Origin: an uncultured Bacteroidota bacterium
GTDB lineage: Bacteria > Bacteroidota > Ignavibacteria > UBA10030
Length of the DNA stretch: 64,000 nucleotides
Direction: 5' to 3'
NCBI GenBank assembly: GCA_963739335.1
Contig: CAVUAC010000063.1
Location: 36,672 to 100,671, forward strand
The position numbers were made by a program, and so were the translations under genes. This document shows positions 1-64,000 of this stretch, in pieces (within the stretch, counting starts at the first letter, position 1; the number at the start of each line of letters is the position of its first letter). Under the pieces are notes generated by a model, which was given only the letters and a program-made list of their open reading frames with translations, was not told where the DNA came from and ran no database searches.

Positions 1-342
1 GCCTATCAGAATGGCGTCGGCATCGAGCAGGCGGGCAACAACGGTTGCATTGTACAGCGATACGAAATTCTCGAGGATTTTGGAGCCACAGGTGACGCGC
101 TCCCCTTCCACACAAATGACATCCTTGATCGCGACGACCATGCCGGCCAGCGGTCCGGCTGTTCCGTCAGAGAGCTTTCGGTCGACACATCGCGCTTGCT
201 CGAGAGCCTTTTCAGAGAGCACCGAGAGAAATGCATTGAGCCCGCGACGCGCTTCGATTGTACGAAGGTACTCTTGCGTGAGCTGCTCGCAGGTAATGGT
301 TCCCGCGCGTAACTCCTGTTGAATGGTGTCAAAGGTTTTCAT
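1..342 (-). CDS. gatA: Glu/Asp-tRNA amidotransferase subunit A, N-terminal 114 codons (gene runs off the left edge)
   Basis: Absent from the ORF track because no stop lies in the window. Hand translation from ATG 342..340 gives MKTFDTIQQELRAGTITCEQLTQEYL...PLAGMVVAIKDVICVEGERVTCGSKILENFVSLYNATVVARLLDADAILIG, a GatA/amidase-signature N-terminus. Confidence 0.8.
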   Translation of the reverse strand, partial: MKTFDTIQQELRAGTITCEQLTQEYLRTIEARRGLNAFLSVLSEKALEQARCVDRKLSDGTAGPLAGMVVAIKDVICVEGERVTCGSKILENFVSLYNATVVARLLDADAILIG

Positions 343-495
343 CCGGCTGATGCAGTACGGCTGTGGCCGCAATTGAAATGCTGCGGAATGCCGCCGATGG
401 AGTTGACCAGCGCGCTTCTGCAGCAATGAAAAACGTCGCTCCCCTTGTGCATCTTGCCGGGCAGGAGCACGCTGTCTGGTGCAGGAGGTCTGAAA

Positions 496-708
496 CTACT
501 TCTTCGGTTCTTCTTTGGCTTCCTTGTTCTCTTTGGTATCGATCTGCTTGACGTCCTTCTCAATGTCGTCCTGAATCTCACGCGCTGCCTTGCGAAACTC
601 CCGCAAACCGGTTCCCAGTCCCCGTGCCAACTCTGGGATCTTCTTTGCACCAAAGAAAATGAGGATGACGAACAATATCAGTATTATCTCGGGCGCTCCA
701 AGATTCAT
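496..708 (-). CDS. tatA: Twin-arginine translocase subunit TatA/E
   Basis: Track ORF 496..729. The internal ATG at 708 is preceded by [49 protein letters not shown] is a TM helix plus amphipathic helix typical of TatA. Confidence 0.85.
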
Positions 709-725
709 ACTCTCACGCTCTCCTT

Positions 726-1439
726 TCAAACAAGTTGTGGATGTAGAACAAAACTCTCGACAATCGAATCAAAAATCTTGCGGCCGTCGGTATGGCGAAG
801 AACCGGATCGGAGGCGCGTTCGGGATGAGGCATCATCCCCATGACATTCCCTCGCTCGCTGATAATCCCGGCAATATCGGAGAGCGATCCGTTGGGATTG
901 GCCTCCTCCGTGATATTTCCGGACGCGTCGCAATACCGGAACACAATTTGACGGTGATCCTCCAAACGCTTCAGTGTGTCGTTGTCTGTGAAGTAGTTGC
1001 CATCGCCATGAGCGATGGGAATCTCGAGTACCTCGCCCTTCCGGCATTGACCGGTGAACCGGGTCTCGGGGTTTTCCACCCGCAGATAGATGTACTTGCA
1101 GACAAATCTGAGTGAGCTGTTTCTCAACAGGACGCCGGGAAGCAGACCCGCTTCAACGAGGATCTGGAATCCGTTGCAGATGCCGAACACCATGCCGCCA
1201 TTGTTCGCGAAGCGGACCACGTCTTTCATGATCGGCGAGAATCGCGCCAGCGCGCCACAGCGAAGGTAGTCCCCATAGGAGAATCCGCCCGGCAGAATGA
1301 CGACATCCACATCCCCAACGGATGATTCCTTGTGCCAGATCAGACAGGCCTCCTGGCCAAGAATCCTCTCTGCCACGTAATGCGCGTCGTGGTCACAATT
1401 GGAGCCGGGAAAGACCACTATGCCGAATTTGAGCTTCAT
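726..1439 (-). CDS. purQ: Phosphoribosylformylglycinamidine synthase I (glutaminase subunit)
   Basis: [18 protein letters not shown]...[13 protein letters not shown]...[10 protein letters not shown]...MMPHPER shows class-I amidotransferase Cys/His motifs. The start is taken at ATG 1439 inside track ORF 726..1460. Confidence 0.9.
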
Positions 1440-1458
1440 GCTGGTTGGTTCAGTGGCC

Positions 1459-1612
1459 AATTAGTTAACTGGTTAATTAGTTAACTGGTTAATTGGTTAA
1501 CTGGTTAATTGGTTAACTGGTTAATTGGTTAATTAGTTAAGTAGTTAAGTAGAAGATTGGCTGACCTTCACCCACCACTCACCAATTAACTACTCACCAA
1601 TGAACTACTCAC
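1459..1612. repeat. Low-complexity tandem repeat (TTAACYRR units, 8/16-nt period) plus an inverted partial copy, in the purS-purQ spacer
   Basis: The plus strand reads aattagttaactggttaattagttaactggttaattggttaactggttaattggttaactgg...gttaagtagttaagtag. It is followed by caccaattaactactcaccaatgaactactcac in the opposite sense. On the gene (minus) sense it is almost G-free. Confidence 0.8.
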
Positions 1613-1866
1613 TTAGCCTTTGTCTCCTCAATCGTAAAGCTATAATCCTCCATCACGGGATTTGCCAGGAGCTTCTCACTCACTTCTTTTGTAATTCTCT
1701 CCGCCTCTTCACGCTTCTCCGTGTCCACATTCAATTCAACGAACTTTCCGATGCGGACGTTCCGCACTCGATCGTAACCAAGAGAATGAACTCCGTGTTC
1801 AACGGCCTTTCCCTGAGGATCGAGGATTGACTGCCTCAATGTCACCAAGATTTTTGAATGATACAA
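1609..1866 (-). CDS. purS: Phosphoribosylformylglycinamidine synthase subunit PurS
   Basis: KILVTLRQSILDPQGKAVEHGVHSLGYDRVRNVRIGKFVELNVD...EKLLANPVMEDYSF is PurS-like. No ATG is available, so a TTG at 1866 after GGAGAAA is the assumed start. The upstream part of track ORF 1609..1965 overlaps pssA. Confidence 0.75.
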   Translation of the reverse strand: MYHSKILVTLRQSILDPQGKAVEHGVHSLGYDRVRNVRIGKFVELNVDTEKREEAERITKEVSEKLLANPVMEDYSFTIEETKAK

Positions 1867-1885
1867 GTTGTTTCTCCACGCTAGA

Positions 1886-2650
1886 TTAGATGTCGATGCT
1901 TGAAATTTCGCTCTCTTCGTCCGTGTCTTTTTCGACGCGTGTTGCGACTGAGCGAACCCACTCATAGAGAGATCTGAGAACGCCGAAACCGATGAACGCG
2001 GCCATCACATAGAAGAGATACGCTCCCATCGATGCGACCACAACGACTGCAGCCGCGGAAATGGAAGTTGCCCGCCACGGATGCGCGCGCAGGCCCCGCT
2101 TCGTGAACTTGGGCAGTGTATCGTAGCGCACCTTGCTGACCATCAATAATGAAAGTATCACGACCAGGACCGCCAATCCGTCACGGGTCCAGCCGTTAAG
2201 ACCATAGCGCTCCGTGTTGTACTGAAGGAGAAACGCACAGACGGTGATGGCCTGCACCGGTATGGGCAGACCCTTGAAGTAGTCCTTTTCAAACCCCACG
2301 AGCTGAACGTTGAAGCGTGCAAGGCGAATGGCGCCGAACACGAGCGGAAGCGAACTGATGATGACGCCGAGGCTCTCAAGGGAGCTGAGGTGGGCCTGGT
2401 ACACCAGGAACGATGGCGCCGCTCCAAAGGAAACGACATCAGACAGCGAATCAAGCTCAACGCCGAACTGACTGGACGATCGGGTGATCCTCGCCATGAG
2501 TCCGTCAAGCATGTCGAAGACCCCGGCGAGGATGATGAACCATGCAGCCATCTCAATCCTGCCCTGGCTTGCATTGAGGATCGAAAGGAAGCCACAAAAC
2601 GCATTCAGAACCGTGAAGAGACTTGGGACAATAGCTCTCGTAATTTTCAT
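1886..2650 (-). CDS. pssA: CDP-diacylglycerol--serine O-phosphatidyltransferase
   Basis: It has the CDP-alcohol phosphatidyltransferase motif DMLDGLMARITRSSSQFGVELDSLSD and multiple TM helices. The start is taken at MKITRAIVPSLFT (ATG 2650). Confidence 0.85.
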   Translation of the reverse strand: MKITRAIVPSLFTVLNAFCGFLSILNASQGRIEMAAWFIILAGVFDMLDGLMARITRSSSQFGVELDSLSDVVSFGAAPSFLVYQAHLSSLESLGVIISSLPLVFGAIRLARFNVQLVGFEKDYFKGLPIPVQAITVCAFLLQYNTERYGLNGWTRDGLAVLVVILSLLMVSKVRYDTLPKFTKRGLRAHPWRATSISAAAVVVVASMGAYLFYVMAAFIGFGVLRSLYEWVRSVATRVEKDTDEESEISSIDI

Positions 2651-2776
2651 ACCCTGATGTCTCCGCAGAAGCTGAAGCCACTTCCAACAACGGGCCCAGC
2701 ATTCAATAAGGCGAAGTGCTCGTTTCCACTTTGCAACCGACTTTCGAATATCCAAAATGTGGTTGTGGAAACGGCA

Positions 2777-3427
2777 CTAGTGAAGTTCCGCAAGGACTGT
2801 TTCTCCGGCTACGGTCTGATCACCGACCTTCGCGTGGACAATCGTCTGCGCCGGCACGAACACGTCCACCCGAGATCCGAACTTGATCATCCCAAACCGC
2901 TCACCCGCTTTCACCTGGTCCCCTATCTTCAAGGTGCAGACAATGCGCCGCGCCACAAAACCGGCTATCTGTTTGAAAAGCACGCGCCCGCGTGGATGCT
3001 CGATCCCGATCACCATTTGCTCGTTCTTCTCTGACGCTTTATCTTCAAAGGCTGCGAAGTACTCACCCTTGACGTATCGCAGATGCTTCACGGTCCCACT
3101 GATGGGATTGCGGTTGACGTGGACATTCAAGGGGGACATGAAGATGCTGATCATCGTTGCGCTCGATCCCAGGAATTCCTTTTCGTCGACCTGGCGTACG
3201 GCAATGACCTTTCCGTCGGCGGGAGCAAGGACAAGCCCGTCCCCGTTAGGAGACGATCGCTCGGGATCACGGAAGAAATTGGCCGTCAGCACGAAGAGAA
3301 CAACGGCAAGCAGCACGATCCCATATTTCAGAATCTTTGGTTCGGCAAATACAAGAGCCAGGACGACCGCTGCCAGGCATATGATCGCGACCACAAGGAA
3401 TACATCATAGCCATACTTCGTAATCAT
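2777..3427 (-). CDS. psd: Phosphatidylserine decarboxylase-related proenzyme
   Basis: It has an N-terminal TM, LNVHVNRNPISGTV, and the C-terminal FGSRVD (GS self-cleavage motif). It sits adjacent to pssA. The first ATG is at 3427. Confidence 0.8.
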   Translation of the reverse strand: MITKYGYDVFLVVAIICLAAVVLALVFAEPKILKYGIVLLAVVLFVLTANFFRDPERSSPNGDGLVLAPADGKVIAVRQVDEKEFLGSSATMISIFMSPLNVHVNRNPISGTVKHLRYVKGEYFAAFEDKASEKNEQMVIGIEHPRGRVLFKQIAGFVARRIVCTLKIGDQVKAGERFGMIKFGSRVDVFVPAQTIVHAKVGDQTVAGETVLAELH

Positions 3428-4092
3428 AATCTGCAATCTAATCCTGGAAGCATTTACTCTTACCGTAGTTACCGCTCCTGCCTCGGTCCATGGACACCGA
3501 CAAATCTACAGACACCCGCCCTACAGGTGAACTGCAAAGTAGTGGATTTTTCTCCAAAAAGTCCGCTTTCCGGAAAGAGGTTAGGTCTTGGACAGCGTCG
3601 AATGGGAGATATCTCGAGGTGGTGGTAGGAGCAACAAAGAGTATCACTGTCGGGGGAATCAAGGCTTGGAGTCAGCTCGTTGTGACCGTTCTTCCCTTTT
3701 GATAGTTTAGCCTTGGGTTTTTGAAGTCGAAACAAGATTGATGAGTTTCGACAAGCTTCTTAAATATTTCTTTAGATGAAACTCAATTGAATCTGTAACA
3801 AGTATACCGAAAAAAGGCCCGAAAGTCAAGGTAAGCGGTATGTAGTGAGGGGGGAGATGGATGGTTGATGGATGTTGGTAGATGGAAGAGGTGAGAGGTG
3901 AGACGTGGGACGGAATACATTGGAAAAGAAATCTTTTTTCTATAAATTGTTTTTCACAGTGCATTGCCCTGTGGTGTAATCCCGCCACAAACCGGCGGGA
4001 TGCTCAATCCGACGAACAAGTTACTTCGCTTCGCTCGCTAACTTGTGTCGGATTGGCATTGGCAGCACGTGTGTTTTGACTTTTTGAAAACT

Positions 4093-4165
4093 TGCCCCGT
4101 GGTGTAATTGGCAACACGTCTGACTCTGGATCAGAAAAGTCTAGGTTCGAGCCCTAGCGGGGCAG
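4093..4165 (+). tRNA. tRNA-Gln (anticodon CTG)
   Basis: Hand-folded cloverleaf: acceptor TGCCCCG/CGGGGCA, D stem GTGT/ACAC, anticodon stem TCTGA/TCAGA with loop CTCTGGA, and T arm CTAGG-TTCGAGC-CCTAG. Confidence 0.85.
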
Positions 4166-6109
4166 CGAGTTAATGCAAAAATCAAAGTGTGAATTGAAAA
4201 ATGAAAGCGGCTCGTTCATTTTTCCAATTTGATTTTTGCATTTTGCATCGATTATGGCCCTATCGTCTAATGGTTTAGGACGCGGCCCTCTCAAGGCCGA
4301 AATACGGGTTCGAGCCCCGTTAGGGCTACAAGCTGCACCATGTAACTCAGTTGCGTTTTTGGCGTGAAAACGCAGTTGGTCGTTGACAGGGATACTTGGC
4401 TCACCCTGAAAGATCGAAGGCTCCTGCAATCGGTCTGCGATGTTGGGGATCGAAGGCAAGCGCTTGAGGTAGCATCGAACTTTCCGCTCTTCTTTATCGA
4501 CCAGAATCGTCTCGACGATTCTCCTGAGGAGCTCTTTCCTTTCCGCAACCGAGAGTTCATCGAAGGTTCTTTCAAAGTTGTCCAGGAAGCGTTTTACAGC
4601 TCCAGCAGTGAGCTTGGGATCCAGTTTCGGAGGCTTGTACTTTTCCAGTCGCCTCCTCTCCTGTTCAAGCTTTTCCTGAATCTCTTCGAGCTCTCTTAGG
4701 CGAACAGCAACACTTTTCAGGTTGGTTCCTTCCTCTGCGATTGAGAGTAGGTTTGTGGTTTTGCCAGCGTTCTCCTTCAGTATTTCATCGATACTGTCAA
4801 TCCTCTTCTCGACGGCTGAAGGCTGTCGTCTGTTGAACTCCTCGACATATACCTGTGTGCGCGTCATGAAGTCAGAATCATAGAACGTTTGTTTTATGCT
4901 GGAAAGGATGAAGTCTTCCAGTTTGTCTTGTCTGATTGAAAACCAGTGACAAACATTGTTGCCCTTGTTGACATAGCCACCATCGATGTAATACTTGTTT
5001 CCGGTGGGCTTGTGACGATAACCTTGATAGTTGTGTCCACATTGGACGCACTTGACAAGCCCTGTGAGCAAGTACGTGCCTCTGTAGAAATGCTGATTGG
5101 GCCTGGTTGGACGCGGTTCTGATTGCGCGTTTGCTTCCTGGAAGAGCTCGTTAGAGACGATAGCCGGATGTGCGTTCGGGACGACAATCCATTGAGCCTC
5201 GTCATTGTACCATTTGCCGCACAGATCGATGCCCTTCTCCTTCGCTAAGATTTTGCTGAAGGATAATCGATTATAAACCCTGTCGCCGACGTAGGCAGGA
5301 TTCCGGACGATGCCGTAAATAGAGACTCCCGCCCACTTCTGATCTTTGTTCCTCCACCGGCCATGTTTCGGGCACGTGATTCCCTCCGCGTTCAAGATGT
5401 CTGCTATCCCTACATATCCAAGACCGTTAGCTCTCATTTCAAAGATTCTTCTGACGGTGCTAATCTCTGCTTCGTCGGCGAGCTCCCATACCACTTTTTC
5501 TTGCTTTGGAACCGAACGCATGCCATCCCTCATCGTCCTTCTCTCACCAGTCTTCAAATCGATAGCTATCCTCTTGTAACCATAAGGAGCGAGACCGCCT
5601 CTCGAGTAAATACCCTGCTGGGAAGACAACATTCCCCTTCTGATAGATCTGGAGAGTTTTTTGGAATACTCAGAGGCTTCGGCGGATTCCACAACCTCCA
5701 CAACGTAACTGCCAATGTCGTCTCCGTTCTTGGAGTTGGAGTGGATGATTCGGACCTTGACATCAAACCTCCCGAAATGCACTTTCCAGTAGGCGTTCTC
5801 TCTTGGGTTCAAGGCCCTCCCCCACCTGCTCTCATCATAAACCAGCACATACTCAAAATCGGGATCGTCTTCCACCCTTCTTACGAGCTCTGCAAAACTG
5901 GGACGTCCAAGAAAGTTCGTTCCGCTCCTTCCTTGGTCCGAGAACCATTCAACAATCTTGAAATCGTTCGCGGCGGCCCAGCGTTCAATCTCTTCCTTCT
6001 GCTGAGGAATCGATGTTGCACCTTGCTCGTCGGTGGAGCATCTGCAGTATCCGACAGCAGTTTTAGGACCGATCGGGTTCTGTTTCGATGTCACAGCGTT
6101 GACCTCCAT
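4154..6109 (-). CDS. Large serine recombinase (resolvase domain, recombinase domain, zinc ribbon, coiled coil)
   Basis: AVGYCRCSTDEQ holds the catalytic Ser. It also has YVLVYDESRWGR, the ribbon CVQCGHNYQGY...NVCH, and a C-terminal coiled coil. The last ~95 codons read antisense through tRNA-Glu and into tRNA-Gln, so the true C-terminus is uncertain. Confidence 0.85.
   Translation of the reverse strand: MEVNAVTSKQNPIGPKTAVGYCRCSTDEQGATSIPQQKEEIERWAAANDFKIVEWFSDQGRSGTNFLGRPSFAELVRRVEDDPDFEYVLVYDESRWGRALNPRENAYWKVHFGRFDVKVRIIHSNSKNGDDIGSYVVEVVESAEASEYSKKLSRSIRRGMLSSQQGIYSRGGLAPYGYKRIAIDLKTGERRTMRDGMRSVPKQEKVVWELADEAEISTVRRIFEMRANGLGYVGIADILNAEGITCPKHGRWRNKDQKWAGVSIYGIVRNPAYVGDRVYNRLSFSKILAKEKGIDLCGKWYNDEAQWIVVPNAHPAIVSNELFQEANAQSEPRPTRPNQHFYRGTYLLTGLVKCVQCGHNYQGYRHKPTGNKYYIDGGYVNKGNNVCHWFSIRQDKLEDFILSSIKQTFYDSDFMTRTQVYVEEFNRRQPSAVEKRIDSIDEILKENAGKTTNLLSIAEEGTNLKSVAVRLRELEEIQEKLEQERRRLEKYKPPKLDPKLTAGAVKRFLDNFERTFDELSVAERKELLRRIVETILVDKEERKVRCYLKRLPSIPNIADRLQEPSIFQGEPSIPVNDQLRFHAKNATELHGAACSPNGARTRISALRGPRPKPLDDRAIIDAKCKNQIGKMNEPLSFFNSHFDFCINSLPR
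4171..4242. other. Long AT-rich hairpin between the two tRNA genes
   Basis: AATGCAAAAATCAAA (4172-4186) pairs perfectly with TTTGATTTTTGCATT (4228-4242). An inner arm GAATTGAAAAATGAA pairs with TTCATTTTTCCAATT. Confidence 0.6.
4256..4328 (+). tRNA. tRNA-Glu (anticodon CTC)
   Basis: Acceptor GGCCCTA/TAGGGCT (G1-U72 wobble), anticodon stem CGGCC/GGCCG with loop CTCTCAA, and T arm ACGGG-TTCGAGC-CCCGT. Confidence 0.85.
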
Positions 6110-6257
6110 GAGGAGTGAGAGACTTTTCGCTCTCGAGTTGCCGGTTGATCGCCTTTGCGACTAATTTTGCCATGAAATCGAGATCGGCATCAGATAGCTG
6201 GGAGCCCTGCACGATCTCGAGAGTGATTCGTTTCTTGGGAATGTCAGACCGGGTCAC
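6063..6257 (-). CDS. Hypothetical small protein (64 aa)
   Basis: The ORF shares an ATGA overlap with the upstream small ORF and overlaps the recombinase start by 47 nt. No recognisable domain. Confidence 0.3.
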   Translation of the reverse strand: MTRSDIPKKRITLEIVQGSQLSDADLDFMAKLVAKAINRQLESEKSLTPHGGQRCDIETEPDRS

Positions 6258-6466
6258 CTCATAGTCACCGCCCCCTTGCCATCTTCTTGTCCTCCCTGTC
6301 GAAGGACACCGGCCCGGTCCGATCTATTTCCTAGAGTCTTCGATACAAGTTCCCTCACCTTTCCTTGAAGCCCATTGCCACCGTACAAATCGAAAACAAC
6401 TTTTCGAAACGCTCGAAACTGGCTTTGCGACATGCTCATTTCCCCGAAGGTCAGGACTGATTTCAT
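6254..6466 (-). CDS. Hypothetical small protein (70 aa)
   Basis: The ORF lies in the same operon orientation. No recognisable domain. Confidence 0.35.
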   Translation of the reverse strand: MKSVLTFGEMSMSQSQFRAFRKVVFDLYGGNGLQGKVRELVSKTLGNRSDRAGVLRQGGQEDGKGAVTMR

Positions 6467-6613
6467 AACCTCTCGATTCAGGTACTTCGAGCTCGGTTAT
6501 CAGTCTTTCTGAGATGTCAGATTGCCATTTGTTCACAAATGCTCCGGACTGTAAAGAATTTGCCAATCAAGTTCAAGATTAATCGCTTTGCATTTTGTGC
6601 TTCTATCCATACC

Positions 6614-7687
6614 TCATCTGTATTTTTGAGGCCTGAAGAGGAAGAACGCTCTGAAGACACGAAAGATCATGTACGCAAAGAAACCGAGTGTCGAGAAGTA
6701 GATATAGAATTCTCTGTTTTCCATGCCGATGGAGAAAATCTTGAAGATCGTGAATATGCTCACACCAAAGATGTAGATCGGCCCCATGTTGAAGTAATGA
6801 CCTTCGTCGACCTGGCGGAGTTTGCGAATCTCGTCGGTGTCGAGATATTTCTCACGGGAGCCGTGCCAGAGCATGTTCTTGATATGAAATGGATTGCCGT
6901 TGGATGCTTTGAGGATCTCCCTTCGATATAGTTCTGGGTCAATGATGTGCAGAGGGTAGTTCTCGAAAAAGTAGTTGATGAGCTGGATGGAAACGCTTTC
7001 CGGCAAAGGCTCCAATTCGATCTTGGTGAAGGAAGCCCAGATGCGCTTGAAGAAGAAGTTCTCCTTCATTTGAACAACCGCCGCACAGATGAGAGCAATG
7101 TTCAAAAGGGTCTCCAAGAATTTCTGTTGAGTGGGCGAGATTCTGTCCAGGTTGTCAAAGAAGATGAGATAAGGTTTTTGCGATTGGGAGATCCCTTCGA
7201 AAATCAACGCTTGCAGTTTGTTGGCCCCGAGGCCTGACAGCTGCTTTTTTGCCGAGGTCCAGTCTGAGCGCTCCTCGTCGAGCTCTACGTGAAGATCCCC
7301 CAGATAGAAGAGGTCCTCGGCAATTTCCTTGAGGCAATCACCTAACGGGCTGGAGTGTTCGATGAAGAGCATCTTGTATTGGTCTGGTTTGATTCGAACA
7401 CCCAGGTTGCCGCGTAGCTGGGCGATGATGTTCGCTGAGAAATCGATACGCCTGGTTCGCCCCGAGAGGATCCACTTTGCTTCGAGCATTAGCCGACTCT
7501 TGCCAATGCCCTTGTCTCCTGCGATCAGTGTGTGACGGCCTTTGGAAAGATTCTTGACGAGTTGATACAATTCTTCGGTCCTGCCAAAAAAGGTTGTGTC
7601 CTGCCGTAGGTCTGATGAGGGCCCGGATTTGTTCACGGTTTCATCCGGAGGAATACTACTCCTGTGTTTCGCATATATAGCATGCAT
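6614..7687 (-). CDS. AAA+/ORC-Cdc6-like P-loop ATPase with C-terminal transmembrane segment(s)
   Basis: FFGRTEELYQLVKNLSKGRHTLIAGDKGIGKSRL is the Walker A region and LIFFDNLD is Walker B. The C-terminal GPIYIFGVSIFTIFKIF...YIYFSTLGFFAYMIFRVF is hydrophobic. Confidence 0.7.
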   Translation of the reverse strand: MHAIYAKHRSSIPPDETVNKSGPSSDLRQDTTFFGRTEELYQLVKNLSKGRHTLIAGDKGIGKSRLMLEAKWILSGRTRRIDFSANIIAQLRGNLGVRIKPDQYKMLFIEHSSPLGDCLKEIAEDLFYLGDLHVELDEERSDWTSAKKQLSGLGANKLQALIFEGISQSQKPYLIFFDNLDRISPTQQKFLETLLNIALICAAVVQMKENFFFKRIWASFTKIELEPLPESVSIQLINYFFENYPLHIIDPELYRREILKASNGNPFHIKNMLWHGSREKYLDTDEIRKLRQVDEGHYFNMGPIYIFGVSIFTIFKIFSIGMENREFYIYFSTLGFFAYMIFRVFRAFFLFRPQKYR

Positions 7688-8421
7688 CGGGGCGCAGTTG
7701 ACCCAAAGCGATTCTTGGAAGCAAATAGAATACGGTGATGACTCTGGCCTTCTTGAATGTCGAGATGCAAAACTACGTCGACAGCGTGCTCGAGAAGTTT
7801 CGGCCCAGCCGCTGTTTTGTTTTTTGTAACCTGTCCGACAATGATGAGCACAAGGTTCTTCTGCTGGGCCAGTCGGCGCAGGATATAACTACATTTTCGT
7901 ATTTGCGTAGCACTTCCCGGCAAGGAGGTCGTCGCGTCGGAATATATGGTTTGAATTGAATCTACAATGAGCATCCGTATCTTTGTCTGGTCGACGTGTG
8001 AAAGGACTGCGCTCACGCTCGTTTCGAAGAGGACGAGTATGTTCTGCGACGATATCCTCAGGCGATCGGCTCGAAGCTTTAGCTGCTGAACAGACTCTTC
8101 CCCCGTGACGTATAGTGACGGGATGTTCATCTTCTTGAGCAGCTGCATGAGTAAGGTTGACTTGCCTGCGCCTGGAGGTCCGGTGATGAGAACCGAGCTT
8201 CCGGGAACAAAGCCATCGCCCAGCAATATGTCGAGTTGTTCGATCCTGGTCTTGATTCTTGGTACGACGAACGATTCAATTTTGGCAAGTGCAACAGGTT
8301 GTGCGCTCGGGTTAGAAATGACATTCGTTTGCTTTCTGAGAGAATTCCATCGGCCGCAATCGGGACACGCAAGTTGGAAATTCTGGAAGATGGAATTGCA
8401 TTTTGCACAGACATAGGGCAT
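7633..8421 (-). CDS. RadA/Sms-like protein: N-terminal zinc ribbon plus RecA-fold ATPase, no Lon-like domain
   Basis: MPYVCAKCNSIFQNFQLACPDCGRW is the ribbon. VLITGPPGAGKSTLLMQ is Walker A. LIVDSIQ...KNLVLIIVGQVTK...HRILFASKNRFG follows. ATG 8421 was verified by hand, and the upstream part of track ORF 7633..8820 is low complexity. Confidence 0.75.
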   Translation of the reverse strand: MPYVCAKCNSIFQNFQLACPDCGRWNSLRKQTNVISNPSAQPVALAKIESFVVPRIKTRIEQLDILLGDGFVPGSSVLITGPPGAGKSTLLMQLLKKMNIPSLYVTGEESVQQLKLRADRLRISSQNILVLFETSVSAVLSHVDQTKIRMLIVDSIQTIYSDATTSLPGSATQIRKCSYILRRLAQQKNLVLIIVGQVTKNKTAAGPKLLEHAVDVVLHLDIQEGQSHHRILFASKNRFGSTAPRCMLYMRNTGVVFLRMKP

Positions 8422-8579
8422 GAGAGATCCATGTGTTTCGGAATAATGGAATGGTGTAGTGGAGTATGAATCTGTTCGACCTCTCCTTTGTCCCCTCCTT
8501 AGGAGGAGGGGAAGGCTTGGGAGGCAATGGAAGTGCGACCTCCCCTTCGTTACCTTCTCGGAGAGGAAGGGATGAATTG

Positions 8580-10238
8580 TCATTTGAGGCGCTTGATGAT
8601 GAATGTGATTTGGGTTTTGTTGTTGTGTGGGACCTGACGGATATCCATAAGCAGGCCGTTGACGGTTGAGAGGACCTCGGATTGTGTTTCGGCTGCCTTT
8701 GCTTTTGCTCTGAGCTGTTGATTTGCAAGAATCAGTTTTCGAATGTCCAGTGCGATCTTCGATGAGGTCGCGGCTCTTGACGCATTGAGCTGAGAAAGAA
8801 GAGTCTTGCTCTTTTGCCATTTCAGCTCGGAGAGCTTGAGGACGGGATCAGATGTGAATCCGTCTTTCGAGAGCTCGGTTCGATGACTATGTTCTATTGA
8901 GTCGATCTTTACGGTTTGCTCCGCGTTGGCGATCTTCTGATCGATGTCTGATAAAAAGGAAACCTTCTGGCTTTCGAGCAATTGGATTCGCTCTTGATTC
9001 AGGCTGATTTGATCCTGGAAAAACTGGGCAAGGTTCTTCCTGGCGATGAGTTCTTTTTCTCTGACTGTGTCCCCCCTCGACTTGTAGAACACCACGGATT
9101 CCTTTGGATCGAGCGTGAAGGAAATCTGGGTAAAGTTCTCGAGTTTTGGCAAGGTCAACCCTACCGGAGAATGACCCTCCTGGCCTTTGCCGGGAAGAAT
9201 CGATTTGACTGTCAAGATGCCCTTCGTGATGAAGACGTACTCGAGATTGAAGGTGCAAATATCGTGGTATCTGGCGTAGTTGAACTTGATCGTGCCTCCA
9301 CCCCCGGTGACCGGGCTGAAGATTCTAATGTTTTCAGGGAGTGAGACTCTGTCCGCGGTCGAGAGATCGCCGAAGAGATAGTTCTCCATTGATGTGTCGA
9401 TGTACGTCGTGATTTGCGAAAGCAGTTGGTTGCTGAGATCGATGCTTCGAACGAAGGAACGAGCGGGCTCACCTTTCTGACAAAGTATGTTCTCCGCGAC
9501 ATAGTCGGCCTCAAAGTCTTTTCCGAGGGTGTGCAGGTCGCCATCGACTCCCTTGAAAATCAGAGTAGAGGGATTTAGGGCCCCGATGACCTCAACTGTA
9601 CCGTTGGAGGGTTGTTTCGTGAGCATGTTGTAGGCCGTAGTGTTCGCGAACACCAGGTTGTCTTTTGAAAATCCGTTGTAGTCACGGACAGCTGACTCAA
9701 TATTCCCTTGTGTGGATCGGATGAACCGTTCATATCCCTGGTTGGCGATCAAGAAGACCGGAATGCAGCCAAGGAGGAAGAAAAGCCCGAGTATCCTGTC
9801 CATCCTGGATCCAGTCTGTAGCCGATACCGGTGGGGATTATTGACCTCCAACGGGAATACGCACTTCAAGCTTGACAGAGGATAGAAAAGCTTGACGCCG
9901 TGGACCGTCATTGTGTCAAGGAAAGGGTGTGAGGCGTATCCGGCCAAAAGGCAAGTGTAGGTGTTTGGGCTCAGCAAGTGGAGAGGAAGGAGAATGGTGG
10001 CAAGCGTGACGATGAATATGACCGAGTGTGTGAGGGTGCGATGACCAAATCGGCGCTCCAGTTTGTTGGAGATGAATGGAATTGCCCGGCCGGGGAGACT
10101 TGCAGCTGTGTCGATGTCCGGCAAGACTGATGCGATCGCAATGGTGGCAGCGTTGGGAGTGTTCAATGCTACACCCGTAGTTGTGAGCAGGAGCAAGTAA
10201 GTGAATTCAGCGAATGTTATGTGAGTGGGAGCGGTCAT
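8580..10238 (-). CDS. YdjM/DUF457-like membrane metal-hydrolase domain fused to a ~370-aa TM plus coiled-coil (membrane-fusion-like) region
   Basis: MTAPTHITFAEF...LPDIDT...GHRTLTHS...HPFLD are His/Asp motifs within TM helices, as in YdjM-family proteins. A long coiled coil follows. The start ATG 10238 was verified by hand. Confidence 0.6.
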   Translation of the reverse strand: MTAPTHITFAEFTYLLLLTTTGVALNTPNAATIAIASVLPDIDTAASLPGRAIPFISNKLERRFGHRTLTHSVIFIVTLATILLPLHLLSPNTYTCLLAGYASHPFLDTMTVHGVKLFYPLSSLKCVFPLEVNNPHRYRLQTGSRMDRILGLFFLLGCIPVFLIANQGYERFIRSTQGNIESAVRDYNGFSKDNLVFANTTAYNMLTKQPSNGTVEVIGALNPSTLIFKGVDGDLHTLGKDFEADYVAENILCQKGEPARSFVRSIDLSNQLLSQITTYIDTSMENYLFGDLSTADRVSLPENIRIFSPVTGGGGTIKFNYARYHDICTFNLEYVFITKGILTVKSILPGKGQEGHSPVGLTLPKLENFTQISFTLDPKESVVFYKSRGDTVREKELIARKNLAQFFQDQISLNQERIQLLESQKVSFLSDIDQKIANAEQTVKIDSIEHSHRTELSKDGFTSDPVLKLSELKWQKSKTLLSQLNASRAATSSKIALDIRKLILANQQLRAKAKAAETQSEVLSTVNGLLMDIRQVPHNNKTQITFIIKRLK

Positions 10239-10437
10239 CAGATGGTTGATGGATGATGGATGATGGGTGATGGTGCACCTTTTCGATGTATTGGCATAGG
10301 ATGCTAGTGAGGCGATACAAATCCATTTCGGTGACGATGGATTCGCCGCTCCGCCCATCCAGCTGAAGCGTCTTGGACCAAGCGTTTAGGATCGTTTGAA
10401 TCTCAGGGGCAGTAGGGATCCTGCGCACGATGGACAT
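10207..10437 (-). CDS. Hypothetical small protein (76 aa)
   Basis: ORF only. Its tail runs through the CCATCA low-complexity leader. Confidence 0.3.
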   Translation of the reverse strand: MSIVRRIPTAPEIQTILNAWSKTLQLDGRSGESIVTEMDLYRLTSILCQYIEKVHHHPSSIIHQPSDDRSHSHNIR

Positions 10438-10439
10438 TC

Positions 10440-10982
10440 TCAGTACTCCCTTTCCTCAGGCGGTCGATACTCTAACCTCAAATGGCGAAAAATCTCTTCT
10501 TCGCTGCGAATGGGAATGATGCTTCCTGTGTCTGTCAACAATCCGCTGCCATCCGCCTTGAGGTGCATATGGAGTTCCATCGCTCTTCGAGCAAGTTTGA
10601 CGTTGTGGTTACGGCTGCCTGTGCGAATTAGGAGCAAAGTCCACCACGTCGGCTCGGTGGCGACGTACAAGTCGATAGGAACGGCATCATCATCGACCGT
10701 TTTGAAGAAGCGTTTGATCTTTGAGCCGTTTGCCTCAAGCTCTAAGTCTCCCTGCAGACAGAGTTGAGAAAGCTGTTTGTCGAGCTGATTCTCTTGAACT
10801 GGTTCACCGAAGAGGGTGTCGTCGTCCGCCTGGATGAACCTAGGAATCGCGAGGATATCGATGTCGTTGACAGCGACTTTGAGTCGGCGAAGTGAACCTA
10901 CGATTTCGATGCGGTCGCAGGCTGCGGATATCTGGTTGATGAAGTCTTCGGCGATCTCACGGGCGAAGGTGTCGGGGAACAT
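10440..10982 (-). CDS. Minimal family-X DNA polymerase / polymerase-beta-type nucleotidyltransferase (181 aa)
   Basis: IVGSLRRLKVAVNDIDILA...IDLYVATEPTWWTLLLIRTGSRNHNVKLRRA...EEEIFRHLRLEYRPPEERE has the palm-thumb layout of minimal Pol X enzymes. ATG 10982 was verified by hand. Confidence 0.7.
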   Translation of the reverse strand: MFPDTFAREIAEDFINQISAACDRIEIVGSLRRLKVAVNDIDILAIPRFIQADDDTLFGEPVQENQLDKQLSQLCLQGDLELEANGSKIKRFFKTVDDDAVPIDLYVATEPTWWTLLLIRTGSRNHNVKLARRAMELHMHLKADGSGLLTDTGSIIPIRSEEEIFRHLRLEYRPPEEREY

Positions 10983-11056
10983 GGACGGATCTAGATTAGT
11001 TAATTGGTGATTGGTTAATTGGTGAGTGGTTAGTTCGTTAATTAGTGAATGATGTC

Positions 11057-11245
11057 GCCGCTTTTCTTTTGCTTGTCCAAAAGAAAAGCGGCAGAAAAGA
11101 AAAGGACACCCGAAATCAAATCGCACGCACAAGGAGCAACAGTCTTGGGTAGAAGTGATGCAGGAACTGTTAGCTCGACGAGTTTTCTCGTCGACCACCT
11201 TTGACCGGAGATCTACCTACGCACACCGCCGTGATTTCGGGGCCA
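11057..11245. repeat. Structured intergenic element, family 1, copy a
   Basis: It has a perfect hairpin GCCGCTTTTCTTTTG-cttgtc-CAAAAGAAAAGCGGC, then GGACACCCGAAATCA ... TGATTTCGGGG (P1 halves), with an inner hairpin CTCGACGAG-tttt-CTCGTCGA. Confidence 0.7.
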
Positions 11246-11290
11246 ACGCACAAAAGCGCACATACAAGTCGAACATATCAGCATCCTAAA

Positions 11291-12424
11291 CTATGGGGGA
11301 CGGTTGTGGGGTAAAGAGCGCTTCATCAGCACGGTGGCGGATTGTTCTTCCTCCGCTGTGAGCAGCTGAACCCAGGGTAGCGTTCCATCGCCGTTGCCGT
11401 GGAGGCAGGTCCACATCCAGGCGAAGGGATTGGCAATACGAGCTTTCTCACTGGCCTTCAACATCAACCTCAGAGCACGCAGGACAAGTTCTGGGTAGTT
11501 CACCTTCTCAGTGAGGACGTTGTATGCGTGATAGCACATCCTGAGTTTGTAGTCATCAGAGCCGCCTAGGAAAAGTTTGCGGAGCTCTGAATCGAGCGGG
11601 ACCCAGTCAAACCTGTTTGAACGATCTTCGTTCCAATTGGCTATTTCGGACCGGAACGATTGGGCGTATTCCTCGAATGCGGAGTCTGAGAGAGCGATGA
11701 GATACAGATCGGTTCCTGACTCGACTCGGTCAGCCTGAATTGCAGGCTCAGCAACCTCCGGCTGAGTGGAAAACTTGTGAATATCTCTGGCGTCTTTAAC
11801 AAGCAAATCTTTTTCTGTTCTCTCTCTATTCTCCTTCTGTATCTGTTCTTCTTCTGTTTCTAGGAGAACTTTCTCTGACTTTGTTCGAAGCGAGTCCGGA
11901 GTTTGTCCGATGTTGTCCGGACAAACTCCGGAGAGTGTTCGGAGATTGTCCGAACAATGTTCGGAGTCTGTGCGAACATTGTCCGTGTTCTTATGCCGGC
12001 GTCGCGTGTAGTCATCCGCACGTTGTTCGAATGAGGGACTGTATAAGACGTTGAATTTCAGCCACTTGTGAGAGTCGAAGAGTCCAACCTGAACGCAGGT
12101 CTCGATGACTTCTTTCAGTTTGCGCAGAGAAGTAAAGAGATTCTTTCCGAGGATTCTTACCGGAAGCCTTGGGACCCTCGCCAGGTCGAGGTGAACTGCA
12201 GAGAAGTTGTCTGCGGCTTTTTCGGAGGTTTGAAGGAGATTCATGAAAGTTTGGTCACTTTCTTCAGAGATTTGCATGACTTTCAGGTGAAATGTGTCAG
12301 AATGTTGTCCGATTTCTTCCAGGAGCCCCCAGTAGATGCCAAGACCCTCGGCTCCATGAGTTGAGCCGAGGATCTGGAGCTTCGGATCATGCCGCGCTGC
12401 ACATTCATGGTGGAACCATTTCAT
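11291..12424 (-). CDS. DUF4373 (Lin1244/Lin1753 N-terminal)-like replication-associated protein
   Basis: MKWFHHECAARHDPKLQILGSTHGAEGLGIYWGLLEEI matches the N-terminus of phage/plasmid replication-initiation-associated proteins. The coding sequence carries iteron-like repeats. Confidence 0.65.
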   Translation of the reverse strand: MKWFHHECAARHDPKLQILGSTHGAEGLGIYWGLLEEIGQHSDTFHLKVMQISEESDQTFMNLLQTSEKAADNFSAVHLDLARVPRLPVRILGKNLFTSLRKLKEVIETCVQVGLFDSHKWLKFNVLYSPSFEQRADDYTRRRHKNTDNVRTDSEHCSDNLRTLSGVCPDNIGQTPDSLRTKSEKVLLETEEEQIQKENRERTEKDLLVKDARDIHKFSTQPEVAEPAIQADRVESGTDLYLIALSDSAFEEYAQSFRSEIANWNEDRSNRFDWVPLDSELRKLFLGGSDDYKLRMCYHAYNVLTEKVNYPELVLRALRLMLKASEKARIANPFAWMWTCLHGNGDGTLPWVQLLTAEEEQSATVLMKRSLPHNRPP

Positions 12425-12461
12425 AGGATTTACTTTACTTGCCCAATCGAAAATAGAGGCT

Positions 12462-12790
12462 CAACCCTTACGGGTTGTCACTTCTCTTGCTCGTCCAAGA
12501 GAAGTGACCAAGAGAAGGACGCCGAAATCGAAACCCGCTTCATAGAGCTTCCCCCCACATGCCAGAAATTTCGGTGAGGAGTGAATACTGCATTCTCGAT
12601 GGTTGGGTTGCCTTTCACCGAAATTTGAACGCACGTGATTGAGCTGCCGACGCACACTGCCATCGATTTCGGGTAGCTCGGGGCAGGTGATCGTTCCGCT
12701 GTGAAGAAGATGGAAGAAACTCAATTCAGTAAAGCGAAGTAACTCCTGGATCAAATGGAGCAAGAGGAGAATGTAGGGATTAAGCTTCAT
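12462..12790. repeat. Structured intergenic element, family 1, copy b
   Basis: CAACCCTTACGGGTTG; hairpin CACTTCTCTTG-ctcgtc-CAAGAGAAGTG; P1 CCGAAATCGA...TCGATTTCGG; P2 AAATTTCGGTGA...TCACCGAAATTT. The right end overlaps the ATGA junction with the upstream gene. Confidence 0.75.
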
Positions 12791-14262
12791 TGAGATCCTC
12801 CGTAAGCAACGTGGGTCACTTTTTCAGCCGATAGTAGAACTGCTCGACTTTGTCGATGACACGATTTCTTTCCAAGAGCTCGGTACTGTTTGTTATAGAG
12901 ATCAGCCACCAGTGCCAGTGCAGCCTGTCGGAGCCGGGGACGTTTCAAGAACGACGCTTCAGCTGCGATGTTTTCGATGAGGTCTAGTACGACGATAGCA
13001 GTACCTTCGTTGAGCGAATGGAGATCAAACTCCGGAGTGAGAAACCGGACCTTGGATTCTGCGTCGGCGATAACTGAATCGCATTTGTGACCAAAGCTAT
13101 CAAATACCTGCTGACGAAAAGAGCGAAAGAGACGCTCGAGGAGTCTGACGTATTCAGATGGTTCCTCTTGCGGTCGTTCGTGTTTGGAATCTGACGTGTC
13201 CTCCGTCGGTTGGCCCGCTGCCAATTTCTTGGTTTGGCTCTTGAGTCGCCTTTGAAGGCCCGTGACCCGCCTCTGAAGCCCTGTGTCCCGCCTCTGAAGA
13301 GGCGGGCTAGCCCCTGGCGGCTGGGTAGCTGAAGGAGGTTGGTCTGGCACCCGATGGGTGATGACAAAGGTGCTGGCTTGGGAGCTGTCGTCGTGAACGC
13401 TGTGAGTGTGATGGTCAACGGCCCGGGGCTCGCCTACAGATGAGCCTTCCGCCAGAGAGGCGGCGGGCATAGGCGAGTTGAGAATCTTATTGATGAATGA
13501 TGTGAATTCCTCTGCCTCTTTCTCATCGTCTGGTGCCAGGGTCTCATCAGCTGAAGAGTCTTTCGAGGTACTCAGCGAACCTGGGGGAGTTCTGCTCACA
13601 CTCGCTGATGTGTCGGCCATTGTGTCAGGAACACGAATGGTCGACTTTATTGATCGTATGGACTGTGAAGCATACCTTTCCTCGATGAGATCTTTGTTCT
13701 TCTCGATGTCGTAAACTAGAATTCGCCCCCGCTTGAAAGCTGGCTGATAATGAATGATGTCGTCGGGCGAATTGATTTCCCGAAGGTCAAGGGATGGAGT
13801 CGGATTCACAAATTCATTGCATTCGATGATCCCCTTTTGGCACTCAGTGCATCTCAGGAGGGTCGCGATTTGCTTCCTTGAGAGACCGTCAATCTGGACT
13901 TTCACGCAAGGCTCATAGTAGAAGGTTGACCGGAAGCGGTTGAGAACCTGGTCGGATGCGACGTAGAGAGAGACTCGCGTTCGGTCTTCTCTGCCCAGTA
14001 GCGTAAATGTCTGGTACGCAACCTCAGCACGGATTTGAAATCGCAGATCTCGATTCATGCGTGCGCACTCGTAGATATCAGGTCCTCGGAAAAAGAGCAT
14101 ATCGTAGTAGCGTGACGCGGGCGTGTCCGAAATTGCAGGTTTCTGTTCGTATGAGATCATGATGAACCCCAACGAATCGCCAGCTTGAGAGCGGACGAGC
14201 AACTGGGGGTCTAGGTGTTTTCCTGGCACGTCGGCGATGATCTGTACTGCATCGTTCAACAT
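12787..14262 (-). CDS. Hypothetical protein (491 aa) with a low-complexity acidic/Ser-rich centre
   Basis: Long ORF in operon orientation with the internal tandem motif LQRRDTGLQRRVTGLQRRL. No domain recognised. Confidence 0.6.
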   Translation of the reverse strand: MLNDAVQIIADVPGKHLDPQLLVRSQAGDSLGFIMISYEQKPAISDTPASRYYDMLFFRGPDIYECARMNRDLRFQIRAEVAYQTFTLLGREDRTRVSLYVASDQVLNRFRSTFYYEPCVKVQIDGLSRKQIATLLRCTECQKGIIECNEFVNPTPSLDLREINSPDDIIHYQPAFKRGRILVYDIEKNKDLIEERYASQSIRSIKSTIRVPDTMADTSASVSRTPPGSLSTSKDSSADETLAPDDEKEAEEFTSFINKILNSPMPAASLAEGSSVGEPRAVDHHTHSVHDDSSQASTFVITHRVPDQPPSATQPPGASPPLQRRDTGLQRRVTGLQRRLKSQTKKLAAGQPTEDTSDSKHERPQEEPSEYVRLLERLFRSFRQQVFDSFGHKCDSVIADAESKVRFLTPEFDLHSLNEGTAIVVLDLIENIAAEASFLKRPRLRQAALALVADLYNKQYRALGKKSCHRQSRAVLLSAEKVTHVAYGGSQ

Positions 14263-14279
14263 TGTTCTTCAGTGCTCAG

Positions 14280-15563
14280 TCATTTGAGCAAGACGGCTTT
14301 CTTCGTCAAGACTCCCGACGGAGTAATGATTCGGACGAGGTATACACCCGACGGCAGAGTTGGGTCGAACAGATGGATTTGATGAATGCCTGGCAGGAAG
14401 TGTGTTTTTGGTTGTTTGTCAACCTCCTGACCCAGGATGTTGAAGAGCTTGACCCAAACATCCATTGCCTCAACAAGGTTGAGCATAAGAAAACCATCTT
14501 CGACGGATGCACTAACGAGGATTGCAGGAGCGATTTCTGGCGTTAGGGCTATCGAGGATACCAATTGAGACTTGCAGGCAGGCCGGGACTGCAAGCGAAA
14601 CGTGTCGGCTCCGATGGTGAAGAAGGAATCGAAGACAGAAATCGTTACGGTTCCCAGAATTCTTGCTTTTGCTGTTATTCCACCGTTTCCTGTCTCTGTC
14701 TGATAGATGTATCGGACCGAGGTCGTGCTCTGCAGCCGATGAAGCGTTTCCTGCGCAGGATGACGATAGATGTTCCGATCGCCTACAGAAATGACGACTG
14801 CTTCGGGTCGCAGGCTATCAAGGAAGGTGCGATTGGTTGAGTAACGGCTACCATGGTGGTTGATCTTCATTGCATCGACATCGCCAACGAATGCGGCCAG
14901 AGGAGTCTCGATATCTGTATAGGTTTCTGTCACACCTCCGCAATCTCCGCCTGTAAAGTACTTGAATGAGAAAGTTCTACCATCTACCGTGTGTTCAGAT
15001 GAAAGCAACCAGGCTATGCTGCGGTTGTTCTCGCCCGCCAGACCGCCGTCGGGCAGGTGGGCTCTGCTCCCCGCGACCTCACCGCATCTGAAAACAGCAC
15101 CATCGACAGCGAGGCATTGAAGAAAAACCTCTTTTGTGAGCTTGATAGTTTGGCCAAGATAGACTGCGGCATGCCGATTGGTGCTTTGGGCAGCTGACCA
15201 GTATTGCCGGAAAGCTCTGGATGTTGGGAGTGGGGGTGTGCCTCCTCTATCTAGAATAGTTCGAACGCTGTCTGGGGAAAGACCTTGGATGAGCTTGTCA
15301 ATGCCGCCGATGTGGTCCGAGTGATAGTGTGAGGCGACCAAGTAGTCGAGGGACGTAATCCCTAGGCTATGGAGATAAGGGAGAATGATGGTTTTTCCTT
15401 TGCCTGTGTCACCGGCGTCGATAAGGACGGTCTTGCCGTGAGAGGTTCGAATGAGTGTGGCGTCGCCCTGACCGATGTCGATGTGGTGGATTGTCACTCG
15501 CTGCGAAAACAGTTCCGTATAGACAATGAGAAGCGAGAGTAGTGTGTATAGATGAAGATTCAT
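14280..15563 (-). CDS. Secreted metallo-beta-lactamase-fold hydrolase (ComEC C-terminal-like) with T9SS C-terminal sorting domain
   Basis: The signal peptide is MNLHLYTLLSLLIVYTELFSQ. IDIGQGDATL...ASHYHSDHIGG is the HxHxDH motif. The C-terminus is ...LPSGVYLVRIITPSGVLTKKAVLLK. ATG 15563 was verified by hand, and the upstream 136 codons of track ORF 14280..15971 are repeat copy c. Confidence 0.8.
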   Translation of the reverse strand: MNLHLYTLLSLLIVYTELFSQRVTIHHIDIGQGDATLIRTSHGKTVLIDAGDTGKGKTIILPYLHSLGITSLDYLVASHYHSDHIGGIDKLIQGLSPDSVRTILDRGGTPPLPTSRAFRQYWSAAQSTNRHAAVYLGQTIKLTKEVFLQCLAVDGAVFRCGEVAGSRAHLPDGGLAGENNRSIAWLLSSEHTVDGRTFSFKYFTGGDCGGVTETYTDIETPLAAFVGDVDAMKINHHGSRYSTNRTFLDSLRPEAVVISVGDRNIYRHPAQETLHRLQSTTSVRYIYQTETGNGGITAKARILGTVTISVFDSFFTIGADTFRLQSRPACKSQLVSSIALTPEIAPAILVSASVEDGFLMLNLVEAMDVWVKLFNILGQEVDKQPKTHFLPGIHQIHLFDPTLPSGVYLVRIITPSGVLTKKAVLLK

Positions 15564-15993
15564 TGAGGGTCTGCGCGAGTAGTCATGGTCATGCAGATGA
15601 GTAGATGTGAACACCCCTGCTGGATAGCACTCGGAAGGATGTTTGTCTTTTCTCTGAGGAGAACGTTGAGTCCACTTTCTTTTTGCTCGCCCAAAAAGAA
15701 AGTGGACAGAAAGTCGCGCTGTACGGGATCCCGCCTTTCGTATTTTGAAGCGGGAAAAAAGGGCGCCGAAATCGAAACCCACGCGGGAGCGCCTCCTCCC
15801 GCCTGCCGGAAATTTCGGTGAGGAATGGTAACTGCTGTCTCGACGATTGGATCGAGACTCACCGAAATTTGAACCCACGTGGTGAAGCTGCTCACGCACG
15901 CCGCCATCGATTTCGGATAGCTCGGGGCAGATGTTCGTTCGGGCTTGAAGAACGTAGAGAAGAAGTTTCATTGAGGGTCTCCGTGAGTAACGA
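15564..15993. repeat. Structured intergenic element, family 1, copy c (with flanking ~28-nt direct repeats)
   Basis: Hairpin CCACTTTCTTTTTG-ctcgcc-CAAAAAGAAAGTGG; P1 CCGAAATCGA...TCGATTTCGG; P2 AAATTTCGGTGAG...CTCACCGAAATTT enclosing GTCTCGA...TCGAGAC. It is flanked by agattcattgagggtctgcgcgagta (15556-) and agtttcattgagggtctccgtgagta (15964-). Confidence 0.75.
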
Positions 15994-16026
15994 CGTTATG
16001 CGAATTCGGAAAAGTGCTCGGAAGTA

Positions 16027-16100
16027 TCAAATCCCCCCGACCCCCCTTTTGAGAAAGGGGGGATGTTGTGCTGGTACTCGATGCCGTGGATTTCGGTGGC
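16027..16100. repeat. Intergenic element, family 2, copy e
   Basis: caaatCCCCCCgaCCCCCCttttgagaaaGGGGGG is a G6/C6 hairpin. It is followed by the gtgGATTTCGGtggcc box. Confidence 0.6.
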
Positions 16101-16123
16101 CATATTTGCCATCTGGCAGAACA

Positions 16124-16891
16124 CTAATATGAAAGCTTCAATTTGATGAGAGCCTCCTCGTGACGGATTTGAAGAAGCGATCTCATTGCGGCTGAAAGCT
16201 CGAGCTTGGAACGTGTAAGGACGTCGAATTCGATCTTACCTTGTTGGAAGCGCAATTCATTGAAGTGGAGCAATTCCTGGATGAGGCTCATGTCTCTTTC
16301 AAGCAATGCCGACTCGGCCTGCAATGCTTGCAGTTGCTTTTCAAGAGACCTGCGAGCCTGTTGACGCTGGGCGGTGCGCAATGATAGCTCAGCGTTCAGC
16401 CGGTCCAGTTCTAAGGTGGCGTCGGTGTGCCTAGATGAATTGATAGCCTCGTTCAATGGCAGGCTGATCGATAGTCTGTATGCGTCGCGTGGAAGAATGT
16501 AGGGTGTGAAGGAACCCGGGTCGATGAATATCAGATCGTGCATGCCGAAGCTGGCCGATAAATGGATCTGTGGAATGATGCGTCTCCAAAAGCTGGTTTC
16601 CCGAACTTGTTCCGATGCTTTGGCGATCTCGAAATGCAGCAAGACGAGTTCGAGACTGTCAATAGAGGAGCTCTGAACCAAGGTGTCGATGAAAATGAGT
16701 TGAGTAGCTGCCACACCTGCGTCTGATGCAGGACGACTAACAGGTTCGCTTGCATTCAGAGAGCCCTGGTGGGCAGGTCCGCCTGCGCCCATAGTATTTC
16801 CGCGGACCTGTCCACAGAGTGGGATGCTGCAGGAGGTGAATGTGAGCAGGAAGAAAATGCTGACACGTATTGAGATTGATTGTAGGGTCAT
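16124..16891 (-). CDS. Secreted coiled-coil protein, weakly TolC/outer-membrane-efflux-like
   Basis: The signal-like N-terminus is MTLQSISIRVSIFFLLTFTSC. The C-terminal half has TolC-style heptads: LELDRLNAELSLRTAQ...ELLHFNELRFQQGKIEFDVL. Confidence 0.5.
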   Translation of the reverse strand: MTLQSISIRVSIFFLLTFTSCSIPLCGQVRGNTMGAGGPAHQGSLNASEPVSRPASDAGVAATQLIFIDTLVQSSSIDSLELVLLHFEIAKASEQVRETSFWRRIIPQIHLSASFGMHDLIFIDPGSFTPYILPRDAYRLSISLPLNEAINSSRHTDATLELDRLNAELSLRTAQRQQARRSLEKQLQALQAESALLERDMSLIQELLHFNELRFQQGKIEFDVLTRSKLELSAAMRSLLQIRHEEALIKLKLSY

Positions 16892-17165
16892 AGGTTTTTC
16901 TGTGGTCAAGAACGACGACAGAATTCCAATGCGTACTTATGCTGAAACAGGTATAGGCGGTTTCGCTATCGGCATTGCCACACCAGAACAAAGTGATCGA
17001 GTGTCCCAGGTTGCCTCACGGCGAGAGGGGCGGCCAACTGCAAGGTTCGCATCTTGAGAAGTTCGTCCGCAGATCGTAAGGATTGGGGGTTTCGGAGGAC
17101 GGCCGACAGCGCAGCCAGAGGCAAATGATGAGATTGCTGGTGACTGTTCGCGAGTGGTCGCTCCA

Positions 17166-18074
17166 TCAGCTTTTGCGTGCCCGTGGGGAGGGATGCACCG
17201 GAGGACCGGAGGGCGGGGGGTTGCAGTACCTCCCAGACCCCAAAGACAAGAAGCCAGATGTGGTTTCGCGAGTAATGGTGCCACCGGCTCGTCCCAGCGT
17301 GCGAACCTGTCTCCACGAGCAATCAGGAAATTCCGTTCGCGTGACTGTGCTGCCATCGGCCTGGCCATAGCTTTTGCGGAGTTGGACGAGGTTGCCGTCT
17401 CCGTCCTGGACCTTTGAAATGATGGCTCCATTTGATGCGTACCGCGTTGCTACCCGGATCGAGCCATCTTGCGGATTGACAACCCTTGTGACGACAGGCA
17501 GACGAAACGTATACGTCTCAAGCCTCCCGTTGCGCAAGACGTGCGTGACGATTGTGTCCTTTTGAAGGCCGAAAAGCTCGGTGACGGTGGTTTGCTGTGG
17601 ATTGTCATCGCGGAGATTTATGTATGAGGCATACCTCTTGGTCTCCGTGACGATATGTCCGTTTCCCTTCCCGTACGATTTCCTGATCGTAATAAGCAGC
17701 AGGCCTTTGGGATGTGCGTAACGCTCAGTGACAATCGCACCGTAGCCCCCTGAGATGACCTGGCCATAGATGTAAACTGTGTCGTTAGCCGTCTTCGTGA
17801 GCGTCATCTTTTTGGTGGCTGAAGCGTCGTTCGAGACTGAAAGGTTGGGTCCATTCGTGAACGTATCTGCCCAGTCGGCGATGGCGTGGACTTCATCAAG
17901 CGCTGAGATGAGAAAGTCTTCGCCGGTGGCTTCGAAATCGTATTTCGAGATGTCCGGGGGTTCGGACATTTGAGTGAGATGGCTGTCGGTTTGACACGCT
18001 CCGAACAGGAAGGCTGCGAACAGGAATGCAGCTGTCGCAAGAAAGAACCGGCCGAGAAAGGGTGATGGGGTCAT
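17166..18074 (-). CDS. Lipoprotein, unknown function
   Basis: MTPSPFLGRFFLATAAFLFAAFLFGAC is a lipobox-like signal. ATG 18074 was verified by hand. Confidence 0.6.
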   Translation of the reverse strand: MTPSPFLGRFFLATAAFLFAAFLFGACQTDSHLTQMSEPPDISKYDFEATGEDFLISALDEVHAIADWADTFTNGPNLSVSNDASATKKMTLTKTANDTVYIYGQVISGGYGAIVTERYAHPKGLLLITIRKSYGKGNGHIVTETKRYASYINLRDDNPQQTTVTELFGLQKDTIVTHVLRNGRLETYTFRLPVVTRVVNPQDGSIRVATRYASNGAIISKVQDGDGNLVQLRKSYGQADGSTVTRTEFPDCSWRQVRTLGRAGGTITRETTSGFLSLGSGRYCNPPPSGPPVHPSPRARKS

Positions 18075-18196
18075 GTGAACCTCCGAGGATGTTGTGAGAG
18101 TTATGAGAGTGTTGGAAGGGGAAACCCTCCCCCGAAGAAACTTCTTCGGGGGAGGCAAGACCGCTGAGAGCACCAAAAAGAATGTTCGGCGGAAGA

Positions 18197-18295
18197 ATCA
18201 AATCCCCCCAACCCCCCTTTGCGAAAGGGGGGAAACGCATAACTGTGGGGATCTTGTGGATGACGCAGGCCAGCACCGCCATCGATTTCGGTAGC
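18197..18295. repeat. Intergenic element, family 2, copy f
   Basis: caaatCCCCCCaaCCCCCCtttgcgaaaGGGGGG is followed by caccgCCATCGATTTCGGtagc. A nearby perfect hairpin is CCCCCGAAGAA-ac-TTCTTCGGGGG (18127-18153). Confidence 0.6.
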
Positions 18296-18427
18296 AAGTG
18301 GCGATTGAGAATTCCGGCGATCAGGATCAGATAATTGCTCATTAGGTCGCTCAGAAGTGGAAGACTAAGACTGTCGTCCTTCGACTCGCCTGCCAAAAGA
18401 CGGCAGTCTCGCTCAGGACAGCAGGCC

Positions 18428-18847
18428 TCAATAGTGAAAGATCAAAACTGCTGCTTCGAACCGCTTGTGTTGAATCTGGATCACGCCGATATAGGTGCCG
18501 GGTGGTGCGAACAGGTTGTCATCGGTATCGCCGAGCCAGGTATGGGCGTGTGAACCCTTTGATTCTGTAGCATTGAGTACGAGAGTCTTCACGAGGTACT
18601 CCTTTCCAGTTGAATCAGTTTTGACTATGAATGCGTTCAATGTGGCTGGGACTTTGAGCGAGTAACAGATCTCAGTGTTTGACTTAAACGAATCAAACGC
18701 GCTGGGTGAAAAGCGAAGACTGCTCACCAGCTCCGGATCATCCAGTGCAGAGGGAAGCTTACAACTGCTCAGGAGCGACAAGACTATGAGCCTTGCCAGT
18801 GTGCGATTATGCGTTTGGTGCCGCGCCATAATTGTGGATGAATTCAT
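18428..18847 (-). CDS. Small secreted/lipoprotein with FlgD-Ig-like C-terminal fold (tentative)
   Basis: It has the signal LARLIVLSLLSSC and ...SHAHTWLGDTDDNLFAPPGTYIGVIQ. An alternative start is at 18829. It overlaps the recombinase 3' end. Confidence 0.5.
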   Translation of the reverse strand: MNSSTIMARHQTHNRTLARLIVLSLLSSCKLPSALDDPELVSSLRFSPSAFDSFKSNTEICYSLKVPATLNAFIVKTDSTGKEYLVKTLVLNATESKGSHAHTWLGDTDDNLFAPPGTYIGVIQIQHKRFEAAVLIFHY

Positions 18848-19676
18848 TCGACAGAATTCTCTTAATGAGCGATTCTCTCATCTCTGGGTGTTGCTGCAGA
18901 TGCACATAAGTGTTGTGTAAGGTGTTGGGAGTACAGTCGAGGTGAAGAGCATAGCTCAATTCGTTCAGGGCATGACGAATGCTCATCTTGTCTACAGGTT
19001 TCTCGCTGAAGGACTCGAGAAAGATCGTGTCGGAGCTCGAGTTTCTGAGCTCCAAGTAGGTGCGTAGTTTCTTCAGGACCGATGCGTGGAGACGAAGGCT
19101 GAACAGCGTGCTAATGATGAGCGACACAGATTTCTTGGTTGTGTGAATAGAGGAGAGTCGCAGTGTGCGCAGCTGGTATTTTCGGACTCCGTAGAAGATC
19201 ATGAGCAACAGGATCAGCTCGTCTCTTCGATAGCGGACAACGTCCGAATCCTCTGAAGAGCGTTGGCGCCGATTGAGATAGTGAAAGATTGAGACGATCT
19301 GATCTGAGGAGAGAATGCCTCCTCTCACAGGCGTCACGGCCAGCGTAGCCGCAGGATTGCTATGAATCAGGCCCTGGTTGAGAAGGAACAGGAAGAAGTT
19401 TTTGAGGGCGAAGGAAGCACGTTTGACAGATGCGAATCTCAATCCGGAACGGGCCAGGGTGTGAAGGTAGTCTTCCAGATCCTTTGTCTGAATTGCGACA
19501 ATAGAACTAAGGTCAGGGGAATCGGACTGGCGAGCAGAACGGTGCAAGAAACCATTGACATCTGAAGCATAGGCCTTAATGGTTCTGTCTGACATTTTCT
19601 TCTTCCTGAGATATCCTATGAACTCCGTGAGGGTGACCTCTATGGGTTGTGGTGTTTCCTGAGGGCCCATGAGCAA
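18807..19676 (-). CDS. Tyrosine-recombinase-like protein (XerC/D-type core-binding domain, degenerate catalytic domain)
   Basis: The N-terminus TEFIGYLRKKKMSDRTIKAYASDVNGFL...KRASFALKNFFLFLLNQGLIHSNP is SAM-like. The catalytic region keeps GVRKYQL (Arg I). It has TPNTLHNTYV where sPHxLRHsfA is expected, and there is no clear LGH...Y tail. Confidence 0.65.
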   Translation of the reverse strand: MLMGPQETPQPIEVTLTEFIGYLRKKKMSDRTIKAYASDVNGFLHRSARQSDSPDLSSIVAIQTKDLEDYLHTLARSGLRFASVKRASFALKNFFLFLLNQGLIHSNPAATLAVTPVRGGILSSDQIVSIFHYLNRRQRSSEDSDVVRYRRDELILLLMIFYGVRKYQLRTLRLSSIHTTKKSVSLIISTLFSLRLHASVLKKLRTYLELRNSSSDTIFLESFSEKPVDKMSIRHALNELSYALHLDCTPNTLHNTYVHLQQHPEMRESLIKRILSNEFIHNYGAAPNA

Positions 19677-20447
19677 TTGGTCCAGAAAAAAATCTTCTAG
19701 AGGGGGTCCTTTTCGCTGTTTTGAGTGAAATAACCAGCTCGGGACAGATGGTGGTTATCCAATAACTACTAGTGAGCAGATCACGGTTATTGCCCCGGTT
19801 GGGTGCACTTTGTTGATGAGATCACCTGGATCTCAAAGAACTGGGCACCAATTAAGAGGAACGAGTGAGGGAAAACAAGCCGGCATTTTTGCCGGATATT
19901 TTTGGGGCGGGGGTGGGAACTTTTTCGGTGAGAAGTGAAACGGAAGAAGGGAGACGGTGGCAAAAGAGCTAGTTGGTGAACCGTGAACCGGAAAGCGTGG
20001 ACCGTGACGGTGATGCTATTGGATACGTCGGGTTGTTGAAGAAGAGTATGGTGATTGACTCTAGGGAGTACTTTCTGCTTCAAGAACTGATCGTTCAAAC
20101 TCTCCTGTAGGCCAGATCAGGCACATCGGCATTACGGAGAATGGCCTGGAAAAGCACAACTTCTATAGCGGATTGACTTTTAGGTCAGACTGTTCTAGCT
20201 TGATGTGAGCGCACCGTGCCCGCGATTGACAAACGAGAGTAACTGCGGGAAAGTGGGATTGAGAACCTCCAGATTCGCAAGAATCGATGAAGGAGGTTTT
20301 GTGTCTAGGGACGAATAAGACGCGGTACCATGTCTACTGTGCCAAGCAAGAAGGAATGACGCAACGCTTAATTGCACGAGTTGTACGCCATGCAGCCCAA
20401 GGTGCCGATAGACGTATTTAATCCTCAATATCGTAAAGGTCACCAAT

Positions 20448-21065
20448 ATGCTAATCGATTGCGCTCGTTGTGTTGCAAGAGTCGATGCGAAAATACTCTA
20501 TAACTACGTCTATCCGCCTTCCGACGAAGGCGATCCTTACGGCTATTTTCTGTTGGATTGCCCCTCTTGCCACGAGGTCTTGCTGGCGGGTGCGGAACCT
20601 GATCCAGATCCGAGTAACCAGTTCGGCTGGTATGCGGTTCAGCGCCTCTGGCCCGAGCCCAAAGAATCCCTCGACGGTCCGATTCCTCCATTAGCACGCA
20701 AAGCTCTTGAAGACGCCCACAAATGTTACTCCGCCGGGGTCTATTCTGCTTGCGCGGTGATGTGCGGGAAAGCAATTGAAGCCATCTGCGTCGACAAGAC
20801 CGGCAAAAAGACTCTGGCCGAAGGCTTAAGGGAATTGAAGAATCAAAATGTAATCGATGATAGGCTTTTTGCCTGGAGTGAGGTGCTACGAGAGCAACGA
20901 AACATAGGAGCGCATGCAGTCGAGGATTCCACCACGGAAGAGGATGCCAGAGACATCTTGGATTTCGCGACAGCCATCTGCGAATACATCTACGTTCTTT
21001 CTGAAAAATACGACCAGTACATCCGACGAAAATCGAGACACAAGAGACGCACCAGCCAAGATTAG
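20448..21065 (+). CDS. Cassette protein: N-terminal zinc ribbon plus DUF4145/HEPN-like domain
   Basis: The ribbon is CARC...CPSCH. The C-terminus is ARKALEDAHKCYSAGVYSACAVMCGKAIEAI...LREQRNIGAHAVE (R-x4-H). Confidence 0.7.
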   Translation: MLIDCARCVARVDAKILYNYVYPPSDEGDPYGYFLLDCPSCHEVLLAGAEPDPDPSNQFGWYAVQRLWPEPKESLDGPIPPLARKALEDAHKCYSAGVYSACAVMCGKAIEAICVDKTGKKTLAEGLRELKNQNVIDDRLFAWSEVLREQRNIGAHAVEDSTTEEDARDILDFATAICEYIYVLSEKYDQYIRRKSRHKRRTSQD

Positions 21066-21091
21066 GATTTTGGTGCTTAGTTAGCTGCACG

Positions 21092-21285
21092 GCTTGTAAC
21101 AAGCGGCAAACCGACGCTCGTGGCTAGTGCTGGCAAGCTATCATGAAGTCAAATGATTGTGAAACCTATTAGGGGCTCATCCACTCGCTCCCCGAAGGGG
21201 TCCTTCGGACAATGCGGTTGCCCTCACAATATCAGACAGAAGGTGTTCGCAACGGCACTGCGGTTTGCCTGAACTCGTTATGCGC
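21092..21285 (+). repeat. attC-type site 1 of array 1
   Basis: 5' cttGTAAC-aagcg-GCAAACCG ... CGGTTTGC-ctgaactc-GTTATGC 3', with the conserved inner blocks GGGCTCAT(C/T)CACTCGCTC and GCAACGGCACTG. Confidence 0.65.
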
Positions 21286-21313
21286 AATGTTGCATAATAA
21301 CGGAGACCAATAT

Positions 21314-22054
21314 ATGTGCGAGAACGTTCTAGCAGGTGTCATATCGAATACCATCTTCTTCGGAATCACCATTGTCATCGGCTGGTCAGCGTTCTTGATA
21401 GTTCGACGACGACGACTCCTTAAGTTTTTTGGAATCGGCGAAACCAAGAGGATAACCGTCTATTTGTCGAACATTCGTGTTGTTGAAGGTGGTTCTGTGG
21501 GAACAGACGGGAAGCCGAGGCGTTATGCAGGCACCACCGTGACTATTGGTGAGGCGGTCCAAGCCAACCTTTTCCCGAATCTTTTCAGCTATCGGATACC
21601 TGGTCTGAGTGACAAACCAGGGATTTTGAAATATCTCATGGTCTCTGATGTTAAGGTCGTCGTCTTGCCTTCCCCACTGAAGGAGGAAGATATCGACAAG
21701 ACGTCATCCATGATCACGTTTGGCTCACCGGGATACAATGTCGTATCGCAATGGGCCGAACGAAAGTTCGTGCCACGAATGAAGTTCGTGCAGGACAATA
21801 GTCAAATTGCGGTGGACAATCTGCCGAACATTGCCGATGGTAAACAGTCTTTTGTGCAAAGGCTTTATGACTCTGACAACAAGCGATGGGTCTTCTACAC
21901 GGCAGGCCTGTCTGAGCTTGGAACCATCGGAGCCGCTTACTTCTTGGCTTCACAATGGCGAAAACTGTATAAGAAATATGGTGCGAAAGATCCGTTCTCT
22001 CATATCATTTCGGTTAATCATCAGAATTACCAAGATGCAACTGTAGTCGTGTAA
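21314..22054 (+). CDS. Cassette protein: N-terminal TM anchor plus uncharacterised alpha/beta-like domain
   Basis: ATG 21314 follows GGAG (8-9 nt). The TM is VISNTIFFGITIVIGWSAFLIV. The upstream part of track ORF 21212..22054 lies inside attC. No family recognised. Confidence 0.6.
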   Translation: MCENVLAGVISNTIFFGITIVIGWSAFLIVRRRRLLKFFGIGETKRITVYLSNIRVVEGGSVGTDGKPRRYAGTTVTIGEAVQANLFPNLFSYRIPGLSDKPGILKYLMVSDVKVVVLPSPLKEEDIDKTSSMITFGSPGYNVVSQWAERKFVPRMKFVQDNSQIAVDNLPNIADGKQSFVQRLYDSDNKRWVFYTAGLSELGTIGAAYFLASQWRKLYKKYGAKDPFSHIISVNHQNYQDATVVV

Positions 22055-22076
22055 GACTATTTCATTCGGCAACACT

Positions 22077-22250
22077 GCGCATGACAATCGGCAAACCGGC
22101 GCTCGCGGGCTAGAGTGGCAAGGGAAAAACCACGTTGGGCTATTGCACTCGCTCAATTGTTTTTTTGGTGTGATTTCTTAGGCTCAGGTAGTACTCGGTC
22201 AAGTCTTGGTCACCAAGAACCGCTGGGTGTAGCCGCGGACTGCGCCACTG
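22077..22250 (+). repeat. attC-type site 2 of array 1 (3' half diverged)
   Basis: 5' gcgCATGAC-aatcg-GCAAACCG gcgctcgcgggctag...cactcgctcaattg... The 3' half, ccgctgggtgtagccgcggactgcgcc, only loosely matches the family. Confidence 0.5.
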
Positions 22251-22265
22251 GCTTCAATAGAAGGT

Positions 22266-23475
22266 GAAACCTCTGAAAAACATCTCGTTGATGGTTCTTT
22301 GCTTAGTGCCATGTAGAGTTTAAGAGGTCATTGGGTGGGAGGAAAATTTAAGAGCTGTTCATGATGATTGAGTTGAATTAGATCAGTAGCACTTTATTAT
22401 GGTTTTTTGGCCGTTTGGTTGGACGGCTTTTAGCCCCCGACTAAGCGAAGGCCCCGTTTGAGATTGACACTGATGGCAGCACAGACAACCTGAATCAGAT
22501 TACGCTTGATCGTGAAGTATTTGAGTCTCTCGAGATGACACCAGCGTTTCAGATCGTTGATACGTGGTTCGATTGCAGACCGAATCTGCGCTAGGGATTT
22601 GTTGCGGCGTTGGTCTTTCGCAGTGAGGGGATGGTAATGGCATCCCTTGCGTAAGATGCCATTGCGCTTCTGATGTTGCTTCAGATACCGATGATGTTGT
22701 TCTGAATCATAGGCTTTATCGGCATAGACAACCTTCGTCTGAGGAGGAATCAGCTCTTCGAAGACATGATGATCATGAACGGTAATCGGTGTCAGGCTAA
22801 TGTGTTCAACCAATCCGGAGCCGTGATCCATCGACAGGTGAACCTTCATGCCCTCTTTGGCCTTTCCCTTACGGCTGGTATAGGCAACATCGGGATCGAC
22901 AAGCTTACCGTTCTTTCTCCTTCGTCCAGGACGAGTCGCTCCTTACACAATGGTCGAATCGATGATAGTGCCCTTGCGAATGAATAAGCCCTGTTCATCC
23001 AGTTGCTCGTTGATCAGGTCGAACAACCGCCGCTCAATTTTGGCTTGCCGAATCCGTCCACGGAACTTCACGAGCGTGGTGTCATCGACATGGTAACGAC
23101 GAATATCCTGACCGACCAAGCCTTCAAAGCTTCGGCGGTCATGCACTTCCTCTACGACCCTCACATCCGACAGGCCATACCATTGTTCCAGCAACAGCAT
23201 CTTGAACAACATCACGGGGGGAATCGCTGGTCGCCCTATCTGTCGGTCATACAGGGTTTTCAAGAGAGCTCCGATGCGATTAAAGTCGATGATCTGATCG
23301 ATCCTATCCAACATCGTGTCCTTCTTGCGCATCAGATTGTCTTCTTGCATCCCGAACGTCAGTTGCGAATCCTTCTTGAGCATGTCCGTTCCTTCTCTAG
23401 TTGATGATGGGAAAAACTCTCCCTCATTGCTCAAAAAGAAATACAACCATCGTGCCAGACTTTTTCAGAGGTTTC
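22266..23475 (-). mobile_element. IS5-family insertion sequence (~1.2 kb)
   Basis: It has 15-bp perfect terminal inverted repeats GAAACCTCTGAAAAA (22266-22280 and complement 23461-23475). It is flanked by the direct repeat AAGGT (22261-22265, 23476-23480). It encodes a DDE transposase. Confidence 0.8.
22430..23383 (-). pseudogene. IS5-family (DUF772 N-terminal plus DDE_Tnp_1) transposase interrupted by one in-frame TAA
   Basis: Track ORFs 22943..23446 (..GRPAIPPVMLFKMLLLEQWYGLSD..) and 22430..22849 (..YADKAYDS..) are in the same frame. They are separated only by TAA at 22943-22945. The intervening codons read GATRPGRRRKNGKLVDPDVAYTSRKGKAKEG. Confidence 0.75.
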
Positions 23476-23488
23476 AAGGTATATACCG

Positions 23489-24652
23489 ATGACACCAGAT
23501 GAACAATACAGAGATTTGGCAAGAAGGCTTGAGGAAATTGGCAAAATCCACGCAAAGGTCTTCTCCGAATTCAACACGTCTCTCAGATTCGCCGAATTGA
23601 ACAGCCTCAAGGTAATTGAACCTCTTATGAAGGAATTTGATAGAATAAACTCTCTCAAACTTCACTTGCCCGCTGTCGAGAACCTTTTGAATTCCCCCGC
23701 TCTTGAAGCTGCTCGTGCTGCTAATCTTGCGATTTCCAAGTTGTCCGTATCACCTCAAATAGAACTTCTTTCCAAGGAGTTAGGTAGGGCCTCTGAACTA
23801 TGGAAAGCCCAGCTTGCTCCGATTTCCTTGGCGACAGAGTTAATTGGCACCTCGTTTCTGGGCATTCAGTCTCAAGTCGCCCGGATGTCTGAGATTTCCC
23901 TTCTCGCTGAACGAAGTCTCGCAAACATTGATTTTGCGAAACTCGGCGGGCTCGCGAACATAGCGCAAGAAATGCAGGATTCCCTTAGAGCTACTCATTT
24001 TTCCTTTTCCGATTCCTATTCTCAACTATTCAAGTCACTTGAAGATTCTCGCTTGAGCATCCTGTCCGTCGCGCCAGTGGTAACCTCACTCCCCCCGATT
24101 GAATTCTATTTTGGAAACAGATTTGTGGAAGTGATCACGTCCTCGGAGCGTGAGGATTCTGAAGAGGATCAATCCATGTCATTTGACCTTCAGAAAGAGA
24201 CGAAGGATGATATTGAATCGCATCTTTCCCGCCTCGACAAATCGTTGATCAAACTCTGGCAAGGAGCAACACAATCAGTGGCTTCCGACAATCCTGATGC
24301 CGTTCGTCACTACTCAATTTCGCTGCGAGAGTTGCTCACCCATATCATACATAGACTGGCTCCAGATGATCAAATCCGAGCTTGGTCCAACGCACCTGAG
24401 TTGTACCATGATGGAAAACCTACTCGGAAGGCAAGGTTGCTCTTCATCTGTCGTGGTATCAACCATCAGCCTTTCAGTCAGTTTCTGCAAAAAGACATCG
24501 ATTCAACCTTGGCTTGTGTTGATTTATTCCAGGAAGGGACGCACGCCATTGATCCCGATCTCTCAGCAATCCAACTCGATTTGTTAAGGATTAGAACTGA
24601 ATCGTCAATTAGGTTCTTAGTTAGGACTTACTTTGATGCCAGCGGCGCATAA
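23489..24652 (+). CDS. Cassette protein (387 aa), helical, C-terminal R-x4-H (HEPN-like) region
   Basis: Long ORF starting 9 nt after the IS. The C-terminus is DNPDAVRHYSISLRELLTHIIHRLAPDD...GKPTRKARLLFI. The stop lies inside the next attC. Confidence 0.6.
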   Translation: MTPDEQYRDLARRLEEIGKIHAKVFSEFNTSLRFAELNSLKVIEPLMKEFDRINSLKLHLPAVENLLNSPALEAARAANLAISKLSVSPQIELLSKELGRASELWKAQLAPISLATELIGTSFLGIQSQVARMSEISLLAERSLANIDFAKLGGLANIAQEMQDSLRATHFSFSDSYSQLFKSLEDSRLSILSVAPVVTSLPPIEFYFGNRFVEVITSSEREDSEEDQSMSFDLQKETKDDIESHLSRLDKSLIKLWQGATQSVASDNPDAVRHYSISLRELLTHIIHRLAPDDQIRAWSNAPELYHDGKPTRKARLLFICRGINHQPFSQFLQKDIDSTLACVDLFQEGTHAIDPDLSAIQLDLLRIRTESSIRFLVRTYFDASGA

Positions 24653-24806
24653 CAGGCGTAACCAAGACGCTTATTCATTTGCAAAGGCAATGTCAAAGCT
24701 GAGTCTGGATGACGGTTGTATTCGCTCCACGGTTTTTGTCGCGGGAGGATTGATTGTTTTGTAGCGGCAAAAGCAACGGCGTTGTTAGAGCAGATGTTAT
24801 GCGTCG
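24645..24806 (+). repeat. attC-type site 3 of array 1
   Basis: GCGCATAAC (contains the TAA stop of the cassette) ... cagatGTTATGCGTC. The inner sequence is unlike the other sites, as is usual for attC. Confidence 0.55.
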
Positions 24807-24846
24807 TTGGCTTGCTGCAGTACGGGAATAGAATTGGAGGGTACAG

Positions 24847-25416
24847 ATGTCAACCAAAGCATCAACAGTTCTTTGGATCGCCGCAGGCTTTGTGATTCTC
24901 GCGCTCCTGTATCTCGTTCAGAGAAAGACCAGCGACATCAAGGAGCTCAAATCGCAGATCGATCAAAACAAAGAACTCACTGAGGACGTGCGGCAACGCC
25001 TTCTAGATTTGCTTCAGTCAAATCGCGATATCGATCCCCAGGTTGCCCAAGAACTGACACAGATCTGTGGGCTTCTCGAAATCCACCAGGACACAAAAGC
25101 GATACTGTCACTCGCCAAGATAATAGAAAAACTCCTGCGGCAACTGTACCAAGACGATCCCGAATTCCTGGCAAAGAAAAAGACTCCGTCGTTTGCCGAC
25201 TACCTCGAACACGCGAGGGATAAGAATGTCATTTCCACAGAAGACTACCATCTCATTTCTGTTCTTCGGCTCATCAGAAACGAAGAGGCACACGAACTCG
25301 CTGTGAAGAAAGAACGCAGTCGAATCGTTGCAGTGCTCATAGCCGGTATCGCCTTTGTGCTTACTCTTAGTCGGTTGCTCAGGAAAAAGTTAGGCGTTGT
25401 CGCACCATCGGTCTGA
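24847..25416 (+). CDS. Cassette protein: TM anchor plus DUF4145/HEPN-like domain
   Basis: GGAGGG precedes the ATG. The TM is VLWIAAGFVILALLYLV. It has ...LRLIRNEEAHELA (R-x4-H) and a second TM at the C-terminus. Confidence 0.65.
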   Translation: MSTKASTVLWIAAGFVILALLYLVQRKTSDIKELKSQIDQNKELTEDVRQRLLDLLQSNRDIDPQVAQELTQICGLLEIHQDTKAILSLAKIIEKLLRQLYQDDPEFLAKKKTPSFADYLEHARDKNVISTEDYHLISVLRLIRNEEAHELAVKKERSRIVAVLIAGIAFVLTLSRLLRKKLGVVAPSV

Positions 25417-25468
25417 GATCAAATGACCATCCGAGAGGAATTGTGCAACAAACACGCAAGCCAACGAA

Positions 25469-25643
25469 CGTATAACAAGCGGCAAACCGGCGCTCGTGGG
25501 CTGGTGTTGGCAGGCTATTACGAAACCAAAGTTGTTGTGAACCTATTTTGGGCTCATTCACTCGCTCAATGCCGTTGCTCACACAATAGTAAATAGTAGG
25601 AGTTTGCAACGGCACTGCGGTTTGCCTGAAATCGTCATGCGTC
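25469..25643 (+). repeat. attC-type site 4 of array 1
   Basis: cgtATAAC-aagcg-GCAAACCG ... internal hairpin GCCGTTGC/GCAACGGC ... CGGTTTGC-ctgaaatc-GTCATGC. Confidence 0.7.
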
Positions 25644-25697
25644 AGCGGCCTCATTTATTACGTCGCTTTGCGGCGCGCTGGTTTCGGAACTCTTGGA

Positions 25698-26114
25698 ATG
25701 TCACTCATGAAATCCTCGACAGCAGGCCACGCAAGACAGATTTGGGATGACATCCGTAACGGCATCTTTTCGGTTGAGATGTTGGCCATGATCAACTTGG
25801 AGAAGCTCAGGTATCTTGCCACGCGCGACAAGACCTATATTGATATGCGAAACTCTTCATCTGCGGAGGTGCTCAAACTCATCGAGAAGCTTCAGTCCGT
25901 TCCAGATCTGGTTGTACCAGAGATGAGCGCCATTGTTCAAGAGATGCCATTGTCTGTGCAATCATTCCTATTTGATCGGTTTCTTTATGTGGATGAATAT
26001 TTAGAGAAATTAGGTCAGACAGAGTTCTTCTTCGAGGAGGGTCCACATGAATTCCTCCGTTGGGGTCTTATGGACATATGGGACTCTCGCGAACGCGTCG
26101 GAGACTGGCGATGA
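25698..26114 (+). CDS. Cassette protein (138 aa), unknown function
   Basis: ORF between two attC sites. ATG 25698 is preferred over the TTG at 25668. Confidence 0.5.
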   Translation: MSLMKSSTAGHARQIWDDIRNGIFSVEMLAMINLEKLRYLATRDKTYIDMRNSSSAEVLKLIEKLQSVPDLVVPEMSAIVQEMPLSVQSFLFDRFLYVDEYLEKLGQTEFFFEEGPHEFLRWGLMDIWDSRERVGDWR

Positions 26115-26182
26115 TCTTTACTTGCTTCATACGATCTCGACAACACGTGCGCCGCAAAGCGAAAAAGAATTGAGGCCGCCCA

Positions 26183-26377
26183 ACGCATAAGATGCGGCAA
26201 ACCGACGCTTGCGGGCTAAGATTGGCAGACTATTCTAAAGGCAAAGATTTGTTGAAGCTGTTTTCGGCTCATTCACTCGCTCAATGGTTTTTGGTGTCAG
26301 TAATAGGCTCAGACAAAGCTCATCAGATTTCAGTGTCACCAAAAACCACTGCGGTTTGTCGGAGACCTTTGTGCAAT
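26183..26377 (+). repeat. attC-type site 5 of array 1
   Basis: cgCATAAG-atgcg-GCAAACCG ... GGCTCATTCACTCGCTCAATGG ... CGGTTTGT-cggagacct-TTGTGC. Confidence 0.6.
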
Positions 26378-26401
26378 GCATCTGCACACCAGAACCTGTA
26401 G

Positions 26402-27631
26402 ATGACTATGATACCAATGACTAATGACATTGCCAGAGGCTGGGCGGGTGAGCAATTGATCGCTCGGTTTTTCGACTCAAAGTTCTCAAAGTTCTTCTCA
26501 TTCCCTAATCCCAAGAGTAAGTCGAAGGCTCAAGTGGCAGATGTTCTCGTCTGGATGAACAGGATAGTCTTTCTTATCGAAGTCAAGACTCGAGATAAGG
26601 GTACTGCTTCAATCGATTCTTGGGCTGGCAACAGAATCGAGCGAGGAATTGAACAAATTACCACGAACTTCAATCGTATCAAGCGAAACGAGAGGATATT
26701 GTTACACAATCGGTACTACCACACCGACCTTGATTGCCTCGGAGTTGCGACCGTCGTTGGTTTGATCATTCTCGTTCACGAGGAGGACTGCAAGATTCCA
26801 CCTTCTTCAGTCGCCCCCGACATCTACAAACAGCCCTTGGCGATCCACGTTTTCTCTTGGTCAGACCTTATGCAAATGACTGCCGAGATTGATACAGTTG
26901 CTGACCTACACTACTACTTGACAGACCGTTTCCAGTACTTGAGTTCGGCTGACATTCCGCTAGGAAGCGAACAAAATGTGCTTGGATATTACAGGATGCA
27001 ATCGAACAAGTTTCCGCCCGCTCCTGTCGATTTTGCCGTTTCAAACTACTGGCACCAGTACCAAGTGGAAATGGCAGACCGAATCCTTGCCCGTAACACA
27101 CACAACGAATACTCGTTCTGGCTCAACAAACTGGAATCTGCGTACTCAGATCAGCGGAAGCTCTTCTCCGGCTATCCTCTTGGGCTGTATATGGTTTGGG
27201 AAATAGGTGCAATAAGCCGCAGGGAGCGTGCCTATCTAGGCGAAAAAATCTCATCCGTGCGTAAATGGTTCGAGGCTGGTAACTCTACAAGGAGGTTTGC
27301 TTGGCTCAACCAATCAACTGGCAACTGGCTTGTTTTCTATTTCTCCAAGAGCGAGCCGAAGTTCTTGGAGCGTGAACTGTATCGGCTTGTCGAACTTAAA
27401 CTGATCAAAGAAGTTCACGACGACGCGTTTGACTTCGGTGCATATGGTTTTGGTTTTCAAGTGTCTCTAACGTTTCCGCCTCGCCTTCTTGGATTAGGAG
27501 CCACAATCATAATGGGAGCCGACCTTGTCAAAGGAAAGTACACGCAGGCTGATGTTGATGAATCTCGTATCCACTTCGGCCACAAAGACGACATCCAGAA
27601 AATGAGAATAGAGGAGTTTCCAAGTGAGTAA
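26402..27631 (+). CDS. Cassette protein: NERD / PD-(D/E)xK nuclease-like N-terminal domain plus C-terminal extension
   Basis: GWAGEQLIARFF...QVADVLVWMNRIVFLIEVKTRD matches the D...E-x-K pattern of NERD-type nuclease folds. Confidence 0.6.
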   Translation: MTMIPMTNDIARGWAGEQLIARFFDSKFSKFFSFPNPKSKSKAQVADVLVWMNRIVFLIEVKTRDKGTASIDSWAGNRIERGIEQITTNFNRIKRNERILLHNRYYHTDLDCLGVATVVGLIILVHEEDCKIPPSSVAPDIYKQPLAIHVFSWSDLMQMTAEIDTVADLHYYLTDRFQYLSSADIPLGSEQNVLGYYRMQSNKFPPAPVDFAVSNYWHQYQVEMADRILARNTHNEYSFWLNKLESAYSDQRKLFSGYPLGLYMVWEIGAISRRERAYLGEKISSVRKWFEAGNSTRRFAWLNQSTGNWLVFYFSKSEPKFLERELYRLVELKLIKEVHDDAFDFGAYGFGFQVSLTFPPRLLGLGATIIMGADLVKGKYTQADVDESRIHFGHKDDIQKMRIEEFPSE

Positions 27632-27644
27632 CTTTGCAGGTGCA

Positions 27645-27805
27645 CTGCGCATATCAAACGGCACGCCAGCGCTCGCTCACTGGATAGGCGATGCTAAAAC
27701 GAAGATTGGCTAAATGAAAAGAGCTCGCTCAATGCTGTTGCTCACACATTAGTAGATAGAAGGAGTTCGCAACGGCACTGCGACGCGCCTAAACTGCTTG
27801 CGCCA
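27645..27805 (+). repeat. attC-type site 6 of array 1 (arms less complementary)
   Basis: gcgCATATC-aaacg-GCACGCC ... GCTCGCTCAATGCTGTTGCTCACAC ... GCAACGGCACTGCGACGCGCC-taaactg-CTTGCGC. Confidence 0.5.
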
Positions 27806-27855
27806 CGCATCCTCACAGGAGTTTTTGAGCTACCAATCAACTAGGAGATCAGCAG

Positions 27856-28992
27856 ATGCCCGGAAGACTTCCTGCCCCTCGAGCGGGCGGTTCTCAGTTA
27901 GTCATAAAAGTCAGACCCGTCGACTTTTCATTTTGGTCAACCGCTAGACAAAGACACGGTCACGCTGCGCTACAGTCGCAGGTCTTTGCAAATGATCCCT
28001 GGAACGTCATTGAGTCAGCGATCAACTCACGCTGCGTGAGCGCTCGCAGAACTGCCGCAATAGCGTTTCTTGAGCAGGCGAAAGACTTCTACGAAGCCGC
28101 TGCGTCATCCAGACTGACCACTTCGAAACCTCTACTTTCGTACTACGCGATGCTCAATATCGCAAAGGCCTTCATTCTAAGCTTTGGGGCTCATTCGAAT
28201 CTTGATTCATTGAGGCATGGGCTTTCTGAGGCAAATGCTAGAAATCCAAGGTTGACCACTCATACCGTAGACGCACACGCGTCGACACCGGCGAGCCTTA
28301 ATGCATTTGCCGAGTTTCATCTGGTAGTGTGTGGTCACCCCTTGGCCCGTACCATTCCAATTCCCATAACACAGCTTTATGCCCAATCAATCCTTGGTCA
28401 TCGACTTTGGAGCACGGCGACAGGGCGAAGGGAACGTTTCATCCATATTCCACGCATCTACTATAATCACGATCATATAGCAAGGCATCTCTGGCTAACA
28501 CTTTTCTTCTACGCTGATGACTTACAGAGAATGTCAATCGGTCACACTCAGCTCCTGAACGATGCGCGCCTATCAAGAGACTTCCGGCAAGTCGTCACTG
28601 ATGAAAGCGAGAATAACCGGCGGCTTATTTGCTTCGAACAACGAACTCCTATCAACTTGACCAGTTTTCCATCGGACAGTCTAGACACTCTCAACGGAAT
28701 ACTAAAGAACAACCTCTGGACAATATTGCTATCGTCTCCACCATACCGAAGATTTTATGCCTATGCCGCCGCGGCAGGTGAAATTGTCCTACACCAGCTT
28801 CTGTCAACCTACGCTCTAGCATACTATTTTGGATCCGTAACTAGATATCGACCTCATCAATTTCAATTAATGCTCGAATCACGATATGGCTCTTTCATTC
28901 GGGAGTTCGTCGATCATCAGATTCTTCAATTCATTTATCTGCTTGCTGCGCACTTTGACAGGCGAGACGTGGTGAAACCAGCCGTAATCTGA
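27856..28992 (+). CDS. Cassette protein, YaaC-like
   Basis: AGGAG precedes the ATG. FLEQAKDFYEAAASSRLTTSKPLLSYYAMLNIAKAFIL resembles the YaaC family signature. Confidence 0.5.
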   Translation: MPGRLPAPRAGGSQLVIKVRPVDFSFWSTARQRHGHAALQSQVFANDPWNVIESAINSRCVSARRTAAIAFLEQAKDFYEAAASSRLTTSKPLLSYYAMLNIAKAFILSFGAHSNLDSLRHGLSEANARNPRLTTHTVDAHASTPASLNAFAEFHLVVCGHPLARTIPIPITQLYAQSILGHRLWSTATGRRERFIHIPRIYYNHDHIARHLWLTLFFYADDLQRMSIGHTQLLNDARLSRDFRQVVTDESENNRRLICFEQRTPINLTSFPSDSLDTLNGILKNNLWTILLSSPPYRRFYAYAAAAGEIVLHQLLSTYALAYYFGSVTRYRPHQFQLMLESRYGSFIREFVDHQILQFIYLLAAHFDRRDVVKPAVI

Positions 28993-29037
28993 AAACTCAC
29001 AATGGAAGTTTCTGACTCTGCTAAACGTGCGGCTGCG

Positions 29038-29133
29038 CGGTGCATAACACGCCGCACTACTACGCACGCAAAATAGCATCACCAAGCTCTTGGGTTCGCA
29101 ACGGCGCAGCGGTTTGCTGCAGACCTTAGGTGA
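29038..29133 (+). repeat. attC-type site 7 of array 1 (short, ~95 bp)
   Basis: gtGCATAAC-acgcc-GCAC ... GCAACGGCGCAGCGGTTTGC-tgcagac-CTTAGGT. Confidence 0.55.
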
Positions 29134-29161
29134 AACAGTGGCCAGCTAGGAAGGAGTGAAA

Positions 29162-30190
29162 ATGGATCTCTATCAGATACTTGAAACCATTGGAAAGATC
29201 ACGCTGGGTGTTGGCTGTTTTGGCCTTGTTGCTTGGATTATCAAATTGCTTACCCAAGTGAATAAGAACCAAAAAGAATACATCTCTCTGCTTGAGAAGG
29301 AGTTTCAAGAAAGAGAGAAAACCAGAGAACAAAGAATCGCCAGCATGATAGATATTCACAAACAGGAAGTTAATCTGCTGGAACGCAAACACGAACTATT
29401 GGTTGCTTCCATTGAGTTGGAAAAGAGGACAATTGAACAAAGGTATGAGATGCGTGTAGGGAAGGACACAAAGATACCAAATTACTCGACAACTGGCCTG
29501 ACATCTCTTGCTCTTGACAAACTTGATGACAAAGAAGAATGGAAAAGACTTTCAGATTACCTCTCACATAACATCAAACAAATACTTATCCCCATTCTTC
29601 AGCAGGTGTCTGAACTAAGGGAGATTGGTAAACCTGATGCCACGAGGATTGAACATCTATATGACTACATACATGATCTGAATGAGCAATCGAACCTACT
29701 CACTATCTTCTCAGGAGAGACTCTCACAAAGAACACTCAGATTGACTTGATGGAAGTGTTTAAGAAAGTTGACACCACAATAACGCGTGGAGCTCTTAAA
29801 ATGGTTTTTTCTCCACCTGGGATAACGAGGGTGATGGTGTTGGCCGAAGAAGCAATGCTCTACTACGCCTTGTCCGAAACACTGGAAAATGCAAGAATAC
29901 ATGGAGCTGATTCCAAGGTGTATGTCACAATCACAAGGGACTCTGGTCTTGTTCGTGTAGAAATCAAGAACGTGGCAAGCAGTTGTGTACCAGACCTGGC
30001 GCCAATGAGAGGATATGGTTTGCTGATGTTGCGAAAAACAATTGAGGCAATGCAGGGTGAAATGTCCTACGAAGCCAGAGAGGAAGATGGTCAACCGTTT
30101 TTTGCGGTCAAGGTTAGTCTAGTGGCCGCTGCTTCGCCTGATAGCAGCAACAGCGACGCTCACTCATCTGGTAAGGTTCATGACGAATAG
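29162..30190 (+). CDS. Cassette protein: TM-anchored histidine-kinase-like (H-box plus GHKL ATPase) protein
   Basis: GGAAGGAG precedes ATG 29162. The TM is ITLGVGCFGLVAWIIKLL. It has an H-box-like LSHNIKQIL and the ATPase motifs LENARIHG...GYGLLMLRKTIEAMQG. Confidence 0.6.
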   Translation: MDLYQILETIGKITLGVGCFGLVAWIIKLLTQVNKNQKEYISLLEKEFQEREKTREQRIASMIDIHKQEVNLLERKHELLVASIELEKRTIEQRYEMRVGKDTKIPNYSTTGLTSLALDKLDDKEEWKRLSDYLSHNIKQILIPILQQVSELREIGKPDATRIEHLYDYIHDLNEQSNLLTIFSGETLTKNTQIDLMEVFKKVDTTITRGALKMVFSPPGITRVMVLAEEAMLYYALSETLENARIHGADSKVYVTITRDSGLVRVEIKNVASSCVPDLAPMRGYGLLMLRKTIEAMQGEMSYEAREEDGQPFFAVKVSLVAAASPDSSNSDAHSSGKVHDE

Positions 30191-30194
30191 AGTG

Positions 30195-30343
30195 CACTCA
30201 ACGCCGTTGCTCATCCCGATGCGACCAAAATCGCATCGGGGCAACGGCACTGCCCGCCTTCGCTTGCGCTACGGCGGGTAAACAAACCCGCCTACACTAG
30301 CGTTATGGTGGGCAGGCGGTTTGCCTAAACTGCTTGCGGGCGC
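30195..30343 (+). repeat. attC-type site 8 of array 1 (no clear 5' core)
   Basis: It has the hairpin GCCGTTGCtcatCCCGATGCGA...TCGCATCGGGGCAACGGC, then CGGTTTGC-ctaaactg-CTTGCGG. Confidence 0.5.
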
Positions 30344-30379
30344 ATGGAATAAAATACAACGAAAATTTGGAGGGATAGC

Positions 30380-31210
30380 ATGAATCTGGTACTCTCTGCC
30401 AACTCGATGTCGTTTGTCTGTCCGAAGTGCAAGCGTCCACTTCGCTCAGTGGACAACTCTCTCTACTGCAGCGAATGTGACCGGACGTATCCCATCACCA
30501 GCGGCATCCCAGACTTTATTGCAGGAGATTCGCAGGCCAGCCTCGCCCCTGTCTTACGTATCGCCAAGGTTATGGACTTTCTGGCCCCCATTTACGAATC
30601 CCGGTTCTGGCAGCAACTTAACCTTAAACTGGCTGGTGCTCGCGGCAGTTCGCTTCGCAGTATCGCGAGTTTCCATTCTCAGACCTTGGAGGGCGTAACT
30701 GGGTCTGTGCTGGATGTGGCATGCGGACCAGCGACCTACGGACGCCGTATCGCATCCGCATCTAGAAGCGTTTATGGCATTGACATCTCAATGGGCATAC
30801 TACGGAAAGGTATGACCTATGTAGCACGAGCCCGCATGTCAGGTGTTTATCTCGCGCGAGCCCGCGTAGAGGAACTGCCATTTGGCAACGCCGTCTTCGA
30901 CGGGGCAATTTGCTCCGGATCTCTCCACCTCTTCCCCGATACAGTGCTCTCTCTGCGCGAAATCGCGCGAACTATGAAAACGGGTGCACCTCTATCGGTT
31001 CAGACTTTCATTGCGGGAAATACAATAGTGAATCGTTTGTTGAAGAAACAGTCCTGGGTTCATAATTTCGAACTTGTTGAATTGCAGCAATATCTGACCG
31101 AGGCTGGTTTTCAGGGATTCCGGTGGAAACTTGATGGCCCCATTGTCATAACTTTCTGTGCACGCAAAGCCGTGTCTGATCAACAGATGTGCATCGTGCT
31201 GGCACATTGA
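30380..31210 (+). CDS. Class I SAM-dependent methyltransferase with N-terminal Trm112-like zinc ribbon
   Basis: The ribbon is CPKCKRPL...CSECDRTYPITSGIPDFI. VLDVACGPATYG is motif I. It also has FDGAICSGSLHLF. GGAGGG precedes the ATG. Confidence 0.8.
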   Translation: MNLVLSANSMSFVCPKCKRPLRSVDNSLYCSECDRTYPITSGIPDFIAGDSQASLAPVLRIAKVMDFLAPIYESRFWQQLNLKLAGARGSSLRSIASFHSQTLEGVTGSVLDVACGPATYGRRIASASRSVYGIDISMGILRKGMTYVARARMSGVYLARARVEELPFGNAVFDGAICSGSLHLFPDTVLSLREIARTMKTGAPLSVQTFIAGNTIVNRLLKKQSWVHNFELVELQQYLTEAGFQGFRWKLDGPIVITFCARKAVSDQQMCIVLAH

Positions 31211-31262
31211 AGTTAGCGGCGAAAATACTACATCTAACAGAACCTTTATAAAAGGTCGGAGT

Positions 31263-31290
31263 CCCCGCAAAGAGCGTGCGGGGTTTCGTC
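31263..31290 (+). terminator. Possible rho-independent terminator closing array 1
   Basis: CCCCGCA-aagagcg-TGCGGGG followed by TTTCGTC, a weak T tract. Confidence 0.4.
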
Positions 31291-31427
31291 CCGGTGACTT
31301 TCATCGGGACTCAACAAGAGAAAACTCTTCCCCCCGATTGCTGCGATGAGCACGATACACTCACCTTCTATCAGAGCATGGAAATAGAGACATACGCTTC
31401 GCTGAACGACAAAAAAACCATGATACG

Positions 31428-31667
31428 ATGAAAAAGAAGAACAGGCAGCCATTGAGTGCTCGCGAGACTGAGGTCCTCTACTACATTGCCCACGGTTGGA
31501 CAGCGCCGCAGATTGGTAAGAAGTTAGGCATTACTTGGCGCACAGTAGGGACTCACGTCAAAACGATCATGCGGAAGCGTAGGATTAGGTCTCGTGCAGG
31601 CTTGGCAATTGAGTGGTTGCGTCTGAGCGGGAGAAAGTCTATTCCACCACGTAAGGACTTCAGGTGA
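31428..31667 (+). CDS. LuxR/FixJ-type HTH protein (stand-alone, 79 aa)
   Basis: LSARETEVLYYIAHGWTAPQIGKKLGITWRTVGTHVKTIMRK is a GerE-type HTH. Confidence 0.8.
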   Translation: MKKKNRQPLSARETEVLYYIAHGWTAPQIGKKLGITWRTVGTHVKTIMRKRRIRSRAGLAIEWLRLSGRKSIPPRKDFR

Positions 31668-31692
31668 AAAAGCGCTCGGGAGAGAGGAGGGT

Positions 31693-32664
31693 TCACCTTC
31701 GGCGGAACGCGCGGTCGCTGATGCCCAGGAGTTGTGCAGCCCTGGTTTGATGACCTGCATTTTTCGCTAGAGCCCGCTGGATTATCCCTTCCTCAATGAC
31801 AGACAGAGACTCGCGTAAGGAAAATTCGCTTCCCTCTTCGATCATTAGCATCATTTTCATCAGTTCGATTTTTTCCTGCTCCTGGATGGATTCTTGAAGG
31901 CTGGGCAGCAGTATGCTGCGAACATAGGCCTTGAGCTGGATGACGTTTTGTTCCCATCGTTGATGCTGCAGTAGTCTAATGAGCGCTGCATCGATCTTCC
32001 CGCTGCTTTTTATGTTGCGTGTCACCTGGGCCCGTTCCGGCTGCGGTAGGTCCCATCCGTCAGGTAACTGATTCAAAAAATGGTGGACAAGGAGTGGTAT
32101 GTCTTGCTTCCGTTTGCGCAGGGGTGGGACGGAGACCTTTACGCATTCTCTAAGCCTGAGGAAGAGAGGCTCGATTATTCTCCCCTTGCGGTAGAAGCTC
32201 TGCAATGGTTGTTTGAGGGTGAAGATGGTTCTGGCGAGAACGGGATTCACCGTGTCTGATCCGAGTCTAGTGATCTTCTTCTTTGTCAATGCTTCGGCTA
32301 GCCTCTCCTGCAGGAATGGATTTGCGTGGTCGATGTGCTTGAGTAGTACCGTCGAAGTAGCTTCGAGGCAACTGCGTCGAGTGGTAGTGAGGTCCGGCGG
32401 GCCACCACCTAGTAGTGCTACCCGCTGCTCTCGTTCGCTCAAGATGCTGAAGTTGACTGAACCTAGCTCTAATGACTTCCGCGGGCTACGGGCATGGATA
32501 GCTTTGGCTAGCAACGTTTTGCCGACACCGGTTTCTCCGATAATTACGAGGGGCTCAGTATCGGCGGAGAGGTGCTGGATTCTCGCCTTGAGCCTTGTGA
32601 TCGAAGGGCTGCGCCCTATGATTTGGATGGAATCCAGAATCCCGGTCCTGGGGTGAGAGACCAA
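31693..32664 (-). CDS. NtrC-family AAA+ enhancer-binding-type regulator lacking a receiver domain, with Fis-type HTH
   Basis: IIGRSPSITRLKARI...LVIIGETGVGKTLLAKAIH and C-terminal AGHQTRAAQLLGISDRAFRRR. The GAFTGA loop is not evident (reads LLGGGPPDLTT). Confidence 0.75.
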   Translation of the reverse strand: MVSHPRTGILDSIQIIGRSPSITRLKARIQHLSADTEPLVIIGETGVGKTLLAKAIHARSPRKSLELGSVNFSILSEREQRVALLGGGPPDLTTTRRSCLEATSTVLLKHIDHANPFLQERLAEALTKKKITRLGSDTVNPVLARTIFTLKQPLQSFYRKGRIIEPLFLRLRECVKVSVPPLRKRKQDIPLLVHHFLNQLPDGWDLPQPERAQVTRNIKSSGKIDAALIRLLQHQRWEQNVIQLKAYVRSILLPSLQESIQEQEKIELMKMMLMIEEGSEFSLRESLSVIEEGIIQRALAKNAGHQTRAAQLLGISDRAFRRR

Positions 32665-32715
32665 ACTGAGGTGCGTAACTTGGGCCGCCTGGGAGAGAGG
32701 GTCCTTGCGGCTGGA

Positions 32716-32749
32716 GGTCTCTTGGACTCTATGGGTCTCTAGGACTCGG
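32716..32749. promoter_or_regulatory. Tandem 16-nt boxes GGTCTCTTGGACTCTA / GGTCTCTAGGACTCGG upstream of the EBP gene
   Basis: The same pair of boxes recurs at 34101-34132. Both loci lie 50-100 nt upstream of a minus-strand start codon. Confidence 0.55.
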
Positions 32750-33082
32750 AAACTAGACTATTTGGATGGAGCTAGGTCGCGGGAAGAGGCGCGATGCAGG
32801 ACTACTTAGATGTCAGGTGTTGAGGTGATGAGAGGATCAGTAATGGAGATCGATTGGTTTGGTCTCTGAAGGTCACGTTGGTGCTTTGCTGAAGGTGCGC
32901 TTCCTTTTACAGAGTGCGTGCGGCAAGATAATGAACAGGCGAATCAGAAAGCAAAGGGAATCGATTGGCGGTTTGAGTGGGGACAAAGGGCGAGAGTCCG
33001 CCGGGGAACCAGAAGATTACTGCGCTGACCATTCGACATTGAGCTGATGATAATACCGACGGGCGAGCGCACCTTTGGGTGT

Positions 33083-33340
33083 CCATTTTCTTTTTGCTCG
33101 CCAAAGAGAAATCTCGGCACTTTAGATCTCGACCCTTACGGGTTGTTACCTTTTTGCTTGTCCAAAAAGGTAACCGAAAAAGGACACGGAAATCGTAACC
33201 CGCGTGATAGAGCTGCCCACGCACAAGCCGAAGATTTCGGCCTTATAGAGTTCTGCAATCGATGAAGTGTCAGCAATCGACCGAAATCTAAACGCACCTG
33301 ACTGAACCGCCATCCCACACCGCCGACGATTTCCGGGGCA
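33083..33340. repeat. Structured intergenic element, family 1, copy d (diverged)
   Basis: CGACCCTTACGGGTTG; hairpin TTACCTTTTTG-cttgtc-CAAAAAGGTAA; P1 CGGAAATCGT...ACGATTTCCG; P2 AGATTTCGG...CCGAAATCT. Both helices carry compensatory changes relative to copies b and c. Confidence 0.7.
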
Positions 33341-33517
33341 ATGGGCGAGTTTTGCGCAGTGGAGTAGAAAACGACCCAGGTAACAGAAACCACCAGCGTG
33401 GGTGGGAGATGAATTTGAGTATCACAATGCAAAGCGATTTGTCGCAAAATGCAAAAGGCAATTCATTGCTTTTCCCCTGTTGCCGGTCTACCTTTCCGGA
33501 CAACGCATGGGGGAAGA

Positions 33518-33721
33518 ATGAATGGACACACGAGACCTCTGAGTTTCTTCTCGGTCGAGGTCAGGCTGGAAGCCCGCTACAAGTTGCTCGTCGCTGCTCA
33601 GAGCGAACAGGAAGCGATCAACGCGGCATTCTCTGAAGATTTGCCTGCGCAAAGTCTTGAGGATTTTGAGAGAGAGCTTGTTAGGGTCGTGGAGATGAAA
33701 GAGCGGGTTTATGTGTCGTGA
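33518..33721 (+). CDS. Small DpnD/PcfM-like protein (67 aa)
   Basis: FFSVEVRLEARYKLLVAAQSEQEAINAAFSEDLPAQSLEDFERELVRVVE. It is a paralogue of 43118..43342. Confidence 0.5.
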   Translation: MNGHTRPLSFFSVEVRLEARYKLLVAAQSEQEAINAAFSEDLPAQSLEDFERELVRVVEMKERVYVS

Positions 33722-33789
33722 GTTCGCCTGGGGATCGTATGCAGGTGCTGATCATCCGTTGATTCGCGCGGTCTATCTCTAGAAAATGC

Positions 33790-34035
33790 TCAGGGTTCTG
33801 CGACCTCGAGGAGGAGTTCTATCGTCGGCGGAGAGACATTCGTATTGATGCGAACCACTTCTCTCTGATCGCCCTTTAGCTTCTTCGTCTGGATTGTTAC
33901 AACGCCGCCATCAAGAACAGCCCGGATATTCCCATAGTTATTGAGCAAGACCTCCCTCGATTTCTTTGAGATTGGGATGGGGGTTTCAAAAGGGATCCGG
34001 GTTCGTTTGAAGTCCTTCGTCGAGTCCATATTCAA
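33790..34035 (-). CDS. Hypothetical small protein (81 aa)
   Basis: ORF preceded by the GGTCTCT boxes. No domain recognised. Confidence 0.4.
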   Translation of the reverse strand: MNMDSTKDFKRTRIPFETPIPISKKSREVLLNNYGNIRAVLDGGVVTIQTKKLKGDQREVVRINTNVSPPTIELLLEVAEP

Positions 34036-34100
34036 TCCGAGATGTGATTGAAAAGAAAAAGACCTAAGCCGTCGGCCTGGATGCTGACCGATGGGGCTGA

Positions 34101-34132
34101 GGTCTCTGGACTCGGAGGTCTCTTGGACTCTA
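34101..34132. promoter_or_regulatory. Second copy of the tandem GGTCTCT(N)GGACTC boxes
   Basis: GGTCTCTGGACTCGG-a-GGTCTCTTGGACTCTA, 63-97 nt upstream of the start at 34035. Confidence 0.55.
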
Positions 34133-34768
34133 GGATAAGGTGTTTAAAACTGTGTGAATATAGTCATCAAAGAAAAGAGAAACAACCGGGTGAGGTGGGG
34201 ATCAGAGCGGGCCCCCTCTCCAATCAGCGCTTCGAGCTTCTGGATGAGCCGATTGTTCTGTTCCATGGCGCGTTGGTCAATGGGGAATCTGTATCCCCAA
34301 TATTTCAAATCAAGACACTACGAGAAACATCCTCGTTCTTGGCGACTCGGTTTTTGATTTCTTCTTCGGCTTCTCGGCAATCCGAACACAACCACAGCTC
34401 TTTGCTGTTTGATACTTGACATGACGGGCATTCACTGAAAACAGTTTTCCGCCAACCAGGCATTTACAATCCGCTACAGGTTTGCGAGGTTGGGATTTCC
34501 TTTCACTGGACTTCTTGATCTGAAGAAGGCCATCGACCGAGGCTACCCCAATCTGATCTCATTGAATCAAGGCTGGCATTACTCGGTGGTCTGCGGATAC
34601 TCCAATTCGCACCTCTTCGTTATGAACTCATCTTTGAATATATGGGTGATGGGGAGTGTCCGGTGCCGTGCGCCGAAAAAGGAGTTCAATGAAGTTTGGG
34701 ACCGGGGGGTGGTTATTTGCTGAACGATTGGAAAGCGGCTGAGCATGTAGCAGTTTTTTCTTGTGCAG

Positions 34769-36112
34769 TCACTTTGCTTGGCGCCCTCCCATTTCCGCAT
34801 CAGCAAAAAGCCTCAACACTTGCGCAGATGGGTAAGTGGACAGAGAAGCGATTGAATGAGCTAGTTCGATGGGCACAAGTGCATTCTCGTGACGACTGCT
34901 GAGCAGGGGAGGCAAGGTTGCGATCATTCGTTCGTAGCCAATCAAAGAAGAGATGTCTGGAGTCATGATGTAATCTCGCATCGGTTTCGTAACCGGCACG
35001 CTTAGGACCAAGAAATGGCGACCGGCAACATTGATGAATACTTTTGCCCCATAGTTGGTATCCTTTCCATAGGGTGCACCTTCTGCAGGCCGATGTTGTA
35101 TCTGCTCACATATGTAGTGATGATCCGGAATGAAGAACGTGTTTTCGGGTGCTGCACGCTTAATCAGATCAAAGTGCTCTACGAAAGAACCTGTTTTTTC
35201 CTGGCCAAGGATAGAGACTGGATAACCTTGGTTATAAGCGTGAATGAGAAAGCGTCTGATTGGCTGTACGAGCTTCGAGTACTGGGCACGTATCTGAAGT
35301 GGCCCATCCTTTAGAAAAAGGCATCGATGCAAAACTTCGCGATTCGTTTCCCAGAAGTGACGAATTCCAGTGAAGAGCAACAGAGTCTCGTGAACACCCA
35401 TGTAGGACGTCGCAACTACATCAGCGGCAGAGTCTTCCACCATGTCGTGATGGAAACCAAGCATGTCTGTAAGATAGATTGTTTTTCCGCACGCCGGACA
35501 ATTTCCTTCTTCCAAATCATAATCAAGTGTAGCCCGGCCACTCGCACACTCAGGGTGGGGACATTCAAAGAATGGCAATTGTCTCCTTTGTCCTGACCAT
35601 TTCTCAAAGGCAATCCACTTTAGTGTCTCCATAATCTCGCCTTTAATCGAAGGCGAGGGATCCTTGATAGATTCATAGATTATCTGCCGAATGGTATGGT
35701 AGACTGTAGTGCCGGGTACCTTGACGTGACGTAGAGGAAATACTGTGGCATGATATATGGCCGAGTCCGACATTATGTCTCGAAGTGCAAATGGATGTGG
35801 AGATTGTTTGTCAACTCGCGCCAGTCTGACTTGATCGACGACCATCAAAGCAGTCTTAATGAATGCCAAGGCCTTGTGAGGTGGGACTTCATCCTGAATG
35901 ACTTGAAAGGAACCATCCACAGCAAATACCAGATCCAACGGTTTGCCGGAAAAATCGAGAGGGTTCCATCTGGACTTGTCCACTTGTGGATCAGCTTCGA
36001 TTTCCTCAAAACTTTTTATCAGCTGCTTCACAAGCGGGCTATTGAGCACATCCAGATGTCCTAGTCTTGATGCTCTTTCGCCAGGGAGTCTCTTACCAGA
36101 ACTATAGGGCAT
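34769..36112 (-). CDS. NurA-like nuclease with inserted zinc ribbon
   Basis: It has DLVFAVDGSFQV, FLKDGPLQ and GQEKTGSFVEHF (NurA D / DG / EK-type motifs). The Zn ribbon is CPHPEC...CPACG. It is operon-linked to the HerA-like ATPase. Confidence 0.7.
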   Translation of the reverse strand: MPYSSGKRLPGERASRLGHLDVLNSPLVKQLIKSFEEIEADPQVDKSRWNPLDFSGKPLDLVFAVDGSFQVIQDEVPPHKALAFIKTALMVVDQVRLARVDKQSPHPFALRDIMSDSAIYHATVFPLRHVKVPGTTVYHTIRQIIYESIKDPSPSIKGEIMETLKWIAFEKWSGQRRQLPFFECPHPECASGRATLDYDLEEGNCPACGKTIYLTDMLGFHHDMVEDSAADVVATSYMGVHETLLLFTGIRHFWETNREVLHRCLFLKDGPLQIRAQYSKLVQPIRRFLIHAYNQGYPVSILGQEKTGSFVEHFDLIKRAAPENTFFIPDHHYICEQIQHRPAEGAPYGKDTNYGAKVFINVAGRHFLVLSVPVTKPMRDYIMTPDISSLIGYERMIATLPPLLSSRHENALVPIELAHSIASLSTYPSAQVLRLFADAEMGGRQAK

Positions 36113-36136
36113 AAGTTAGCCGAGCTCCTCCTAGGA

Positions 36137-38095
36137 TCAACCGGTGCGGTTTGTTCCTCGCACCTTGGGATCAAATTTGCGAGCTTGCACCGGTATGACA
36201 AAACGATGGCTGCGCGTCAACATCCTTATGTAGCCGGGCGTTTTCGCCCGTAAGATGTCGTCTTTCATATTTTCGTAGGAGACATTCATCTTCGCCAACG
36301 CGGTCACTTCATCCTGTGATGACATATGTGCAATGAAAAAATTCTCTGTCTGAGCCAGAAGATCTCTATTGATTGAGGTTACCGATTGAGTTGAATAAAC
36401 CATCCCAATATGATACTTGGCACCTTCTTTTGCTAACCTGCGATAGATATCGACCGCTCCCTCTTCCCTAGCTGGAAATAGGTTATGAGCCTCTTCAAAA
36501 TACAACTGAATGTAGTGATTGCCTAACTTGTTGTTTGTGAACTTATCCACTTGGTGTGCAAGCACAGCGAGAGAAAGCTCTTCGGAGAAATACTTCATCA
36601 CTTCTTCATCAGCGTTCCCAAAATCGAGGATAACAGTCTGCCCATCATCCAGCTCATCAACTATATCGTTTATGAAATCACCTGCTTTCGCATCGTGATA
36701 GATATCAAACCGCTGTATCATTTTTGTCCCAGCCCCACTTGTCGGCTTGAGGAAATCGAGCAATGCTATATCATCCGAATCCAAGAGAGGTTTGTTGGAA
36801 GACGAAGTTAGAGGGCTTTCTCTATTGGCATTGATTATAAACTCCATTTCTTGTTGAAGTGCATCGAGGTCCAGGATCTTCGGCGGTTTCTGGCCTCCAT
36901 ATATTCGATCACGAACTTCTTTGTTGAACCCCGGATCAATGTTGAGCAGGCCCGCTAATTTTTTCTCGTCGGCGCGGAACCCCGCCTTGTGTAGAATTGC
37001 CCAATACATCAAAACCTTGCGTTTGGCTCTTAGTTGTTCGTTCTTTGGGAGGGATTCAAGAGTCTCAATTGGTGACAGGCTAATTCCTCTGAATGATTGG
37101 ACGTAGATAGCGGTTCGGCCTTCGCCACTGAGAAGGTTCGAGAGTATCCTATGAGATCGGTCCGGATGTTCATAGAAGTCGAGCTTCAACGGTCGCGAGG
37201 GAGGACTAGTCTTTGGGGTCAGAGCATAAACAGCGCACCTATCTTTATAGGCACTCGACAGAGAATAGTTACCATCCTGTGGATTGTCGTTTGCATATTC
37301 CCCATTGATATCGAATATCAGTTGTCCAACGTTTTTGGTTGCAGAGGTTGTTTCAATTAGGCTTTGCGCGATGAGCTTTATAACATTGCTCTTGCCTAGG
37401 CGTGTCTTGCCGAACATTGCTGTTCGTGCAGCAAGGAAGTCCCTCGTTGATACCCACACAGGGACATTTGGTTGTTTCTTGTTTGGTAGCGGTAAACGAC
37501 ATTCTGTTAGGCGAAGGCCTCCAAGTTGAAATCGATTTTGCTTAGCAACTAGAATGTTGACGACCAGATCAAGAAGTGCGTCATCAGGAGCATATACCCG
37601 ATATTTGTGAGCGCTGACAAAGTTGTTCATGTCACCAGAGAACTCCACGGTGTCCTGTTGTTCTGGGTTGGGATAAAACATTCCTAGAACCGATGTGTTC
37701 AATGCCCCCCATTGAAGCTCTGACTGTGTAAATACGTCGAGCTCGGGCATCGACTTCTTTTGCAGCTCGAAATAGGTCTGTTGGGTTTCTTTCGAAAGCG
37801 GCGTCGGTGCAGCATCGAGCACACGCAGGAGCGTGAAGTGCGGCGTAACCATTGCCTCGGGGACCGAAGCTGTCATTATGAGAAGTGAATTCCTTGGGAC
37901 GCCTCCTACTGCAATTTTGAATGGATCTGAAGTAATGATCGTTACAGTGTCATAGTTGATGTCGAGTACGTAGCCGACAAAGCGCATGTCATCGTAGCGC
38001 TTCGCCTTCTCGTTAGATTCCTCATTCTCCATGAAATTTTGTAAAGCGCGCAAAGGATGATTTTGGTGGGCCGCCTTAATAAAGAATTCTTTCAT
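36137..38095 (-). CDS. HerA/DUF87-like P-loop translocase ATPase
   Basis: It has an N-terminal barrel (FVGYVLDINYDTVTIITSD). FGKTRLGKSNVIKLIAQ is Walker A and IQLYFEEAHNLFP is Walker B. It also has GMVYSTQSVTSI. Its ATG overlaps the Dam stop (ATGA). Confidence 0.8.
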   Translation of the reverse strand: MKEFFIKAAHQNHPLRALQNFMENEESNEKAKRYDDMRFVGYVLDINYDTVTIITSDPFKIAVGGVPRNSLLIMTASVPEAMVTPHFTLLRVLDAAPTPLSKETQQTYFELQKKSMPELDVFTQSELQWGALNTSVLGMFYPNPEQQDTVEFSGDMNNFVSAHKYRVYAPDDALLDLVVNILVAKQNRFQLGGLRLTECRLPLPNKKQPNVPVWVSTRDFLAARTAMFGKTRLGKSNVIKLIAQSLIETTSATKNVGQLIFDINGEYANDNPQDGNYSLSSAYKDRCAVYALTPKTSPPSRPLKLDFYEHPDRSHRILSNLLSGEGRTAIYVQSFRGISLSPIETLESLPKNEQLRAKRKVLMYWAILHKAGFRADEKKLAGLLNIDPGFNKEVRDRIYGGQKPPKILDLDALQQEMEFIINANRESPLTSSSNKPLLDSDDIALLDFLKPTSGAGTKMIQRFDIYHDAKAGDFINDIVDELDDGQTVILDFGNADEEVMKYFSEELSLAVLAHQVDKFTNNKLGNHYIQLYFEEAHNLFPAREEGAVDIYRRLAKEGAKYHIGMVYSTQSVTSINRDLLAQTENFFIAHMSSQDEVTALAKMNVSYENMKDDILRAKTPGYIRMLTRSHRFVIPVQARKFDPKVRGTNRTG

Positions 38096-38957
38096 GGTTT
38101 TGGGACTCCATTAATGGGACAGCTTGACAGCACGATTTCGCCCGACTTTTTCGTTATCGCACCGGGCATGCGCCCAGTTCCGCGTGGCAGGGCAAGGGAT
38201 TCACACCCACGGTACAACTTAACAATGTCCGGATGAGAGGAAATCGTCAATAGCCATTTCACCTTTCTCTTTTTCGCTCCGGCCAATACACTCGCCAGCC
38301 GACGATGATCATCGTAGGTAAATTGCCTGCCAACATAGTGACCATTGACCAGCGCTTTTTCACCTGGCCGGTAAGGCGGGTCGAGAAAAACAAAATCGCC
38401 TTCGTCGCAATTCTCGATAACTTCCTCGAAGTCGCAACATCGAATTGTTGCGCGTCTCAAGGAACGTGACAAATCATTGAGTGTGCACTCATCGATTACC
38501 CAACGACGAGCTTGCCCCCCATAGCCAACATTGAATTTTCCATTAGTGTTGTGACGCCACATTCCCTTGAAGCAGGTTCTGTTCAGATAAAGCACTCGGG
38601 CAGCTCGCTCAGCAATGTTACACGGTTCAAAGTAATCGCGAATTGAATGGTAATCTCGCTTAGTACTGCCAAATTTCCATACCATTTCCAAACTGTGCGG
38701 GGATCGTACCGAATTCCACGGTACAGGTCGATGAGATCAGGATTAACATCGGACAAAATGGCTTGCCTCGGTGATGTGTAGAGAAAGACGGCGCCACCAC
38801 CAACAAACGGCTCCACATAGCGCCCTTCAATCTCTTCGGCAGAAGGTATGAGCTGCCCTAAGAAGTCCAACATTCTGCGTTTACTGCCTGGGTATCGCAG
38901 AAAACTCTTAATGTGAGCTTGCTCTCTTCCTGCCATTAGATGATTCATCTGAACCAC
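38092..38957 (-). pseudogene. Dam-like (D12 class) N6-adenine DNA methyltransferase split by one frameshift
   Basis: Track ORF 38583..38957 carries RYPGSKRRM...EPFVGGGAVF...SDVNPDLIDLYRGI. Track ORF 38092..38691 carries YLNRTCFKGMWRHNTNGKFNVGYG...FVFLDPPY. The frames overlap at 38583-38691. Confidence 0.75.
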
Positions 38958-40833
38958 TTATGTTTCCTTCATCATTCTTTCAAATCGTCGCCTAGTCGAT
39001 CCATCCAAGAAATAGAAGAATGTTCCCCTGATCCCTCGTGTGCACAGCACACGATAAAGGTGTTTGAGTTTTTCGAGCGCCAATTCAGGGTTTTTTGTCA
39101 GGCCCATTTTAAACTGTCGATCACAGTTTTCATCGAGGTCGCCGAGCCATTTGTTCGTCGTTGAATCCCATCGAAGATCAGAGCCAAATATAACGCCAAC
39201 GTAATCAAATTCAAAGCCCTGGGCTGAATAGATGCAACCGATTTGCTCAAATCCCTCTGGTTGCATTGCCCAGATCTTGTACGGATGCTTTGAGGGATTC
39301 TCGGCGCTTCCCTTATTGGTTCTCCACATGTCTCTGGGTTTGCGATTCCATGGTCTAGACCAAGCACCGATCTGCACATCATTAACGAGCTCCCCATCTT
39401 TCCCTGGATCCGACCAAAGCCAATCAAAGCCTGCCACTATTCGGGCGGAGAATCCTTCTTCCGTTTTCCGACGAAGTGCCTTCTCAAGATCACGAGGGGA
39501 TTCGAACACGCTCACTTCGTATTCTTTGTTACGCTGCCAAGCCAATGATTTTAACCCAGAGAGATCCAAAACAGTATCGACCCATCGGACATATGATTCG
39601 CTTCCGGCACATCGAAACTGAGTCTTCAAGTCATAAACACTCACAGCAATGTTCTTGCGCTCCGCGCAATTCGTGATATGGTCAAGAGATCCAACCTCAG
39701 CCACTCTCACGCTCTGTTGTCCATCAAGCAGAAAGACCGAAACTTTCGACGCACGGATGAGTTCTTCTGCCTGCGGATTGTGAGATAATATCCGCGGACC
39801 AAACTGAGTTCTCAGGCGCAAACGATGAGCTTCGTCACAAACCACCAATTCAATACTATCTTTCGCTGCGTTGATGAAGTTGTGTGTGTAGAGGAATGGT
39901 TCTTCTCGACCAACGATTCCTCTTAGATTCGTGGTAAAAGCCTTGGATCCAGTGGCGTGAACGGCATTATACCCTCGGCGGGCCGCAGCACCCAACACTT
40001 GGACTGCGATGACACTTTTTCCCGTTCCGGGGCCACCGAGCACAACGATTACTTTTTTCAGCTTTCTTTTTCGGGCATTTTCGACGTCTGAAAGAATGCG
40101 GTTGAAAACGACCCGTTGTTCGTCCAACAAATTCCAGGGCTCGTACTTCTCGATGGAGTCAGCAACGAAATCAAGAAGTTTCTTGCTGGGCTTATACTGC
40201 CCCGTGAGAATGGAGTCAACGAGCTTCGTTGAGGCCCCACACCACGTCCGTTCGCCAACAAACTCGGACAATTCTCCCATAGTCTCGATGGTGAATGCTG
40301 GTGAGTCTTTCAAGATTTCTGAATATCGAGCATCGAAGAAATGCGATTCTATCTCCGATTTGACGTTATGCAGGTAAGCGCAACTAGCAAGTTTGATGCG
40401 GCCATTACCAAAAGCTGAGTGAGCATCCTGAAGATACCGGCGATAAGCCCTCACTTGAGCACTTGGATGAAGCAAGTCTGAATTCCCAATACGAACGACC
40501 TCTGACGCATCTGTGGCTTTACAAGTATCCCATTGTTTGAATTCAGTCAGGACTGCGTGTTTTTGTTTGCTCTTATCTGATCCAAGAACCATGCAGTCGA
40601 TAACGGCATGAAGACAAAGGAAGCTGGTATTCCAAGACTATCCATGCATCGTCCATTCCCACATCAGCGACTACTTCGGCGAAAGCACTAAGTGAATTCT
40701 TCCAAGATCGGACTTCCGACTCCGACGGACGAGCATCAAGCCTCTCTACAAACCGCTCTCGGAGTAAATCAGCAATTTGGCCGGAGGTAGCCTTGGGAAT
40801 AAACGTCCTCAGTCTGCAATCATATAGATGCAT
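38958..40833 (-). pseudogene. DUF2075-type ATPase/helicase-like protein split by one frameshift
   Basis: The N-terminal ORF 40573..40833 reads ...SWKNSLSAFAEVV...VLEYQLPLSSCR. ORF 38958..40592 reads MVLGSDKSKQKHAVLTEFKQW...VLGGPGTGKSVIA...VVCDEAHRL. Removing one T in CGTTATC restores ..SCRIDCMVLGSD.. Confidence 0.7.
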
Positions 40834-41867
40834 TATGATGGCCCAGTCCCTTTTAACAGTTTCAATGCTGCTTCGTATGCGTCCTTGAAATCAAGCCCTG
40901 TATCTAAGTTCGGGTCGATCTTCTTGAACCCGACATACATGAAGCTAAGCAGCTGAAGTCCAGAAAACTGTTCTTGAGGTATCGACTTGAGTGAGTACCG
41001 CCTGTCAGCCTTCGTAAAGTCAATTCCTGCCGTTCCAAGCGTCCCAATCTCGAAAGCGATGCTCTTTATCTCTTCGGATGTCATGTGCTCGAATCGCTCA
41101 AGAGCATTCATAAGATACATCACCGTGGCTGGTTCTTTCAACTTGAGTAGCTCTGGGTTCGTCGTCCCCTGTGGATGCTCCTTCATCGGGACGTCGTCTC
41201 TGAACTCGAACCACTCTCGGAGCCTGAGTATCTCGGCAAACTTGCCAACGAGCTTGTACTCATCTGCTGCACCAATGTCCTTATACATATCAAGCCAAAC
41301 ATGGAAGAGCTTGTCGCCTGTTGCAAAGACGTTGGATGCCTTATAGAGCTTGGTGTATTCAGTCTTCCCTTTGTAGAGCCAATCTGCGAACAGAGCATAA
41401 GAGGTATTCATCGCAACATTGGCTTGATAGATCTTTCGCGGAGTGAGCTTCTGAACGTCTTCGGAAGTCAGAACAGCGGCGTTCTCTTGTTGGGTGGAGT
41501 ACAATGAAACGAACTGAAATGGACGAATGTGCGGATACCGATGGAAGAGACGGTACTCAATCACCATGTCAAGAGGACAATTGAAAAGTTGGTTGGTCAA
41601 TCCCGACACCCACTCCAGTGTTAACCGATTGGCCTCGTCACTCGGAATCCCAGTTTGACGCAGTTTGTACTTATCATCTCCAAGCGATTGAAGCGCCTTC
41701 TCCACTGTCGCGTTGGTCGTTACGAACAGTTTGCTTTTGCCAGCATTGCGTGCTTCGAACTCGAGCGTGATGTGCTCCAATTCATGAGCAAGCAAGTGGG
41801 GGACGATGGAAGGCAAGTTGGGTCGGTAGATAATCTTGTGCTCAGGTCCGATTGTTCTTCCACGCAA
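40833..41867 (-). CDS. HExxH zinc-metallopeptidase-like protein
   Basis: It has HLLAHELEHITLE. The listed start is a TTG, and the frame overlaps the end of the TPR ORF by 26 nt, so the two may be one frameshifted gene. Confidence 0.55.
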   Translation of the reverse strand: MRGRTIGPEHKIIYRPNLPSIVPHLLAHELEHITLEFEARNAGKSKLFVTTNATVEKALQSLGDDKYKLRQTGIPSDEANRLTLEWVSGLTNQLFNCPLDMVIEYRLFHRYPHIRPFQFVSLYSTQQENAAVLTSEDVQKLTPRKIYQANVAMNTSYALFADWLYKGKTEYTKLYKASNVFATGDKLFHVWLDMYKDIGAADEYKLVGKFAEILRLREWFEFRDDVPMKEHPQGTTNPELLKLKEPATVMYLMNALERFEHMTSEEIKSIAFEIGTLGTAGIDFTKADRRYSLKSIPQEQFSGLQLLSFMYVGFKKIDPNLDTGLDFKDAYEAALKLLKGTGPS

Positions 41868-42777
41868 GTTGGGTTTTGGCAGTCACCCCTTTGAGTTCGT
41901 CATCCCGAACTATTTCAACAGGGAAGCCCGTCACTTTTTCGATGGTCTTGCACCTCTCGTCGATGAACTTCGTCAGAGCTTCATTGGGCTTTTCAGCGAG
42001 GTCTTTGTTCAGTTGCAGGTACATCGCACGAGCCTGTTCATAGACAGGTGCACTCCGTATGTCAGGTGAAGGTTCTTGGCTGAACAACTCATCCAATGTA
42101 CCGAGAGCCGACTGATTATCGTTCTGTTTCGATTGAAGAACAGCCAGTCCTAGGAAGGAGTTTGGGTATTGAGGGTTGAGGCCGATTGCACGTCTAAAAA
42201 GATGGCTTGCCTCTTCATGTGCACCCTTCTCTGCTTTCAACGCTGCGTATGCATTCAGTAGGTAGGGGTCATCAGGATTGAGTTCGTATGCCTTCCTGTA
42301 GAACGGTTCAGCCGAATCGGGGTCGTGCTCAGACCCGAAGTAGATGTTGCCCAGGAGCACGTAGCCCCACACATCCTTTGGGTCTAATCGTAGGACATCT
42401 ATCAACTGATTCTTTGCCTCTTCTACGTCGCCTCCCTCCATGTTTGCCATTGCCAAATTCCTACGAGCGTCGTTGTGATACGGAAAGTATTCGAGACTCT
42501 TCTTCAGGATTTGGATAGCCCCACGATAGTCACCCTGCTTCGCCTTGTTGATTCCTCGTTCAAACAACCTTTGAGCTTCTTCGATTGCCTTCTCCTTCTG
42601 CTCGGGAAGGTTAATAACCGCCACTCCGTTCTCGATTGAGACCTCAACAGCAAAGGAGAGAAATCCATATGATTTCTTGATTAGGGCGATGGCTTGCTCA
42701 TCCGGCAGTTTGGTTAGATCAATTTTCTCGTCGGCGTCAACGAGAAAGTCTTTGAGGGCAATGAGGACGATTGACAT
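41842..42777 (-). CDS. TPR-repeat protein
   Basis: Several TPR units: GDYRGAIQILKKSLEYFPYHNDARRNLA..., EEAKNQLIDVLRLDPKD..., AEPFYRKAYELNPDD..., EEASHLFRRAIGLNPQY. Confidence 0.7.
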   Translation of the reverse strand: MSIVLIALKDFLVDADEKIDLTKLPDEQAIALIKKSYGFLSFAVEVSIENGVAVINLPEQKEKAIEEAQRLFERGINKAKQGDYRGAIQILKKSLEYFPYHNDARRNLAMANMEGGDVEEAKNQLIDVLRLDPKDVWGYVLLGNIYFGSEHDPDSAEPFYRKAYELNPDDPYLLNAYAALKAEKGAHEEASHLFRRAIGLNPQYPNSFLGLAVLQSKQNDNQSALGTLDELFSQEPSPDIRSAPVYEQARAMYLQLNKDLAEKPNEALTKFIDERCKTIEKVTGFPVEIVRDDELKGVTAKTQLAWKNNRT

Positions 42778-42849
42778 TGGTTTGGGTCACCGAGGCAAAT
42801 ACTGTCCGCAGACAGGCTTGCTGAAGGCTCTTTCCCTACGGGTCATCAG

Positions 42850-42869
42850 TCCATTCACGTGTGAATGGA
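42850..42869. promoter_or_regulatory. Palindromic operator candidate TCCATTCAC-GT-GTGAATGGA
   Basis: It has 9-bp perfect arms and lies in the divergent spacer between the TPR operon (minus) and the DpnD-like gene (plus). Confidence 0.45.
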
Positions 42870-43117
42870 TCCTGAACCATCAAATCTCTGTTTTGACAGT
42901 TCTTTCAGCAAGCCCGATGTAAAAGTAAGACAAAATCAGCCAAAATCAACCTTGAGGTTGACCCCTGATAATGACCGCGTTGTGTGGAGTCCGGACCAGG
43001 ATCCCCGCTTCTATGCCGCGAGTTTCCTGCCGCCAGAAATTGCGCCGGTTGGAACTGCCAAGGAGTCTTGCTTGATTCTACTTTTCTCTCCGAATACCTT
43101 GGTGCGGGAGATTATTC

Positions 43118-43342
43118 ATGGGTGAAAAGAAACCATACGATGTAGAGTGGTTCATCATACAGGTGACTCTCAAAGCCGACTATACGCTCGCGATTCCTGC
43201 AGGAAGCAAGGAAGAGGCAGTGATGTCTGCGTACAGTAGGAGGATTCCAGTTGATAGTCTTCATAACGTTGAGAAAGACGTTGTGAAGGTTATGAAGATA
43301 AAGCAACAGTGCGACAGGATTGAATTGGAAACCCTGCAATGA
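43118..43342 (+). CDS. Small DpnD/PcfM-like protein (74 aa)
   Basis: WFIIQVTLKADYTLAIPAGSKEEAVMSAYSRRIPVDSLHNVEKDVVKVMKI aligns with 33518..33721. Confidence 0.5.
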   Translation: MGEKKPYDVEWFIIQVTLKADYTLAIPAGSKEEAVMSAYSRRIPVDSLHNVEKDVVKVMKIKQQCDRIELETLQ

Positions 43343-43378
43343 GAGCAATAAGCTGCTCGATGTGGGAACGTGCTATCA

Positions 43379-44374
43379 TCATCCTTCCGACGGGACAATC
43401 TTCACCCAAAGAGGTCTGTGGTCAGAAATGTAGTACCTGCAGTAAGTGAAGAAGTCGGCATGCTTCTTCTTGCCTCCGGTGTTCTGGTACAGATCTGCGA
43501 AAATCATCTGGTCATAATCGAACACACCCGTTTCCTCAGTCACGTGATGTTGCGTCGTTGGAAAGAACATTATCTGGTCATAGTGGTTGACCTGTTTGGC
43601 GACATTTCTGTCTTGTCCTGGAAGAGTTGAGCCGATAGAAGTGGCGTGGACGGTGGAGTGGAAGCCGTTCTTGGAGAAAATCTTGTATATCGGGTCTTCC
43701 TCTTCCATATACGGGAGATTGAAATCACCGAGCAAGAGAATGTCTTTTTCGGTTGCATACTTTGAGGCCACCATTGACTTCGCCCATTGAGCCATCGCAA
43801 GTGCTTCCAGTTGTCTTCGTTGTATGGCGATCTTCTGTTCACTCTTGCCTTTGAAATAGAGGTGGGCGTTTACAAGGCAGAACTTGAAGTCCTTGAAGGT
43901 AAACGACTGCAAGAAAGGATTGCGGTCAAATCCTTGGAACTGGACTTTGGCTCCGGGGATGGTGATTCGCTTGAAGTGGCTCGGAGGCGGAGCAATCTCA
44001 CCGACAAGTTCACGAGTGCTCAGCTTGTCGACATCGAAGACAAATGTCATCCGCTCAACGTTCCCTGCAAGATCAGTGTAGAGCACTCGATATTTGCTCC
44101 CCAAAAATCCCATCAGTTCTTGAAGGTGATCAAGATTGCTACCCATCTCCTGCAAGGCGATAATGTCAAACCATCCGATGATTTCTGACATGAGGTGGAT
44201 GTCGTCTGGTCGTCGCTCTTGCACTCCGAAGTTGGCGAGATTCCATGTGGCCAACAGTAAGCTGCGCTGGTCCTTCTCTGGAATCTTCCGATCCACCTTG
44301 TGCTTGCGAAGAGCTTCCAGCTCCGTTTCGACCTTGTAGATGTATGTGAACTTGGGTTTTGGGTTTGCGCGCAT
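43379..44374 (-). CDS. Endonuclease/exonuclease/phosphatase (DNase I-like) family protein
   Basis: It has LLLATWNLANF, FDIIALQEM, LLLGDFNLP and YISDHRPLWVKI. Confidence 0.8.
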   Translation of the reverse strand: MRANPKPKFTYIYKVETELEALRKHKVDRKIPEKDQRSLLLATWNLANFGVQERRPDDIHLMSEIIGWFDIIALQEMGSNLDHLQELMGFLGSKYRVLYTDLAGNVERMTFVFDVDKLSTRELVGEIAPPPSHFKRITIPGAKVQFQGFDRNPFLQSFTFKDFKFCLVNAHLYFKGKSEQKIAIQRRQLEALAMAQWAKSMVASKYATEKDILLLGDFNLPYMEEEDPIYKIFSKNGFHSTVHATSIGSTLPGQDRNVAKQVNHYDQIMFFPTTQHHVTEETGVFDYDQMIFADLYQNTGGKKKHADFFTYCRYYISDHRPLWVKIVPSEG

Positions 44375-44816
44375 GGCAAGCTCCTTTAGATTAAGGCCTT
44401 TTTTTCACGAAAAACCTTAATGTGCCGCGTTATTCACGATGGCAACTGTTATTGGTGCAACTTGAACAACGAACGATGGGACGGTTCGGTGCGTTCTGTA
44501 CGCGACGCGAATCTATCGACTGGGAGGCATACTGTCAATACCTAAAACGCGGTATTTTTGTATCTGAGCTTACAGCACGCAGAAAGCAACCGCCGGACGG
44601 CAGAAAGCAGCGATTAACAAGCGATCAGAGTGATAACGGCCCATCCAAAATGGCCTCTAAGCTGCAGGGAAGCATTGAAACGATTGTGTCGATATCAAGT
44701 CGCCTGAAGTGCCGACATTTCCGCGCAAGCAGAAATCCGTACAGATGAGGATATGGGTAATGAGTATTTGAGTAGTAAGTATGTAGGAGGGCCGATAGAG
44801 CGAAGGTCAAGAATCG

Positions 44817-44839
44817 GGGTGGCTGGCCTGCGCCACCCC
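44817..44839 (-). terminator. Hairpin just downstream of the AAA_24 gene
   Basis: GGGGTGGC-tggcctgc-GCCACCCC. The T tract on the minus sense is modest. Confidence 0.4.
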
Positions 44840-44852
44840 GGTTCAACCGAGC

Positions 44853-45830
44853 CTATGACCCAATCGCCTGGGAAACAGACTGCAATTGACGGCGTCTCGA
44901 ATCAATGGCTGTGGCGATCCGCTTGCCCTGATCCTCAATAAGCCTCTTGGAGCTGATCCCCTTAAGCCTACTCTGCTCGATAGAGTTCAGTCGGTCAACA
45001 GTAGTTGCTTTTTGGATTGCTTCCAACATCGCTACGGCTTCCTTCTCGCCTGTCAAAAAGCCTGACTCATTGAACATCGGCGTCCCGATTGACGCAACAA
45101 CGGTCGCAGCCGGCGCCGGTTGTTGACCTCGGTCGAGCCATTCGAGAATCTGCTTGCCGATCTTCTCGTCCGGTTTGGAAACCAACCTGCCGTCAAAGAG
45201 GCTTGACCGATCTTTCGTGGACTGGGCGTTGTGGTTAAGGTCGAGATCGAACACGATGTCGAACTCATAGTCCATGCCCTCGCGTTGCACGGGGGCAAGT
45301 CCAACCTTCTTCGGGACTGACTTCCCCTTCTCGTTCGTCTCAACAACGTAGTCCATCTTCGAGCGCATCGTTGCGATAAGATGAAGCTTGGAGCGAATCA
45401 TTGCCTCGATGAAAGCGTTGTGCTGGGGTGTGAGTTTGCGCCAGGCCGTGAAACTATTCATGCCGCCATCAGCCATTTTGCCCTGTGTATCGAGCAGGCC
45501 ACCCTCGCCTGCCCAGGCATGAGAGATGCTGTCTAGGATGAGCACATCGTAGGCGGCAGCCTCGGCCTGGTGGATAGCTTTGATGTACTTGTCGATCTCA
45601 AATGGGGGTTCGATGTTGAGAACATCGAAGTCGATGCGGTCGGCATAGAGCACGCTGGAGTTGTTCTCGGTGTCGACGAGGGCGATCCTCTGGCCAAGGC
45701 CAGAGGCAAGTTTGAGTGCCGAGAGGGTTTTCCCGGATCCTGCTGCGCCGCAAAGACCGATGCGGGCTTTCTTGACGATGCGTTGGGCTTTTTGGAAGCC
45801 AGAGAGTTGAGATGATGATGTGGTGTTCAT
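44853..45830 (-). CDS. Phage-type AAA_24 / Sak4-like RecA-fold ATPase
   Basis: KARIGLCGAAGSGKTLSALKLA holds the Walker A motif. It also has VLILDSISHAW and LIATMRSK. Confidence 0.75.
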   Translation of the reverse strand: MNTTSSSQLSGFQKAQRIVKKARIGLCGAAGSGKTLSALKLASGLGQRIALVDTENNSSVLYADRIDFDVLNIEPPFEIDKYIKAIHQAEAAAYDVLILDSISHAWAGEGGLLDTQGKMADGGMNSFTAWRKLTPQHNAFIEAMIRSKLHLIATMRSKMDYVVETNEKGKSVPKKVGLAPVQREGMDYEFDIVFDLDLNHNAQSTKDRSSLFDGRLVSKPDEKIGKQILEWLDRGQQPAPAATVVASIGTPMFNESGFLTGEKEAVAMLEAIQKATTVDRLNSIEQSRLKGISSKRLIEDQGKRIATAIDSRRRQLQSVSQAIGS

Positions 45831-45893
45831 GGTGAATCTCCTTGTACTGGAATGATGGAGTGATGGATTAATGAACAGGTGAGCGTTCCATTT

Positions 45894-46391
45894 CTAGAAC
45901 GTGACCTGCAGAGTTGAGCCTTGAGCAATGAATCGCGCCGGGTGGATGATTTCCCCGGATGCGGTATCGGCGACCTCAGCCGGGAGGTTTTCAAGGAATT
46001 TCTTCCGGGCCTTGAGCTTCTCTTCGATCGCCTTCTTCTGAGATTCGAGGTCGTCGATGATGCTGTCCTGATACTCGTACTTCTTTGGGAGGGATTTGAG
46101 TTGGACCTTCGCGCCGCAGACGTCTGCGCTCGTTCCCGGCATTGAGTTGATTGCCCGGTCTTTGATTCGTCCGAGCGCCTGGTCGAGAATGTCGGCGACA
46201 TTCCGGATGCGGACGTAACCTTCGATGGCTGACTGCTCCTCGAGCAGGGCGTCAGTCAAAGCTCCGGCATAGGTGGCGAATTCAGCCTTTGGAACGACAC
46301 GGTGAAGTACAGTCAAGTGCTCGGACTGGACCGGACCCGCTTCTATGACCTCGGGAAAGAATTCGTCTTGTGGTTGATTGTTTGACTTCAT
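45894..46391 (-). CDS. Phage-like protein, possibly Gp157-type, upstream of the Sak4-like gene
   Basis: ATG 46391 follows AAGGAG. It has a helical/coiled C-terminus. The assignment rests on position only. Confidence 0.45.
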   Translation of the reverse strand: MKSNNQPQDEFFPEVIEAGPVQSEHLTVLHRVVPKAEFATYAGALTDALLEEQSAIEGYVRIRNVADILDQALGRIKDRAINSMPGTSADVCGAKVQLKSLPKKYEYQDSIIDDLESQKKAIEEKLKARKKFLENLPAEVADTASGEIIHPARFIAQGSTLQVTF

Positions 46392-46481
46392 GGTGTTGGT
46401 CTCCTTATTGTGCGTTGCCATGCGCACCCCGGTTGTTAGTGTTTTTGTCATGCTTTTCTTCGGACCCATTCTCTCGGGGGA

Positions 46482-46685
46482 CTAACCACGTAGGCCAGCT
46501 TCGCGCTGCCGTTGTTTTGTGGCTTCAAGCTCGTCCTGGGTTGCCGCTTCCACCCTGTCTGCTTCAATTGAATCCACGGATGAACCGAAGGACACGTACT
46601 GCAGCTTGCCGTCTTCACAGATCCTGTAGAAGTACCCGATGACTCTTCCTGTAGATTTCATTTTGAGTGGTTGAAAGATCTTCAC
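46482..46685 (-). CDS. Hypothetical small protein (67 aa)
   Basis: A GTG start follows GGGAGGA. No domain recognised. Confidence 0.4.
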   Translation of the reverse strand: MKIFQPLKMKSTGRVIGYFYRICEDGKLQYVSFGSSVDSIEADRVEAATQDELEATKQRQREAGLRG

Positions 46686-46734
46686 AATTCCTCCCGACGG
46701 TTTGACGCCGGACGACTACCGCCCCGAAAAAAAG

Positions 46735-46927
46735 AAAGGGAAAAGAAAAAAAGCGGATGTGGGGATGAAAAACGGCAAACCAAAAAGGCAAGGGCGCCGC
46801 GAGCGGTATCAACTTTCAATTTCTTCCCGCTTGCGGCGTTTATATACCCTTGCCTTTTTGCACATCAGCTCAGAAAGAGCCGTTTGCCGTTTTTATATTG
46901 ACCCGCTTTTTTGCTTCTTTTCCCTTT
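46735..46927. repeat. ~190-bp imperfect palindrome built from four matched blocks
   Basis: AAAGGGAAAAGAA..AAAAAGCGG pairs with CCGCTTTTTTGCTTCTTTTCCCTTT. AAAAACGGCAAAC pairs with GTTTGCCGTTTTT. CAAAAAGGCAAGGG pairs with CCCTTGCCTTTTTG. CGCCGCGAGCGG pairs with CCGCTTGCGGCG. Confidence 0.75.
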
Positions 46928-47514
46928 ATGAGAGAGGAGCGATGTATCTTCGTTTTGTTCGAGGGAATTTTCGATTGCCGATTTGCGATTGACGATTTGG
47001 GGGCGGCTGGCGCAGAGAGAGAATGGCGTAGGCAGTTTTTGCGTCGATGAGGTCCGAAGTGGCTGCAAAAACTGTGACAGCCGCCGCTGTTCACAACGTG
47101 TGGCAATTACGCCGAGGACGAAGGAGCGAACGGAGCGGAGTGACTAAAGAGATACCACTCTTATGAATGATTAGAAGGTGGAACGAAGCGGAGTGAGTGA
47201 CAGAGTTGAGGCGTTATTGCTACCGGAAGCTTTTGGCGAGGCGGCATGAAGCGACCCCCGCTATACTGGATTTTAACTTGGCGGGGGCGAAGCCGCACGT
47301 GTCTATGTGCGCTAGGAAATTTCACGTGCGGGCGCTTGATGCCGCCGTGTGGGGGGATAGGATCTTTGCGTGAGTTTCAGGATCGAACGGTTTTAGACCT
47401 ACTACCTGCCAGCAGGCAGGCGTTTTGGGCTGCGGTATAGGTGGAGGTCGGGATACTGTTTGTTCAATCCACTTCTCTTTCCTGACGATCTCTGGCTTGG
47501 CTATTACTTGGCGC

Positions 47515-47546
47515 GAGGCGCCGTCAGGTTGAGCGAGCGGTTAGGT
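47515..47546 (-). repeat. Half attC site (R''-L'' side only) terminating array 2
   Basis: ccGTCAGGTTGAGCgagcGGTTAGGTg matches the high-coordinate halves of the other array-2 sites. No partner GCCTAAC...GCTAAGC was found in 47400-47515. Confidence 0.5.
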
Positions 47547-47557
47547 GACCACACCTA

Positions 47558-48743
47558 TTAGGTTGAAAGATTCTTGCTGATGAAATTGCGATCAATTATC
47601 GAGACTCCGCCGCCAAGAAAATGGACGTTACCGCGTTGAAAATAGGGCACCGAAGGCTTTTTGATGTCGATGACAAACATCACTTTGCGTGGATCGTTGA
47701 GGAAGTGCTCTTCTATGTATGCATTGATTCTTGAGTCGCCAAATCCATATCCAACGACGATTAGGTTGATCGACTCACTCAAGTTGTTGCGAAAGTGTTC
47801 TAGTAAGATCGGGTAGTAAGTTCCATGTTGGGTACTGGCTTACCTTGTGGGTCGTACCGGAAAGGAAATCTGCTACAACGTCTGATGGCCTGTGAGCATA
47901 TTCGAGTTTTCCATTGTTTGAGAGCTGCTTGTGGATTTCATGGGATGAGAGGCCCCAAGGGATCTTCACAAGATCGGATTGATCGCCAAAGCTTGCCCAG
48001 AAATTGTCTATGCTCCCATGAAGCTTATAAAGGCAAAAAGGTTGCTCGTACTTGTTTGTGAACCTGCGAAGCCTGACCATGTAGGTTGCATACTTATCAT
48101 ACTTCTTGGCAAAAATATCTGAACCTAAGTCGTCAAATCCGTCATCCATGCAACCTTGTATTGTGTCAGTAAGAGAGAACTGCTCGAAATAGAGATCATG
48201 GTTGAGTGTGTGAATGTGGACAGTATGATGATTGGCAAAATCCTCAAGCATCAAGAGAAAGTCACTGTATCTTGGGTCGTACGGCTTACACTGATGTACT
48301 CGTTCAATCGGTTTCGTGAGTTGTTGCGCGAGGAGTTGCGAAAATGTGTCATTGAACTGCATCAATATGTGGTGGATGTCTGAGATAACCTTGTTCTGGC
48401 GACGGAAATCAGTCAGGAACTTCAGCAAATGGTGAGAGTACGATTGAGTGCGGTAAGCAGAAATGTAATAGTCGTAGAAGGTCTCATAATGAAACGATTC
48501 GCCCGGTCGGAGCACTTTTGAATTGTAGAATGCAAGGAATTCTTGCACGAAAACCCGCTCTTCGACACCCATCCAGGACGCGTTTGGATCAGGTTGACCA
48601 TTGAGAAACCAAGCTTCACGACTTGTGTGAACGCAAATCTCAGAGGCAACAATTGTGCACAGGCGAAGATTGAGCTTTGAGGTTGTTGGATAGCCCGCAG
48701 GTACTGAGAAGCCTGATCCGATCAGCAAGGATAGTTTCTTCAT
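47558..48743 (-). pseudogene. SIR2_2-family (SIR2-like) cassette protein split by one frameshift
   Basis: The N-terminus is MKKLSLLIGSGFSVPAGYPT. The C-terminal ORF 47558..47782 reads INLIVVGYGFGDSRINAYIEE. The alternate frame reads ..TYYPILLEHFRNNLSESINLIVVGYG and is open only from ~47842. Confidence 0.65.
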
Positions 48744-48762
48744 GTATTTGAGCGGTGTGGTG

Positions 48763-48920
48763 GCCTAACGATGGCGGCTAAGCCGCGGGAACGAAAACTT
48801 TCAAGATAGTTGTACACGAAACAAGTTCCGCGTAGATTATTTCCTAAATTCACTCGACCTATGCAAGCCATGCTAATTGTACCGACACTCCTTCCGTCAG
48901 GTTGAGCGACTGTAACGCCG
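48763..48920 (-). repeat. attC site of array 2
   Basis: Plus strand: GCCTAAC-gatgg-CGGCTAAGCCGC ... GTCAGGTTGAGC-gac-TGTAACGC. Confidence 0.65.
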
Positions 48921-48930
48921 CATCTATTCG

Positions 48931-49383
48931 TCAGCAAAGTGTCTTCCAAATCAATACGAACCAGAAACACAAGGTTGAGGCAGGAAGTAGCCATACAAGT
49001 ACGAATTTGCCGGAGGGGTGTCTGTGCACCGCCTCCATGTAAATCTTATACGTTGGATCGCCGGTCATGAGGCGCTCGTTTAGCGGTTGCATGCGCGCAG
49101 CAAGCCGCTTGCTCATGTAGAACCAACCAAGGGTGTAGATCACGCCTAAGGAAGCGATGGCCATACGGAATGTCTGGGCTGCGTAGCCTTCGTGAGGTAT
49201 CGTAAAAAAGGCGACAACCAACATGGATTGGGCGACAAGGGAGAAATTCTGGCGCGCGTACTGAAGTGTATCTGCGTGCTGCAGATATTTCCAGGTGTGA
49301 TCAAGATCTAGCAAATCAGGACGCTTAGCGTTATTTTGGGGTTTCTTCGACAAGATTCTATTCCTTAATTGAGAGTGCGGCAT
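48931..49383 (-). CDS. Cassette protein: small 2-3 TM membrane protein
   Basis: Hydrophobic segments are FSLVAQSMLVVAFFTI, MAIASLGVIYTLGWFYM and FVLVWLLPASTLCFWFVLIW. Its ATG lies inside the attC core (GTTATGC). Confidence 0.6.
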   Translation of the reverse strand: MPHSQLRNRILSKKPQNNAKRPDLLDLDHTWKYLQHADTLQYARQNFSLVAQSMLVVAFFTIPHEGYAAQTFRMAIASLGVIYTLGWFYMSKRLAARMQPLNERLMTGDPTYKIYMEAVHRHPSGKFVLVWLLPASTLCFWFVLIWKTLC

Positions 49384-49526
49384 AACGGACGGCAGCTAAG
49401 CTGCGGAGTAGACTGTCTCGGACTTCACTGTCCCGAGCGTTGGCTGATGCAAATTCATTCATGTGTGTGGGCATTAGTTTTCACCGACGCTCAGTGCGTC
49501 AGCTTGAGCCGCTGGTTAGGCGGGCC
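49379..49526 (-). repeat. attC site of array 2
   Basis: Plus strand: GGCATAAC-ggacg-GCAGCTAAGCTGC ... GTCAGCTTGAGC-cgct-GGTTAGGC. Confidence 0.75.
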
Positions 49527-50341
49527 TCACTATCGGCCTCGGGCTCTGGTGACTTTGGTTTCGGGACAACCTCGTGAAACAACTTGGCTATTCGAGGATT
49601 TGCGGTGTCAGAGTTCATACGAACAGAATATGTATGACTTTCCCGAAGCACCTCTGTTGAACAGATGAAATCAACCTTTCTGTAGAAGGGGCTTGTCTTA
49701 GAGACAACCTCGTATCTATACCGATACAGGCGTTGAACTGAAAGATATTTGCTCTCAATAATGCGTATGGTAATGCGCTGACCTAGCATTTCTACGCTAC
49801 CGAGCTTGGTCACCTCCTTTGAGCGCTTCCTTCGAACTGTACTAACTGCTAATGGCTTGTTCAGCGGAATCGAGGCAGATTGTTTCGCGAGCTTGTCAAC
49901 GGCTCTGTTGAAGATGTCGGAGGAATGTGCCTTCACCTTTTGGAATTCAACTCTTGCTCTGGTTTGGCGAATTGCCTTTATCAAGTTCTTCCATAGTCGT
50001 GCATTAAGAACCGGTGCTCCAGATTTCTTCAGCCACCTAGTTCGCGGCCATAGAAACATCGCATTCTTGTAGTTTGTGAAAACATAATTGGAGTCTGTGA
50101 GAATTATGATCTTGCGGAATTGCCGTTTCTCCAAATAGGGCCCTGCGTTTTCGAGTGCAACAATGCAAGCGTTGATTTCCATCTCGTTGTTCGTGGCACT
50201 CTTGTAGCCTGGCAAATTCAAAGGCTCGGAGACTTCCTTCCCATTGTGATCTACGTAAACAAAGATAACTCCGATGCCGCCTCTTCGGGGCCTTGACTTA
50301 GAAGATACCATCTGTATAGATGTTGAGCGCCCGTTCGTCAA
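49499..50341 (-). CDS. Cassette protein: RNase HI-like domain plus ~130-aa unknown C-terminal domain
   Basis: It has TNNEMEINACIVALE, IIILTDSNYV and VKAHSSDIFNRAVDKLAK. The first catalytic Asp of the DEDD set is not evident at the N-terminus. The stop lies inside the attC. Confidence 0.65.
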   Translation of the reverse strand: MTNGRSTSIQMVSSKSRPRRGGIGVIFVYVDHNGKEVSEPLNLPGYKSATNNEMEINACIVALENAGPYLEKRQFRKIIILTDSNYVFTNYKNAMFLWPRTRWLKKSGAPVLNARLWKNLIKAIRQTRARVEFQKVKAHSSDIFNRAVDKLAKQSASIPLNKPLAVSTVRRKRSKEVTKLGSVEMLGQRITIRIIESKYLSVQRLYRYRYEVVSKTSPFYRKVDFICSTEVLRESHTYSVRMNSDTANPRIAKLFHEVVPKPKSPEPEADSEARLTSGSS

Positions 50342-50370
50342 TCATTGGAGATATCTGTGATGCCAACTCA

Positions 50371-50508
50371 GGCCCGCCTAACAGCCGGAGCTAAGCTGCA
50401 GCGAGACCAACGTGAGCATTAGGTACTACACGAACCATAGACCTACCCTAGCAATGGAGGCTTGACCGCTGCCCGTTACGTCAGCTTAAGCGACGGCTTA
50501 GGCGGGCA
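50371..50508 (-). repeat. attC site of array 2 (textbook architecture)
   Basis: Plus strand: GCCTAAC-agccg-GAGCTAAGC ... GCTTAAGC-gacgg-CTTAGGC. On the minus sense R' reads GTTAGGC. Confidence 0.8.
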
Positions 50509-50509
50509 C

Positions 50510-51514
50510 TCATTTCAGTTCCCGTTTCACGTGGTACGGAACACGAGGCACGCCGAGATGCAGTCCCTCAGGATAGACAGTGGCAATCTGATTCAGTTGC
50601 CGGCCGTCCGGTCCGAATGCTGTGATCCAAGGCGTCTGAAGGTCTTGGATCATCTTCTTGTCTTGATCGTAGAAGCAGGTGCCCAATGTGACGGCTATTG
50701 AGATGGGGCTTCCGGTCAGCGAACCGCTTGTCAACGTCGCCCCGGAATGGGTCATATCGAAACGGATTGCGAGCTGAGTTGGATTCTCTGTGGCAAAAGG
50801 GGTTACGTGGTGGTCTATGAGTTCATTGGGAGCAATCTGCCAAGCGCTCACGCTTTGGGCGACTTCGGACTTCAGAGACTGGTCCAGAAGTTGGGTAATT
50901 GACTTGATGTCTGGCTTCAATTCGTCATGAGGGATGGAACTGAGGTACGAATCAATGTCGCCAAAGACTGCAAGCAAGAGCTTTTGCGTATGAATCTCGG
51001 CTGACAACTGGGGATGCAGTTCATTCGAAGTCGCCCAGAAGGCTTTGTCGTCCGTGATTAGGACCGCCTCGTTACTGCGTGCCACGTCGACAATGGTCTC
51101 CCAGATAACGCTATCGCGGAACTGCTCCTCGCGATGTGAGGGAGGGACATGTAAGATGACGCGTTGTACGGCTGAATCAAACTTAGAGTGGTCCTTCGGA
51201 CTCTCCAGTATGAGAGGCGAAAGCCTTTGAAGGCGATCCGAAATGGCCTTCACCAGCTCCCCTTCAACGGGCCATTTTATGCCGGGTTTCGTTCCAGTGA
51301 GAGCTTGTAGGGTAACCAATTCCCTCTCGATGCGCTGAATTGTGGTTTGGCACTCGGCGAGGACTCTCTCTTCGACCTCACAGCGAACTATCCAAGGCAA
51401 AAGAATCTGGGATTTGGTGTTCTTGAGGGAGAAAAGGAAGGCGGCGGCCACAGACGAGCGCAGGAGGCGTTCCTTAATCCAAACATTCGCGTCGAGGCAA
51501 ATGAGGCGTTCCAT
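50510..51514 (-). CDS. Cassette protein: N-terminal PIN-like domain plus C-terminal extension
   Basis: It has MERLICLDANVWI and ...VLITDDKAFW (acidic PIN-type residues). It is 334 aa. Confidence 0.6.
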   Translation of the reverse strand: MERLICLDANVWIKERLLRSSVAAAFLFSLKNTKSQILLPWIVRCEVEERVLAECQTTIQRIERELVTLQALTGTKPGIKWPVEGELVKAISDRLQRLSPLILESPKDHSKFDSAVQRVILHVPPSHREEQFRDSVIWETIVDVARSNEAVLITDDKAFWATSNELHPQLSAEIHTQKLLLAVFGDIDSYLSSIPHDELKPDIKSITQLLDQSLKSEVAQSVSAWQIAPNELIDHHVTPFATENPTQLAIRFDMTHSGATLTSGSLTGSPISIAVTLGTCFYDQDKKMIQDLQTPWITAFGPDGRQLNQIATVYPEGLHLGVPRVPYHVKRELK

Positions 51515-51540
51515 GGAATTGTGGATGGGTGATGGTTGAG

Positions 51541-51755
51541 TGCCCGCCTAACGGATGGCCGCTAAGCTGCGGCACTGAAAACATTGAAATTGTACTACAC
51601 GAACCGAGTTCATGCGCTTCACCTTCGGTCTTGTACCTGTACCTATGCTCGCCATGAATTTTGCAGTGCGCTCATCCGGTAAGCTTGCCTGTTTACCCCA
51701 CCTATTCTGTCGGGGCCCCGCTGTTATTTAGCGGGGAGTCGCTGGTTAGGCAGCA
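51541..51755 (-). repeat. attC site of array 2 (long, ~215 bp)
   Basis: Plus strand: GCCTAAC-ggatg-GCCGCTAAGCTGC ... cggggagtcgct-GGTTAGGC. Confidence 0.7.
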
Positions 51756-51763
51756 TTGCCGAG

Positions 51764-52228
51764 CTAGATGTTGCGTTGAATCGAATCAATTACCGCGTTG
51801 TAGTCCGATATTCTTGCTTCTAAGATGCTCTTAGACAATCTGATTGGCTTGCGTCCGGCGTACCAGTTTGGGTGAACCAAGTTCCGAAATTTCCTAATGC
51901 GCTCGGATGCCTGAAAAGCATTATGATCCAACAGCCCATTTTGGTATGCAAGCTCACTGAGGTCTTTCAGAGTCCAGTGCTCACTCAACTTTCTGTGTCG
52001 TGCATATACCACTTCCGGGAATGCCCGTGTCCAAGCAGCAAGCATATATTCCACACCGGCACCTATCAACACGATGGCTGCTAGGTATGCGCTGACATCT
52101 TGACACTTTTTCATCTCCCTTCGACACCGATTGATGAACCGATAGAGAGATTGAGAAGACAGCCTTTTTCGTCTCCGGATTGTCTTCATTGGCAATGCTA
52201 CCTCACGCTCAGCTTCAGCGGGAGCCAC
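51764..52228 (-). CDS. Cassette protein with HEPN-like R-x6-H motif
   Basis: It has a TM/helix AAIVLIGAGVEYMLAAW and then ...ASERIRKFRNLVHPNWY. Confidence 0.55.
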   Translation of the reverse strand: MAPAEAEREVALPMKTIRRRKRLSSQSLYRFINRCRREMKKCQDVSAYLAAIVLIGAGVEYMLAAWTRAFPEVVYARHRKLSEHWTLKDLSELAYQNGLLDHNAFQASERIRKFRNLVHPNWYAGRKPIRLSKSILEARISDYNAVIDSIQRNI

Positions 52229-52261
52229 CGGCGATCCGCTGTAAGCCGTTGTTAGACCTCT

Positions 52262-52786
52262 TTATATTTGCTCCAAGAGCAGAAGTAACTCCTCGAAGGC
52301 ATCAATACCTTCTTGCATAGACTCGAATCTTTTCTTTGTTGTCCTTGACCGAGGTTCATGTTTGAACTTATTCACTCGGCTTCGGGCTCTGTTGATGTTA
52401 CTCAGTGTTTTTCCATAGCTCGTCTCATACCATTCTGAAAGCCACGGATATAAGGGAGGCGGTTTCGTTTTTGCTTTTTGTTCGAAGAGCACTTTCAATG
52501 CGATTTCTGTGAGAGCTACCATTCTAAACATAGCATTATTGAAGTAATAGCCGCTTTCCCACTCCCTATTACCCGCTTTGGAAGAGCCCAAGGACTTGAT
52601 TCCGAGAACTATGCTGTCTTGCTTGCCTTTTGGCAGTCTTGAAAAAGCATCTTCCTTATAGTTCAGCGCATATGCCCTCTTTAGAGATAGATATGTCGAG
52701 ACCAACCACGATCTATCTATTACGTCGGGTAGCTTCGGGACCAACGGAGTCAATCTTTTCCCAATTTGATTTAGTCTCTTCTTCAT
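52262..52786 (-). CDS. Cassette protein with HEPN-like R-x5-H motif
   Basis: It has ...NRARSRVNKFKHEPRS. Only a GTTAGAC core (52249-52255), with no full attC, separates it from the next ORF. Confidence 0.55.
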   Translation of the reverse strand: MKKRLNQIGKRLTPLVPKLPDVIDRSWLVSTYLSLKRAYALNYKEDAFSRLPKGKQDSIVLGIKSLGSSKAGNREWESGYYFNNAMFRMVALTEIALKVLFEQKAKTKPPPLYPWLSEWYETSYGKTLSNINRARSRVNKFKHEPRSRTTKKRFESMQEGIDAFEELLLLLEQI

Positions 52787-52792
52787 TTTGTG

Positions 52793-52866
52793 GTCTAACG
52801 CGGCGCTCAGCCGCCGGCGAAGCCGGTCGGCTGTAGCGGCTTGTTGGGCGCTAGAGACGACAGCCG
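52793..52866 (-). repeat. Short (~74 bp) attC site of array 2
   Basis: GTCTAAC-gcggcgctcaGCCGCCGGC-gaa-GCCGGTCGGC...gggcgc-TAGAGAC. The stop of the upstream cassette (52807) lies inside it. Confidence 0.6.
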
Positions 52867-53874
52867 ATCGAACACACGCCCGTTCGACGAGAACGGTACA
52901 CCAAGACGGTGCCTCAGCAATTCGGCGGCGACGTCCTCAAGCAAGTCTGTTCGCGCTGCCAGGTCATCTGGCGCATCGAGCGCCTCGTGCACGATTCTTC
53001 CTCGAACGTCGTACAGGTGCTTAATCTCCAACACACGCTCGACATCTGCCTTACGAAGCTGAGACCGATGCGAGGTCTGATTCCAATGCGACGTCAGAGC
53101 TTCAGCAACCCTGCCAACTTTGCCGCCTTTCGCTTTCACGAACAGGGTGGCGAATTCACAGCACTCCCAGAGGTCGCAGTACCTGTCGATCGGATCCGTC
53201 TCTGTCTGCGAAGTTACGTAACGGCGAGCCGCAACGCTGACAGCTTGCGCCGAGTCTCTGTCTAGTTCCGCACGGATGCGCACGAAGCGGTCGATGGCCT
53301 GCTTTACGGAATCCATCACTATTTCGGGCCGTTGTCGCACGGCGATAACAACGGCGTCATCAAGCTGTGATCCGTGGTCAGCGAGGGCTCGTACTTGAAG
53401 GGGCGCGACAGGCACGAGGAACTCTGCGGCGGAGAGATTGATCAGCGCAAGGACCGATATACAGATTGGCGACGCTACCCGCGCTAGCTCCTCAGCTGAC
53501 GCGGAATGCGTTAGGCCAATGTGGAGCTGGATGTCGATCTCCCCTTCATACGGTTCTTCATAGTGCAGGCTAAGGGGCAGCTCATCTTCTGGAGCCTTGA
53601 GGTAATGCATTCCCATCCAATAACCAGTCTCCATTCGACCCCGCCAGAGGATTGGACCGGCCTTCTCGAGAGGCCTGGCGGCTATGGCCTCTGGGCGATC
53701 CCGCTTCGCGTAAGTCGCGACGTGGATACTCAGCAGTAACCTGCTGCCATCGGGCAGCGGCAATGGTTCTTCATACGCGGGGAGGACACAGCGGCTCCGC
53801 TCCGGCCACACGCCCCAAGTCCGACACCTGAGTATGGCGACGTACTTGTGAGTGAACTCCTCGGTTGAGGTCAT
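52807..53874 (-). CDS. Cassette protein (355 aa), C-terminal R-x4-H (HEPN-like) region
   Basis: Long ORF with ...KHLYDVRGRIVHEALDAPDD. No other domain recognised. Confidence 0.55.
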   Translation of the reverse strand: MTSTEEFTHKYVAILRCRTWGVWPERSRCVLPAYEEPLPLPDGSRLLLSIHVATYAKRDRPEAIAARPLEKAGPILWRGRMETGYWMGMHYLKAPEDELPLSLHYEEPYEGEIDIQLHIGLTHSASAEELARVASPICISVLALINLSAAEFLVPVAPLQVRALADHGSQLDDAVVIAVRQRPEIVMDSVKQAIDRFVRIRAELDRDSAQAVSVAARRYVTSQTETDPIDRYCDLWECCEFATLFVKAKGGKVGRVAEALTSHWNQTSHRSQLRKADVERVLEIKHLYDVRGRIVHEALDAPDDLAARTDLLEDVAAELLRHRLGVPFSSNGRVFDRLSSLAPNKPLQPTGFAGG

Positions 53875-54073
53875 GAGTCTCCGATCCGTTGCTCAAACTG
53901 ACTACTCGTTACTGGTCGCCCAACCATTGATTAGAATGATCCGCCCATTATGTAGAACACTGGATCGCGATCCGTGTCGCACGCCGCTGACACTCTGGAT
54001 GCAATTGCAGCAATCCCTCCGTGTTGAGCCACTTGTGTCTCTTGGCTTTCTGTGGCATGGCGTCTTATGTGGG

Positions 54074-54210
54074 TAGACATTACGGATAGCCGCTAAGATC
54101 CAGCAACCATAATTTTCAAAATGTAATACACGAAACAAGTTCAATCACTGCGCTTTCAAATCTGTACCGCACCAATGCTCATTCTGTCAGCTTGGGCCGC
54201 TGGTTAGCCT
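54074..54210 (-). repeat. attC-like site at the upstream end of array 2 (low-coordinate core degenerate)
   Basis: Plus strand: GACATTAC-ggata-GCCGCTAAGATCC ... GTCAGCTTGGGC-cgct-GGTTAGCC. Confidence 0.55.
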
Positions 54211-54329
54211 TAGCCACCGCCGCCTTCAGCAGGATTCTTTCAGAAAGCATCTCAAAATCATCACTTGCTGACCGCTTCAATCCCAAGAAGTTACATTGAG
54301 CTGCTAAGGAGGCGCAATTGCACTTGACA

Positions 54330-56914
54330 CTATTTGAGCAACACAATTCGTTTCGTTTCCGTAAACGACGATGTCTGCAACCGGCAGAAATACACACCAC
54401 TCGGCAAATGCGCTGCATCGAATGTTGCGATGTAGCTTCCTGGTGATTTCACCTCATTGACAAGCGTTGCGACCTCTCTTCCCAGCAAATCATACACATT
54501 CAAACTGACATTTCCGAGGCTTGCTATCTGATAACTGATAATCGTAGAGGGGTTGAAGGGGTTGGGAAAGTTTTGACTCAAAGAGAATGTAGATGGTGCA
54601 ATAAGAGATGACTGCTGAACTGAGGTAGTTGGTTTCTTTCTGAGCCAACCCTGACACGAGTAACCGGTTCCCAATTGGGTGCCATCAACCTTAAAAGTTC
54701 CACCAGACCCAGTTAGCGGAAATGTGTAATTTGCATCATCTGAATTTTCCCGAACATTCTGTTGAATTACTGTTATAGACGTGCTTCCAACATTTCGAAC
54801 AATTGCTACATGCCCAGCAGAACCACCAGAAAAACAAAGGATATCTCCTACTTGTGGGGCGGTTACACCTCCATCAGGGTAACTGACAAGTTCGGGTGAA
54901 GATGGATTGCCATAATATTGATATGCATCTCGTCCCGCAATTCTGATATTTAATCCATAAATGATATAGTAATATCTATTAACATATTCTACGCATTGCC
55001 ATTTCATCCCTGTATTAACGCCTGCTGTTGAATTATAGTCATTACTAACGCACTCAACGCTGTCGTTCGAGTATGCCTCAACTCCATTGAATGATCCTAT
55101 CAACGTACCAAATACTGCTCTGCCGGTTTGCTGGGCTAGAGATCTTCGCCACACGCCGTTGCCAACAGTTCCAGCAAAGAGATTGCTACCCGAGGCGGCA
55201 AGAGACGCCACGTCAATATTCGTTAAGCCAGTATTGAATGATGTCCAACTTTTGCCGCTGTTGGTACTAACGAACACGCCGCCGTCATTAGTCCCCGCAT
55301 AAAGATTGGGGCCAGAAACTGCAAGGGAATAGACATAAGTGCCTGACAAGCCGTTATTGACTGATGCCCAACTTGTGCCGTTGTTGGTCGAAAGAAACAC
55401 GCCGCCACTAGTTCCAGCAAAGATAGTCGTTCCGGAGATTGCAAGAGCCCAAACGAGAGTGTTCGTCAAGCCGCTATTGACTGATGTCCAACTTGTGCCG
55501 TTGTTGGTCGAAAGAAACACGCCGCCATATGTCCCTGCAAGGAGATTCGTGCCAGAGAGAGCAAGAACATTAACATGAGTATCCGACAAACCACTATTTA
55601 CTTGACTCCAGTTTGTACCGTTGGTCGAAAGAAAGACGCCGCCATCAGTCCCGGCAAAGATATTCGTACCGGAGACGAGAAGAGAATTGACAAATGTGTT
55701 CGTCAAGCCGCTATTGACCGGGGTCCAACTTGTGCCGTTGTTGGTCGAAAGAAACACGCCACGATAATAAGTCCCGGCAAAGAGACTCGTGCCGGAGACG
55801 GCAAGAGCAAAGACGCGAGTGTTTGCCAAGTTGGTACTGGCCGAAGTCCAATTTGTGCCGTTGTCGGTGGAGAGAAACACACCGTCGCCAAAAGTCCCGG
55901 CAAAAAAATCCTTGCCTGAGACAGCAAGAGACGGGACATCTGTGTTCGCCAGGCTGGTATTGACTGCGGTCCAACTGGAGCCGTTGTTGGTAGAAAGAAA
56001 GACGCCGCCGCCACCCGTCCCATGATTGCCGCTCCCAGCAAAGAGATATGTGCCTGAGACTGCAAGAGTCCACACTGTAGTGTTCACCAAGCCGGTGTTT
56101 GCGGCAGTCCAACTTGTGCCGTTGTTGGTGGAAAGAAAAACTCCACCCGTTGTTCCGGCAAAGAGATTGGTGCCGATAATCGCAAGAGACAAGACCCCGT
56201 GGTACGTCAAGCCGGTATTGATAGCACTCCAGCTTGTGCCGTTGTTGGTGGAAAGAAAGACACCGGCGCCATATGTCCCAGCAAGGAGATTTGTGCCAGA
56301 GACGGCAAAAACATCAACATGAGTATTTGTGAAACCAGAACTTACCTGACTCCAATTTGTGCCGTTGTTGGTGGAAAGAAAGACGCCGCCGTCGACAGTC
56401 CCGGCAAAAATATTCGAGCCGGAGATGATAAGAGCATGGACATCAGGTAACTCGTCAAGCCGGTATTGACTGCTGTCCAAGTTGTCCCATTGTCAGTGGA
56501 AATAAAGATGCCACCGCCATTAGTCCCAGCAAATAGATTCGAGCCTGAGACAGCAAGGGCACTGGCGACATAAGTATTCGTCAAGCTACTCTGAGTCCAA
56601 TTTGTGCCGTTGTTGGTGGAAAGAAAGAGGCCGCCGGCATCAGTCCCGGCAAAGAGAGTGCTGCCTGAGACGGCAAGAGTATAGACGTGTCTACCCGTCA
56701 AGCCAGCATTGACTGATGTCCAGCTTGTGCCGTCGTTGGTGGAAAGAAAGACACCGCCGTCAAATGTCCCAGCAAAAAGTTTTGACCCTGAGACGGCAAG
56801 GGCACGAACCTCGCCGCCGTAGGGACCGTTGGTTTGGGCCCATTGACCGATTAACGGTCTTTCGAAATAAGCAACGGAAGTAATCAACAACAAAAACCGA
56901 AACACGTTTTTCAT
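54330..56914 (-). pseudogene. Secreted BNR/Asp-box repeat protein with CHAP amidase domain and T9SS C-terminal domain, split by one frameshift
   Basis: There are more than 15 repeats of GGVFLSTNNGTSWT..NTGL. The CHAP region is WQCVEYVNRYYY...GDILCFSGGSAGHVAIV. The tail is ..LPSGVYFCRLQTSSFTETKRIVLLK. ORFs 56342..56941 and 54330..56480 overlap, with the frame switch near 56450-56470. Confidence 0.75.
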
Positions 56915-57559
56915 ATACCTATTCTTTCGAGAAACGAACAATTTCGCCTAACTATGGATTATCTGGTTTCCGTGTAAGACCACGGAATCTTGCATAACAA
57001 TATAACATGCCACGGCTAGGGTTTCCAAAGGTGTTATGTGCAAACAAGCTGTCGGCGATCAGCGCACTCGCAAGAGTGTTATACGGTTTTGGCATAAAAC
57101 GCACCGCCCCACGTTCCGCGGGCAAATGAAGTTTGACAGAGATGATCACAGTGCTGGGTCGATTGTAATAGAGTATCAGGCCAAAGTCAACGTCCGGAAA
57201 CTACCGACAAGGGTGTACGTAGAAGTACCGACACCAAATCAGGGAGGATTCCCTACAGAGAGGAATAGTCTGGTATGACTGAAGGATTTCGGCCTAGAAA
57301 GAAGAATCCTCACCGATATGCGTCGATGCTGATTCTTCAGCACACTTCGTTTTCGCCTAGAGCATGTTTTGAACCGCAACCGAAGCTCATACCACTGATA
57401 TCTAACGTGAGGTTGTAAGCCTTTCAAGCAAGACTGCACGGAGCGATTGTCCTACCAATATCCGGACAAAAGAGGCTTGAGAAACGGCGATGTTTTTACG
57501 ATATCGTGGTTAGTCAAGCTCTAGAGTGAGCACTATGCACGCATTTACATGGTGCTCGA

Positions 57560-57815
57560 GGATCCCTTTAGGGCTACGGAATAATTGATAATTGTCAATT
57601 CACAATTGTCAATTGACAATTAGGGTTGGGCCTTCAACTCAACTTCCAGAGCGCCGGACGAGCGGCTGTCGGTTGGAGCATCCCGCCGTCTTGTGGCGGG
57701 AACCGAATTGACAATTTGTCCGCGCTTTCTTGTTGCATCTCTTCTTGGTCAAAACAAAAGAGGCAATTCCAAGTTTCCGGGATTGCCTCTTTGCTTTTCT
57801 ATGACGTGTTTCTGC
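57560..57815 (+). repeat. Mosaic intergenic repeat, copy 1 (ends in a terminator-like hairpin)
   Basis: ggatccctttagggctac...ataattgataattgtcaattcacaattgtcaattgacaatt...gggccttcaactcaacttccagagcgccggacgagcg...AGAGGCAATtccaagtttccgggATTGCCTCTttgcttttct. Confidence 0.75.
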
Positions 57816-57924
57816 TTCACGCGATGCACTGCGCACTACCCCGCAGAGTCAGCTCTCCTCCAGAGAAATGCTTTCCTGTGCATCGCAGTCGGATCATGTC
57901 ATGATTCGCACGGCCACTTCGTTT

Positions 57925-58320
57925 TCACCGAGCCAAAGTAACGGTCAAGCCATTCGAGGCTCTGTTTGGCAACCAAGTTAGAGGAACCGCATGAGATGCC
58001 TCGTAGATGTACTGTTTCTTGTGGTCCCGTGGGGTTCCAAGAAGTTCATACATTGGTTTTTGCGAGGTCTGGACCGGGAAGAACTGATTATGTTTCCCGC
58101 CGATCATTAAGACGGAAGCCCTCATGTGAGTGACAAAGTTTTTGGGTCAACTTCTGGCGGTGATTTATGAAGGTCCCGCCCACGGTAAGCGATTTTGCTT
58201 GAGCCGAGATCTCTAGGAGTTTCAATATAATCCATTGCCCTCCAGAAATCTTTGACCCATTGAATCACATGCTTCTTGCACGAATTTGGTTCGTTTGGAG
58301 CATCAGAGTTCGGGGTCTCT
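57925..58320 (-). pseudogene. Degraded alpha/beta-hydrolase remnant
   Basis: Track ORF 57925..58125 reads ..LMIGGKHNQFFPVQTSQKPMYELLG...YIYEASHAVP, a C-terminal Asp/His region. Upstream frames read ..KIAYRGRDL.. with frame breaks. Confidence 0.4.
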
Positions 58321-58322
58321 GA

Positions 58323-60152
58323 CTACCAAAGACTGTAAGGCAGGGCGTTCCGATCAAAGTACATCTGATACGGATAATCCTCTCCGACCGCGTAGAACGC
58401 CCTGAACTTTGAACCGATGCGGCCTCCCCCAGGTGGCTGTATGCGGAACACGGTCGATGGTGTATCGGGCATGAGCCACGTGGCGAGTTCGCCGTCCTCT
58501 TTTGGCAGGCGGAATCCCGATTCGTGATGATCCGAGTCAAGCACGAGCACAGCCGGTCCGCGCAACACGGCAACTCGGTCAGGATGCTGCTTATCCACCG
58601 CTTCCATCCGTAGCCGCAGTGGAATCCGAACCTCCACCTTATCGCCAGGACTCCAAGTACGCTCAGTCGTCGCCCAGGTCCCAGGCACACATCTCACATC
58701 CACTGCTGCACCATTCACCTTTGCCGAAACGTCTCGTGACCACCCTGGCACCCTGAAATGCAAGCGGAAGCTCATCCCCCGCGCCATCTCAAGCCGTAAG
58801 GTGATCTTCTCCTCCTCCGGATATTGGGTTTCCTGGATCAGCTTGACCTCTCCGCTCGGACCTCTCCACGTGACCTCGGAGGGGATGTATAGATTAACAT
58901 AGACGCCTGCTTCGTCCCGAAAATAGATGATATTATAATAGTCTGATGTGTCCTGAATATATGTGCCGGAGCAACAGGTGTAGAACTCCCAGAGGTACAC
59001 CTTCATCCCTCCGGCGACCCGGTAGTCTGAGTAATAGAAGTTCTTTCCGCCGGTCGTGATAGGAAGGGCTGCCCCAATCCCGTTGTAGAGGAGTCGCTCA
59101 ATCCAGTCGCCATAGCGCGCCTCCCCGGTGAATTGCATCAGGTACCTCGACAGCTTGAATCCCGCCCACGAACCGCAGCCGGTCTCAAATGTATTGTACC
59201 GGCTCTCAAGAGCTCGACCGAGACTTCCATTCGGCGCCATGAGCGTTTCAGCCGGACCGAAACCTCCGGTTGCATAGCACTGGAAGTCCTGCAGGTAGTC
59301 GTAGGCGTTCTTTATGATCTTGAGGTATGCCTGATCGCCCGTGACGGCGTACGCCATCGCAGCGCTGCTGAAGGAATTGACGTGGCTATATGCATGGACG
59401 CCGTGCGCATCGGCCGGAGCAGCAGTGTCAGCGAACTTGTTCCAGTAGGAATGGTACAACCAGACCTCAGAGAAGGTCTTGAATTTCGGATTTCCCGTTA
59501 GTTGGTAGGCACGGTAGAGGTTCTCGGAGAGCGTGTACCACTCACTCGGCCGCCCCTGGTACACGCCGTCCGGCTTGGCTCTCGCCGGAATGTTCTCACG
59601 GCTGAATGTCCCGTTGGCCCAATTCGTGATCTTCTCCAGCATCGGGACGGCCTCCGGGTCGTCAGCGTACAGCTGCATATCCACCAAGCCGCACACCATC
59701 TTGTCGTACGTGTAGTGCCGCATGCCGCAGTCGCCGTCACGCTTCACCGTCTTCGCCCACTCGGTCACAAGGCGCACCGCCTTGTCGCGGATGGCACCGT
59801 CGCCCGTCGCGCGGTACATCCTCGACATTCCACTGATCCATTGACCGAAGACCATCGAGCTGTCCTTCTCACACCATCCCCCGAGAGTTTTCCCCGGGGC
59901 AGGGAGACCTGCGGTCGCGCGAAAACCCTTCAGGATGTCGTCATCCGGCACCGAGTAGTAATACTCCCGCGCGTGCTGATACTGATGAAGAAATCGACTC
60001 TCCAGCAGCCGCACACTGCTGTAATCGAAGGGCTGGAGCTTGATCTTGACAGCCGAGTCCTCGGATCTGAGGGGATAGGTGCCGGCCTTCGCAGTCTGAG
60101 CAACCATCAATGCCGCAGCAGGCGCGGCCTTCAAAAAGTCTCTGCGATCCAT
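58323..60152 (-). CDS. Glycoside hydrolase family 127 (DUF1680, beta-L-arabinofuranosidase-like) with Tat signal
   Basis: MDRRDFLKAAPAAALMVAQTAKA is the Tat signal. FETGCGSWAG and FYTCCSGTY match the Glu/Cys3 zinc-site pattern of GH127. Confidence 0.75.
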   Translation of the reverse strand: MDRRDFLKAAPAAALMVAQTAKAGTYPLRSEDSAVKIKLQPFDYSSVRLLESRFLHQYQHAREYYYSVPDDDILKGFRATAGLPAPGKTLGGWCEKDSSMVFGQWISGMSRMYRATGDGAIRDKAVRLVTEWAKTVKRDGDCGMRHYTYDKMVCGLVDMQLYADDPEAVPMLEKITNWANGTFSRENIPARAKPDGVYQGRPSEWYTLSENLYRAYQLTGNPKFKTFSEVWLYHSYWNKFADTAAPADAHGVHAYSHVNSFSSAAMAYAVTGDQAYLKIIKNAYDYLQDFQCYATGGFGPAETLMAPNGSLGRALESRYNTFETGCGSWAGFKLSRYLMQFTGEARYGDWIERLLYNGIGAALPITTGGKNFYYSDYRVAGGMKVYLWEFYTCCSGTYIQDTSDYYNIIYFRDEAGVYVNLYIPSEVTWRGPSGEVKLIQETQYPEEEKITLRLEMARGMSFRLHFRVPGWSRDVSAKVNGAAVDVRCVPGTWATTERTWSPGDKVEVRIPLRLRMEAVDKQHPDRVAVLRGPAVLVLDSDHHESGFRLPKEDGELATWLMPDTPSTVFRIQPPGGGRIGSKFRAFYAVGEDYPYQMYFDRNALPYSLW

Positions 60153-60798
60153 GATGTGCACTCCTAAGCTTGTGTCATTGCGAGTCTTCCTCGACATGGA
60201 ATATGAATGATAGAGTCTAGCTTGTGGTGGTCAAATGCAGGATGGCTACGAATTTGTCATTCGGGCAGCCTGTAATGAGAGACAAGCGTTCCAATCATAT
60301 GTATCGCCTCGCTAGAGGCGTTGGGCTTCCGCCTTCACCAACTTACTCAAGAATGCGGAATTGTGAGATTGTCTGCCCGATCACAAGGACCTCCTATGGT
60401 GGGAATCGGGACTTACGGTGCGGCGGGTTGATACACCACTACAAAGCTACTGCAGTTCAGGCTAAAAGGCAACAGCACGAAAATGAGGCAGGTTTCGGTC
60501 TTTCCTGGTGATTCTAACACGTGGATCGTCACAAAAGAGTCAACCCGCCTCGAGGTTGGCATCTTGGGTATGGTTCTTCGACTCGATGAAGAATGCGGGG
60601 CATGATAGGTCAGCTTGGCCTCAAGACGCCAGACCCTCGCCAACCAACTGATCCATAGCGCGAAGTCGTGAGGCTGACTAAAGCAACGTGGCAGGCCAAC
60701 TTCTACAGAATCCAAAAACGCTTGAAAACGAGGGTTTTCTCTGTGTTGCTACGATAGCTGCAGCTCGGTAACCACCAGCAAGCTTACTGGGTACAGAA

Positions 60799-61208
60799 GG
60801 ATCCCTTTAGGGCTACTTCCAAAACGACAGAAGTTAGCGAGCCCTCCAGGGCGAAGCTAACTTCTTTGTCGTTTTGAGAATCCCGTTGAGCGAAGCGAAA
60901 CGGGAGAGATAATTGATAATTGTCAATGCACAATTGTCAATTGACAATTATGGTTGGGCCTTCAACTCAACTTGCAGAGCGCCGGACGAGCGCTGTTCAC
61001 GAGTGGCTGTGGTTTTGAGAACCCCTTCGAACGCAGCGAGACGGCAGAAATAGTTATCAATTCACAATTGTCCCCGCTAAAATGCAGCGGGGCGCACAAA
61101 ACGCGCAATTTACAATTTGTCCGCGCTTTCTCGCTGCATCTCTTCTTCATAAATAATGAAAGAGGCAATTCCAAGTTTCTGGGATTGCCTCTTCGCTTTT
61201 CTATGTCT
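60799..61208 (+). repeat. Mosaic intergenic repeat, copy 2 (with extra palindromic insert modules)
   Basis: It has the same ends and core as 57560-57815. It has added hairpin modules, for example CAAAACGACAGAAGTTAGC...GCTAACTTCTTTGTCGTTTTG and CCCGTTgagcgaagcgaAACGGG. Confidence 0.75.
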
Positions 61209-61543
61209 ATGCAGCCCGATCAAAACTGCAGTCGAACTCATCGAGAAACTCTTTGCGACGGCCTCTTCTTGTACGACGAGTCGCGATTCGCTTTGAAGGG
61301 TGACCCTATACGGAAAGAAAGCTCGTTCAACTGAGATTTGTTCATCGATTTCTTAAGCAGCCGCTAGCTAACGTTCTAGCTCACCGGGGCCAGCCGTTTT
61401 TTGGCGGCCATCCGGCGCAGCCAGTTGTTAGCATCATCGAGTATTCTATTGGCAAGCACTGTCCGCATGGCTTCCAGCAAAGAAGATCAAGGCAGTTGCC
61501 ATAAAGTTGTGCCGATACCCCATACCTATTCAGGGCGTACATC

Positions 61544-64000
61544 TCACTTATTGGGAGTGCGCAGTCGATACGCCCGCGGCGGTGCTGCTTTCACGTAGCG
61601 GTCGAACCACGACAGCATTTCGTAGAGAACGTGTTCTGTTGACTCCCGCGCCAAGTAACCATGGCTCTCGTAGGGCAGCATGACAAGCCGCACGGTGCCA
61701 CCAATTCCGCGAATGGCCTCGAAGAGCTTTTCCGACTGCAGCGGGACAGTCCCAGGATTCTGATCCAGTTCGCCGTGGATCAGGAGTAACGGTTCGTTGA
61801 TCTTATTAGCCTGCAAGACTGGCGAGAGCTTGATGTATACATCGCGGGCCTGCCAAAGCGTGCGCTTCTCATTTTGAAATCCGAAGGGGCGCATCGTGTG
61901 GTTATAGGCGCCGCTCCGCGCGATGCCTGCACGGAACAGGTCGGAATACGCGAGCAGGTTGGCCGTCATCAGCGCGCCGTGGCTGTGGCCCGCAACGCCA
62001 ACGCGTTCCGGATCGGTCACACCCAGATCAACAGCCTTGTCAATAGCCGCTTTGGCGTTTGAGACGATCTGCTCGATGAAAGTGTCGTAGACAGTCTCCG
62101 GGGGACCGACAACAGGCATTGCTACGTCGTCCAGCACGGCATATCCTTGAAGCAGAAAGAAGAGTTCAGAGGTGCCTGTAATGGTCGTGAACCGTTTGGA
62201 AGATCCTTCGATCTGACCTGCGACCCCCTTTTCCGCGTAGTCAAGCGGGTAGGCCCAGAAGACAGTGGGCAGGCGAGTGCCTGGTTTGTAGCCTGGGGGC
62301 AGATAGAGCGTGAACGACAGGGGGATACCATCGTCGCGGGTATAGGTAACGAGGCGCTTCGTGATACCACGCAGTTGAGGCGCCGGATCGGGAAATTGTG
62401 TGATGGCACGCGAGGTTGACATCCAGGAGGCTTCTCCCTCAGGTGCTCTTGTCATGGGTGTCTGCGCCAAGGTCCGAATGAAAAAATTGGGAGGATCGAT
62501 AGGTGACTCCCGCCGCGTGATGAAGGCTCCTTCTGCTGGATTCACCCAGGCAACAAAGTACTCGTAGTTTGATCGATCCGAGCGGAAGAGCCGTTCTGTT
62601 TTGAGCGTGGTCAGGTTCAGTCGATCAATGAATGGGCGATCACCTTCGGGGGAAGACCCGACGCCATCGAGGTAGATCCAGTCACTCTGCCGCATGACCA
62701 CCCAGGATCCTGCCGGCAAGACACGGTAAACGGGATATCCGGGATGCTTGTACTTCTCGTCTAAGCTCATGTCCCACAACAGCCTGGAGGGTTTTGCAGG
62801 GACATCGGCGTTGACGATAAAAGTGCGTGTCCAACGACGATCAAGGTCAAATTCGGAGACAAGAACCAACCCGCCCGTCTCGATCCATTGCAGGCCATCG
62901 AGTCGTTGCTCAGTCTTGCAGAGTTCAGTGGTTGTTGCCCCGACCGGCTTGAGGACCAAGCGATCGCGGTGGGGTACCTTTGTTTTGGGATTACCCCCGT
63001 CGAGCGCCTCAGCCCAGACGAGTGTGGCTGGCTCGGTGGGGCGCCAGGCATGGTCGCGAGGACCAGTGGGTACACCATCCACCGGGACTTGCTCGGCAAG
63101 GGGTATACTCGCCAGAGTTTCAACCAGCTCACCGCTCGTTGTCCACACCTCGACCTCTTTGGGGAACCGGTAATATGTGCGTAGATAGGAGTATGGACGG
63201 TGAATACGTTCGACCAGCAAATAATGCCCCCCAGGCGCGGGAACAACCTGGCCGAAAATGGCAGCCTTGCCGATGCGGCTCACCTCACCAGACGCTACAT
63301 CCACCAACGCCAGCTGAGAAGTGGTATAGTAATCGAACAGATCCGCGTCATAGGGACTCTTTAGAACATCCCGAACCTCATAAGTGCTGCTGGCCGCAGA
63401 CGCGCCTGAGCTCTCCTGGATTTTCGGACCCGGGGGGGAGATGGGTTGTTCCGGTGGAGCACCCCGTTCGGTGGGTACGAGCTTCAAAAGCAGCGTCTTC
63501 TGGTCTGGCATCCACTGTACCGAATAGTACAGAAGGGGATTGATCCTCAGCCCTGACAACAACCGCGCCTTCCCAGTGGCAGCGTTCGCCACCCACAGCT
63601 CGACCCGGTCCGTGGCTTCGTTCGTGAATGCAAACATAGTTCCGTCGGCGTTCCATTGTGGAGAGCCAATACGAACGTGGGCAGGCAGGGCGATCGGAGT
63701 TTCGGTGCCGTCAGTGAGGTTCTTCAAAGTCAGCCCAAGAAAGTAGTGGATGTAACTACGTTCTGCATTGGTGAGCGGGTTGATCCGTATGCCAGCCAGA
63801 CGAAGCATCGGTTCAGCCAAATCAGAAATGGGCGGATAACGTACCGGCTGCGCAAACACTATTTTGTCGTGCGTCGGGCTTAGGAAGGGCGTGGGCGGCA
63901 GCGGCGCATTCAAAACGTCCAAGATTGCCTGTGGCGGTTTTTCGTACTTTTGTTGGGCAATGGCACGGGAATTTCCGGACAAACCGACCAGGTGTGCTGC
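61544..64000 (-). CDS. Prolyl oligopeptidase (S9) family serine peptidase with N-terminal beta-propeller; 5' end probably beyond the window
   Basis: It has GVAGHSHGALM (GxSxG), LLIHGELDQN and YESHGY. The listed start at 63982 is a TTG, and the frame stays open to the window edge. Confidence 0.8.
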   Translation of the reverse strand, partial: AAHLVGLSGNSRAIAQQKYEKPPQAILDVLNAPLPPTPFLSPTHDKIVFAQPVRYPPISDLAEPMLRLAGIRINPLTNAERSYIHYFLGLTLKNLTDGTETPIALPAHVRIGSPQWNADGTMFAFTNEATDRVELWVANAATGKARLLSGLRINPLLYYSVQWMPDQKTLLLKLVPTERGAPPEQPISPPGPKIQESSGASAASSTYEVRDVLKSPYDADLFDYYTTSQLALVDVASGEVSRIGKAAIFGQVVPAPGGHYLLVERIHRPYSYLRTYYRFPKEVEVWTTSGELVETLASIPLAEQVPVDGVPTGPRDHAWRPTEPATLVWAEALDGGNPKTKVPHRDRLVLKPVGATTTELCKTEQRLDGLQWIETGGLVLVSEFDLDRRWTRTFIVNADVPAKPSRLLWDMSLDEKYKHPGYPVYRVLPAGSWVVMRQSDWIYLDGVGSSPEGDRPFIDRLNLTTLKTERLFRSDRSNYEYFVAWVNPAEGAFITRRESPIDPPNFFIRTLAQTPMTRAPEGEASWMSTSRAITQFPDPAPQLRGITKRLVTYTRDDGIPLSFTLYLPPGYKPGTRLPTVFWAYPLDYAEKGVAGQIEGSSKRFTTITGTSELFFLLQGYAVLDDVAMPVVGPPETVYDTFIEQIVSNAKAAIDKAVDLGVTDPERVGVAGHSHGALMTANLLAYSDLFRAGIARSGAYNHTMRPFGFQNEKRTLWQARDVYIKLSPVLQANKINEPLLLIHGELDQNPGTVPLQSEKLFEAIRGIGGTVRLVMLPYESHGYLARESTEHVLYEMLSWFDRYVKAAPPRAYRLRTPNK

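Follow-up and report, generated by a model that had tools for sequence, protein, structure and literature searches.

The window analysed here, a stretch of 64,000 nucleotides from an uncultured bacterium of the Ignavibacteria, contains four homologous elements, designated copies a to d (Table 1). Direct reading and alignment confirmed the original prediction of four copies of about 200 nt, which lie at the predicted positions on the plus strand and share the order hairpin, box, P1, P2, ACGCAC boxes and P1'. The solo copies of the window are located inside a conserved integrative island. Copy c is bracketed by two direct repeats of 36 nt (86% identity), one of which is the native start region of the neighbouring MBL gene, and a diverged 36-nt copy of this start region, with ribosome-binding site and ATG on the minus strand, lies in the distal flank of copy b (69% identity to the native one). 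Copy d is situated in a non-coding stretch beside a sigma-54 activator, and the same setting carries tandem arrays of units in the comparison loci L024 and L029. Copy d is followed by a small gene, and a candidate sigma-54 promoter in front of this gene was rejected by eye because the GG-to-GC spacing is 9 nt and not 10 nt.

Table 1. Copies of the element in the window, their parts and the associated 36-nt repeats
Feature	Position	Strand	Remarks
Copy a, divergent solo unit	11057..11252	+	direct reading; covariance-model match
Copy a, hairpin B	11057-11092	+	perfect, 15 bp, loop CTTGTC
Copy a, purine box and GGACAC	11093-11109	+	
Copy a, P1 (5' / 3')	11110-11118 / 11232-11240	+	CCGAAATCA/TGATTTCGG
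Copy b, solo unit	12462..12686	+	covariance model, 162 bits at 12513-12685
Copy b, hairpin A	12462-12477	+	
Copy b, hairpin B	12477-12508	+	perfect, 13 bp, loop CTCGTC
Copy b, box	12509-12521	+	GGACGC
Copy b, P1	12522-12531 / 12663-12672	+	CCGAAATCGA/TCGATTTCGG
Copy b, P2	12566-12577 / 12605-12616	+	
Copy b, GC box	12676-12686	+	
Distal flank of copy b	12687..12808	+	includes the repeat 12773-12808
Native MBL gene start region, 36-nt direct repeat	15546..15581	-	repeat family D10
Copy c, solo unit	15670..15930	+	covariance model, 152 bits at 15757-15929
Copy c, hairpin B	15670-15707	+	perfect, 16 bp, loop CTCGCC
Copy c, nested small palindrome	about 15708-15752	+	
Copy c, box	about 15753-15765	+	GGGCGC
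Copy c, P1	15766-15775 / 15907-15916	+	CCGAAATCGA/TCGATTTCGG
Copy c, GC box	15920-15930	+	
Second 36-nt MBL-start repeat, far side of copy c	15954..15989	-	repeat family D10
Copy d	33130..33347	+	direct reading; covariance model, 157.6 bits
Copy d, degenerate extra hairpin	33083-33112	+	
Copy d, hairpin A	33130-33145	+	
Copy d, hairpin B	33145-33174	+	perfect, 12 bp, loop CTTGTC
Copy d, box	33175-33187	+	GGACAC
Copy d, core	33178-33347	+	

A unit of about 220-300 nt combines several distinct hairpins with a core of 170 nt, and solo units are about 230-430 nt long. The small hairpin A and the perfect hairpin B are followed by a purine box, whose final bases are complementary to the loop of hairpin B, and by the modules M1 and M2; small palindromes are nested inside hairpin B or the linker. 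M1 and M2 are directly repeated modules of about 55 nt, each ending in an inverted CCGAAAT/ATTTCGG, and they pair crosswise: the outer ends form P1 (1:4) and the inner ends form P2 (2:3), with internal loops of about 35 nt that are highly conserved in sequence. The core of about 170 nt may have a pseudo-two-fold arrangement, in which the strands of the direct repeats are paired crosswise and a loop pseudoknot is stacked on P1. P2 is AAATTTCGGTGA(G)/(C)TCACCGAAATTT in copies b and c, and copy d has the helices CGGAAATCGT/ACGATTTCCG (P1) and AGATTTCGG/CCGAAATCT (P2). Copy a is without a CGAAAT-type P2 and was matched by the covariance model at 11101-11252 (30.2 bits, E 2.7e-07); its tail, GGCCAACGCACAAAAGCGCAC, resembles that of the L031 copy, and a weak match at L003:2254-2404, likewise after the orthologous Lin1244 gene, is placed like copy a. 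Among the window copies, GCTCGGGGCAG occurs only in copies b and c, and CAACCCGTAAGGGTTG is found on the minus strand of copy b with a near-copy in copy d.

Core copies came from the window, from one MAG and from 27 metagenome contigs, and the 45 strong matches represent 42 distinct cores from 25 sources. For the metagenomes, the seed pattern fixed GAAAT for the 5' half of P1 and ATTTCGG/CCGAAAT for P2 and left the P1 3' half free; the covarying columns fall outside the fixed letters, and the partner copies obtained by nhmmer or the covariance model alone were wholly unconstrained. The covariation of P1 and P2, which had been predicted from four copies, is strongly upheld by the 42 distinct copies. 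In total, 93.5% of the P1 and P2 cells are paired (83.4% in shuffles) and 99 cells are changed on both sides (34 in shuffles, and 0 of 500 shuffles as high), significance being overstated by these shuffle controls because the structure guided the covariance-model alignment and the sequences share ancestry. Compensatory changes affect 11 of the 22 pairs, and sliding the 3' partner by one to three columns left only 19-57% of the cells paired. Covariation extends to a third interaction, in which the loop of hairpin B pairs with the GGRSR box: across 12 distinct variants, pairing is complete (100%) in hairpin B and the loop-box interaction, and 11 of 13 pairs have changes on both sides. P1 was recovered unaided by RNAalifold, which missed P2 because MAFFT on its own places the P2 3' half of the ATTCCGG subtypes one column off; the sequences were therefore re-aligned with the covariance model. 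A mutual-information scan detected no further Watson-Crick covarying pairs and none inside the conserved loops, and extra helices there were rejected. It can be stated that compensatory change maintains the P1 and P2 pairings.

The covariation is almost strictly of the Watson-Crick type. Among about 900 cells, six are G·U (about 0.7%) and six are A·C, and there is no strand bias; with six of each, wobble pairs are uninformative for assigning a strand. Transitions were all seen as double changes without wobble intermediates, and there is not a single one-sided change in hairpin B or in the loop-box interaction. The near-absence of wobble argues for a constraint at the DNA level or on both strands over a classical RNA. 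Of the selected fold that had been proposed originally, the part that concerns selection for complementarity in P1 and P2 is borne out, but RNA as its cause has lost ground. A structured non-coding RNA, such as a small RNA, a stabiliser or processing element in a 3' or 5' untranslated region or a self-cleaving, ribozyme-like motif, multiplied in part by being carried along on a MITE, would form P1, P2 and the loop-box pseudoknot in the transcript. Such an RNA, which we regard as rather unlikely, would account for the three covarying helices, of which one resembles a pseudoknot and lies directly beside P1, and for the conserved internal loops and a folding z-score of about -3, but the scarcity of G·U pairs is atypical of RNA helices. 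Moreover, a scan for sigma-70 promoters and intrinsic terminators, which excludes FCB-type promoters, found none at the elements. In agreement with the original reading, which could place the element in no RNA or repeat family, Rfam 15 returned only two tRNAs at the gathering threshold, and at E<=10 the regions 10900-16300 and 32700-34800 gave chance-level miRNA-type matches alone; a known RNA family was rejected on these grounds.

The 42 distinct cores occupy at least 15 different flanking contexts (in our grouping of the flanks) and are found in both orientations. The flanking genes are unrelated and encode, for instance, deoxyhypusine synthase, heparinase, a cupin, a multihaem cytochrome, GH88, KduI, NUDIX, rpsT and beta-lactamase. 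The internal order M1-spacer-M2 is identical in 45 of 45 strong matches, which leaves the suggested inversion of the P1-bounded segment without support. No copies were seen in viral contigs, plasmids and phages, and a literature search brought up no such repeat for Ignavibacteria. The family can be described as undescribed, non-coding, modular and hairpin-rich interspersed repeats of Ignavibacteria.

Most often, the elements occur as tail-to-tail pairs, in which two different unit types stand in convergent orientation. Such pairs are present at 15 loci, several of which are orthologous, leaving about ten distinct flanking contexts, and the composites measure about 550-700 bp. Homology around the pairs ends sharply at CTAG|TGGAYTGTTACGATGA ... 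TCRTAACARTCCA|CTAG. The inverted motif pairs TGGAYTGTTACGATGA / TCRTAACARTCCA are located at 2786/3332 in L005, 1849/2524 in L021 and 408/1085 in L023, and many further composites carry the terminal motif on one side alone. The 4-bp flanks are CTAG/CTAG, CTAC/CTAC (L010), CTAG/CTAA and CTAG/CTCG. In L010, CTAC on both sides of the same strand constitutes a direct repeat; because CTAG is palindromic, a target duplication is indistinguishable from a part of the terminal repeat in most copies. One pair subtype was found in different contexts in L010, L011 and L021. The YTAR-type 4-bp flank is, as we presume, compatible with an IS5-like transposase. Neither an autonomous element nor a transposase with matching ends was seen in roughly 400 kb of loci, and the four window copies have no composite-type terminal inverted repeat, with up to three mismatches allowed, and no clear target duplication. 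The dominance of convergent pairs also weighs against the RNA interpretation, because any transcript would read one copy in each sense.

At two loci, presence and absence of the element at one site can be compared between close relatives. L004 carries an insert of about 400 nt between CACCCTTTT and CATCCTTTT, and at this place L030 has a single copy of that sequence; this solo insert is flanked by a direct repeat of 8/9 nt that is present once in L030. At the other locus, a composite of about 590 bp is inserted between NUDIX and rpsT in L016, and a gap of 120-123 nt alone separates these genes in L033-L036, whose NUDIX is 97% identical, and in L037-L040. The covariance model had no match in L033-L040, which together span 128 kb. 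In L031 and L032, which represent more distant versions of the island, copies b and c are missing and one copy lies elsewhere in the island. On the other hand, two copies occupy the same intergenic position in diverged genomes: copy c has orthologs in L026 and L004, its site being empty in L030, and copy b has a counterpart between the same two flanking genes in L003. Over its N-terminal 37 residues, the neighbouring MBL protein is about 68% identical between the window and L026, and the L004 copy differs from copy c by a compensatory change in P2. From the positional conservation at these two loci and the compensatory change we infer that some copies are kept by purifying selection on pairing.

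Both sets of observations bear on the RNA interpretation. It would accommodate the positional conservation of copy c in L026 and L004 with its compensatory change, the shared orientation of the island solo copies (a, b, c and L031:7850) relative to co-directional genes, and the tandem arrays of diverged units beside the sigma-54 activator, which resemble clusters of paralogous small RNAs. It is difficult to reconcile with the absence of the element from close relatives, both at the same site and throughout 128 kb. The proposed role as a cis-acting RNA of operon transcripts is likewise weakened by copies in both orientations, which had been named at the outset among the refuting outcomes, by the near-absence of wobble and by near-identical strains without the element. 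Since the element comes and goes between near-identical strains, we read it as small mobile DNA rather than as a dedicated regulatory RNA. The family probably represents small non-autonomous mobile DNA that is commonly MITE-like and has a REPIN/BIME-like organisation. The MITE role, one of several suggested at the outset, has gained from the dispersal, both orientations, the terminal inverted repeats and 4-bp flanks of the pairs and the filled and empty sites. The paired form would be moved in trans by a transposase, possibly an IS5-like one. The strictly Watson-Crick helices might be needed on both strands or at the DNA level, where a folded single strand could act while the element is mobilised or replicated. 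The solo units of the window may be left over from, or copied out of, composites, and in the intergenic gaps of the island they would be co-transcribed passengers at most.

A folded single-stranded recombination or transposition site, either attC-like or a hairpin substrate of HUH/Y1 enzymes (IS200/IS605, RAYT-type), has to be considered as well; the loop-box pairing would then be the interaction of a guide with a cleavage site. Although we consider it decidedly unlikely, this possibility is consistent with strictly Watson-Crick helices and perfect hairpins, with the attC-like arrays (25466-25641 and 49380-49521) and recombinases of the window, with the single orientation of the island solo copies, as strand-specific insertion predicts, and with doublets that dominate over rarer singlets, as in REPINs. 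However, P1 and P2 have no attC cores, and neither the spacing nor the large conserved loops are those of attC. Copies are also found a long way from any recombinase, flanked by housekeeping genes. IS200/IS605-type elements possess neither terminal inverted repeats nor 4-bp flanks, and the composites have both. An unsystematic look revealed no Y1 or RAYT gene. The recombinases on both flanks, which had been named with the suggested recombination site, belong to the conserved island and occur without the elements in L030, and a link to them was therefore rejected; a nearby tyrosine recombinase is weakly Xer-like (62.6 bits, cut-off 329.6).

Besides the missing terminal repeats of the window copies, the lack of a matching autonomous element in the loci examined and the copies that persist at two loci, a further observation runs against the reading as mobile DNA: M1 and M2 are direct and not inverted repeats, their internal loops are strongly conserved and the loop-box pairing adjoins P1, so that the fold is more elaborate than a transposase-binding end requires and looks designed. 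It is conceivable, with a rather low probability, that the core of about 170 nt is a functional fold, either a single-stranded DNA substrate of an undescribed mobilisation enzyme or a MITE-spread new structured RNA, ribozyme-like or protein-binding, that selection keeps at solo sites such as b and c.

The elements are non-coding. Open reading frames are present on the minus strand at 12461-12790 and 15560-15907, and the repeat 15954..15989 creates a 563-aa frame (14280-15971) that is fused in frame to the MBL gene. That these frames represent a small protein gene or a leader peptide is hardly credible. An RBS-like sequence and an ATG precede copies b and c, an open frame with CPELxEIDGxVRxxLxHVxSNFGE is common to b, c, L003, L026 and L004, and both the window and L004 have the element frame joined to the MBL gene. 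However, most copies contain stops in every frame, this particular frame is interrupted in most copies, among them the subfamily members L012 and L018, and d-type copies are out of frame through a length difference of 8 nt. In the syntenic orthologs, the frames of b and c have no start codon, that of the 563-aa frame is absent in L026 and L004, and the frame starting in the distal flank of copy b is not conserved in L003. Moreover, a frameshift of 1 nt, seen when the window is compared with L003 and L031, accounts for the apparent ATGA overlap with the 491-aa gene, and the shared peptide merely mirrors conserved DNA. A gene on the minus strand was rejected because of the stops, the frame-shifting indels and the missing start codons.

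Several bacterial MITEs, such as Correia/NEMIS, ERIC/IRU, Nezha and those of Coxiella and Porphyromonas, have been reviewed (PMC10969869, PMC3184786, PMC2229807). Like these, the elements are small, non-coding, multi-copy and intergenic and can fold into long hairpins, the paired form has terminal inverted repeats and probably short flanking repeats, insertions are polymorphic between strains and occasionally fused in frame to neighbours. Units and composites are below about 1 kb without coding capacity of their own, and dispersed copies are matched by empty sites in L030, L031/L032 and L033-L040. In contrast to MITEs, the window copies are without terminal repeats, the core consists of two direct-repeat modules that pair crosswise, with an additional loop-to-box pairing, and no parent insertion sequence is known for this family. 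REP, BIME and REPIN sequences are reportedly accompanied by RAYT transposases. As in REPINs, inverted doublets of two different unit types dominate (15 loci, about ten contexts) and are presumably the mobile form, with singlets and clusters as well; pairing preserved by correlated changes and a mosaic architecture with small linkers are shared with REPINs and BIMEs. Unlike REPs of 20-40 nt, which are short imperfect palindromes with a conserved 5' tetranucleotide, the units have about 220-300 nt and no GTAG-type tetranucleotide, and unlike REPINs the composites carry terminal inverted repeats and no RAYT gene was identified. The pneumococcal BOX elements (boxA-boxB-boxC) and the Rickettsia palindromic elements are modular repeats, in which complementary outer modules likewise form a stem and some copies are in frame with genes; they differ in module logic and phylum and show no sequence relationship. 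As in attC sites, structure rather than sequence is kept between copies, and the window copies lie between cassette-like genes. However, R''/R' cores (RYYYAAC/GTTRRRY) are absent, P1 being CCGAAATCGA/TCGATTTCGG, the span is about 150 nt (57-141 nt in total for attC), the half-sites are about 45-50 nt apart instead of 5-8 nt, the internal loops are large and conserved, and copies elsewhere lie between housekeeping genes and not in a cassette array beside intI. An attC-like site of the integron arrays of the window was therefore rejected for its core sequence, spacing and genomic distribution.

If the reading as mobile DNA is true, the family would be one more small mobile repeat family, the first that we could find for Ignavibacteria. 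It gives rise to spurious open reading frames and fused genes, of which the 563-aa MBL call is an example, breaks assemblies and looks like structured RNA to covariation screens. It would also be a clean case in which compensatory change alone is not proof of RNA: the helices match a riboswitch in the strength of covariation although wobble is almost absent, and near-identical strains can dispense with the element. The crosswise two-module core with its loop-box pairing is unusual and would merit study should a discrete transcript or a cognate enzyme appear. In the window, CCGAAAT, the motif at the module ends, occurs 25 times, with 11.3 +/- 3.1 occurrences expected.

The structured element of the window probably represents a new family of non-coding, modular and hairpin-rich mobile repeats. 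Direct reading of positions 10900-16200 and 32800-33800 and a four-copy alignment agree nearly letter for letter with the original prediction for copies a to d. On the plus strand, each copy starts with a perfect hairpin of 12-16 bp with the loop CTYGYC (hairpin B), followed by a purine-rich box ending in GGRSRC and by the 5' half of P1, the helix of the outer ends. A conserved stretch of ~35 nt with AACSCRC and CRCAC boxes leads to the 5' half of P2, the helix of the inner ends, and then come a variable apex of ~25-45 nt, the P2 3' half, another similar ~35-nt stretch and the P1 3' half. In copies b and c, GCTCGGGGCAG is present 3' of the P1 3' half, and in copies b and d a small hairpin A (CAACCCTTACGGGTTG) is located directly 5' of hairpin B; copy a is a diverged family member. 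The core consists of two direct repeats (M1 and M2) of one ~55-nt module, each ending in inverted CCGAAAT...ATTTCGG, which explains the alternative 1:2 and 3:4 pairing of the four strands remarked on earlier.

Features of the window and sequence variants of the element (variants without position)
Feature	Position	Remark
Copy a	11057-11252	plus strand
Copy b	12462-12686	plus strand
Copy c	15670-15930	plus strand
Copy d	33130-33347	plus strand
P1 variants		CCGAAATCGA/TCGATTTCGG; CGGAAATCGA/TCGATTTCCG; CCGAAATCAT/ATGATTTCGG; CCGAAATCGT/ACGATTTCGG; CCGAATTCTC/GAGAATTCGG
P2 variants		AAATTTCGGTGAG; AGATTTCGGCC; AAATTCCGGTGC; AAATTTCGGCGA; exact complement present for each
Loop-box variants		TCTCC/GGAGA; CCTCC/GGAGG; CGTCC/GGACG; TGTCC/GGACA; CGCCC/GGGCG
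36-nt direct repeats of the MBL start region	15546-15581, 15954-15989	bracket copy c; 86% identical
Diverged copy of the 36-nt repeat	12773-12808	far end of copy b; 69% identical to MBL-start copy
Large serine recombinase gene	4154-6109	island end
Xer-like tyrosine recombinase gene	18807-19676	other island end
Two tRNA genes	4093-4165, 4256-4328	beside serine recombinase
491-aa ORF	12787-14262	between MBL and Lin1244_N genes
563-aa ORF	14280-15971	
Small palindromic insert	15708-15752	
C6-8/G6-8 hairpin	16030-16062	CATCCCCCCTTTCTCAAAAGGGGGGTCGGGGGG
Motif GGAATCGATTGGCGGATTGAGTGG, twice	32850-32985	upstream of copy d
attC-like site arrays	21093-27804, 48880-54207	plus and minus strand, respectively
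attC-like site, example	25466-25641	..TATAAC-AAG-CGGCAAACCG ... CGGTTTGCC-TGAAATC-GTCATGC
attC-like site, example	49380-49521	GCATAAC ... GTTAGGC
Runs of 8-nt units	1429-1564, 11000-11050	TTAATTGG/TTAACTGG; GGTGATTGGTTAATTGGTGAGTGG
Non-coding segments of ~300 bp	57581-57803, 60909-61205	93-96% identical, 3.3-3.4 kb apart
GH127 hydrolase gene	58323-60197	
S9 peptidase gene	61544-63982	
BNR/sortilin-CHAP protein gene	54330-56941	T9SS-secreted product

The predicted covariation of both helices was borne out by 42 distinct cores. In a covariance-model alignment, which is biased towards its own structure, 93.5% of the cells of P1 (10 bp) and P2 (12 bp) are paired, and 11 of the 22 pairs have changed on both sides (99 cells). 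The seed pattern had fixed some letters and left the P1 3' half and all partner copies unconstrained. None of 500 column shuffles scored as high in pairing or covariation, a control that overstates significance because the sequences are related, and pairing fell to 19-57% when the 3' partner was slid by 1-3 columns. RNAalifold recovers P1 without help, and P2 and the two hairpins A and B appear in single-sequence folds (z ~-3 on both strands). The outer and inner pairs of one element are often unlike (CGG.../...CCG outside, CCG.../...CGG inside), so that the crosswise pairing 1:4 and 2:3 is what is kept; on the same grounds, four identical protein sites and a simple homogenisation of M1 and M2 were ruled out. 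A third interaction, absent from the original prediction, connects the last four loop bases and the first 3'-arm base of hairpin B with the box end abutting P1. Both hairpin B and the loop-box interaction are 100% paired across the 12 distinct variants, and 11 of 13 pairs show both-sided changes. A mutual-information scan revealed no further covarying Watson-Crick pairs.

Helices that covary in this way could belong to a functional structured RNA that is spread by the element, a reading that we regard as unlikely. In RNA families, G·U pairs commonly make up several per cent of helix positions. Here, G·U and A·C occur six times each among ~900 paired cells, and one-sided changes are absent from hairpin B and the loop-box pairing. 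The transitions are all double changes lacking wobble-paired intermediates, with no preference for either strand. This pattern is unusual for RNA and points to a constraint on both strands or on DNA; it is probably in a folded DNA strand, or on both strands, that strict Watson-Crick helices are required. Among the DNA-level readings, a single-stranded recombination substrate of the attC or HUH type appears improbable.

A single exact-pattern scan of representative genomes matched two contigs of one MAG, and single pattern scans matched 27 loci in metagenome contigs and no copy in viral contigs. By using nhmmer alongside a covariance model of 173 positions built on P1 and P2, 45 strong matches (121-170 bits) were obtained, 42 of them with a distinct core; copy a is among the weaker covariance-model matches (30 bits). 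Judging from the protein names of homologues of genes in the window and in the loci, the hosts belong to Ignavibacteria. No family in Rfam matches the element, even with E-values up to 10 included, in agreement with the earlier failure to assign the element to a known RNA family, and no match was found among plasmids, phages or the literature searched.

In the other loci, copies occur between ordinary unrelated genes and in both orientations. The majority are tail-to-tail pairs of two unlike unit types, joined at the GC boxes 3' of P1. Tandem arrays of diverged ~400-nt units fill an extended non-coding region next to a sigma-54 activator (L024, L029), which is also the context of copy d. Each array unit carries the motif GGAATCGATTGGCGGATTGAGTGG and a GTGACGC-N17-GCGTCAG hairpin (L024 600-1434, L029 whole, L001 1900-2800). 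A flank comparison of 15 pairs revealed that homology stops sharply ~50-150 nt beyond the hairpins, the boundary lying between CTAG and TGGAYTGTTACGATGA on one side and between TCRTAACARTCCA and CTAG on the other. The end motif is inverted on both core sides (L005 2786/3332; L021 1849/2524; L023 408/1085), and the 4-bp flanks are CTAG, CTAA, CTAC or CTCG; in L010, CTAC is present at both flanks on the same strand and thus forms a direct repeat. One pair subtype occurs in three unrelated contexts (L010, L011, L021). The paired form, ~550-700 bp in length, shows the hallmarks of a MITE. The only hint to a candidate transposase is the YTAR-like 4-bp flank, which may suggest an enzyme of the IS5 type. 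The window lacks the composite-type terminal repeat, and its copies are therefore solo units. The paired form appears MITE-like and the organisation REPIN/BIME-like: two unit types form doublets, and singlets and arrays occur too. The element is of a familiar kind; its unusual traits are the loop-box pairing and a core of two modules paired crosswise. That this core folds for a function of its own, or serves a new enzyme as substrate, is conceivable, though rather doubtful.

A conserved integrative island comprises the window genes from ~6614 to 19676 and extends to 4093 with the serine recombinase and tRNA genes. The order of its genes (Xer-like tyrosine recombinase, ..., OEP-like, MBL, ~475-aa protein, Lin1244_N, PolX-thumb, YdjM, AAA proteins, serine recombinase, tRNA genes) is equal in relatives with a 57-74% identical MBL protein, including L030, L031 and L032. 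The minus strand carries all large ORFs around copies a, b and c; Pfam matches identify an OEP-like fragment, a T9SS-secreted metallo-beta-lactamase-fold (MBL) protein, Lin1244_N and a PolX-thumb protein, and the 491-aa ORF has no Pfam match. Compared with L003 and L031, this ORF contains a 1-nt insertion ~25 codons before its end (about 12820-12870), attributable to a sequencing error or else to a recent frameshift. Its true stop is probably near 12821 because the conserved C-terminus, ending in VIDKVEQFYYRLKK, lies in another frame.

In L030 (MBL 72% identical to that of the window), the OEP-MBL gap of 154 nt is devoid of the element, and L004 has L030-like flanks around a ~400-nt insert containing the core, bracketed by CACCCTTTT and CATCCTTTT; the bracketing sequence is present once in L030. 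L031 and L032 (MBL 57% identical) have overlapping OEP and MBL and a gap of 95 nt in front of Lin1244_N, and hence neither c nor b; one copy (84.7 bits) is located in a different island gap. Furthermore, L016 carries a left-truncated composite of ~590 bp between NUDIX and rpsT, a gap of only 120-123 nt in L033-L036 (NUDIX 97% identical, near-identical flanks) and L037-L040; the 128 kb of L033-L040 gave no covariance-model match. Thus, the element is gained or lost over short evolutionary time-scales and is dispensable. Positional equivalents of copy c exist in L026 and L004, and of copy b in L003, with flanking non-coding DNA diverged beyond alignment, and L004 shows a compensatory P2 change relative to copy c. 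Some copies therefore persist with their pairing intact, counter to a purely selfish picture. Since the MBL start carries the 36-nt sequence in all relatives and this sequence recurs at the far end of b, copy b appears to have been copied from c together with flanking DNA, which suggests duplication or recombination and not a clean cut-and-paste event.

A peptide-like string is common to the minus-strand ORFs that run through b and c. That these ORFs encode a small protein is extremely improbable: the string reflects the conserved DNA, an 8-nt indel sets the d-type copies apart, two b/c-subfamily members contain stops, and the syntenic orthologs of copy b (L003) and of copy c (L026, L004) lack the start codons. 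As genes these ORFs were rejected, most copies having stops in all frames. The 563-aa ORF arises because its frame happens to run on into the MBL gene, for which a separate RBS, ATG and signal peptide are present at 15563.

Small palindromic inserts sit within hairpin B or in the linker to the box, as in copy c and in L006, L008, L015, L017, L019, L007, L002 and L021 (TCCCGC..GGATCCCG..CGGGATCC..GCGGGA; CTCCGCCGGAGGCGGAT and GAGCCTCYGGCTC); they are a second mini-repeat family targeting these hairpins. The C6-8/G6-8 hairpin is a separate small palindromic repeat, which recurs beside the GC-box side of b/c-type units in the window, L003, L004 and L030 and is also present at the empty site of L030. 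The attC-like sites separate single genes, including those for a pPIWI-associated nuclease, NERD, YaaC, DUF4145, HATPase, RNase H and PIN proteins, and the arrays appear to be chromosomal integron cassette arrays packed with defence-type genes; an IntI was not identified. The runs of 8-nt units lie directly upstream of the minus-strand gene starts at 1460 and 10982. Each of the ~300-bp segments contains AATTGTCAATTGACAATT palindromes and a hairpin (AAAGAGGCAATCC...GGATTGCCTCTTT) and is located downstream of a minus-strand hydrolase gene (GH127 and S9 peptidase, respectively). Finally, the BNR/sortilin-CHAP gene contains 11-12 tandem repeats of ~120-123 nt (41 codons, 60-84% identical).

Follow-up and report, generated by a model that had tools for sequence, protein, structure and literature searches.

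The segment from about 20,368 to 31,243 of the 64-kb stretch of DNA analysed here (64,000 nucleotides; hereafter, the window) very probably comprises the attI end and the cassettes of a decaying chromosomal integron whose integrase has been lost. Judged from its sequence, the 20.4–31.2 kb region is an integron-type cassette array because its palindromes belong to a family that, in relatives, has canonical attC ends, covarying L″ and L′ boxes and a circular-permutation signature at G|TT. Integrons of this type are carried by Ignavibacteriota/Bacteroidota-like bacteria from peat and freshwater sediments. Arrays of this kind are already known, and the lineage found here, defined by long bulge-less attC sites and an I2-less integrase, appears to be undescribed. 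These two features are paired in intact relatives, even though the I2 domain is thought to be essential for integrons.

Cassettes and attC sites of the window

The array consists of nine ORFs, all on the plus strand (20448–31210 in the ORF list of the window), and nearly all the remaining long ORFs of the window lie on the minus strand. Eight of the nine are followed by a member of a single family of imperfect palindromes of 91–204 nt. This organization, proposed in the preliminary description, was confirmed by the ORF list, by repeat mapping and by an nhmmer profile built without window sequence. The domain searches likewise agreed with the mixed cargo listed there. Cassette 1 (20448–21065) encodes a DUF4145/HEPN-like protein of 205 aa (Pfam DUF4145, 67 bits; HEPN, 21 bits), and cassette 2 (21314–22054) a protein of 246 aa with a hydrophobic N-terminus and no family match. 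The third (23489–24652) codes for a pPIWI-associated-nuclease-like protein (pP_pnuc_1) of 387 aa (Pfam, 94.9 bits; PADLOC Aga_Nuclease, 39.7 bits). A repeat search and NCBIfam revealed that an IS5-family insertion sequence on the minus strand (22265–23476), bounded by 16-nt inverted repeats (TGAAACCTCTGAAAAA), had entered 18 nt inside this cassette; its transposase is split into two ORFs (22943–23446 and 22430–22849; NCBIfam transpos_IS5_4, 97.6 and 92.8 bits). Cassette 4 (24847–25416) encodes 189 aa with an N-terminal transmembrane segment and a second, weak DUF4145 match; cassette 5 (25668–26114), 148 aa with no family match; cassette 6 (26402–27631), a NERD-like protein of 409 aa whose Pfam NERD match (20.7 bits) is weak and under the cut-off; cassette 7 (27856–28992), a YaaC-like protein of 378 aa (Pfam YaaC, 103.7 bits); and cassette 8 (29156–30190), 344 aa with a weak HATPase_c match, the 3′ end of this ORF overlapping the 5′ arm of its attC site. 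The ninth ORF (30380–31210) encodes a class-I SAM methyltransferase of 276 aa (NCBIfam methyltransferase matches), and in another array (L147) two attC sites flank a homologue 72% identical to it, so that the methyltransferase is a true cassette elsewhere. The nuclease-, HEPN- and NERD-type cargo suggests, from its domains only, defence or toxin functions.

The window was searched on both strands with an nhmmer profile built from 296 copies, all from outside it. Six palindromes, all on the plus strand, were matched: F (92 bits), D (67), B (57.5), A (46), E (about 41) and C (31), and no further match at E<0.1 was obtained on either strand of the 64 kb. The palindromes are thus more than a chance resemblance. 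Site A (21094–21283, 190 nt) reads TTGTAAC-AAGCG-GCAAACCG ... CGGTTTGC-CTGAACTC-GTTATGC, with AAC and GTT intact. Site B (22079–22246) has GCATGAC as R″ (AAC changed to GAC) and a degenerate 3′ arm, and it has lost the GTTA of R′; the profile match covers its 5′ half only. Site C (24647–24802, 156 nt) preserves both GCATAAC and GTTATGC, with diverged L boxes (TAACCAAG / CGTTGTTA); as had been noticed before, the stop codon of cassette 3 (TAA, 24650–24652) falls within its R″ (GCATAAC, 24647–24653). Sites D (25470–25640, 171 nt) and E (26185–26374, 190 nt) end in GTATAAC ... GTCATGC (GTT changed to GTC) and GCATAAG ... CTTTGTG (AAC changed to AAG, GTT to CTT), respectively. Site F (27649–27803, 155 nt; GCATATC ... 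CTTGCGC) carries mutations in both triplets and has altered L boxes.

The last two sites are hybrids. Site G (29042–29132, 91 nt), which gave no match with the 296-copy profile, combines a 5′ arm GCATAAC-ACGCC-GCACTACT with a 3′ arm CGGTTTGC-TGCAGAC-CTTAGGT, its centre being deleted, and the comparison with the subtypes of locus L176 assigned the two arms to different subtypes. In H (30136–30339, 204 nt), R″ is GCCTGAT, an L″ of CAACAGCG is paired with an L′ of CGGTTTGC, R′ is CTTGCGG, and a 62-nt hairpin is inserted at 30254–30315; its 3′ arm gave a weak HMM match. Site G and the 5′ arm of H were recognisable by eye only. Finally, a 12-nt R″-like remnant (31232–31243, ATCTAAC-AGAAC), read from the sequence and with no HMM match, is all that remains of the last attC, so that the array ends distally at this point. 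The common layout described earlier, GCATAAC-5nt-GCAAACCG ... CGGTTTGC-7/8nt-GTTATGC, is found to the letter in A and D and in mutated form in the other six sites.

Relatives and the cassette-permutation signature

Scans of genomes and metagenomes retrieved 382 copies of the same family in 128 loci, from Ignavibacteriae, Ignavibacteriales and Bacteroidota MAGs and from at least 120 metagenomic contigs. The copies share a single orientation in 126 of the 128 loci, with one ORF per repeat and a median copy-to-copy spacing of 851 bp; one locus (L101) gathers 16 copies in 14.3 kb. Copy length has a median of 156 nt and reaches 212 nt, and 98% of the copies exceed the classical maximum of 141 bp (range 57–141 bp; PMC5371416). 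Among the 310 copies from outside the window used for the anatomy counts, the AAC and GTT triplets are in place in 305 (98%) and 301 (97%), respectively. R″ is most often GCCTAAC (127 copies) or GCATAAC (48), R′ is GTTAGGC (119) or GTTATGC (52), the 5′ spacer is AAACG in 261 and the 3′ spacer CTAAAC in 251, giving the layout R″, 5-nt spacer, L″ ... L′, 6-nt spacer, R′. The L boxes covary, the pairs being GCAAACCG/CGGTTTGC in 178 copies, GCAAAACG/CGTTTTGC in 22, GCAACACG/CGTGTTGC in 20 and CCAAACCG/CGGTTTGG in 10. Folding predicted an R stem, a 4x5 internal loop, a 9-bp L stem and a multibranch centre, and compensatory changes were seen at 21 of the 27 pairs that RNAalifold predicted. The extrahelical bases that the preliminary description had proposed to look for were absent, since neither the folds nor RNAalifold placed a bulged base in the L stem, although such bases are canonical in attC. 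Its remark that, for attC sites, the inner blocks show unusual length and sequence conservation held in the family copies.

A second line of evidence comes from the cassette junctions. A tyrosine recombinase would have inserted circular cassettes by crossing over at the G|TT of an attI or attC site. Each cassette unit would then comprise one ORF followed by R″ (RYYYAAC-like), a 5-nt spacer, L″, a branched centre, L′, a 6–8-nt spacer and R′ (GTTRRRY-like), and insertion at this point should leave its first 20 nt or so complementary to its own attC on the R″ side. In the relatives, the comparison of the R″ side of each attC with the R′ side of the preceding one gave a mean of 9.5/14, with at least 12/14 in 18 of 45 pairs, whereas the controls averaged 7.2 (own attC) and 7.0 (random attC), and neither reached 12/14 in any of the 45. 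Similarly, five cassettes of the window scored 16/19 (cassette 2, start GTTATGCGCAATGTTGC against the reverse complement of the R″ side of B, GTCATGCGCAGTGTTGC), 15/19 (cassettes 3 and 4) and 13/19 (cassettes 5 and 8), compared with 7.8 ± 2.1, at most 12, for non-cognate pairs. In relatives and window alike, it is the R″ side of the cassette's own attC, and not that of the neighbouring one, that the cassette start complements. Permutation of this kind at G|TT is diagnostic of site-specific cassette insertion, a step that we infer from the signature.

These observations bear on whether the palindromes could be a generic intergenic repeat (a REP, a MITE or a terminator-like element) that merely resembles attC. 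The long and conserved inner blocks, the copy lengths above the classical maximum and the L stem devoid of an extrahelical base would all suit such an element. Nevertheless, a REP or MITE is rejected because the copies occur in arrays only and strictly in one orientation, with none outside the array on either strand of the 64 kb; moreover, each repeat accompanies one ORF, the permutation signature is found at G|TT, and an IntI-like recombinase with a GTTRRRY attI heads arrays of this family. The generic-repeat reading, to which we assign a very low probability, is close to refuted, and the palindromes are best taken as attC-type sites, as first proposed, on the basis of their R″/R′ cores, 5/6-nt spacers, L″/L′ covariation and permutation signature.

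attI, integrase and the neighbouring island

In six intact relatives (L103, L128, L175, L176, L177 and L180), an IntI-like recombinase stands at the head of the array and an attI-like site (GTTRRRY) comes next, the integrase gene being in all six on the same strand as the cassettes and directly upstream of attI. The best matches of this recombinase are the integron-integrase model TIGR02249 and VchIntIA (2a3v); it combines SAM_4 at the N-terminus with a complete catalytic domain of the RKHRHY type, and lacks the IntI-specific (I2) region of about 42 aa, so that strict membership of the IntI/attC family does not apply. In the window, neither a phmmer search with IntI1 nor tblastn with the integrases of four relatives gave a match, and the integrase gene is absent from the 64 kb. 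It would originally have been IntI-like and would have stood immediately upstream of the array on the same strand, as in the relatives.

At the proximal end, the plus-strand sequence TTAATTGCACGAGTTGTAC (20368–20386; R′ GTTGTAC, crossover G|TT at 20380, where cassette 1 starts) is, with moderate confidence, a probable attI remnant. It was aligned with the sequence that follows the stop codon of the recombinase gene in L103, L128, L175, L176 and L177; the z score of the local alignment was 8.8 against L176, 4.0 against L180 and 1.6–3.1 against the others. A profile of seven attI sites matched 20352–20382 with an E of only 6.8 over the whole window. The 55 nt upstream (20313–20367) loosely resemble the stop-codon/3′ flank of the relatives' integrase gene. 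Moreover, the 17-mer at 20380 agrees at 13/17 positions with the reverse complement of the R″ side of site A, a score reached by only two plus-strand positions of the 64 kb.

A tyrosine-recombinase-like gene (18807–19670 within the ORF 18807–19676, minus strand) lies divergently about 700 nt from this probable attI. That it is present and degenerate, as the preliminary description stated, was verified (Pfam Phage_integrase, 23.5 bits for a cut-off of 27.1), and its proximity and orientation, together with loci L051–L053, where one attC copy lies about 4 kb from a likewise divergent orthologue, could suggest a degenerate remnant, or a non-catalytic partner, of the integrase of the array. We consider this highly improbable. 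The gene has no match to TIGR02249, the integron integrase model (best match XerD, 62 bits), and belongs to a family of conserved proteins of about 287 aa (51 clusters, 37–89% identity) that is kept at full length, and it is therefore no pseudogene in decay; the catalytic K, HxxR, H and Y are missing from every aligned member. In other genomes, the orthologue is always co-transcribed as the first gene of the same module of about 15 kb, which ends in an integrase, while its other flank is occupied, depending on the genome, by an IS3 transposase, an ECF sigma operon or a cassette, and the upstream region of about 300 nt is conserved with orthologues that have no adjacent array. The gene was thus rejected as intI, and the "intI position" attributed to it did not stand, because it is an island gene with a variable flank and the real integrase of the lineage is co-oriented with the cassettes. 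It belongs to, and is the first gene of, an integrative island of about 16 kb (4.1 to ~20.0 kb) that is unrelated to the integron, has no role in it, and ends about 350 nt from the probable attI remnant.

The array itself bears signs of decay. Only two of its eight attC sites (A and C) retain both AAC and GTT, G and H are hybrids that stem from internal deletions, the last attC is truncated and an IS5-family element sits in cassette 3. Given the two intact sites, the two hybrids and the inserted IS, the array looks CALIN-like, integrase-less, frozen and decaying. It could instead still be active if an integrase encoded outside the window worked in trans, as for some CALINs: half of the CALINs occur in replicons encoding IntI elsewhere (Cury et al. 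2016, PMC4889954), our view is restricted to 64 kb of the genome, and the arms of A and C are complementary. However, six of the eight sites have lost AAC and/or GTT, which the relatives' copies almost always keep, the hybrid arms of G and H are not complementary, and the integrase adjoins attI in all six intact relatives. A trans-acting integrase is therefore unlikely, and a frozen, integrase-less array is the preferred reading.

Comparison with known systems

The array resembles sedentary chromosomal integrons, such as the Vibrio cholerae superintegron with its VCR attC sites, in its long co-oriented series of mostly single-ORF promoter-less cassettes, its homogeneous lineage-specific family of long attC sites with R″/L″/L′/R′ boxes, 5/6-nt spacers, an unpaired central spacer and a branched variable centre, the G|TT crossover that yields circularly permuted cassettes, the attI beside the integrase gene, and a cargo rich in nuclease-/defence-like genes. 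It differs from them in the greater length of attC, in the bulge-less L stem and the R stem of about 20 bp in the reconstituted site, and in the integrase, which in the relatives is I2-less and on the same strand as the cassettes, and which is missing from the window.

As in the CALINs of Cury et al. 2016, at least two attC sites lie less than 4 kb apart with no intI within reach, an IS is found inside the array and signs of degradation are present. Unlike CALINs, the window array keeps a probable attI remnant proximally, its attC family is non-canonical, and the neighbouring integrative island shows what caused the loss of the integrase. The inverted-integrase integrons of the Treponema denticola type also have the integrase on the strand of the cassettes and upstream of attI, but they possess the IntI-specific C-terminal insertion (IntegronFinder definition) that the relatives' recombinases lack. 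The latter, with their best match to TIGR02249/VchIntIA, SAM_4 and RKHRHY domain, resemble the "integron-like" tyrosine-recombinase subgroup (Smyshlyaev et al. 2021) and Xer. This subgroup was already known to contain insertion-less members (PMC8138268), which were next to fewer than three attC sites in Cury et al. 2016 (PMC4889954). Such insertion-less recombinases have so far been regarded as non-functional in integrons, whereas here they head arrays of at least seven cassettes with an attI-like site.

A plus-strand cassette array with long attC-type sites

The window has a G+C content of 50%, and nearly all of its long ORFs lie on the minus strand, the exception being a group of nine ORFs on the plus strand (20448-31210). 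An identical contig is present in run ERR10755944. Profile searches with Pfam and NCBIfam recovered DUF4145/HEPN, pPIWI-associated-nuclease, a second DUF4145 (weak), NERD (weak), YaaC, HATPase_c (weak) and class-I methyltransferase domains in the nine ORFs, among them the domains listed in the preliminary description. A PADLOC scan of the cassettes returned one domain-level match (Aga_Nuclease) and a weak mad2 match, from which no known defence system is claimed among them. The right flank of the array, at 34769-48743 on the minus strand, encodes a HerA/DUF87 ATPase (PADLOC HerA, 61 bits) with an adjacent 447-aa protein without match, a Schlafen-group-3-like helicase (266 bits), an EEP-family nuclease/phosphatase and an AAA_24 protein, and may be a defence island adjoining the cassettes.

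One repeat family is found directly 3′ of eight of the nine ORFs, always on the plus strand, and these copies are referred to here as sites A to H. Both core triplets, AAC in R″ and GTT in R′, are intact only in A (21094-21283) and C (24647-24802), and AAC alone is also kept in D (25470-25640) and G (29042-29132), in which the R′ triplet reads GTC and CTT, respectively. The triplets of the R″ and R′ boxes were replaced by AAG and CTT in E (26185-26374), by ATC and CTT in F (27649-27803), and by GAT and CTT in H (30136-30339), while B (22079-22246) presents GAC in R″ and a deletion of GTTA in R′. A 12-nt R″-like stub at 31232-31243 follows the ninth ORF. ORF 23489-24652 has its stop codon inside the R″ box of site C, as had been claimed from the sequence.

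The distribution of this repeat family was assessed in other genomes and in metagenomes. A two-arm pattern, applied to one genome per species, matched 48 loci, among which only L026, L027, L030 and L049 were real arrays, the remainder being chance matches; L030 and L049 are two contigs of the same Ignavibacteriae MAG, L026 belongs to an Ignavibacteriales MAG and L027 to a Bacteroidota MAG. Moreover, a 24-nt pattern derived from the 5′ arm retrieved at least 120 metagenome contigs, and nhmmer revealed 382 copies in 128 loci among the matches listed. One ORF precedes each copy, the median spacing between copies is 851 bp, and L101 carries 16 copies within 14.3 kb, including an intact site at 8368-8578. 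A profile built from 296 distinct non-window copies, thus independent of the window, recovered six of the window sites (F, 92 bits; D, 67; B, 57.5; A, 46; E, 41; C, 31), all on the plus strand, and no further copies on either strand of the 64 kb. The preliminary description had itself proposed that copies scattered over the whole genome, outside cassettes and in both orientations, would turn these sites into a generic dispersed repeat of the REP/MITE type. Since the profile finds six plus-strand sites and nothing else in 64 kb, and since copy orientation is uniform in 126 of the 128 loci, this explanation is very unlikely. The two loci with copies in both orientations, L096 and L172, could correspond to inverted arrays or to misassembly. 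Elements of the IS110/IS1111 group target attC sites, and two IS110-family transposase genes, at 280-1401 on the plus strand and 1907-3085 on the minus strand, are placed within the L026 array of this same attC family.

The anatomy of the family was characterized in 310 full-length non-window copies. The attC core is composed of the inverted boxes R″ (RYYYAAC) and R′ (GTTRRRY), whose AAC and GTT triplets are invariant at the crossover, and these triplets were in place in 305 and 301 copies, respectively. The R″ box occurs as GCCTAAC (127 copies), GCATAAC (48), GGCTAAC (29) and other versions, which are mirrored in R′ by GTTAGGC (119), GTTATGC (52), GTTAGCC (31) and others; the strict IUPAC consensus is satisfied by 49% of the R″ and 44% of the R′ boxes, the remainder departing at one degenerate position. 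The spacers, 5 nt (AAACG, 261 copies) and 6 nt (CTAAAC, 251 copies), correspond to the classical attC arrangement, and at this fixed 5/6 spacing L″ pairs with L′ with at most one mismatch in 90% of the copies. The boxes vary in a compensatory manner, in keeping with attC sites, in which structure and not sequence is conserved, and occur as GCAAACCG/CGGTTTGC in 178 copies, GCAAAACG/CGTTTTGC in 22, GCAACACG/CGTGTTGC in 20 and CCAAACCG/CGGTTTGG in 10. RNAalifold, applied to 87 diverse copies, predicted 27 pairs, 21 of them with double compensatory changes, which were present in six of the nine L-stem pairs. The predicted elements were a 9-bp L stem, a short stem in the 5′ module and a long inner hairpin with at least three sequence versions, which covary. 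Similarly, single-sequence DNA folds presented an R stem, a 4×5-nt internal loop, an L stem and a multibranch centre, so that the loop between the R and L stems provides the unpaired central spacer of attC sites and the multibranch centre their variable terminal structure.

The extrahelical bases of attC sites, a bulged G in L″ and a T in the spacer of the folded bottom strand, had been put forward as a check in the preliminary description. No extrahelical base was found in the L stem, which was a perfect, unbulged 9-bp helix in the consensus and in the individual folds, the 4×5-nt internal loop being the sole asymmetry of the predicted structure. The sites are also long, with a median of 156 nt (range 130-212), and 98% of them exceed 141 bp, the classical attC maximum (Loot et al. 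2017, PMC5371416). The top strand folds slightly more stably than the bottom strand (mean difference of –1.0 kcal/mol), which is non-discriminating, and such near-equal energies resemble those reported for chromosomal integrons (PMC5371416). A scan of the window with Rfam, which is devoid of the attC covariance model of IntegronFinder, returned two tRNAs only.

After an integron crossover at G|TT, a cassette begins with at least the last six bases of its own attC. In the relatives, the 14 nt outside the AAC of each attC were compared with the 14 nt following the GTT of the preceding attC in 45 pairs, and the cognate pairs matched at a mean of 9.5 of 14 positions, with at least 12 matches in 18 pairs. 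In the controls, means of 7.2 (R′ side of the same attC) and 7.0 (random attC) were obtained, and 12 matches were reached in none of the 45 pairs of either. Individual cassettes match perfectly over ~20 nt, such as cassette 2 of L176, which starts with GTTAGCCGCCATTGTGGCAA and ends with TTTGCCACAATGGCGGCTAAC. In the window, five cassettes scored 16, 15, 15, 13 and 13 of 19 against their cognate sites, and the non-cognate pairs 7.8 ± 2.1, with a maximum of 12. Circular permutation at G|TT was found, then, both in the relatives and in the window. These scores, together with a homologue of the methyltransferase cassette (72% identical) placed between two attC sites of the separate array L147, indicate that the window array was built one cassette at a time, presumably by site-specific recombination. 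The core, L-box and permutation tests together uphold the earlier reading of the region as an integron-type cassette array with attC-type sites.

The integrase of related arrays

The defining feature of an integron integrase is the I2 insertion in the catalytic domain, an alpha-helical region of ~42 aa that reads the extrahelical base of the L box as a landmark and is regarded as indispensable for the recombination of single-stranded attC. An IntI1 sequence, serving only as a probe, was run against all ORFs of all loci and matched only L103 and L128. The 287-aa recombinase of L103 had the integron integrase model TIGR02249 as its best match (221.7 bits, cut-off 265), with an alignment in two stretches that skips model positions 179-232. 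Its orthologue in L175 had VchIntIA (2a3v) as its best PDB match (147.6 bits), presenting 26 aa where IntI4 has 68, and was contiguously aligned with archaeal XerA. The additional domain of IntI was thus not found in the recombinase of the relatives, and the skipped model positions, the 26 versus 68 aa and the contiguous XerA alignment indicate an IntI-like enzyme devoid of the IntI-specific I2 region.

This recombinase family is very large, with over 7,700 members at E<1e-40, among which five homologues, picked by similarity alone, were examined (L175, L176, L177, L178 and L180). Four of them, all except L178, share a single layout, consisting of the recombinase, ~60-90 nt, an attI-like motif ending in CACTAGTTAKGC, which is a GTTRRRY site, and co-directional cassettes that end in the long attC family; the attI junction also obeys the permutation rule in these relatives. 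The motif is present in L178 (62% identity), where no attC of the family was found. Altogether, an I2-less IntI-like recombinase with an attI-like site heads arrays of up to at least seven cassettes in six independent loci. In L180/L181 (9284-10950), the recombinase is followed first by a cassette for an Rce1-like protease and next by one for an OMP beta-barrel protein, and the same pair is carried at 6098-7747 of L027.

Absence of an integrase and decay in the window

The ORF at 18807-19670 on the minus strand, divergent from the array, had been taken in the preliminary description for a recombinase occupying the intI position. Its placement as the integrase was not borne out, given that it is dead, island-borne and not IntI-like, while the lack of catalytic residues, which had also been pointed out, extends to its whole family. 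This family comprises 51 clusters with 37-89% identity, all of ~287 aa, and the alignment with an active relative revealed that Arg I is kept and that none of the members conserves the Lys, the HxxR box, the second His or the Tyr. The best NCBIfam match was XerD, with 62.6 bits against a cut-off of 329, the best PDB match reached only E=2e-3 (XerA), and neither the RKHRHY set nor a closest similarity to IntI was found. Since the family is conserved and the catalytic residues are absent from every member, the protein is predicted to be a conserved, catalytically dead one and not the product of a decaying gene. The family proteins P0001-P0051 preserve an intact SAM-like N-terminal DNA-binding domain, most of them ending in ...PNA, and the family appears to derive from a tyrosine recombinase, with DNA binding kept and catalysis lost.

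In L051-L054 and in the P0003 contigs, this recombinase-like gene heads a co-directional module composed of a small ORF, a number of uncharacterized proteins, Lin1244_N, PolB-thumb, YdjM, a KaiC/AAA_25 ATPase, AAA_16 and, in some cases with HTH_17, an integrase. The same module was found at 4.1-19.7 kb of the window, where it ends with a large serine recombinase (ORF 4154-6109, minus strand) beside tRNA-Gln (4093-4166) and tRNA-Glu (4256-4329), and where the other proteins are AAA_16, the KaiC/AAA_25 ATPase, YdjM, PolB-thumb, Lin1244_N and an MBL-fold protein. The island spans ~16 kb (4093-20000), and in L051-L054 a tyrosine integrase and HTH_17 replace the serine recombinase. The opposite flank of the recombinase-like gene varies between genomes, and the ~300 nt upstream of it are conserved in L050 and partly in L051/L054, in which no array is found there; therefore, the gene marks where an integrative island ends, next to the integron. 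A search for direct or inverted repeats between the tRNA end of the island and 19.7-20.4 kb returned none, which leaves the exact island ends undefined. The serine-recombinase ORF is open across both opposite-strand tRNA genes and its Pfam domains stop at residue 405 of 651, so that its C-terminal third may be a read-through artefact or reflect a disrupted gene. In L051-L053, a single attC and an Rce1-like gene (5679-6620 in L051) were observed ~4 kb from the recombinase-like orthologue, with no integrase between them.

For IntegronFinder, a complete integron carries an intI gene (PF00589 and intI_Cterm) within 4 kb of attC sites. No intI was found near the attC sites of the window, and the sole tyrosine-recombinase-like gene nearby falls below the PF00589 cut-off and has no TIGR02249 match. 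In addition, neither an IntI-like ORF nor a remnant was detected in the window by a search with the IntI1 sequence or by tblastn with the recombinases of four relatives, whose best match (E=0.047) was located on the recombinase-like gene. The frame translated upstream of 20318 bears at most a vague likeness to the last ~12 residues of the recombinase, and no remnant is claimed from it.

Directly before cassette 1, the segment 20368-20386 (TTAATTGCACGAGTTGTAC) is probably a remnant of attI. Positions 20380-20396 match the complement of the R″ side of site A at 13 of 17 nucleotides, a level reached at only two positions of the window, and the candidate was aligned with the attI of L176 with z=8.8. 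A profile of seven relatives' attI ranked it fourth, with an E of 6.8 that is non-significant window-wide, and therefore the assignment rests on position, on the 13/17 match and on one good pairwise alignment. Another candidate, 19753-19776 (ATAACTACTAGTGAGC), was rejected, being located within the ~300-nt conserved region upstream of the recombinase-like gene. The integrase would most likely have been removed by the arrival of the island or by a linked deletion.

The array itself is also degraded. Sites G and H join the 5′ arm of one L-box subtype to the 3′ arm of another, and such hybrids are best explained by internal deletions; H carries, in addition, a 62-nt hairpin insertion (30254-30315), and the last attC of the array is truncated. 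An IS5-family element (22265-23476), delimited by perfect 16-nt terminal inverted repeats and with AGG on both flanks, was inserted 18 nt into cassette 3; two ORFs make up its transposase, a split that may stem from a frameshift or from decay. Because of the triplet losses, the hybrid sites, the truncation and the insertion sequence, in contrast to relatives that keep AAC in 98% and GTT in 97% of copies, the array appears to be no longer maintained by recombination, and its expression may persist. The window offers a clean annotated example of the death of a chromosomal integron, with integrase loss beside an island, triplet mutation, hybrid sites and an insertion sequence.

Other small alterations were observed inside attC sites. 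A 19-nt mini-hairpin, CCCCGCG..CGGGG, is present in the L″ of four relatives, and a CCGCCCGAACG...CGTTCGG block takes the place of L′-R′ in two; the loci listed for these changes are L147 and L171 (in L″), L049 (~7700) and L051 (~5680). Such hairpin insertions and replacements are possibly footprints of an attC-targeting element. The 3′ ends of sites F (27787-27802) and H (30323-30338) carry one and the same 16-nt variant, GCCTAAACTGCTTGCG, which replaces CTAAAC-GTTAGGC. This variant is also found in a metagenome copy (L126), so that it is a recurrent change rather than a private one.

Relationship to known integrons

Complete integrons are known from Chlorobi, Ignavibacteriae and Bacteroidetes (Néron et al. 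2022, PMC9024848). Escudero et al. 2020 (PMC7790495) reported that I2 is necessary for cassette capture and that evolutionary intermediates are lacking, and Smyshlyaev et al. 2021 (PMC8138268) that the insertion is incompletely conserved in an 'integron-like' subgroup. I2-less recombinases near attC sites were dismissed as 'not IntI' by Cury et al. (PMC4889954), with fewer than three sites adjoining. In a 2026 study of Stordalen Mire (PMC13323075), 97.4% of the contigs with integron-type recombinases were not complete integrons for IntegronFinder, and its authors suspect, as one explanation, that this program misses novel attC sites beside such recombinases in peat. The pairing of an I2-less IntI-like recombinase with a long, bulge-less attC, observed in six loci, fits this gap, and no published description of it was found in a literature coverage that is incomplete.

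It is tentatively proposed, at somewhat less than even odds, that the window array is a decayed member of an undescribed peat and freshwater-sediment lineage of functional I2-less integrons, with a same-strand integrase and ~156-nt bulge-less attC sites forming a three-way junction, and that this lineage may be abundant in the metagenomes of these environments. Such a lineage might represent an intermediate that predates I2 or, alternatively, a variant that lost it. If it exists, it could explain why most 'integron-type' recombinases found there lack attC sites recognisable by IntegronFinder. Likewise, if the pairing is functional, the origin or dispensability of I2 would become directly testable, and part of the 97% of Stordalen Mire contigs that are incomplete for IntegronFinder would be accounted for (PMC13323075).

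The earlier interpretation is therefore kept in part, the array and its attC sites being real and the recombinase at the intI position being no integrase. The system is not a canonical IntI/attC one, because the extrahelical base of the L box and the I2 insertion of the relatives' recombinase were both looked for and not found. CALINs are defined by at least two attC sites less than 4 kb apart and by the lack of an integron integrase, and the window carries eight sites in 9.2 kb and no integrase. In the vocabulary of IntegronFinder, the region is a CALIN, and it works like the cassette array of a sedentary chromosomal integron; the feature itself belongs, in decayed form, to a known kind, and the new variant is the lineage from which it comes.

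Follow-up and report, generated by a model that had tools for sequence, protein, structure and literature searches.

Layout of the locus and its reading frames

The window (the whole 64,000-nucleotide stretch analyzed, from an uncultured Bacteroidota bacterium) carries a compact, codirectional cluster of five genes (Table 1). The initial annotation had described six genes with two frameshifts, whereas we find five genes with three frameshifts, as the TPR and HExxH reading frames, previously taken for two genes, belong to a single one that is broken in the window by a 1-nucleotide insertion. Homologues of 490 to 655 amino acids cover both ORFs as one protein (for example, P0272, P0276, and positions 5018 to 6985 of the metagenomic locus L174). 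The tight packing was confirmed at every junction when the sequence was read again directly. CATAATGCAT at position 40833 forms a TAATG stop/start overlap, a TAA abuts a GTG start with zero spacing at 38958/38957, herA overlaps the methyltransferase gene by ATGA (38092 to 38095), and the 24-nucleotide gap ahead of the last gene (36113 to 36136), which encodes a NurA-like protein, contains an AGGAGG box. The ATGA overlap is also present in three relatives (L002 to L004). No intergenic space is found upstream of the methyltransferase in the window, so that the triad formed by methyltransferase, HerA, and NurA-like nuclease is probably cotranscribed here with the DUF2075 gene; a promoter and terminator scan gave no difference from shuffled sequence.

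Table 1 Genes of the cluster, with positions in the window and the evidence used for their assignment
Feature	Position	Strand	Evidence
NurA-like nuclease, 447 aa	34769..36112	-	AF2 model fold matches, family Pfam matches
HerA/FtsK-type ATPase, 652 aa	36137..38095	-	PF01935 and TdpA match
D12/Dam-family N6-adenine DNA methyltransferase, 288 aa once repaired	38092..38957	-	PF02086, TIGR00571
DUF2075/Schlafen-group-3 helicase-type ATPase, 624 aa once repaired	38958..40833	-	PF09848
TPR-HExxH gene, 647 aa once repaired	40833..42777	-	TPR Pfam matches and single-protein homologues

Three 1-nucleotide indels lie within 3.2 kb (38679 to 41844), none of them in a long homopolymer. An extra T at 41844 splits the TPR-HExxH gene, another at 40602 shifts the frame of DUF2075, and a C missing between 38679 and 38680 divides the methyltransferase into ORFs of 124 and 199 amino acids; homologues read ...VWKAYEKFGSTK... 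across this last break. The methyltransferase and DUF2075 frameshifts had been noticed before and are indeed seen in the window, but both are absent from a Logan contig of the same strain (L098, run ERR10755944), an independent assembly with 99.92% identity over 4.9 kb, in a comparison that covers these two of the three frameshifts. This contig carries the C, leaving the methyltransferase intact with 288 amino acids, and does not have the extra T at 40602, while its DUF2075 gene is broken by a separate indel, at 39661. It also overturned another repair of the methyltransferase, in which the lost base would have been an A within an A-run. Exact-sequence look-ups of the HerA, DUF2075, and TPR ORFs of the window gave no match.

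Were the three frameshifts real, the cluster would be a decaying remnant, nonfunctional in its host. Such a reading, which we regard as very unlikely, could draw on the three indels so close together and outside long homopolymers, on a DUF2075 gene that is broken at a different site in the Logan contig too, and on the decayed triads found at other loci, together with the IS element inside the HerA of Deferribacter pDF308. Against this stand the intact methyltransferase of the Logan contig, where the DUF2075 insertion of the window is also absent, the full length of both HerA and the NurA-like gene (for HerA, relative to its homologues), and the harm that an intact restriction pair would be expected to do to its own host once the methylase is broken. 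Assembly errors or minor variants are the likeliest source of the frameshifts, and the earlier contrast between a broken methyltransferase and an intact nuclease is probably an assembly artifact or a polymorphism, given the intact gene in the second assembly.

The methyltransferase, HerA, and NurA-like triad

The methyltransferase was recognized by MethyltransfD12 (PF02086) in both of its pieces (E values of 4e-27 and 2e-15), as well as by TIGR00571, and contains the motifs FVGGG and DPPY. HerA matched DUF87 (PF01935) above the gathering score (E value of 8e-14), and its translation shows a Walker A (GKTRLGKS) and an FEEAH motif. When it was compared to the PDB with phmmer, the top match was TdpA (8wet_A, E value of 8e-24), every other HerA being at 1e-8 or worse, and the alignment consists of two stretches that take in the Walker A motif as well as the ATPase core at the C terminus. 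PADLOC HerA models matched it weakly (E value of 1.5e-17). The DUF87 match and TdpA as the best sequence relative in the PDB bear out the earlier HerA assignment and make this protein a predicted TdpA-like, hexameric double-stranded DNA (dsDNA) translocase.

The 447-amino-acid nuclease gave zero sequence matches in Pfam, NCBIfam, PADLOC, and PDB. Foldseek comparison of its AlphaFold model (pLDDT of 80) retrieved TdpB as the top match (8wfd_G, E value of 3e-8, TM scores of 0.46/0.55), with further matches to Pyrococcus furiosus NurA (3tai), TM1739 (1zup), and Deinococcus radiodurans NurA (7f6d). The Pfam NurA family (PF09376) was matched by 21 of the 84 members of the nuclease family (best E value of 8.5e-26), the window protein itself being missed. 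In a PDB search with the family sequence profile, TdpB was not significant (E value of 0.74), the likeness being visible by fold alone, and the remaining matches were Zn-ribbon noise. Residues D66 (FAVDGS), E242, D269 (KDGPL), and E305 and four cysteines are nearly invariant in the family, and the nuclease has a Zn-ribbon insert with four cysteines (C184, C189, C205, and C208), a region that weakly matches Zn-ribbon proteins. The earlier NurA assignment is thus supported indirectly, by the fold of the model and by those relatives that fall in PF09376, and the protein appears to be a NurA-fold nuclease, nearest to TdpB by fold, and the putative effector of the triad. Clustered at 50% identity, the family forms about 600 clusters, with members in bacteria and archaea. 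A phage origin of the nuclease finds no support, since it was found on only one viral contig. PADLOC-DB 2023 contains no model of this nuclease, so that the family would be missed by PADLOC.

To evaluate gene order, we considered the 69 informative loci, i.e., those from genomes with enough upstream DNA, with upstream neighbors checked within 10 kb. The order methyltransferase, HerA, NurA-like was found in 66 of them by a strict adjacency filter and in 67 when one locus with overlapping genes (L064) was counted. None had a DUF2075, TPR, or HExxH gene within 10 kb, and DUF2075 was absent from all 80 triad loci surveyed. The six-gene order was therefore not recovered as a conserved arrangement, and what is conserved is a widespread, unnamed three-gene unit. 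Its carriers include Chloroflexota, Acidobacteriota, Cyanobacteria, Bacteroidota, Deinococcota, Proteobacteria, CPR bacteria, and methanogenic archaea, and among cultured organisms, Meiothermus hypogaeus, Aeribacillus pallidus, Halomonas stenophila, Ectothiorhodospira shaposhnikovii, and Deinococcus pimensis. Identity of the NurA-like protein between carriers is 48 to 66%, a value that, across such scattered lineages, points to horizontal transfer and, from sequence comparison, to a triad that may be autonomous and horizontally mobile. Defense genes among its neighbors include Type IIG restriction-modification (R-M), DrmMI, MADS, and PbeA, as well as Type III R-M and PycTM at one locus (L095). 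That the module had no name was also the view of the initial annotation, and it agrees with the gap in PADLOC-DB 2023 and with our literature search, which found no account of a methylase-HerA-NurA system.

The methylase family in the triad slot is exchangeable across branches. A D12 methyltransferase fills it in the close branch, N6_N4_Mtase in a branch of 27% identity (L096, L097, and L174), and an unclassified "DNA methyltransferase" in Deferribacter pDF308, while one distant HerA-NurA-like pair that has no methyltransferase of its own adjoins a complete DpnII (GATC) R-M system. GATC depletion, examined in the window and in the carriers, gave no clear signal. In the carriers it is weak (median observed/expected ratio of 0.82), and GATC ranks lowest or second lowest of the palindromes in 12 of 51 loci, where chance would give about 6.

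The TPR-HExxH gene and the DUF2075 ATPase

HMM searches agreed with the initial annotation for TPR, DUF2075, MethyltransfD12, and DUF87/HerA, and departed from it for the peptidase. The TPR-HExxH protein combines TPR repeats at its N terminus (Pfam) with a helical domain at its C terminus, in which the motif PHLxAHELxH is conserved. The C-terminal half had no Pfam match, even with the upstream strands restored, and a model of the HExxH domain (pLDDT of 88), which starts at the frameshift and so excludes any N-terminal beta-sheet, had no PDB match at an E value of 1 or better in Foldseek. With no peptidase-family HMM and no PDB fold match, an identification as a zincin metallopeptidase is not supported beyond the conserved HExxH motif.

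The neighboring DUF2075 protein matched PF09848, the family now called SLFN-g3_helicase, over the full model (positions 1 to 354, E value of 7e-79), has homologues of about 620 to 625 amino acids, and contains an RID...EFK motif in its N-terminal region. PADLOC gave only weak similarity to PDC-S41, AbiO, and Nhi. A MADS system, suggested by a weak mad8 match in PADLOC, was ruled out, as the other mad genes are missing.

DUF2075 had been regarded as part of the same module as the methyltransferase, HerA, and the nuclease. Instead, it is the commonest neighbor of TPR-HExxH relatives, which it adjoins in 24 of 80 loci. These relatives otherwise adjoin Type I, Type III, McrBC-like, SacI, BsuBI/PstI, Mrr, and SNF2 plus DUF1156 genes, a range of neighbors that suggests a shared accessory role, and by its genomic company, TPR-HExxH appears to be a defense-island accessory gene that recurs with DUF2075 and with diverse restriction systems. 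The cluster is best read as two neighboring, codirectional defense-type modules and is not one conserved unit; module A (38958 to 42777) is probably an independent or accessory defense element, and module B (34769 to 38957) is the triad.

We also weighed the possibility that all five genes form one integrated system, in which TPR-HExxH and DUF2075 would sense or regulate and the triad would execute. All five share one strand, their junctions overlap or abut, and two independent metagenomic loci join the same parts in other orders: TPR-HExxH, D12 methyltransferase, HerA, NurA-like, and DUF2075 in L177, and N6_N4 methyltransferase, HerA, NurA-like, TPR-HExxH, and DUF2075 in L174. The triad thus occurs at 2 of 80 TPR-HExxH loci, or 3 of 81 when the window is included, a number that by eye seems above chance given the rarity of the triad, and these two loci may reflect a looser functional link between the modules. 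However, the upstream genes are missing within 10 kb from every informative triad locus, TPR-HExxH relatives adjoin many unrelated restriction systems, and the three joint loci show three gene orders, fitting defense-island cassettes better than a fixed operon. A single integrated system is, in our judgment, unlikely.

Relation to TdpABC and possible mechanism

The closest characterized relative of the triad is TdpAB, which the initial annotation had not named. TdpABC, a phosphorothioate defense of thermophiles (PDB 8WET, 8WFD, and 8Y1K; An et al., Nat Chem Biol, 2025, cited in PMC12914056), combines a HerA-type ATPase (TdpA), a NurA-fold nuclease (TdpB), and a single modification gene, an architecture that the triad appears to share. 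tdpABC is ranked among phosphorothioate-based R-M systems, tdpC alone is needed for phosphorothioate synthesis, and the consensus is GpsATC (PMC12914056), which coincides with the Dam site. They differ in that the modification slot of the triad is occupied, as judged by domain, by an adenine methyltransferase and not by TdpC; the enzyme is of the D12 family at the window locus and at 66 of the 69 loci, and N6_N4 in other branches. The window nuclease is larger than TdpB (447 versus 375 amino acids) and has the Zn-ribbon insert, and the distribution of the triad is not limited to thermophiles.

Other HerA partnerships are less close. SIR2-HerA and DUF4297-HerA (Gao_Her) also pair a HerA ATPase with an effector in defense islands, but neither SIR2 nor DUF4297 was found in the cluster with Pfam or PADLOC, the putative effector of the triad appears to have a NurA fold, and its methylase implies marking of self and nonself rather than abortive infection. 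The triad shares with Type II Dam/DpnII R-M systems a D12 methyltransferase (FxGxG and DPPY) translationally coupled to nuclease genes, whereas its restriction is predicted to proceed via an ATP-driven ring translocase and a processive nuclease and not via a site-specific PD-(D/E)xK endonuclease. An R-M system should link a methyltransferase with competent-looking motifs tightly to a nuclease, and this is what we find (D12, FVGGG, DPPY, the ATGA overlap, and synteny), in support of the earlier view of the cluster as an R-M-like module of nuclease and translocase that goes with an N6-adenine methyltransferase.

By homology and analogy, the Dam-family methyltransferase would mark host DNA, perhaps at a GATC-like target, while the HerA/TdpA-like ring would translocate along duplex DNA and feed it to the NurA/TdpB-like nuclease for processive degradation, probably from free ends, as in archaeal HerA-NurA and TdpAB. 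HerA-NurA of Thermococcus kodakarensis cuts both dsDNA strands (PMC12977600). Methylated self DNA might then block loading, translocation, or cleavage, in the way phosphorothioate reportedly blocks TdpAB. The triad would in this manner probably destroy unmethylated foreign DNA, and we read it as a candidate methylation-based counterpart of the phosphorothioate-based TdpABC. Overall, we consider it rather probable that the locus has two modules, module B being a TdpABC-like R-M system with N6-adenine methylation and module A an independent or accessory element, with frameshifts that are assembly artifacts or minor variants.

Alternatively, the HerA-NurA-like pair could process DNA either in repair, by end resection, or in its export from cell to cell, with a methyltransferase that is incidental or has another role. 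Canonical HerA-NurA resects DNA ends, distant relatives of the nuclease are labeled "DNA double-strand break repair nuclease NurA" by PGAP, and the archaeal and Deinococcus systems have a DUF87 HerA adjoining an RNase-H-like NurA nuclease (fold matches 3tai and 7f6d). For export, the precedent is the ICEth1 operon of Thermus thermophilus, which contains Tth111II, the NurA-like TTC1878, the HerA/FtsK-like hexameric TdtA, and an N4/N6 methylase (PMC5365140); there, the nuclease and TdtA are required for DNA donation ("transjugation"), which is the role shown, rather than defense. This is also a nuclease, an ATPase, and a methylase in one mobile operon, and the Type IIG enzyme directly upstream of the triad in L006 echoes it, although in ICEth1 the order is nuclease, ATPase, methylase and the methylase is PF01555 (a comparison by description). 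We nevertheless hold repair or export to be improbable, as neither mre11 nor rad50 was found among the scanned neighboring genes, the patchy, cross-domain spread at 50 to 66% identity is unlike that of a housekeeping repair gene, strict methylase coupling with family exchange is an R-M signature, and HerA is far nearer to the defense protein TdpA than to repair HerAs. In short, the triad differs from the end-resection complex in having no Mre11-Rad50 linkage and in being methylase coupled, mobile, and patchy.

If the triad does restrict unmethylated DNA, as we favor, the HerA-NurA "shredder" model would extend from phosphorothioate-based Tdp to adenine methylation and would also reach mesophiles and archaea across many phyla, raising the question of how a ring translocase or a nuclease reads a base modification. 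A broader view, which we advance tentatively as possible rather than probable, is that the triads represent a large unrecognized class of ATP-dependent R-M, in which a ring translocase with its nuclease would degrade unmodified DNA processively and base methylation would serve as the "stop," TdpABC being its phosphorothioate branch and TPR-HExxH a portable accessory for many restriction systems, often with DUF2075. Decayed forms of the triad were seen as well, with HerA split in four loci (L027, L047, L066, and L073) and the NurA-like gene alone in two others (L045 and L053).

Architecture and conservation of the methylase-HerA-NurA triad

The main finding in the cluster (34769-42777, minus strand) is a widespread, unnamed module made of a D12/Dam-type methyltransferase, a HerA motor and a NurA-like nuclease (the triad), which in the window adjoins a TPR-HExxH plus DUF2075 module. 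The ORF finder returned eight pieces here. The initial annotation had proposed one operon of six genes; its observation was partly confirmed and its interpretation partly supported, with the four gene junctions all correct on direct reading and the TPR, DUF2075, MethyltransfD12 and HerA (DUF87) calls backed by Pfam. By NCBIfam, the methylase is a Dam-family enzyme (TIGR00571).

The 447-aa nuclease had no match in Pfam, NCBIfam, PADLOC or the PDB sequences. Its family is large and unnamed, with 1310 clusters at 90% identity (E of 0.001 or better) and 611 representatives at 50% identity. The best fold match of its AlphaFold model (35 input sequences, pLDDT of 80) was TdpB from the TdpAB complex (8wfd_G, E 3e-8), and further matches were Pyrococcus furiosus NurA (3tai), TM1739 (1zup) and Deinococcus radiodurans NurA (7f6d). 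Argonaute PIWI domains, which also have an RNase-H-like fold, came next at non-significant values (E of 0.1 and above). Pfam NurA was matched by 21 of 84 diverse family members (best E 8.5e-26), and plasmid relatives at 25% identity are labeled “DNA double-strand break repair nuclease NurA” in RefSeq. D66 (FAVDGS), E242, D269 (KDGPL) and E305 are near-invariant in the family, as are the four cysteines of a Zn-ribbon insert. Family membership, fold, transitive NurA matches and near-invariant residues support the NurA call indirectly, with the window nuclease as a NurA-like protein of a divergent clade.

To evaluate synteny, we compared 80 genome loci encoding nuclease relatives with all window proteins. 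At least 3 kb of upstream DNA was present in 69 of them, and 66 of these 69 carried the D12 methyltransferase, HerA and NurA-like genes in the window's order under the strict filter of our script. Another locus (L064) is likewise a triad, rejected by the filter for its overlapping genes. In Halomonas stenophila (L070, 5468-7169), the methyltransferase and HerA are separated by two inserted genes, one for a small membrane protein and one for a putatively DndB-like protein of 394 aa, in which a DGQHR motif was seen by eye in the translation. In two loci (L045 and L053) the nuclease lacked its partners. DUF2075, TPR and HExxH genes were found in none of the nuclease-relative loci (80 fetched, 69 with enough upstream DNA), so that the triad alone is conserved and not the proposed six-gene order. 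Conserved synteny and tight gene spacing suggest translational coupling. Carriers include Chloroflexota, Acidobacteriota, Cyanobacteria, Bacteroidota, Planctomycetota, Deinococcota, Proteobacteria and Saccharibacteria, as well as methanogenic or Methanoperedens archaea. Such a wide spread at 48 to 66% identity of the NurA-like protein indicates horizontal transfer. Aeribacillus pallidus NRS-2058 and Halomonas stenophila CECT 7744 are examples of carriers in culture.

Features of the cluster and neighboring genes in the window
Feature	Position	Assignment or change	Basis or remark
NurA-like nuclease	34769-36112		
Junction	36113-36136	24-nt spacer containing AGGAGG box	direct reading
HerA	36137-38095	PF01935 DUF87, 8e-14	Pfam
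Junction	38092-38095	ATGA	direct reading
Methyltransferase	38092-38957	PF02086 MethyltransfD12, 4e-27 and 2e-15 (each of two pieces)	Pfam
Frameshift, methyltransferase	38679/38680	missing C in window	C present in L098
Junction	38958/38957	TAA then GTG	direct reading
DUF2075 gene		PF09848 SLFN-g3_helicase, E 7e-79	Pfam
Frameshift, DUF2075	40602	extra T in window	L098 without this insertion
Junction	40833	TAATG	direct reading
TPR region		TPR repeats	Pfam
Frameshift, TPR-HExxH	41844	extra T in window	homologue alignment
Predicted pPIWI-associating nuclease domain	23489-24652	PF18165	
NERD	26402-27631		weak match
YaaC-like protein	27856-28992		
HATPase_c	29156-30190		weak match
Exo_endo_phos-type nuclease/phosphatase	43379-44374		cluster's strand, directly upstream of cluster
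AAA_24 ATPase	44853-45830		cluster's strand, upstream of cluster

Relationship to Tdp and possible mode of action

By sequence, the best solved-structure relative of the window HerA was TdpA (8wet_A, E 8e-24), and every other HerA, including SIR2-HerA, DUF4297-HerA and the Sulfolobus proteins, scored 1e-8 or worse. TdpAB is, to judge by PDB entry names, the restriction part of Tdp, the phosphorothioate (PT)-based defence of thermophiles. TdpA hexamers reportedly encircle duplex DNA, and PT is said to keep TdpAB from translocating along self DNA and cutting it. In the triad, the motor resembles TdpA and the nuclease TdpB, but a Dam-type methylase takes the slot of TdpC, so that the triad departs from Tdp at the defining modification enzyme. 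In tdpABC, counted among the PT-based restriction-modification (R-M) systems, tdpC alone suffices for PT synthesis, with the consensus GpsATC (PMC12914056). The HerA-NurA of Thermococcus kodakarensis cuts both strands of dsDNA, and destruction of foreign DNA was raised as a possible role (PMC12977600). A rival precedent is the Thermus ICEth1 operon, which combines Tth111II, a NurA-like nuclease, the HerA-like TdtA and an N4/N6 methylase and is needed for DNA donation (PMC5365140).

Distant branches retain the architecture with a different methylase. Two loci at 27% identity (L096 and L097) encode an N6_N4_Mtase, DUF87 and the NurA-like protein, and L174 an N6_N4 methyltransferase, HerA and NurA-like protein; in Deferribacter pDF308, a “DNA methyltransferase” and NurA accompany a DUF87 gene cut by an IS200/IS605 element. 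At 33% identity, L094 (GCA_013409995.1, 1-3000) has a HerA-NurA-like pair without a methylase of its own and a full DpnII (GATC) R-M system alongside, the neighbors being a D12 methyltransferase, DpnII, an N6_N4 methyltransferase and a DUF7004 gene. The D12 triad of L095 adjoins a Type III R-M system and a PycTM gene, and Type IIG enzymes, DrmMI, MADS and PbeA genes are found near other triads. An invariant nuclease-motor pair with a swappable modification gene, located within defence islands, is the signature of R-M-like systems, and the most fitting description of the triad is a Tdp-type, R-M-like defence based on methylation. In line with the initial annotation, which did not recognise the gene combination as a named system, PADLOC-DB 2023 contains no model of the nuclease, and we found no description of a methylase-HerA-NurA triad in the literature searched.

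Domain identities, synteny, spacing, methylase exchange, defence-island context and TdpA and TdpB as closest relatives were observed, and the triad plausibly operates in the same way as Tdp. The methylase would mark self DNA, a HerA hexamer would translocate along dsDNA, and the NurA-like protein would degrade it, probably from free ends onward, unless methylation blocked the complex. The Zn ribbon may contribute to DNA or HerA contact. As a lead, GATC is a candidate methylase target, because the enzyme is of the Dam family, one relative (L094) adjoins a DpnII system and Tdp modifies GATC; depletion of GATC in carriers is weak.

The TPR-HExxH and DUF2075 genes and the frameshifts

The TPR and HExxH regions, described before as two genes, are a single gene split in the window by an extra T. 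Some homologues of the “HExxH” ORF are single proteins of 473 to 600 aa with N-terminal TPRs, and their alignments pass directly from the TPR frame into the HExxH frame. At the break, the homologue P0272 has the sequence ...AWKHNRTEHRVIYQPNLP... in place of which the window gives ...AWKNNRT-stop and then, one frame over, ...EHKIIYRPNLP, which places the extra T. An intact version of 655 aa is found in L174. The peptidase call is weak: the PHLxAHELxH motif is conserved in the family, but neither Pfam nor fold search backed a peptidase fold, with a model (pLDDT of 88) that began at the frameshift and so lacked any upstream beta-strands.

The TPR-HExxH family is rare (82 clusters), and its genes directly precede restriction-type systems of many kinds. 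Among 80 metagenomic loci (within L099-L178), its commonest neighbor was DUF2075 (24 loci, mostly immediately downstream); others were Type I and Type III R-M, McrBC-like and MazG-like genes, SNF2 with DUF1156, and the nucleases SacI, BsuBI/PstI and Mrr. Such a distribution suggests a portable protein that assists or regulates restriction systems. The pair was joined to a triad in two loci, in orders unlike the window's: TPR-HExxH, a ResIII fragment, D12 methyltransferase, HerA, NurA-like and DUF2075 in L177, and the N6_N4-type triad followed by TPR-HExxH and DUF2075 in L174. We conclude that TPR-HExxH and DUF2075 make up a recurrent module of their own, with a tendency to adjoin restriction systems; they may be linked in function to the triad, though the data do not require it. 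Some DUF2075 homologues of ~790 to 820 aa (P0424, P0435, P0444 and P0470) carry a fused Peptidase_S24 (LexA-like) domain, a second, unrelated peptidase-type association of this family.

One-base repairs of the three frameshifts yield proteins of 647 aa (TPR-HExxH), 624 aa (DUF2075) and 288 aa (methyltransferase), lengths that agree with homologues. An independent assembly of the same strain, the Logan contig L098 (run ERR10755944), corresponds to window 41257-36365 (99.92% identity); its methyltransferase gene is intact and codes for 288 aa, with the C present at 38679. An extra G at 39661, specific to this contig, disrupts DUF2075 at another place. A second Logan contig (L001) matches window 36365-33166 exactly. 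From these comparisons, the contrast noted before between a broken methylase and intact HerA and NurA most probably reflects an error of assembly or a minority variant. L098 also differs by one HerA substitution at 37207 (A/G, Ser to Gly), so that some differences between the assemblies could be real strain variation.

Other features of the window

Two dispersed repeat families of 30 to 110 nt (for example, CGCATAACAAGCGGCAAACCG... and GCATAACGGACGGCAGCTAAGCTGCGG) occur at gene boundaries in 21093-27804 and 48880-54207, consistent with the cassette arrays (integron attC-like sites) of the initial annotation; the stretch from 28 kb to 48.8 kb, which includes the cluster, has none. The cassette-like genes in 23489-30190 look defence-related. 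A large secreted protein (54330-56941) with BNR/Sortilin repeats, a CHAP domain and Por_Secre_tail, a T9SS sorting signal that hints at a host resembling Bacteroidota (FCB group), is made of about eleven repeat units of 120 to 123 nt; it spans two overlapping ORFs, perhaps through a further frameshift. Three collinear segments of 41 to 84 nt are repeated at 93 to 96% identity, ~3.3 to 3.4 kb apart, in 57581-57803 and 60909-61205 (families D11, D16 and D19); they contain a hairpin-like element as well as AT-rich motifs of the ATTGACAATTG type, and bracket the gene at 58323-60197. An 8-nt unit, TTAACTGG / TTAATTGG (family D4), is repeated in tandem over 1429-1564, just upstream of the ORF at 726-1460.
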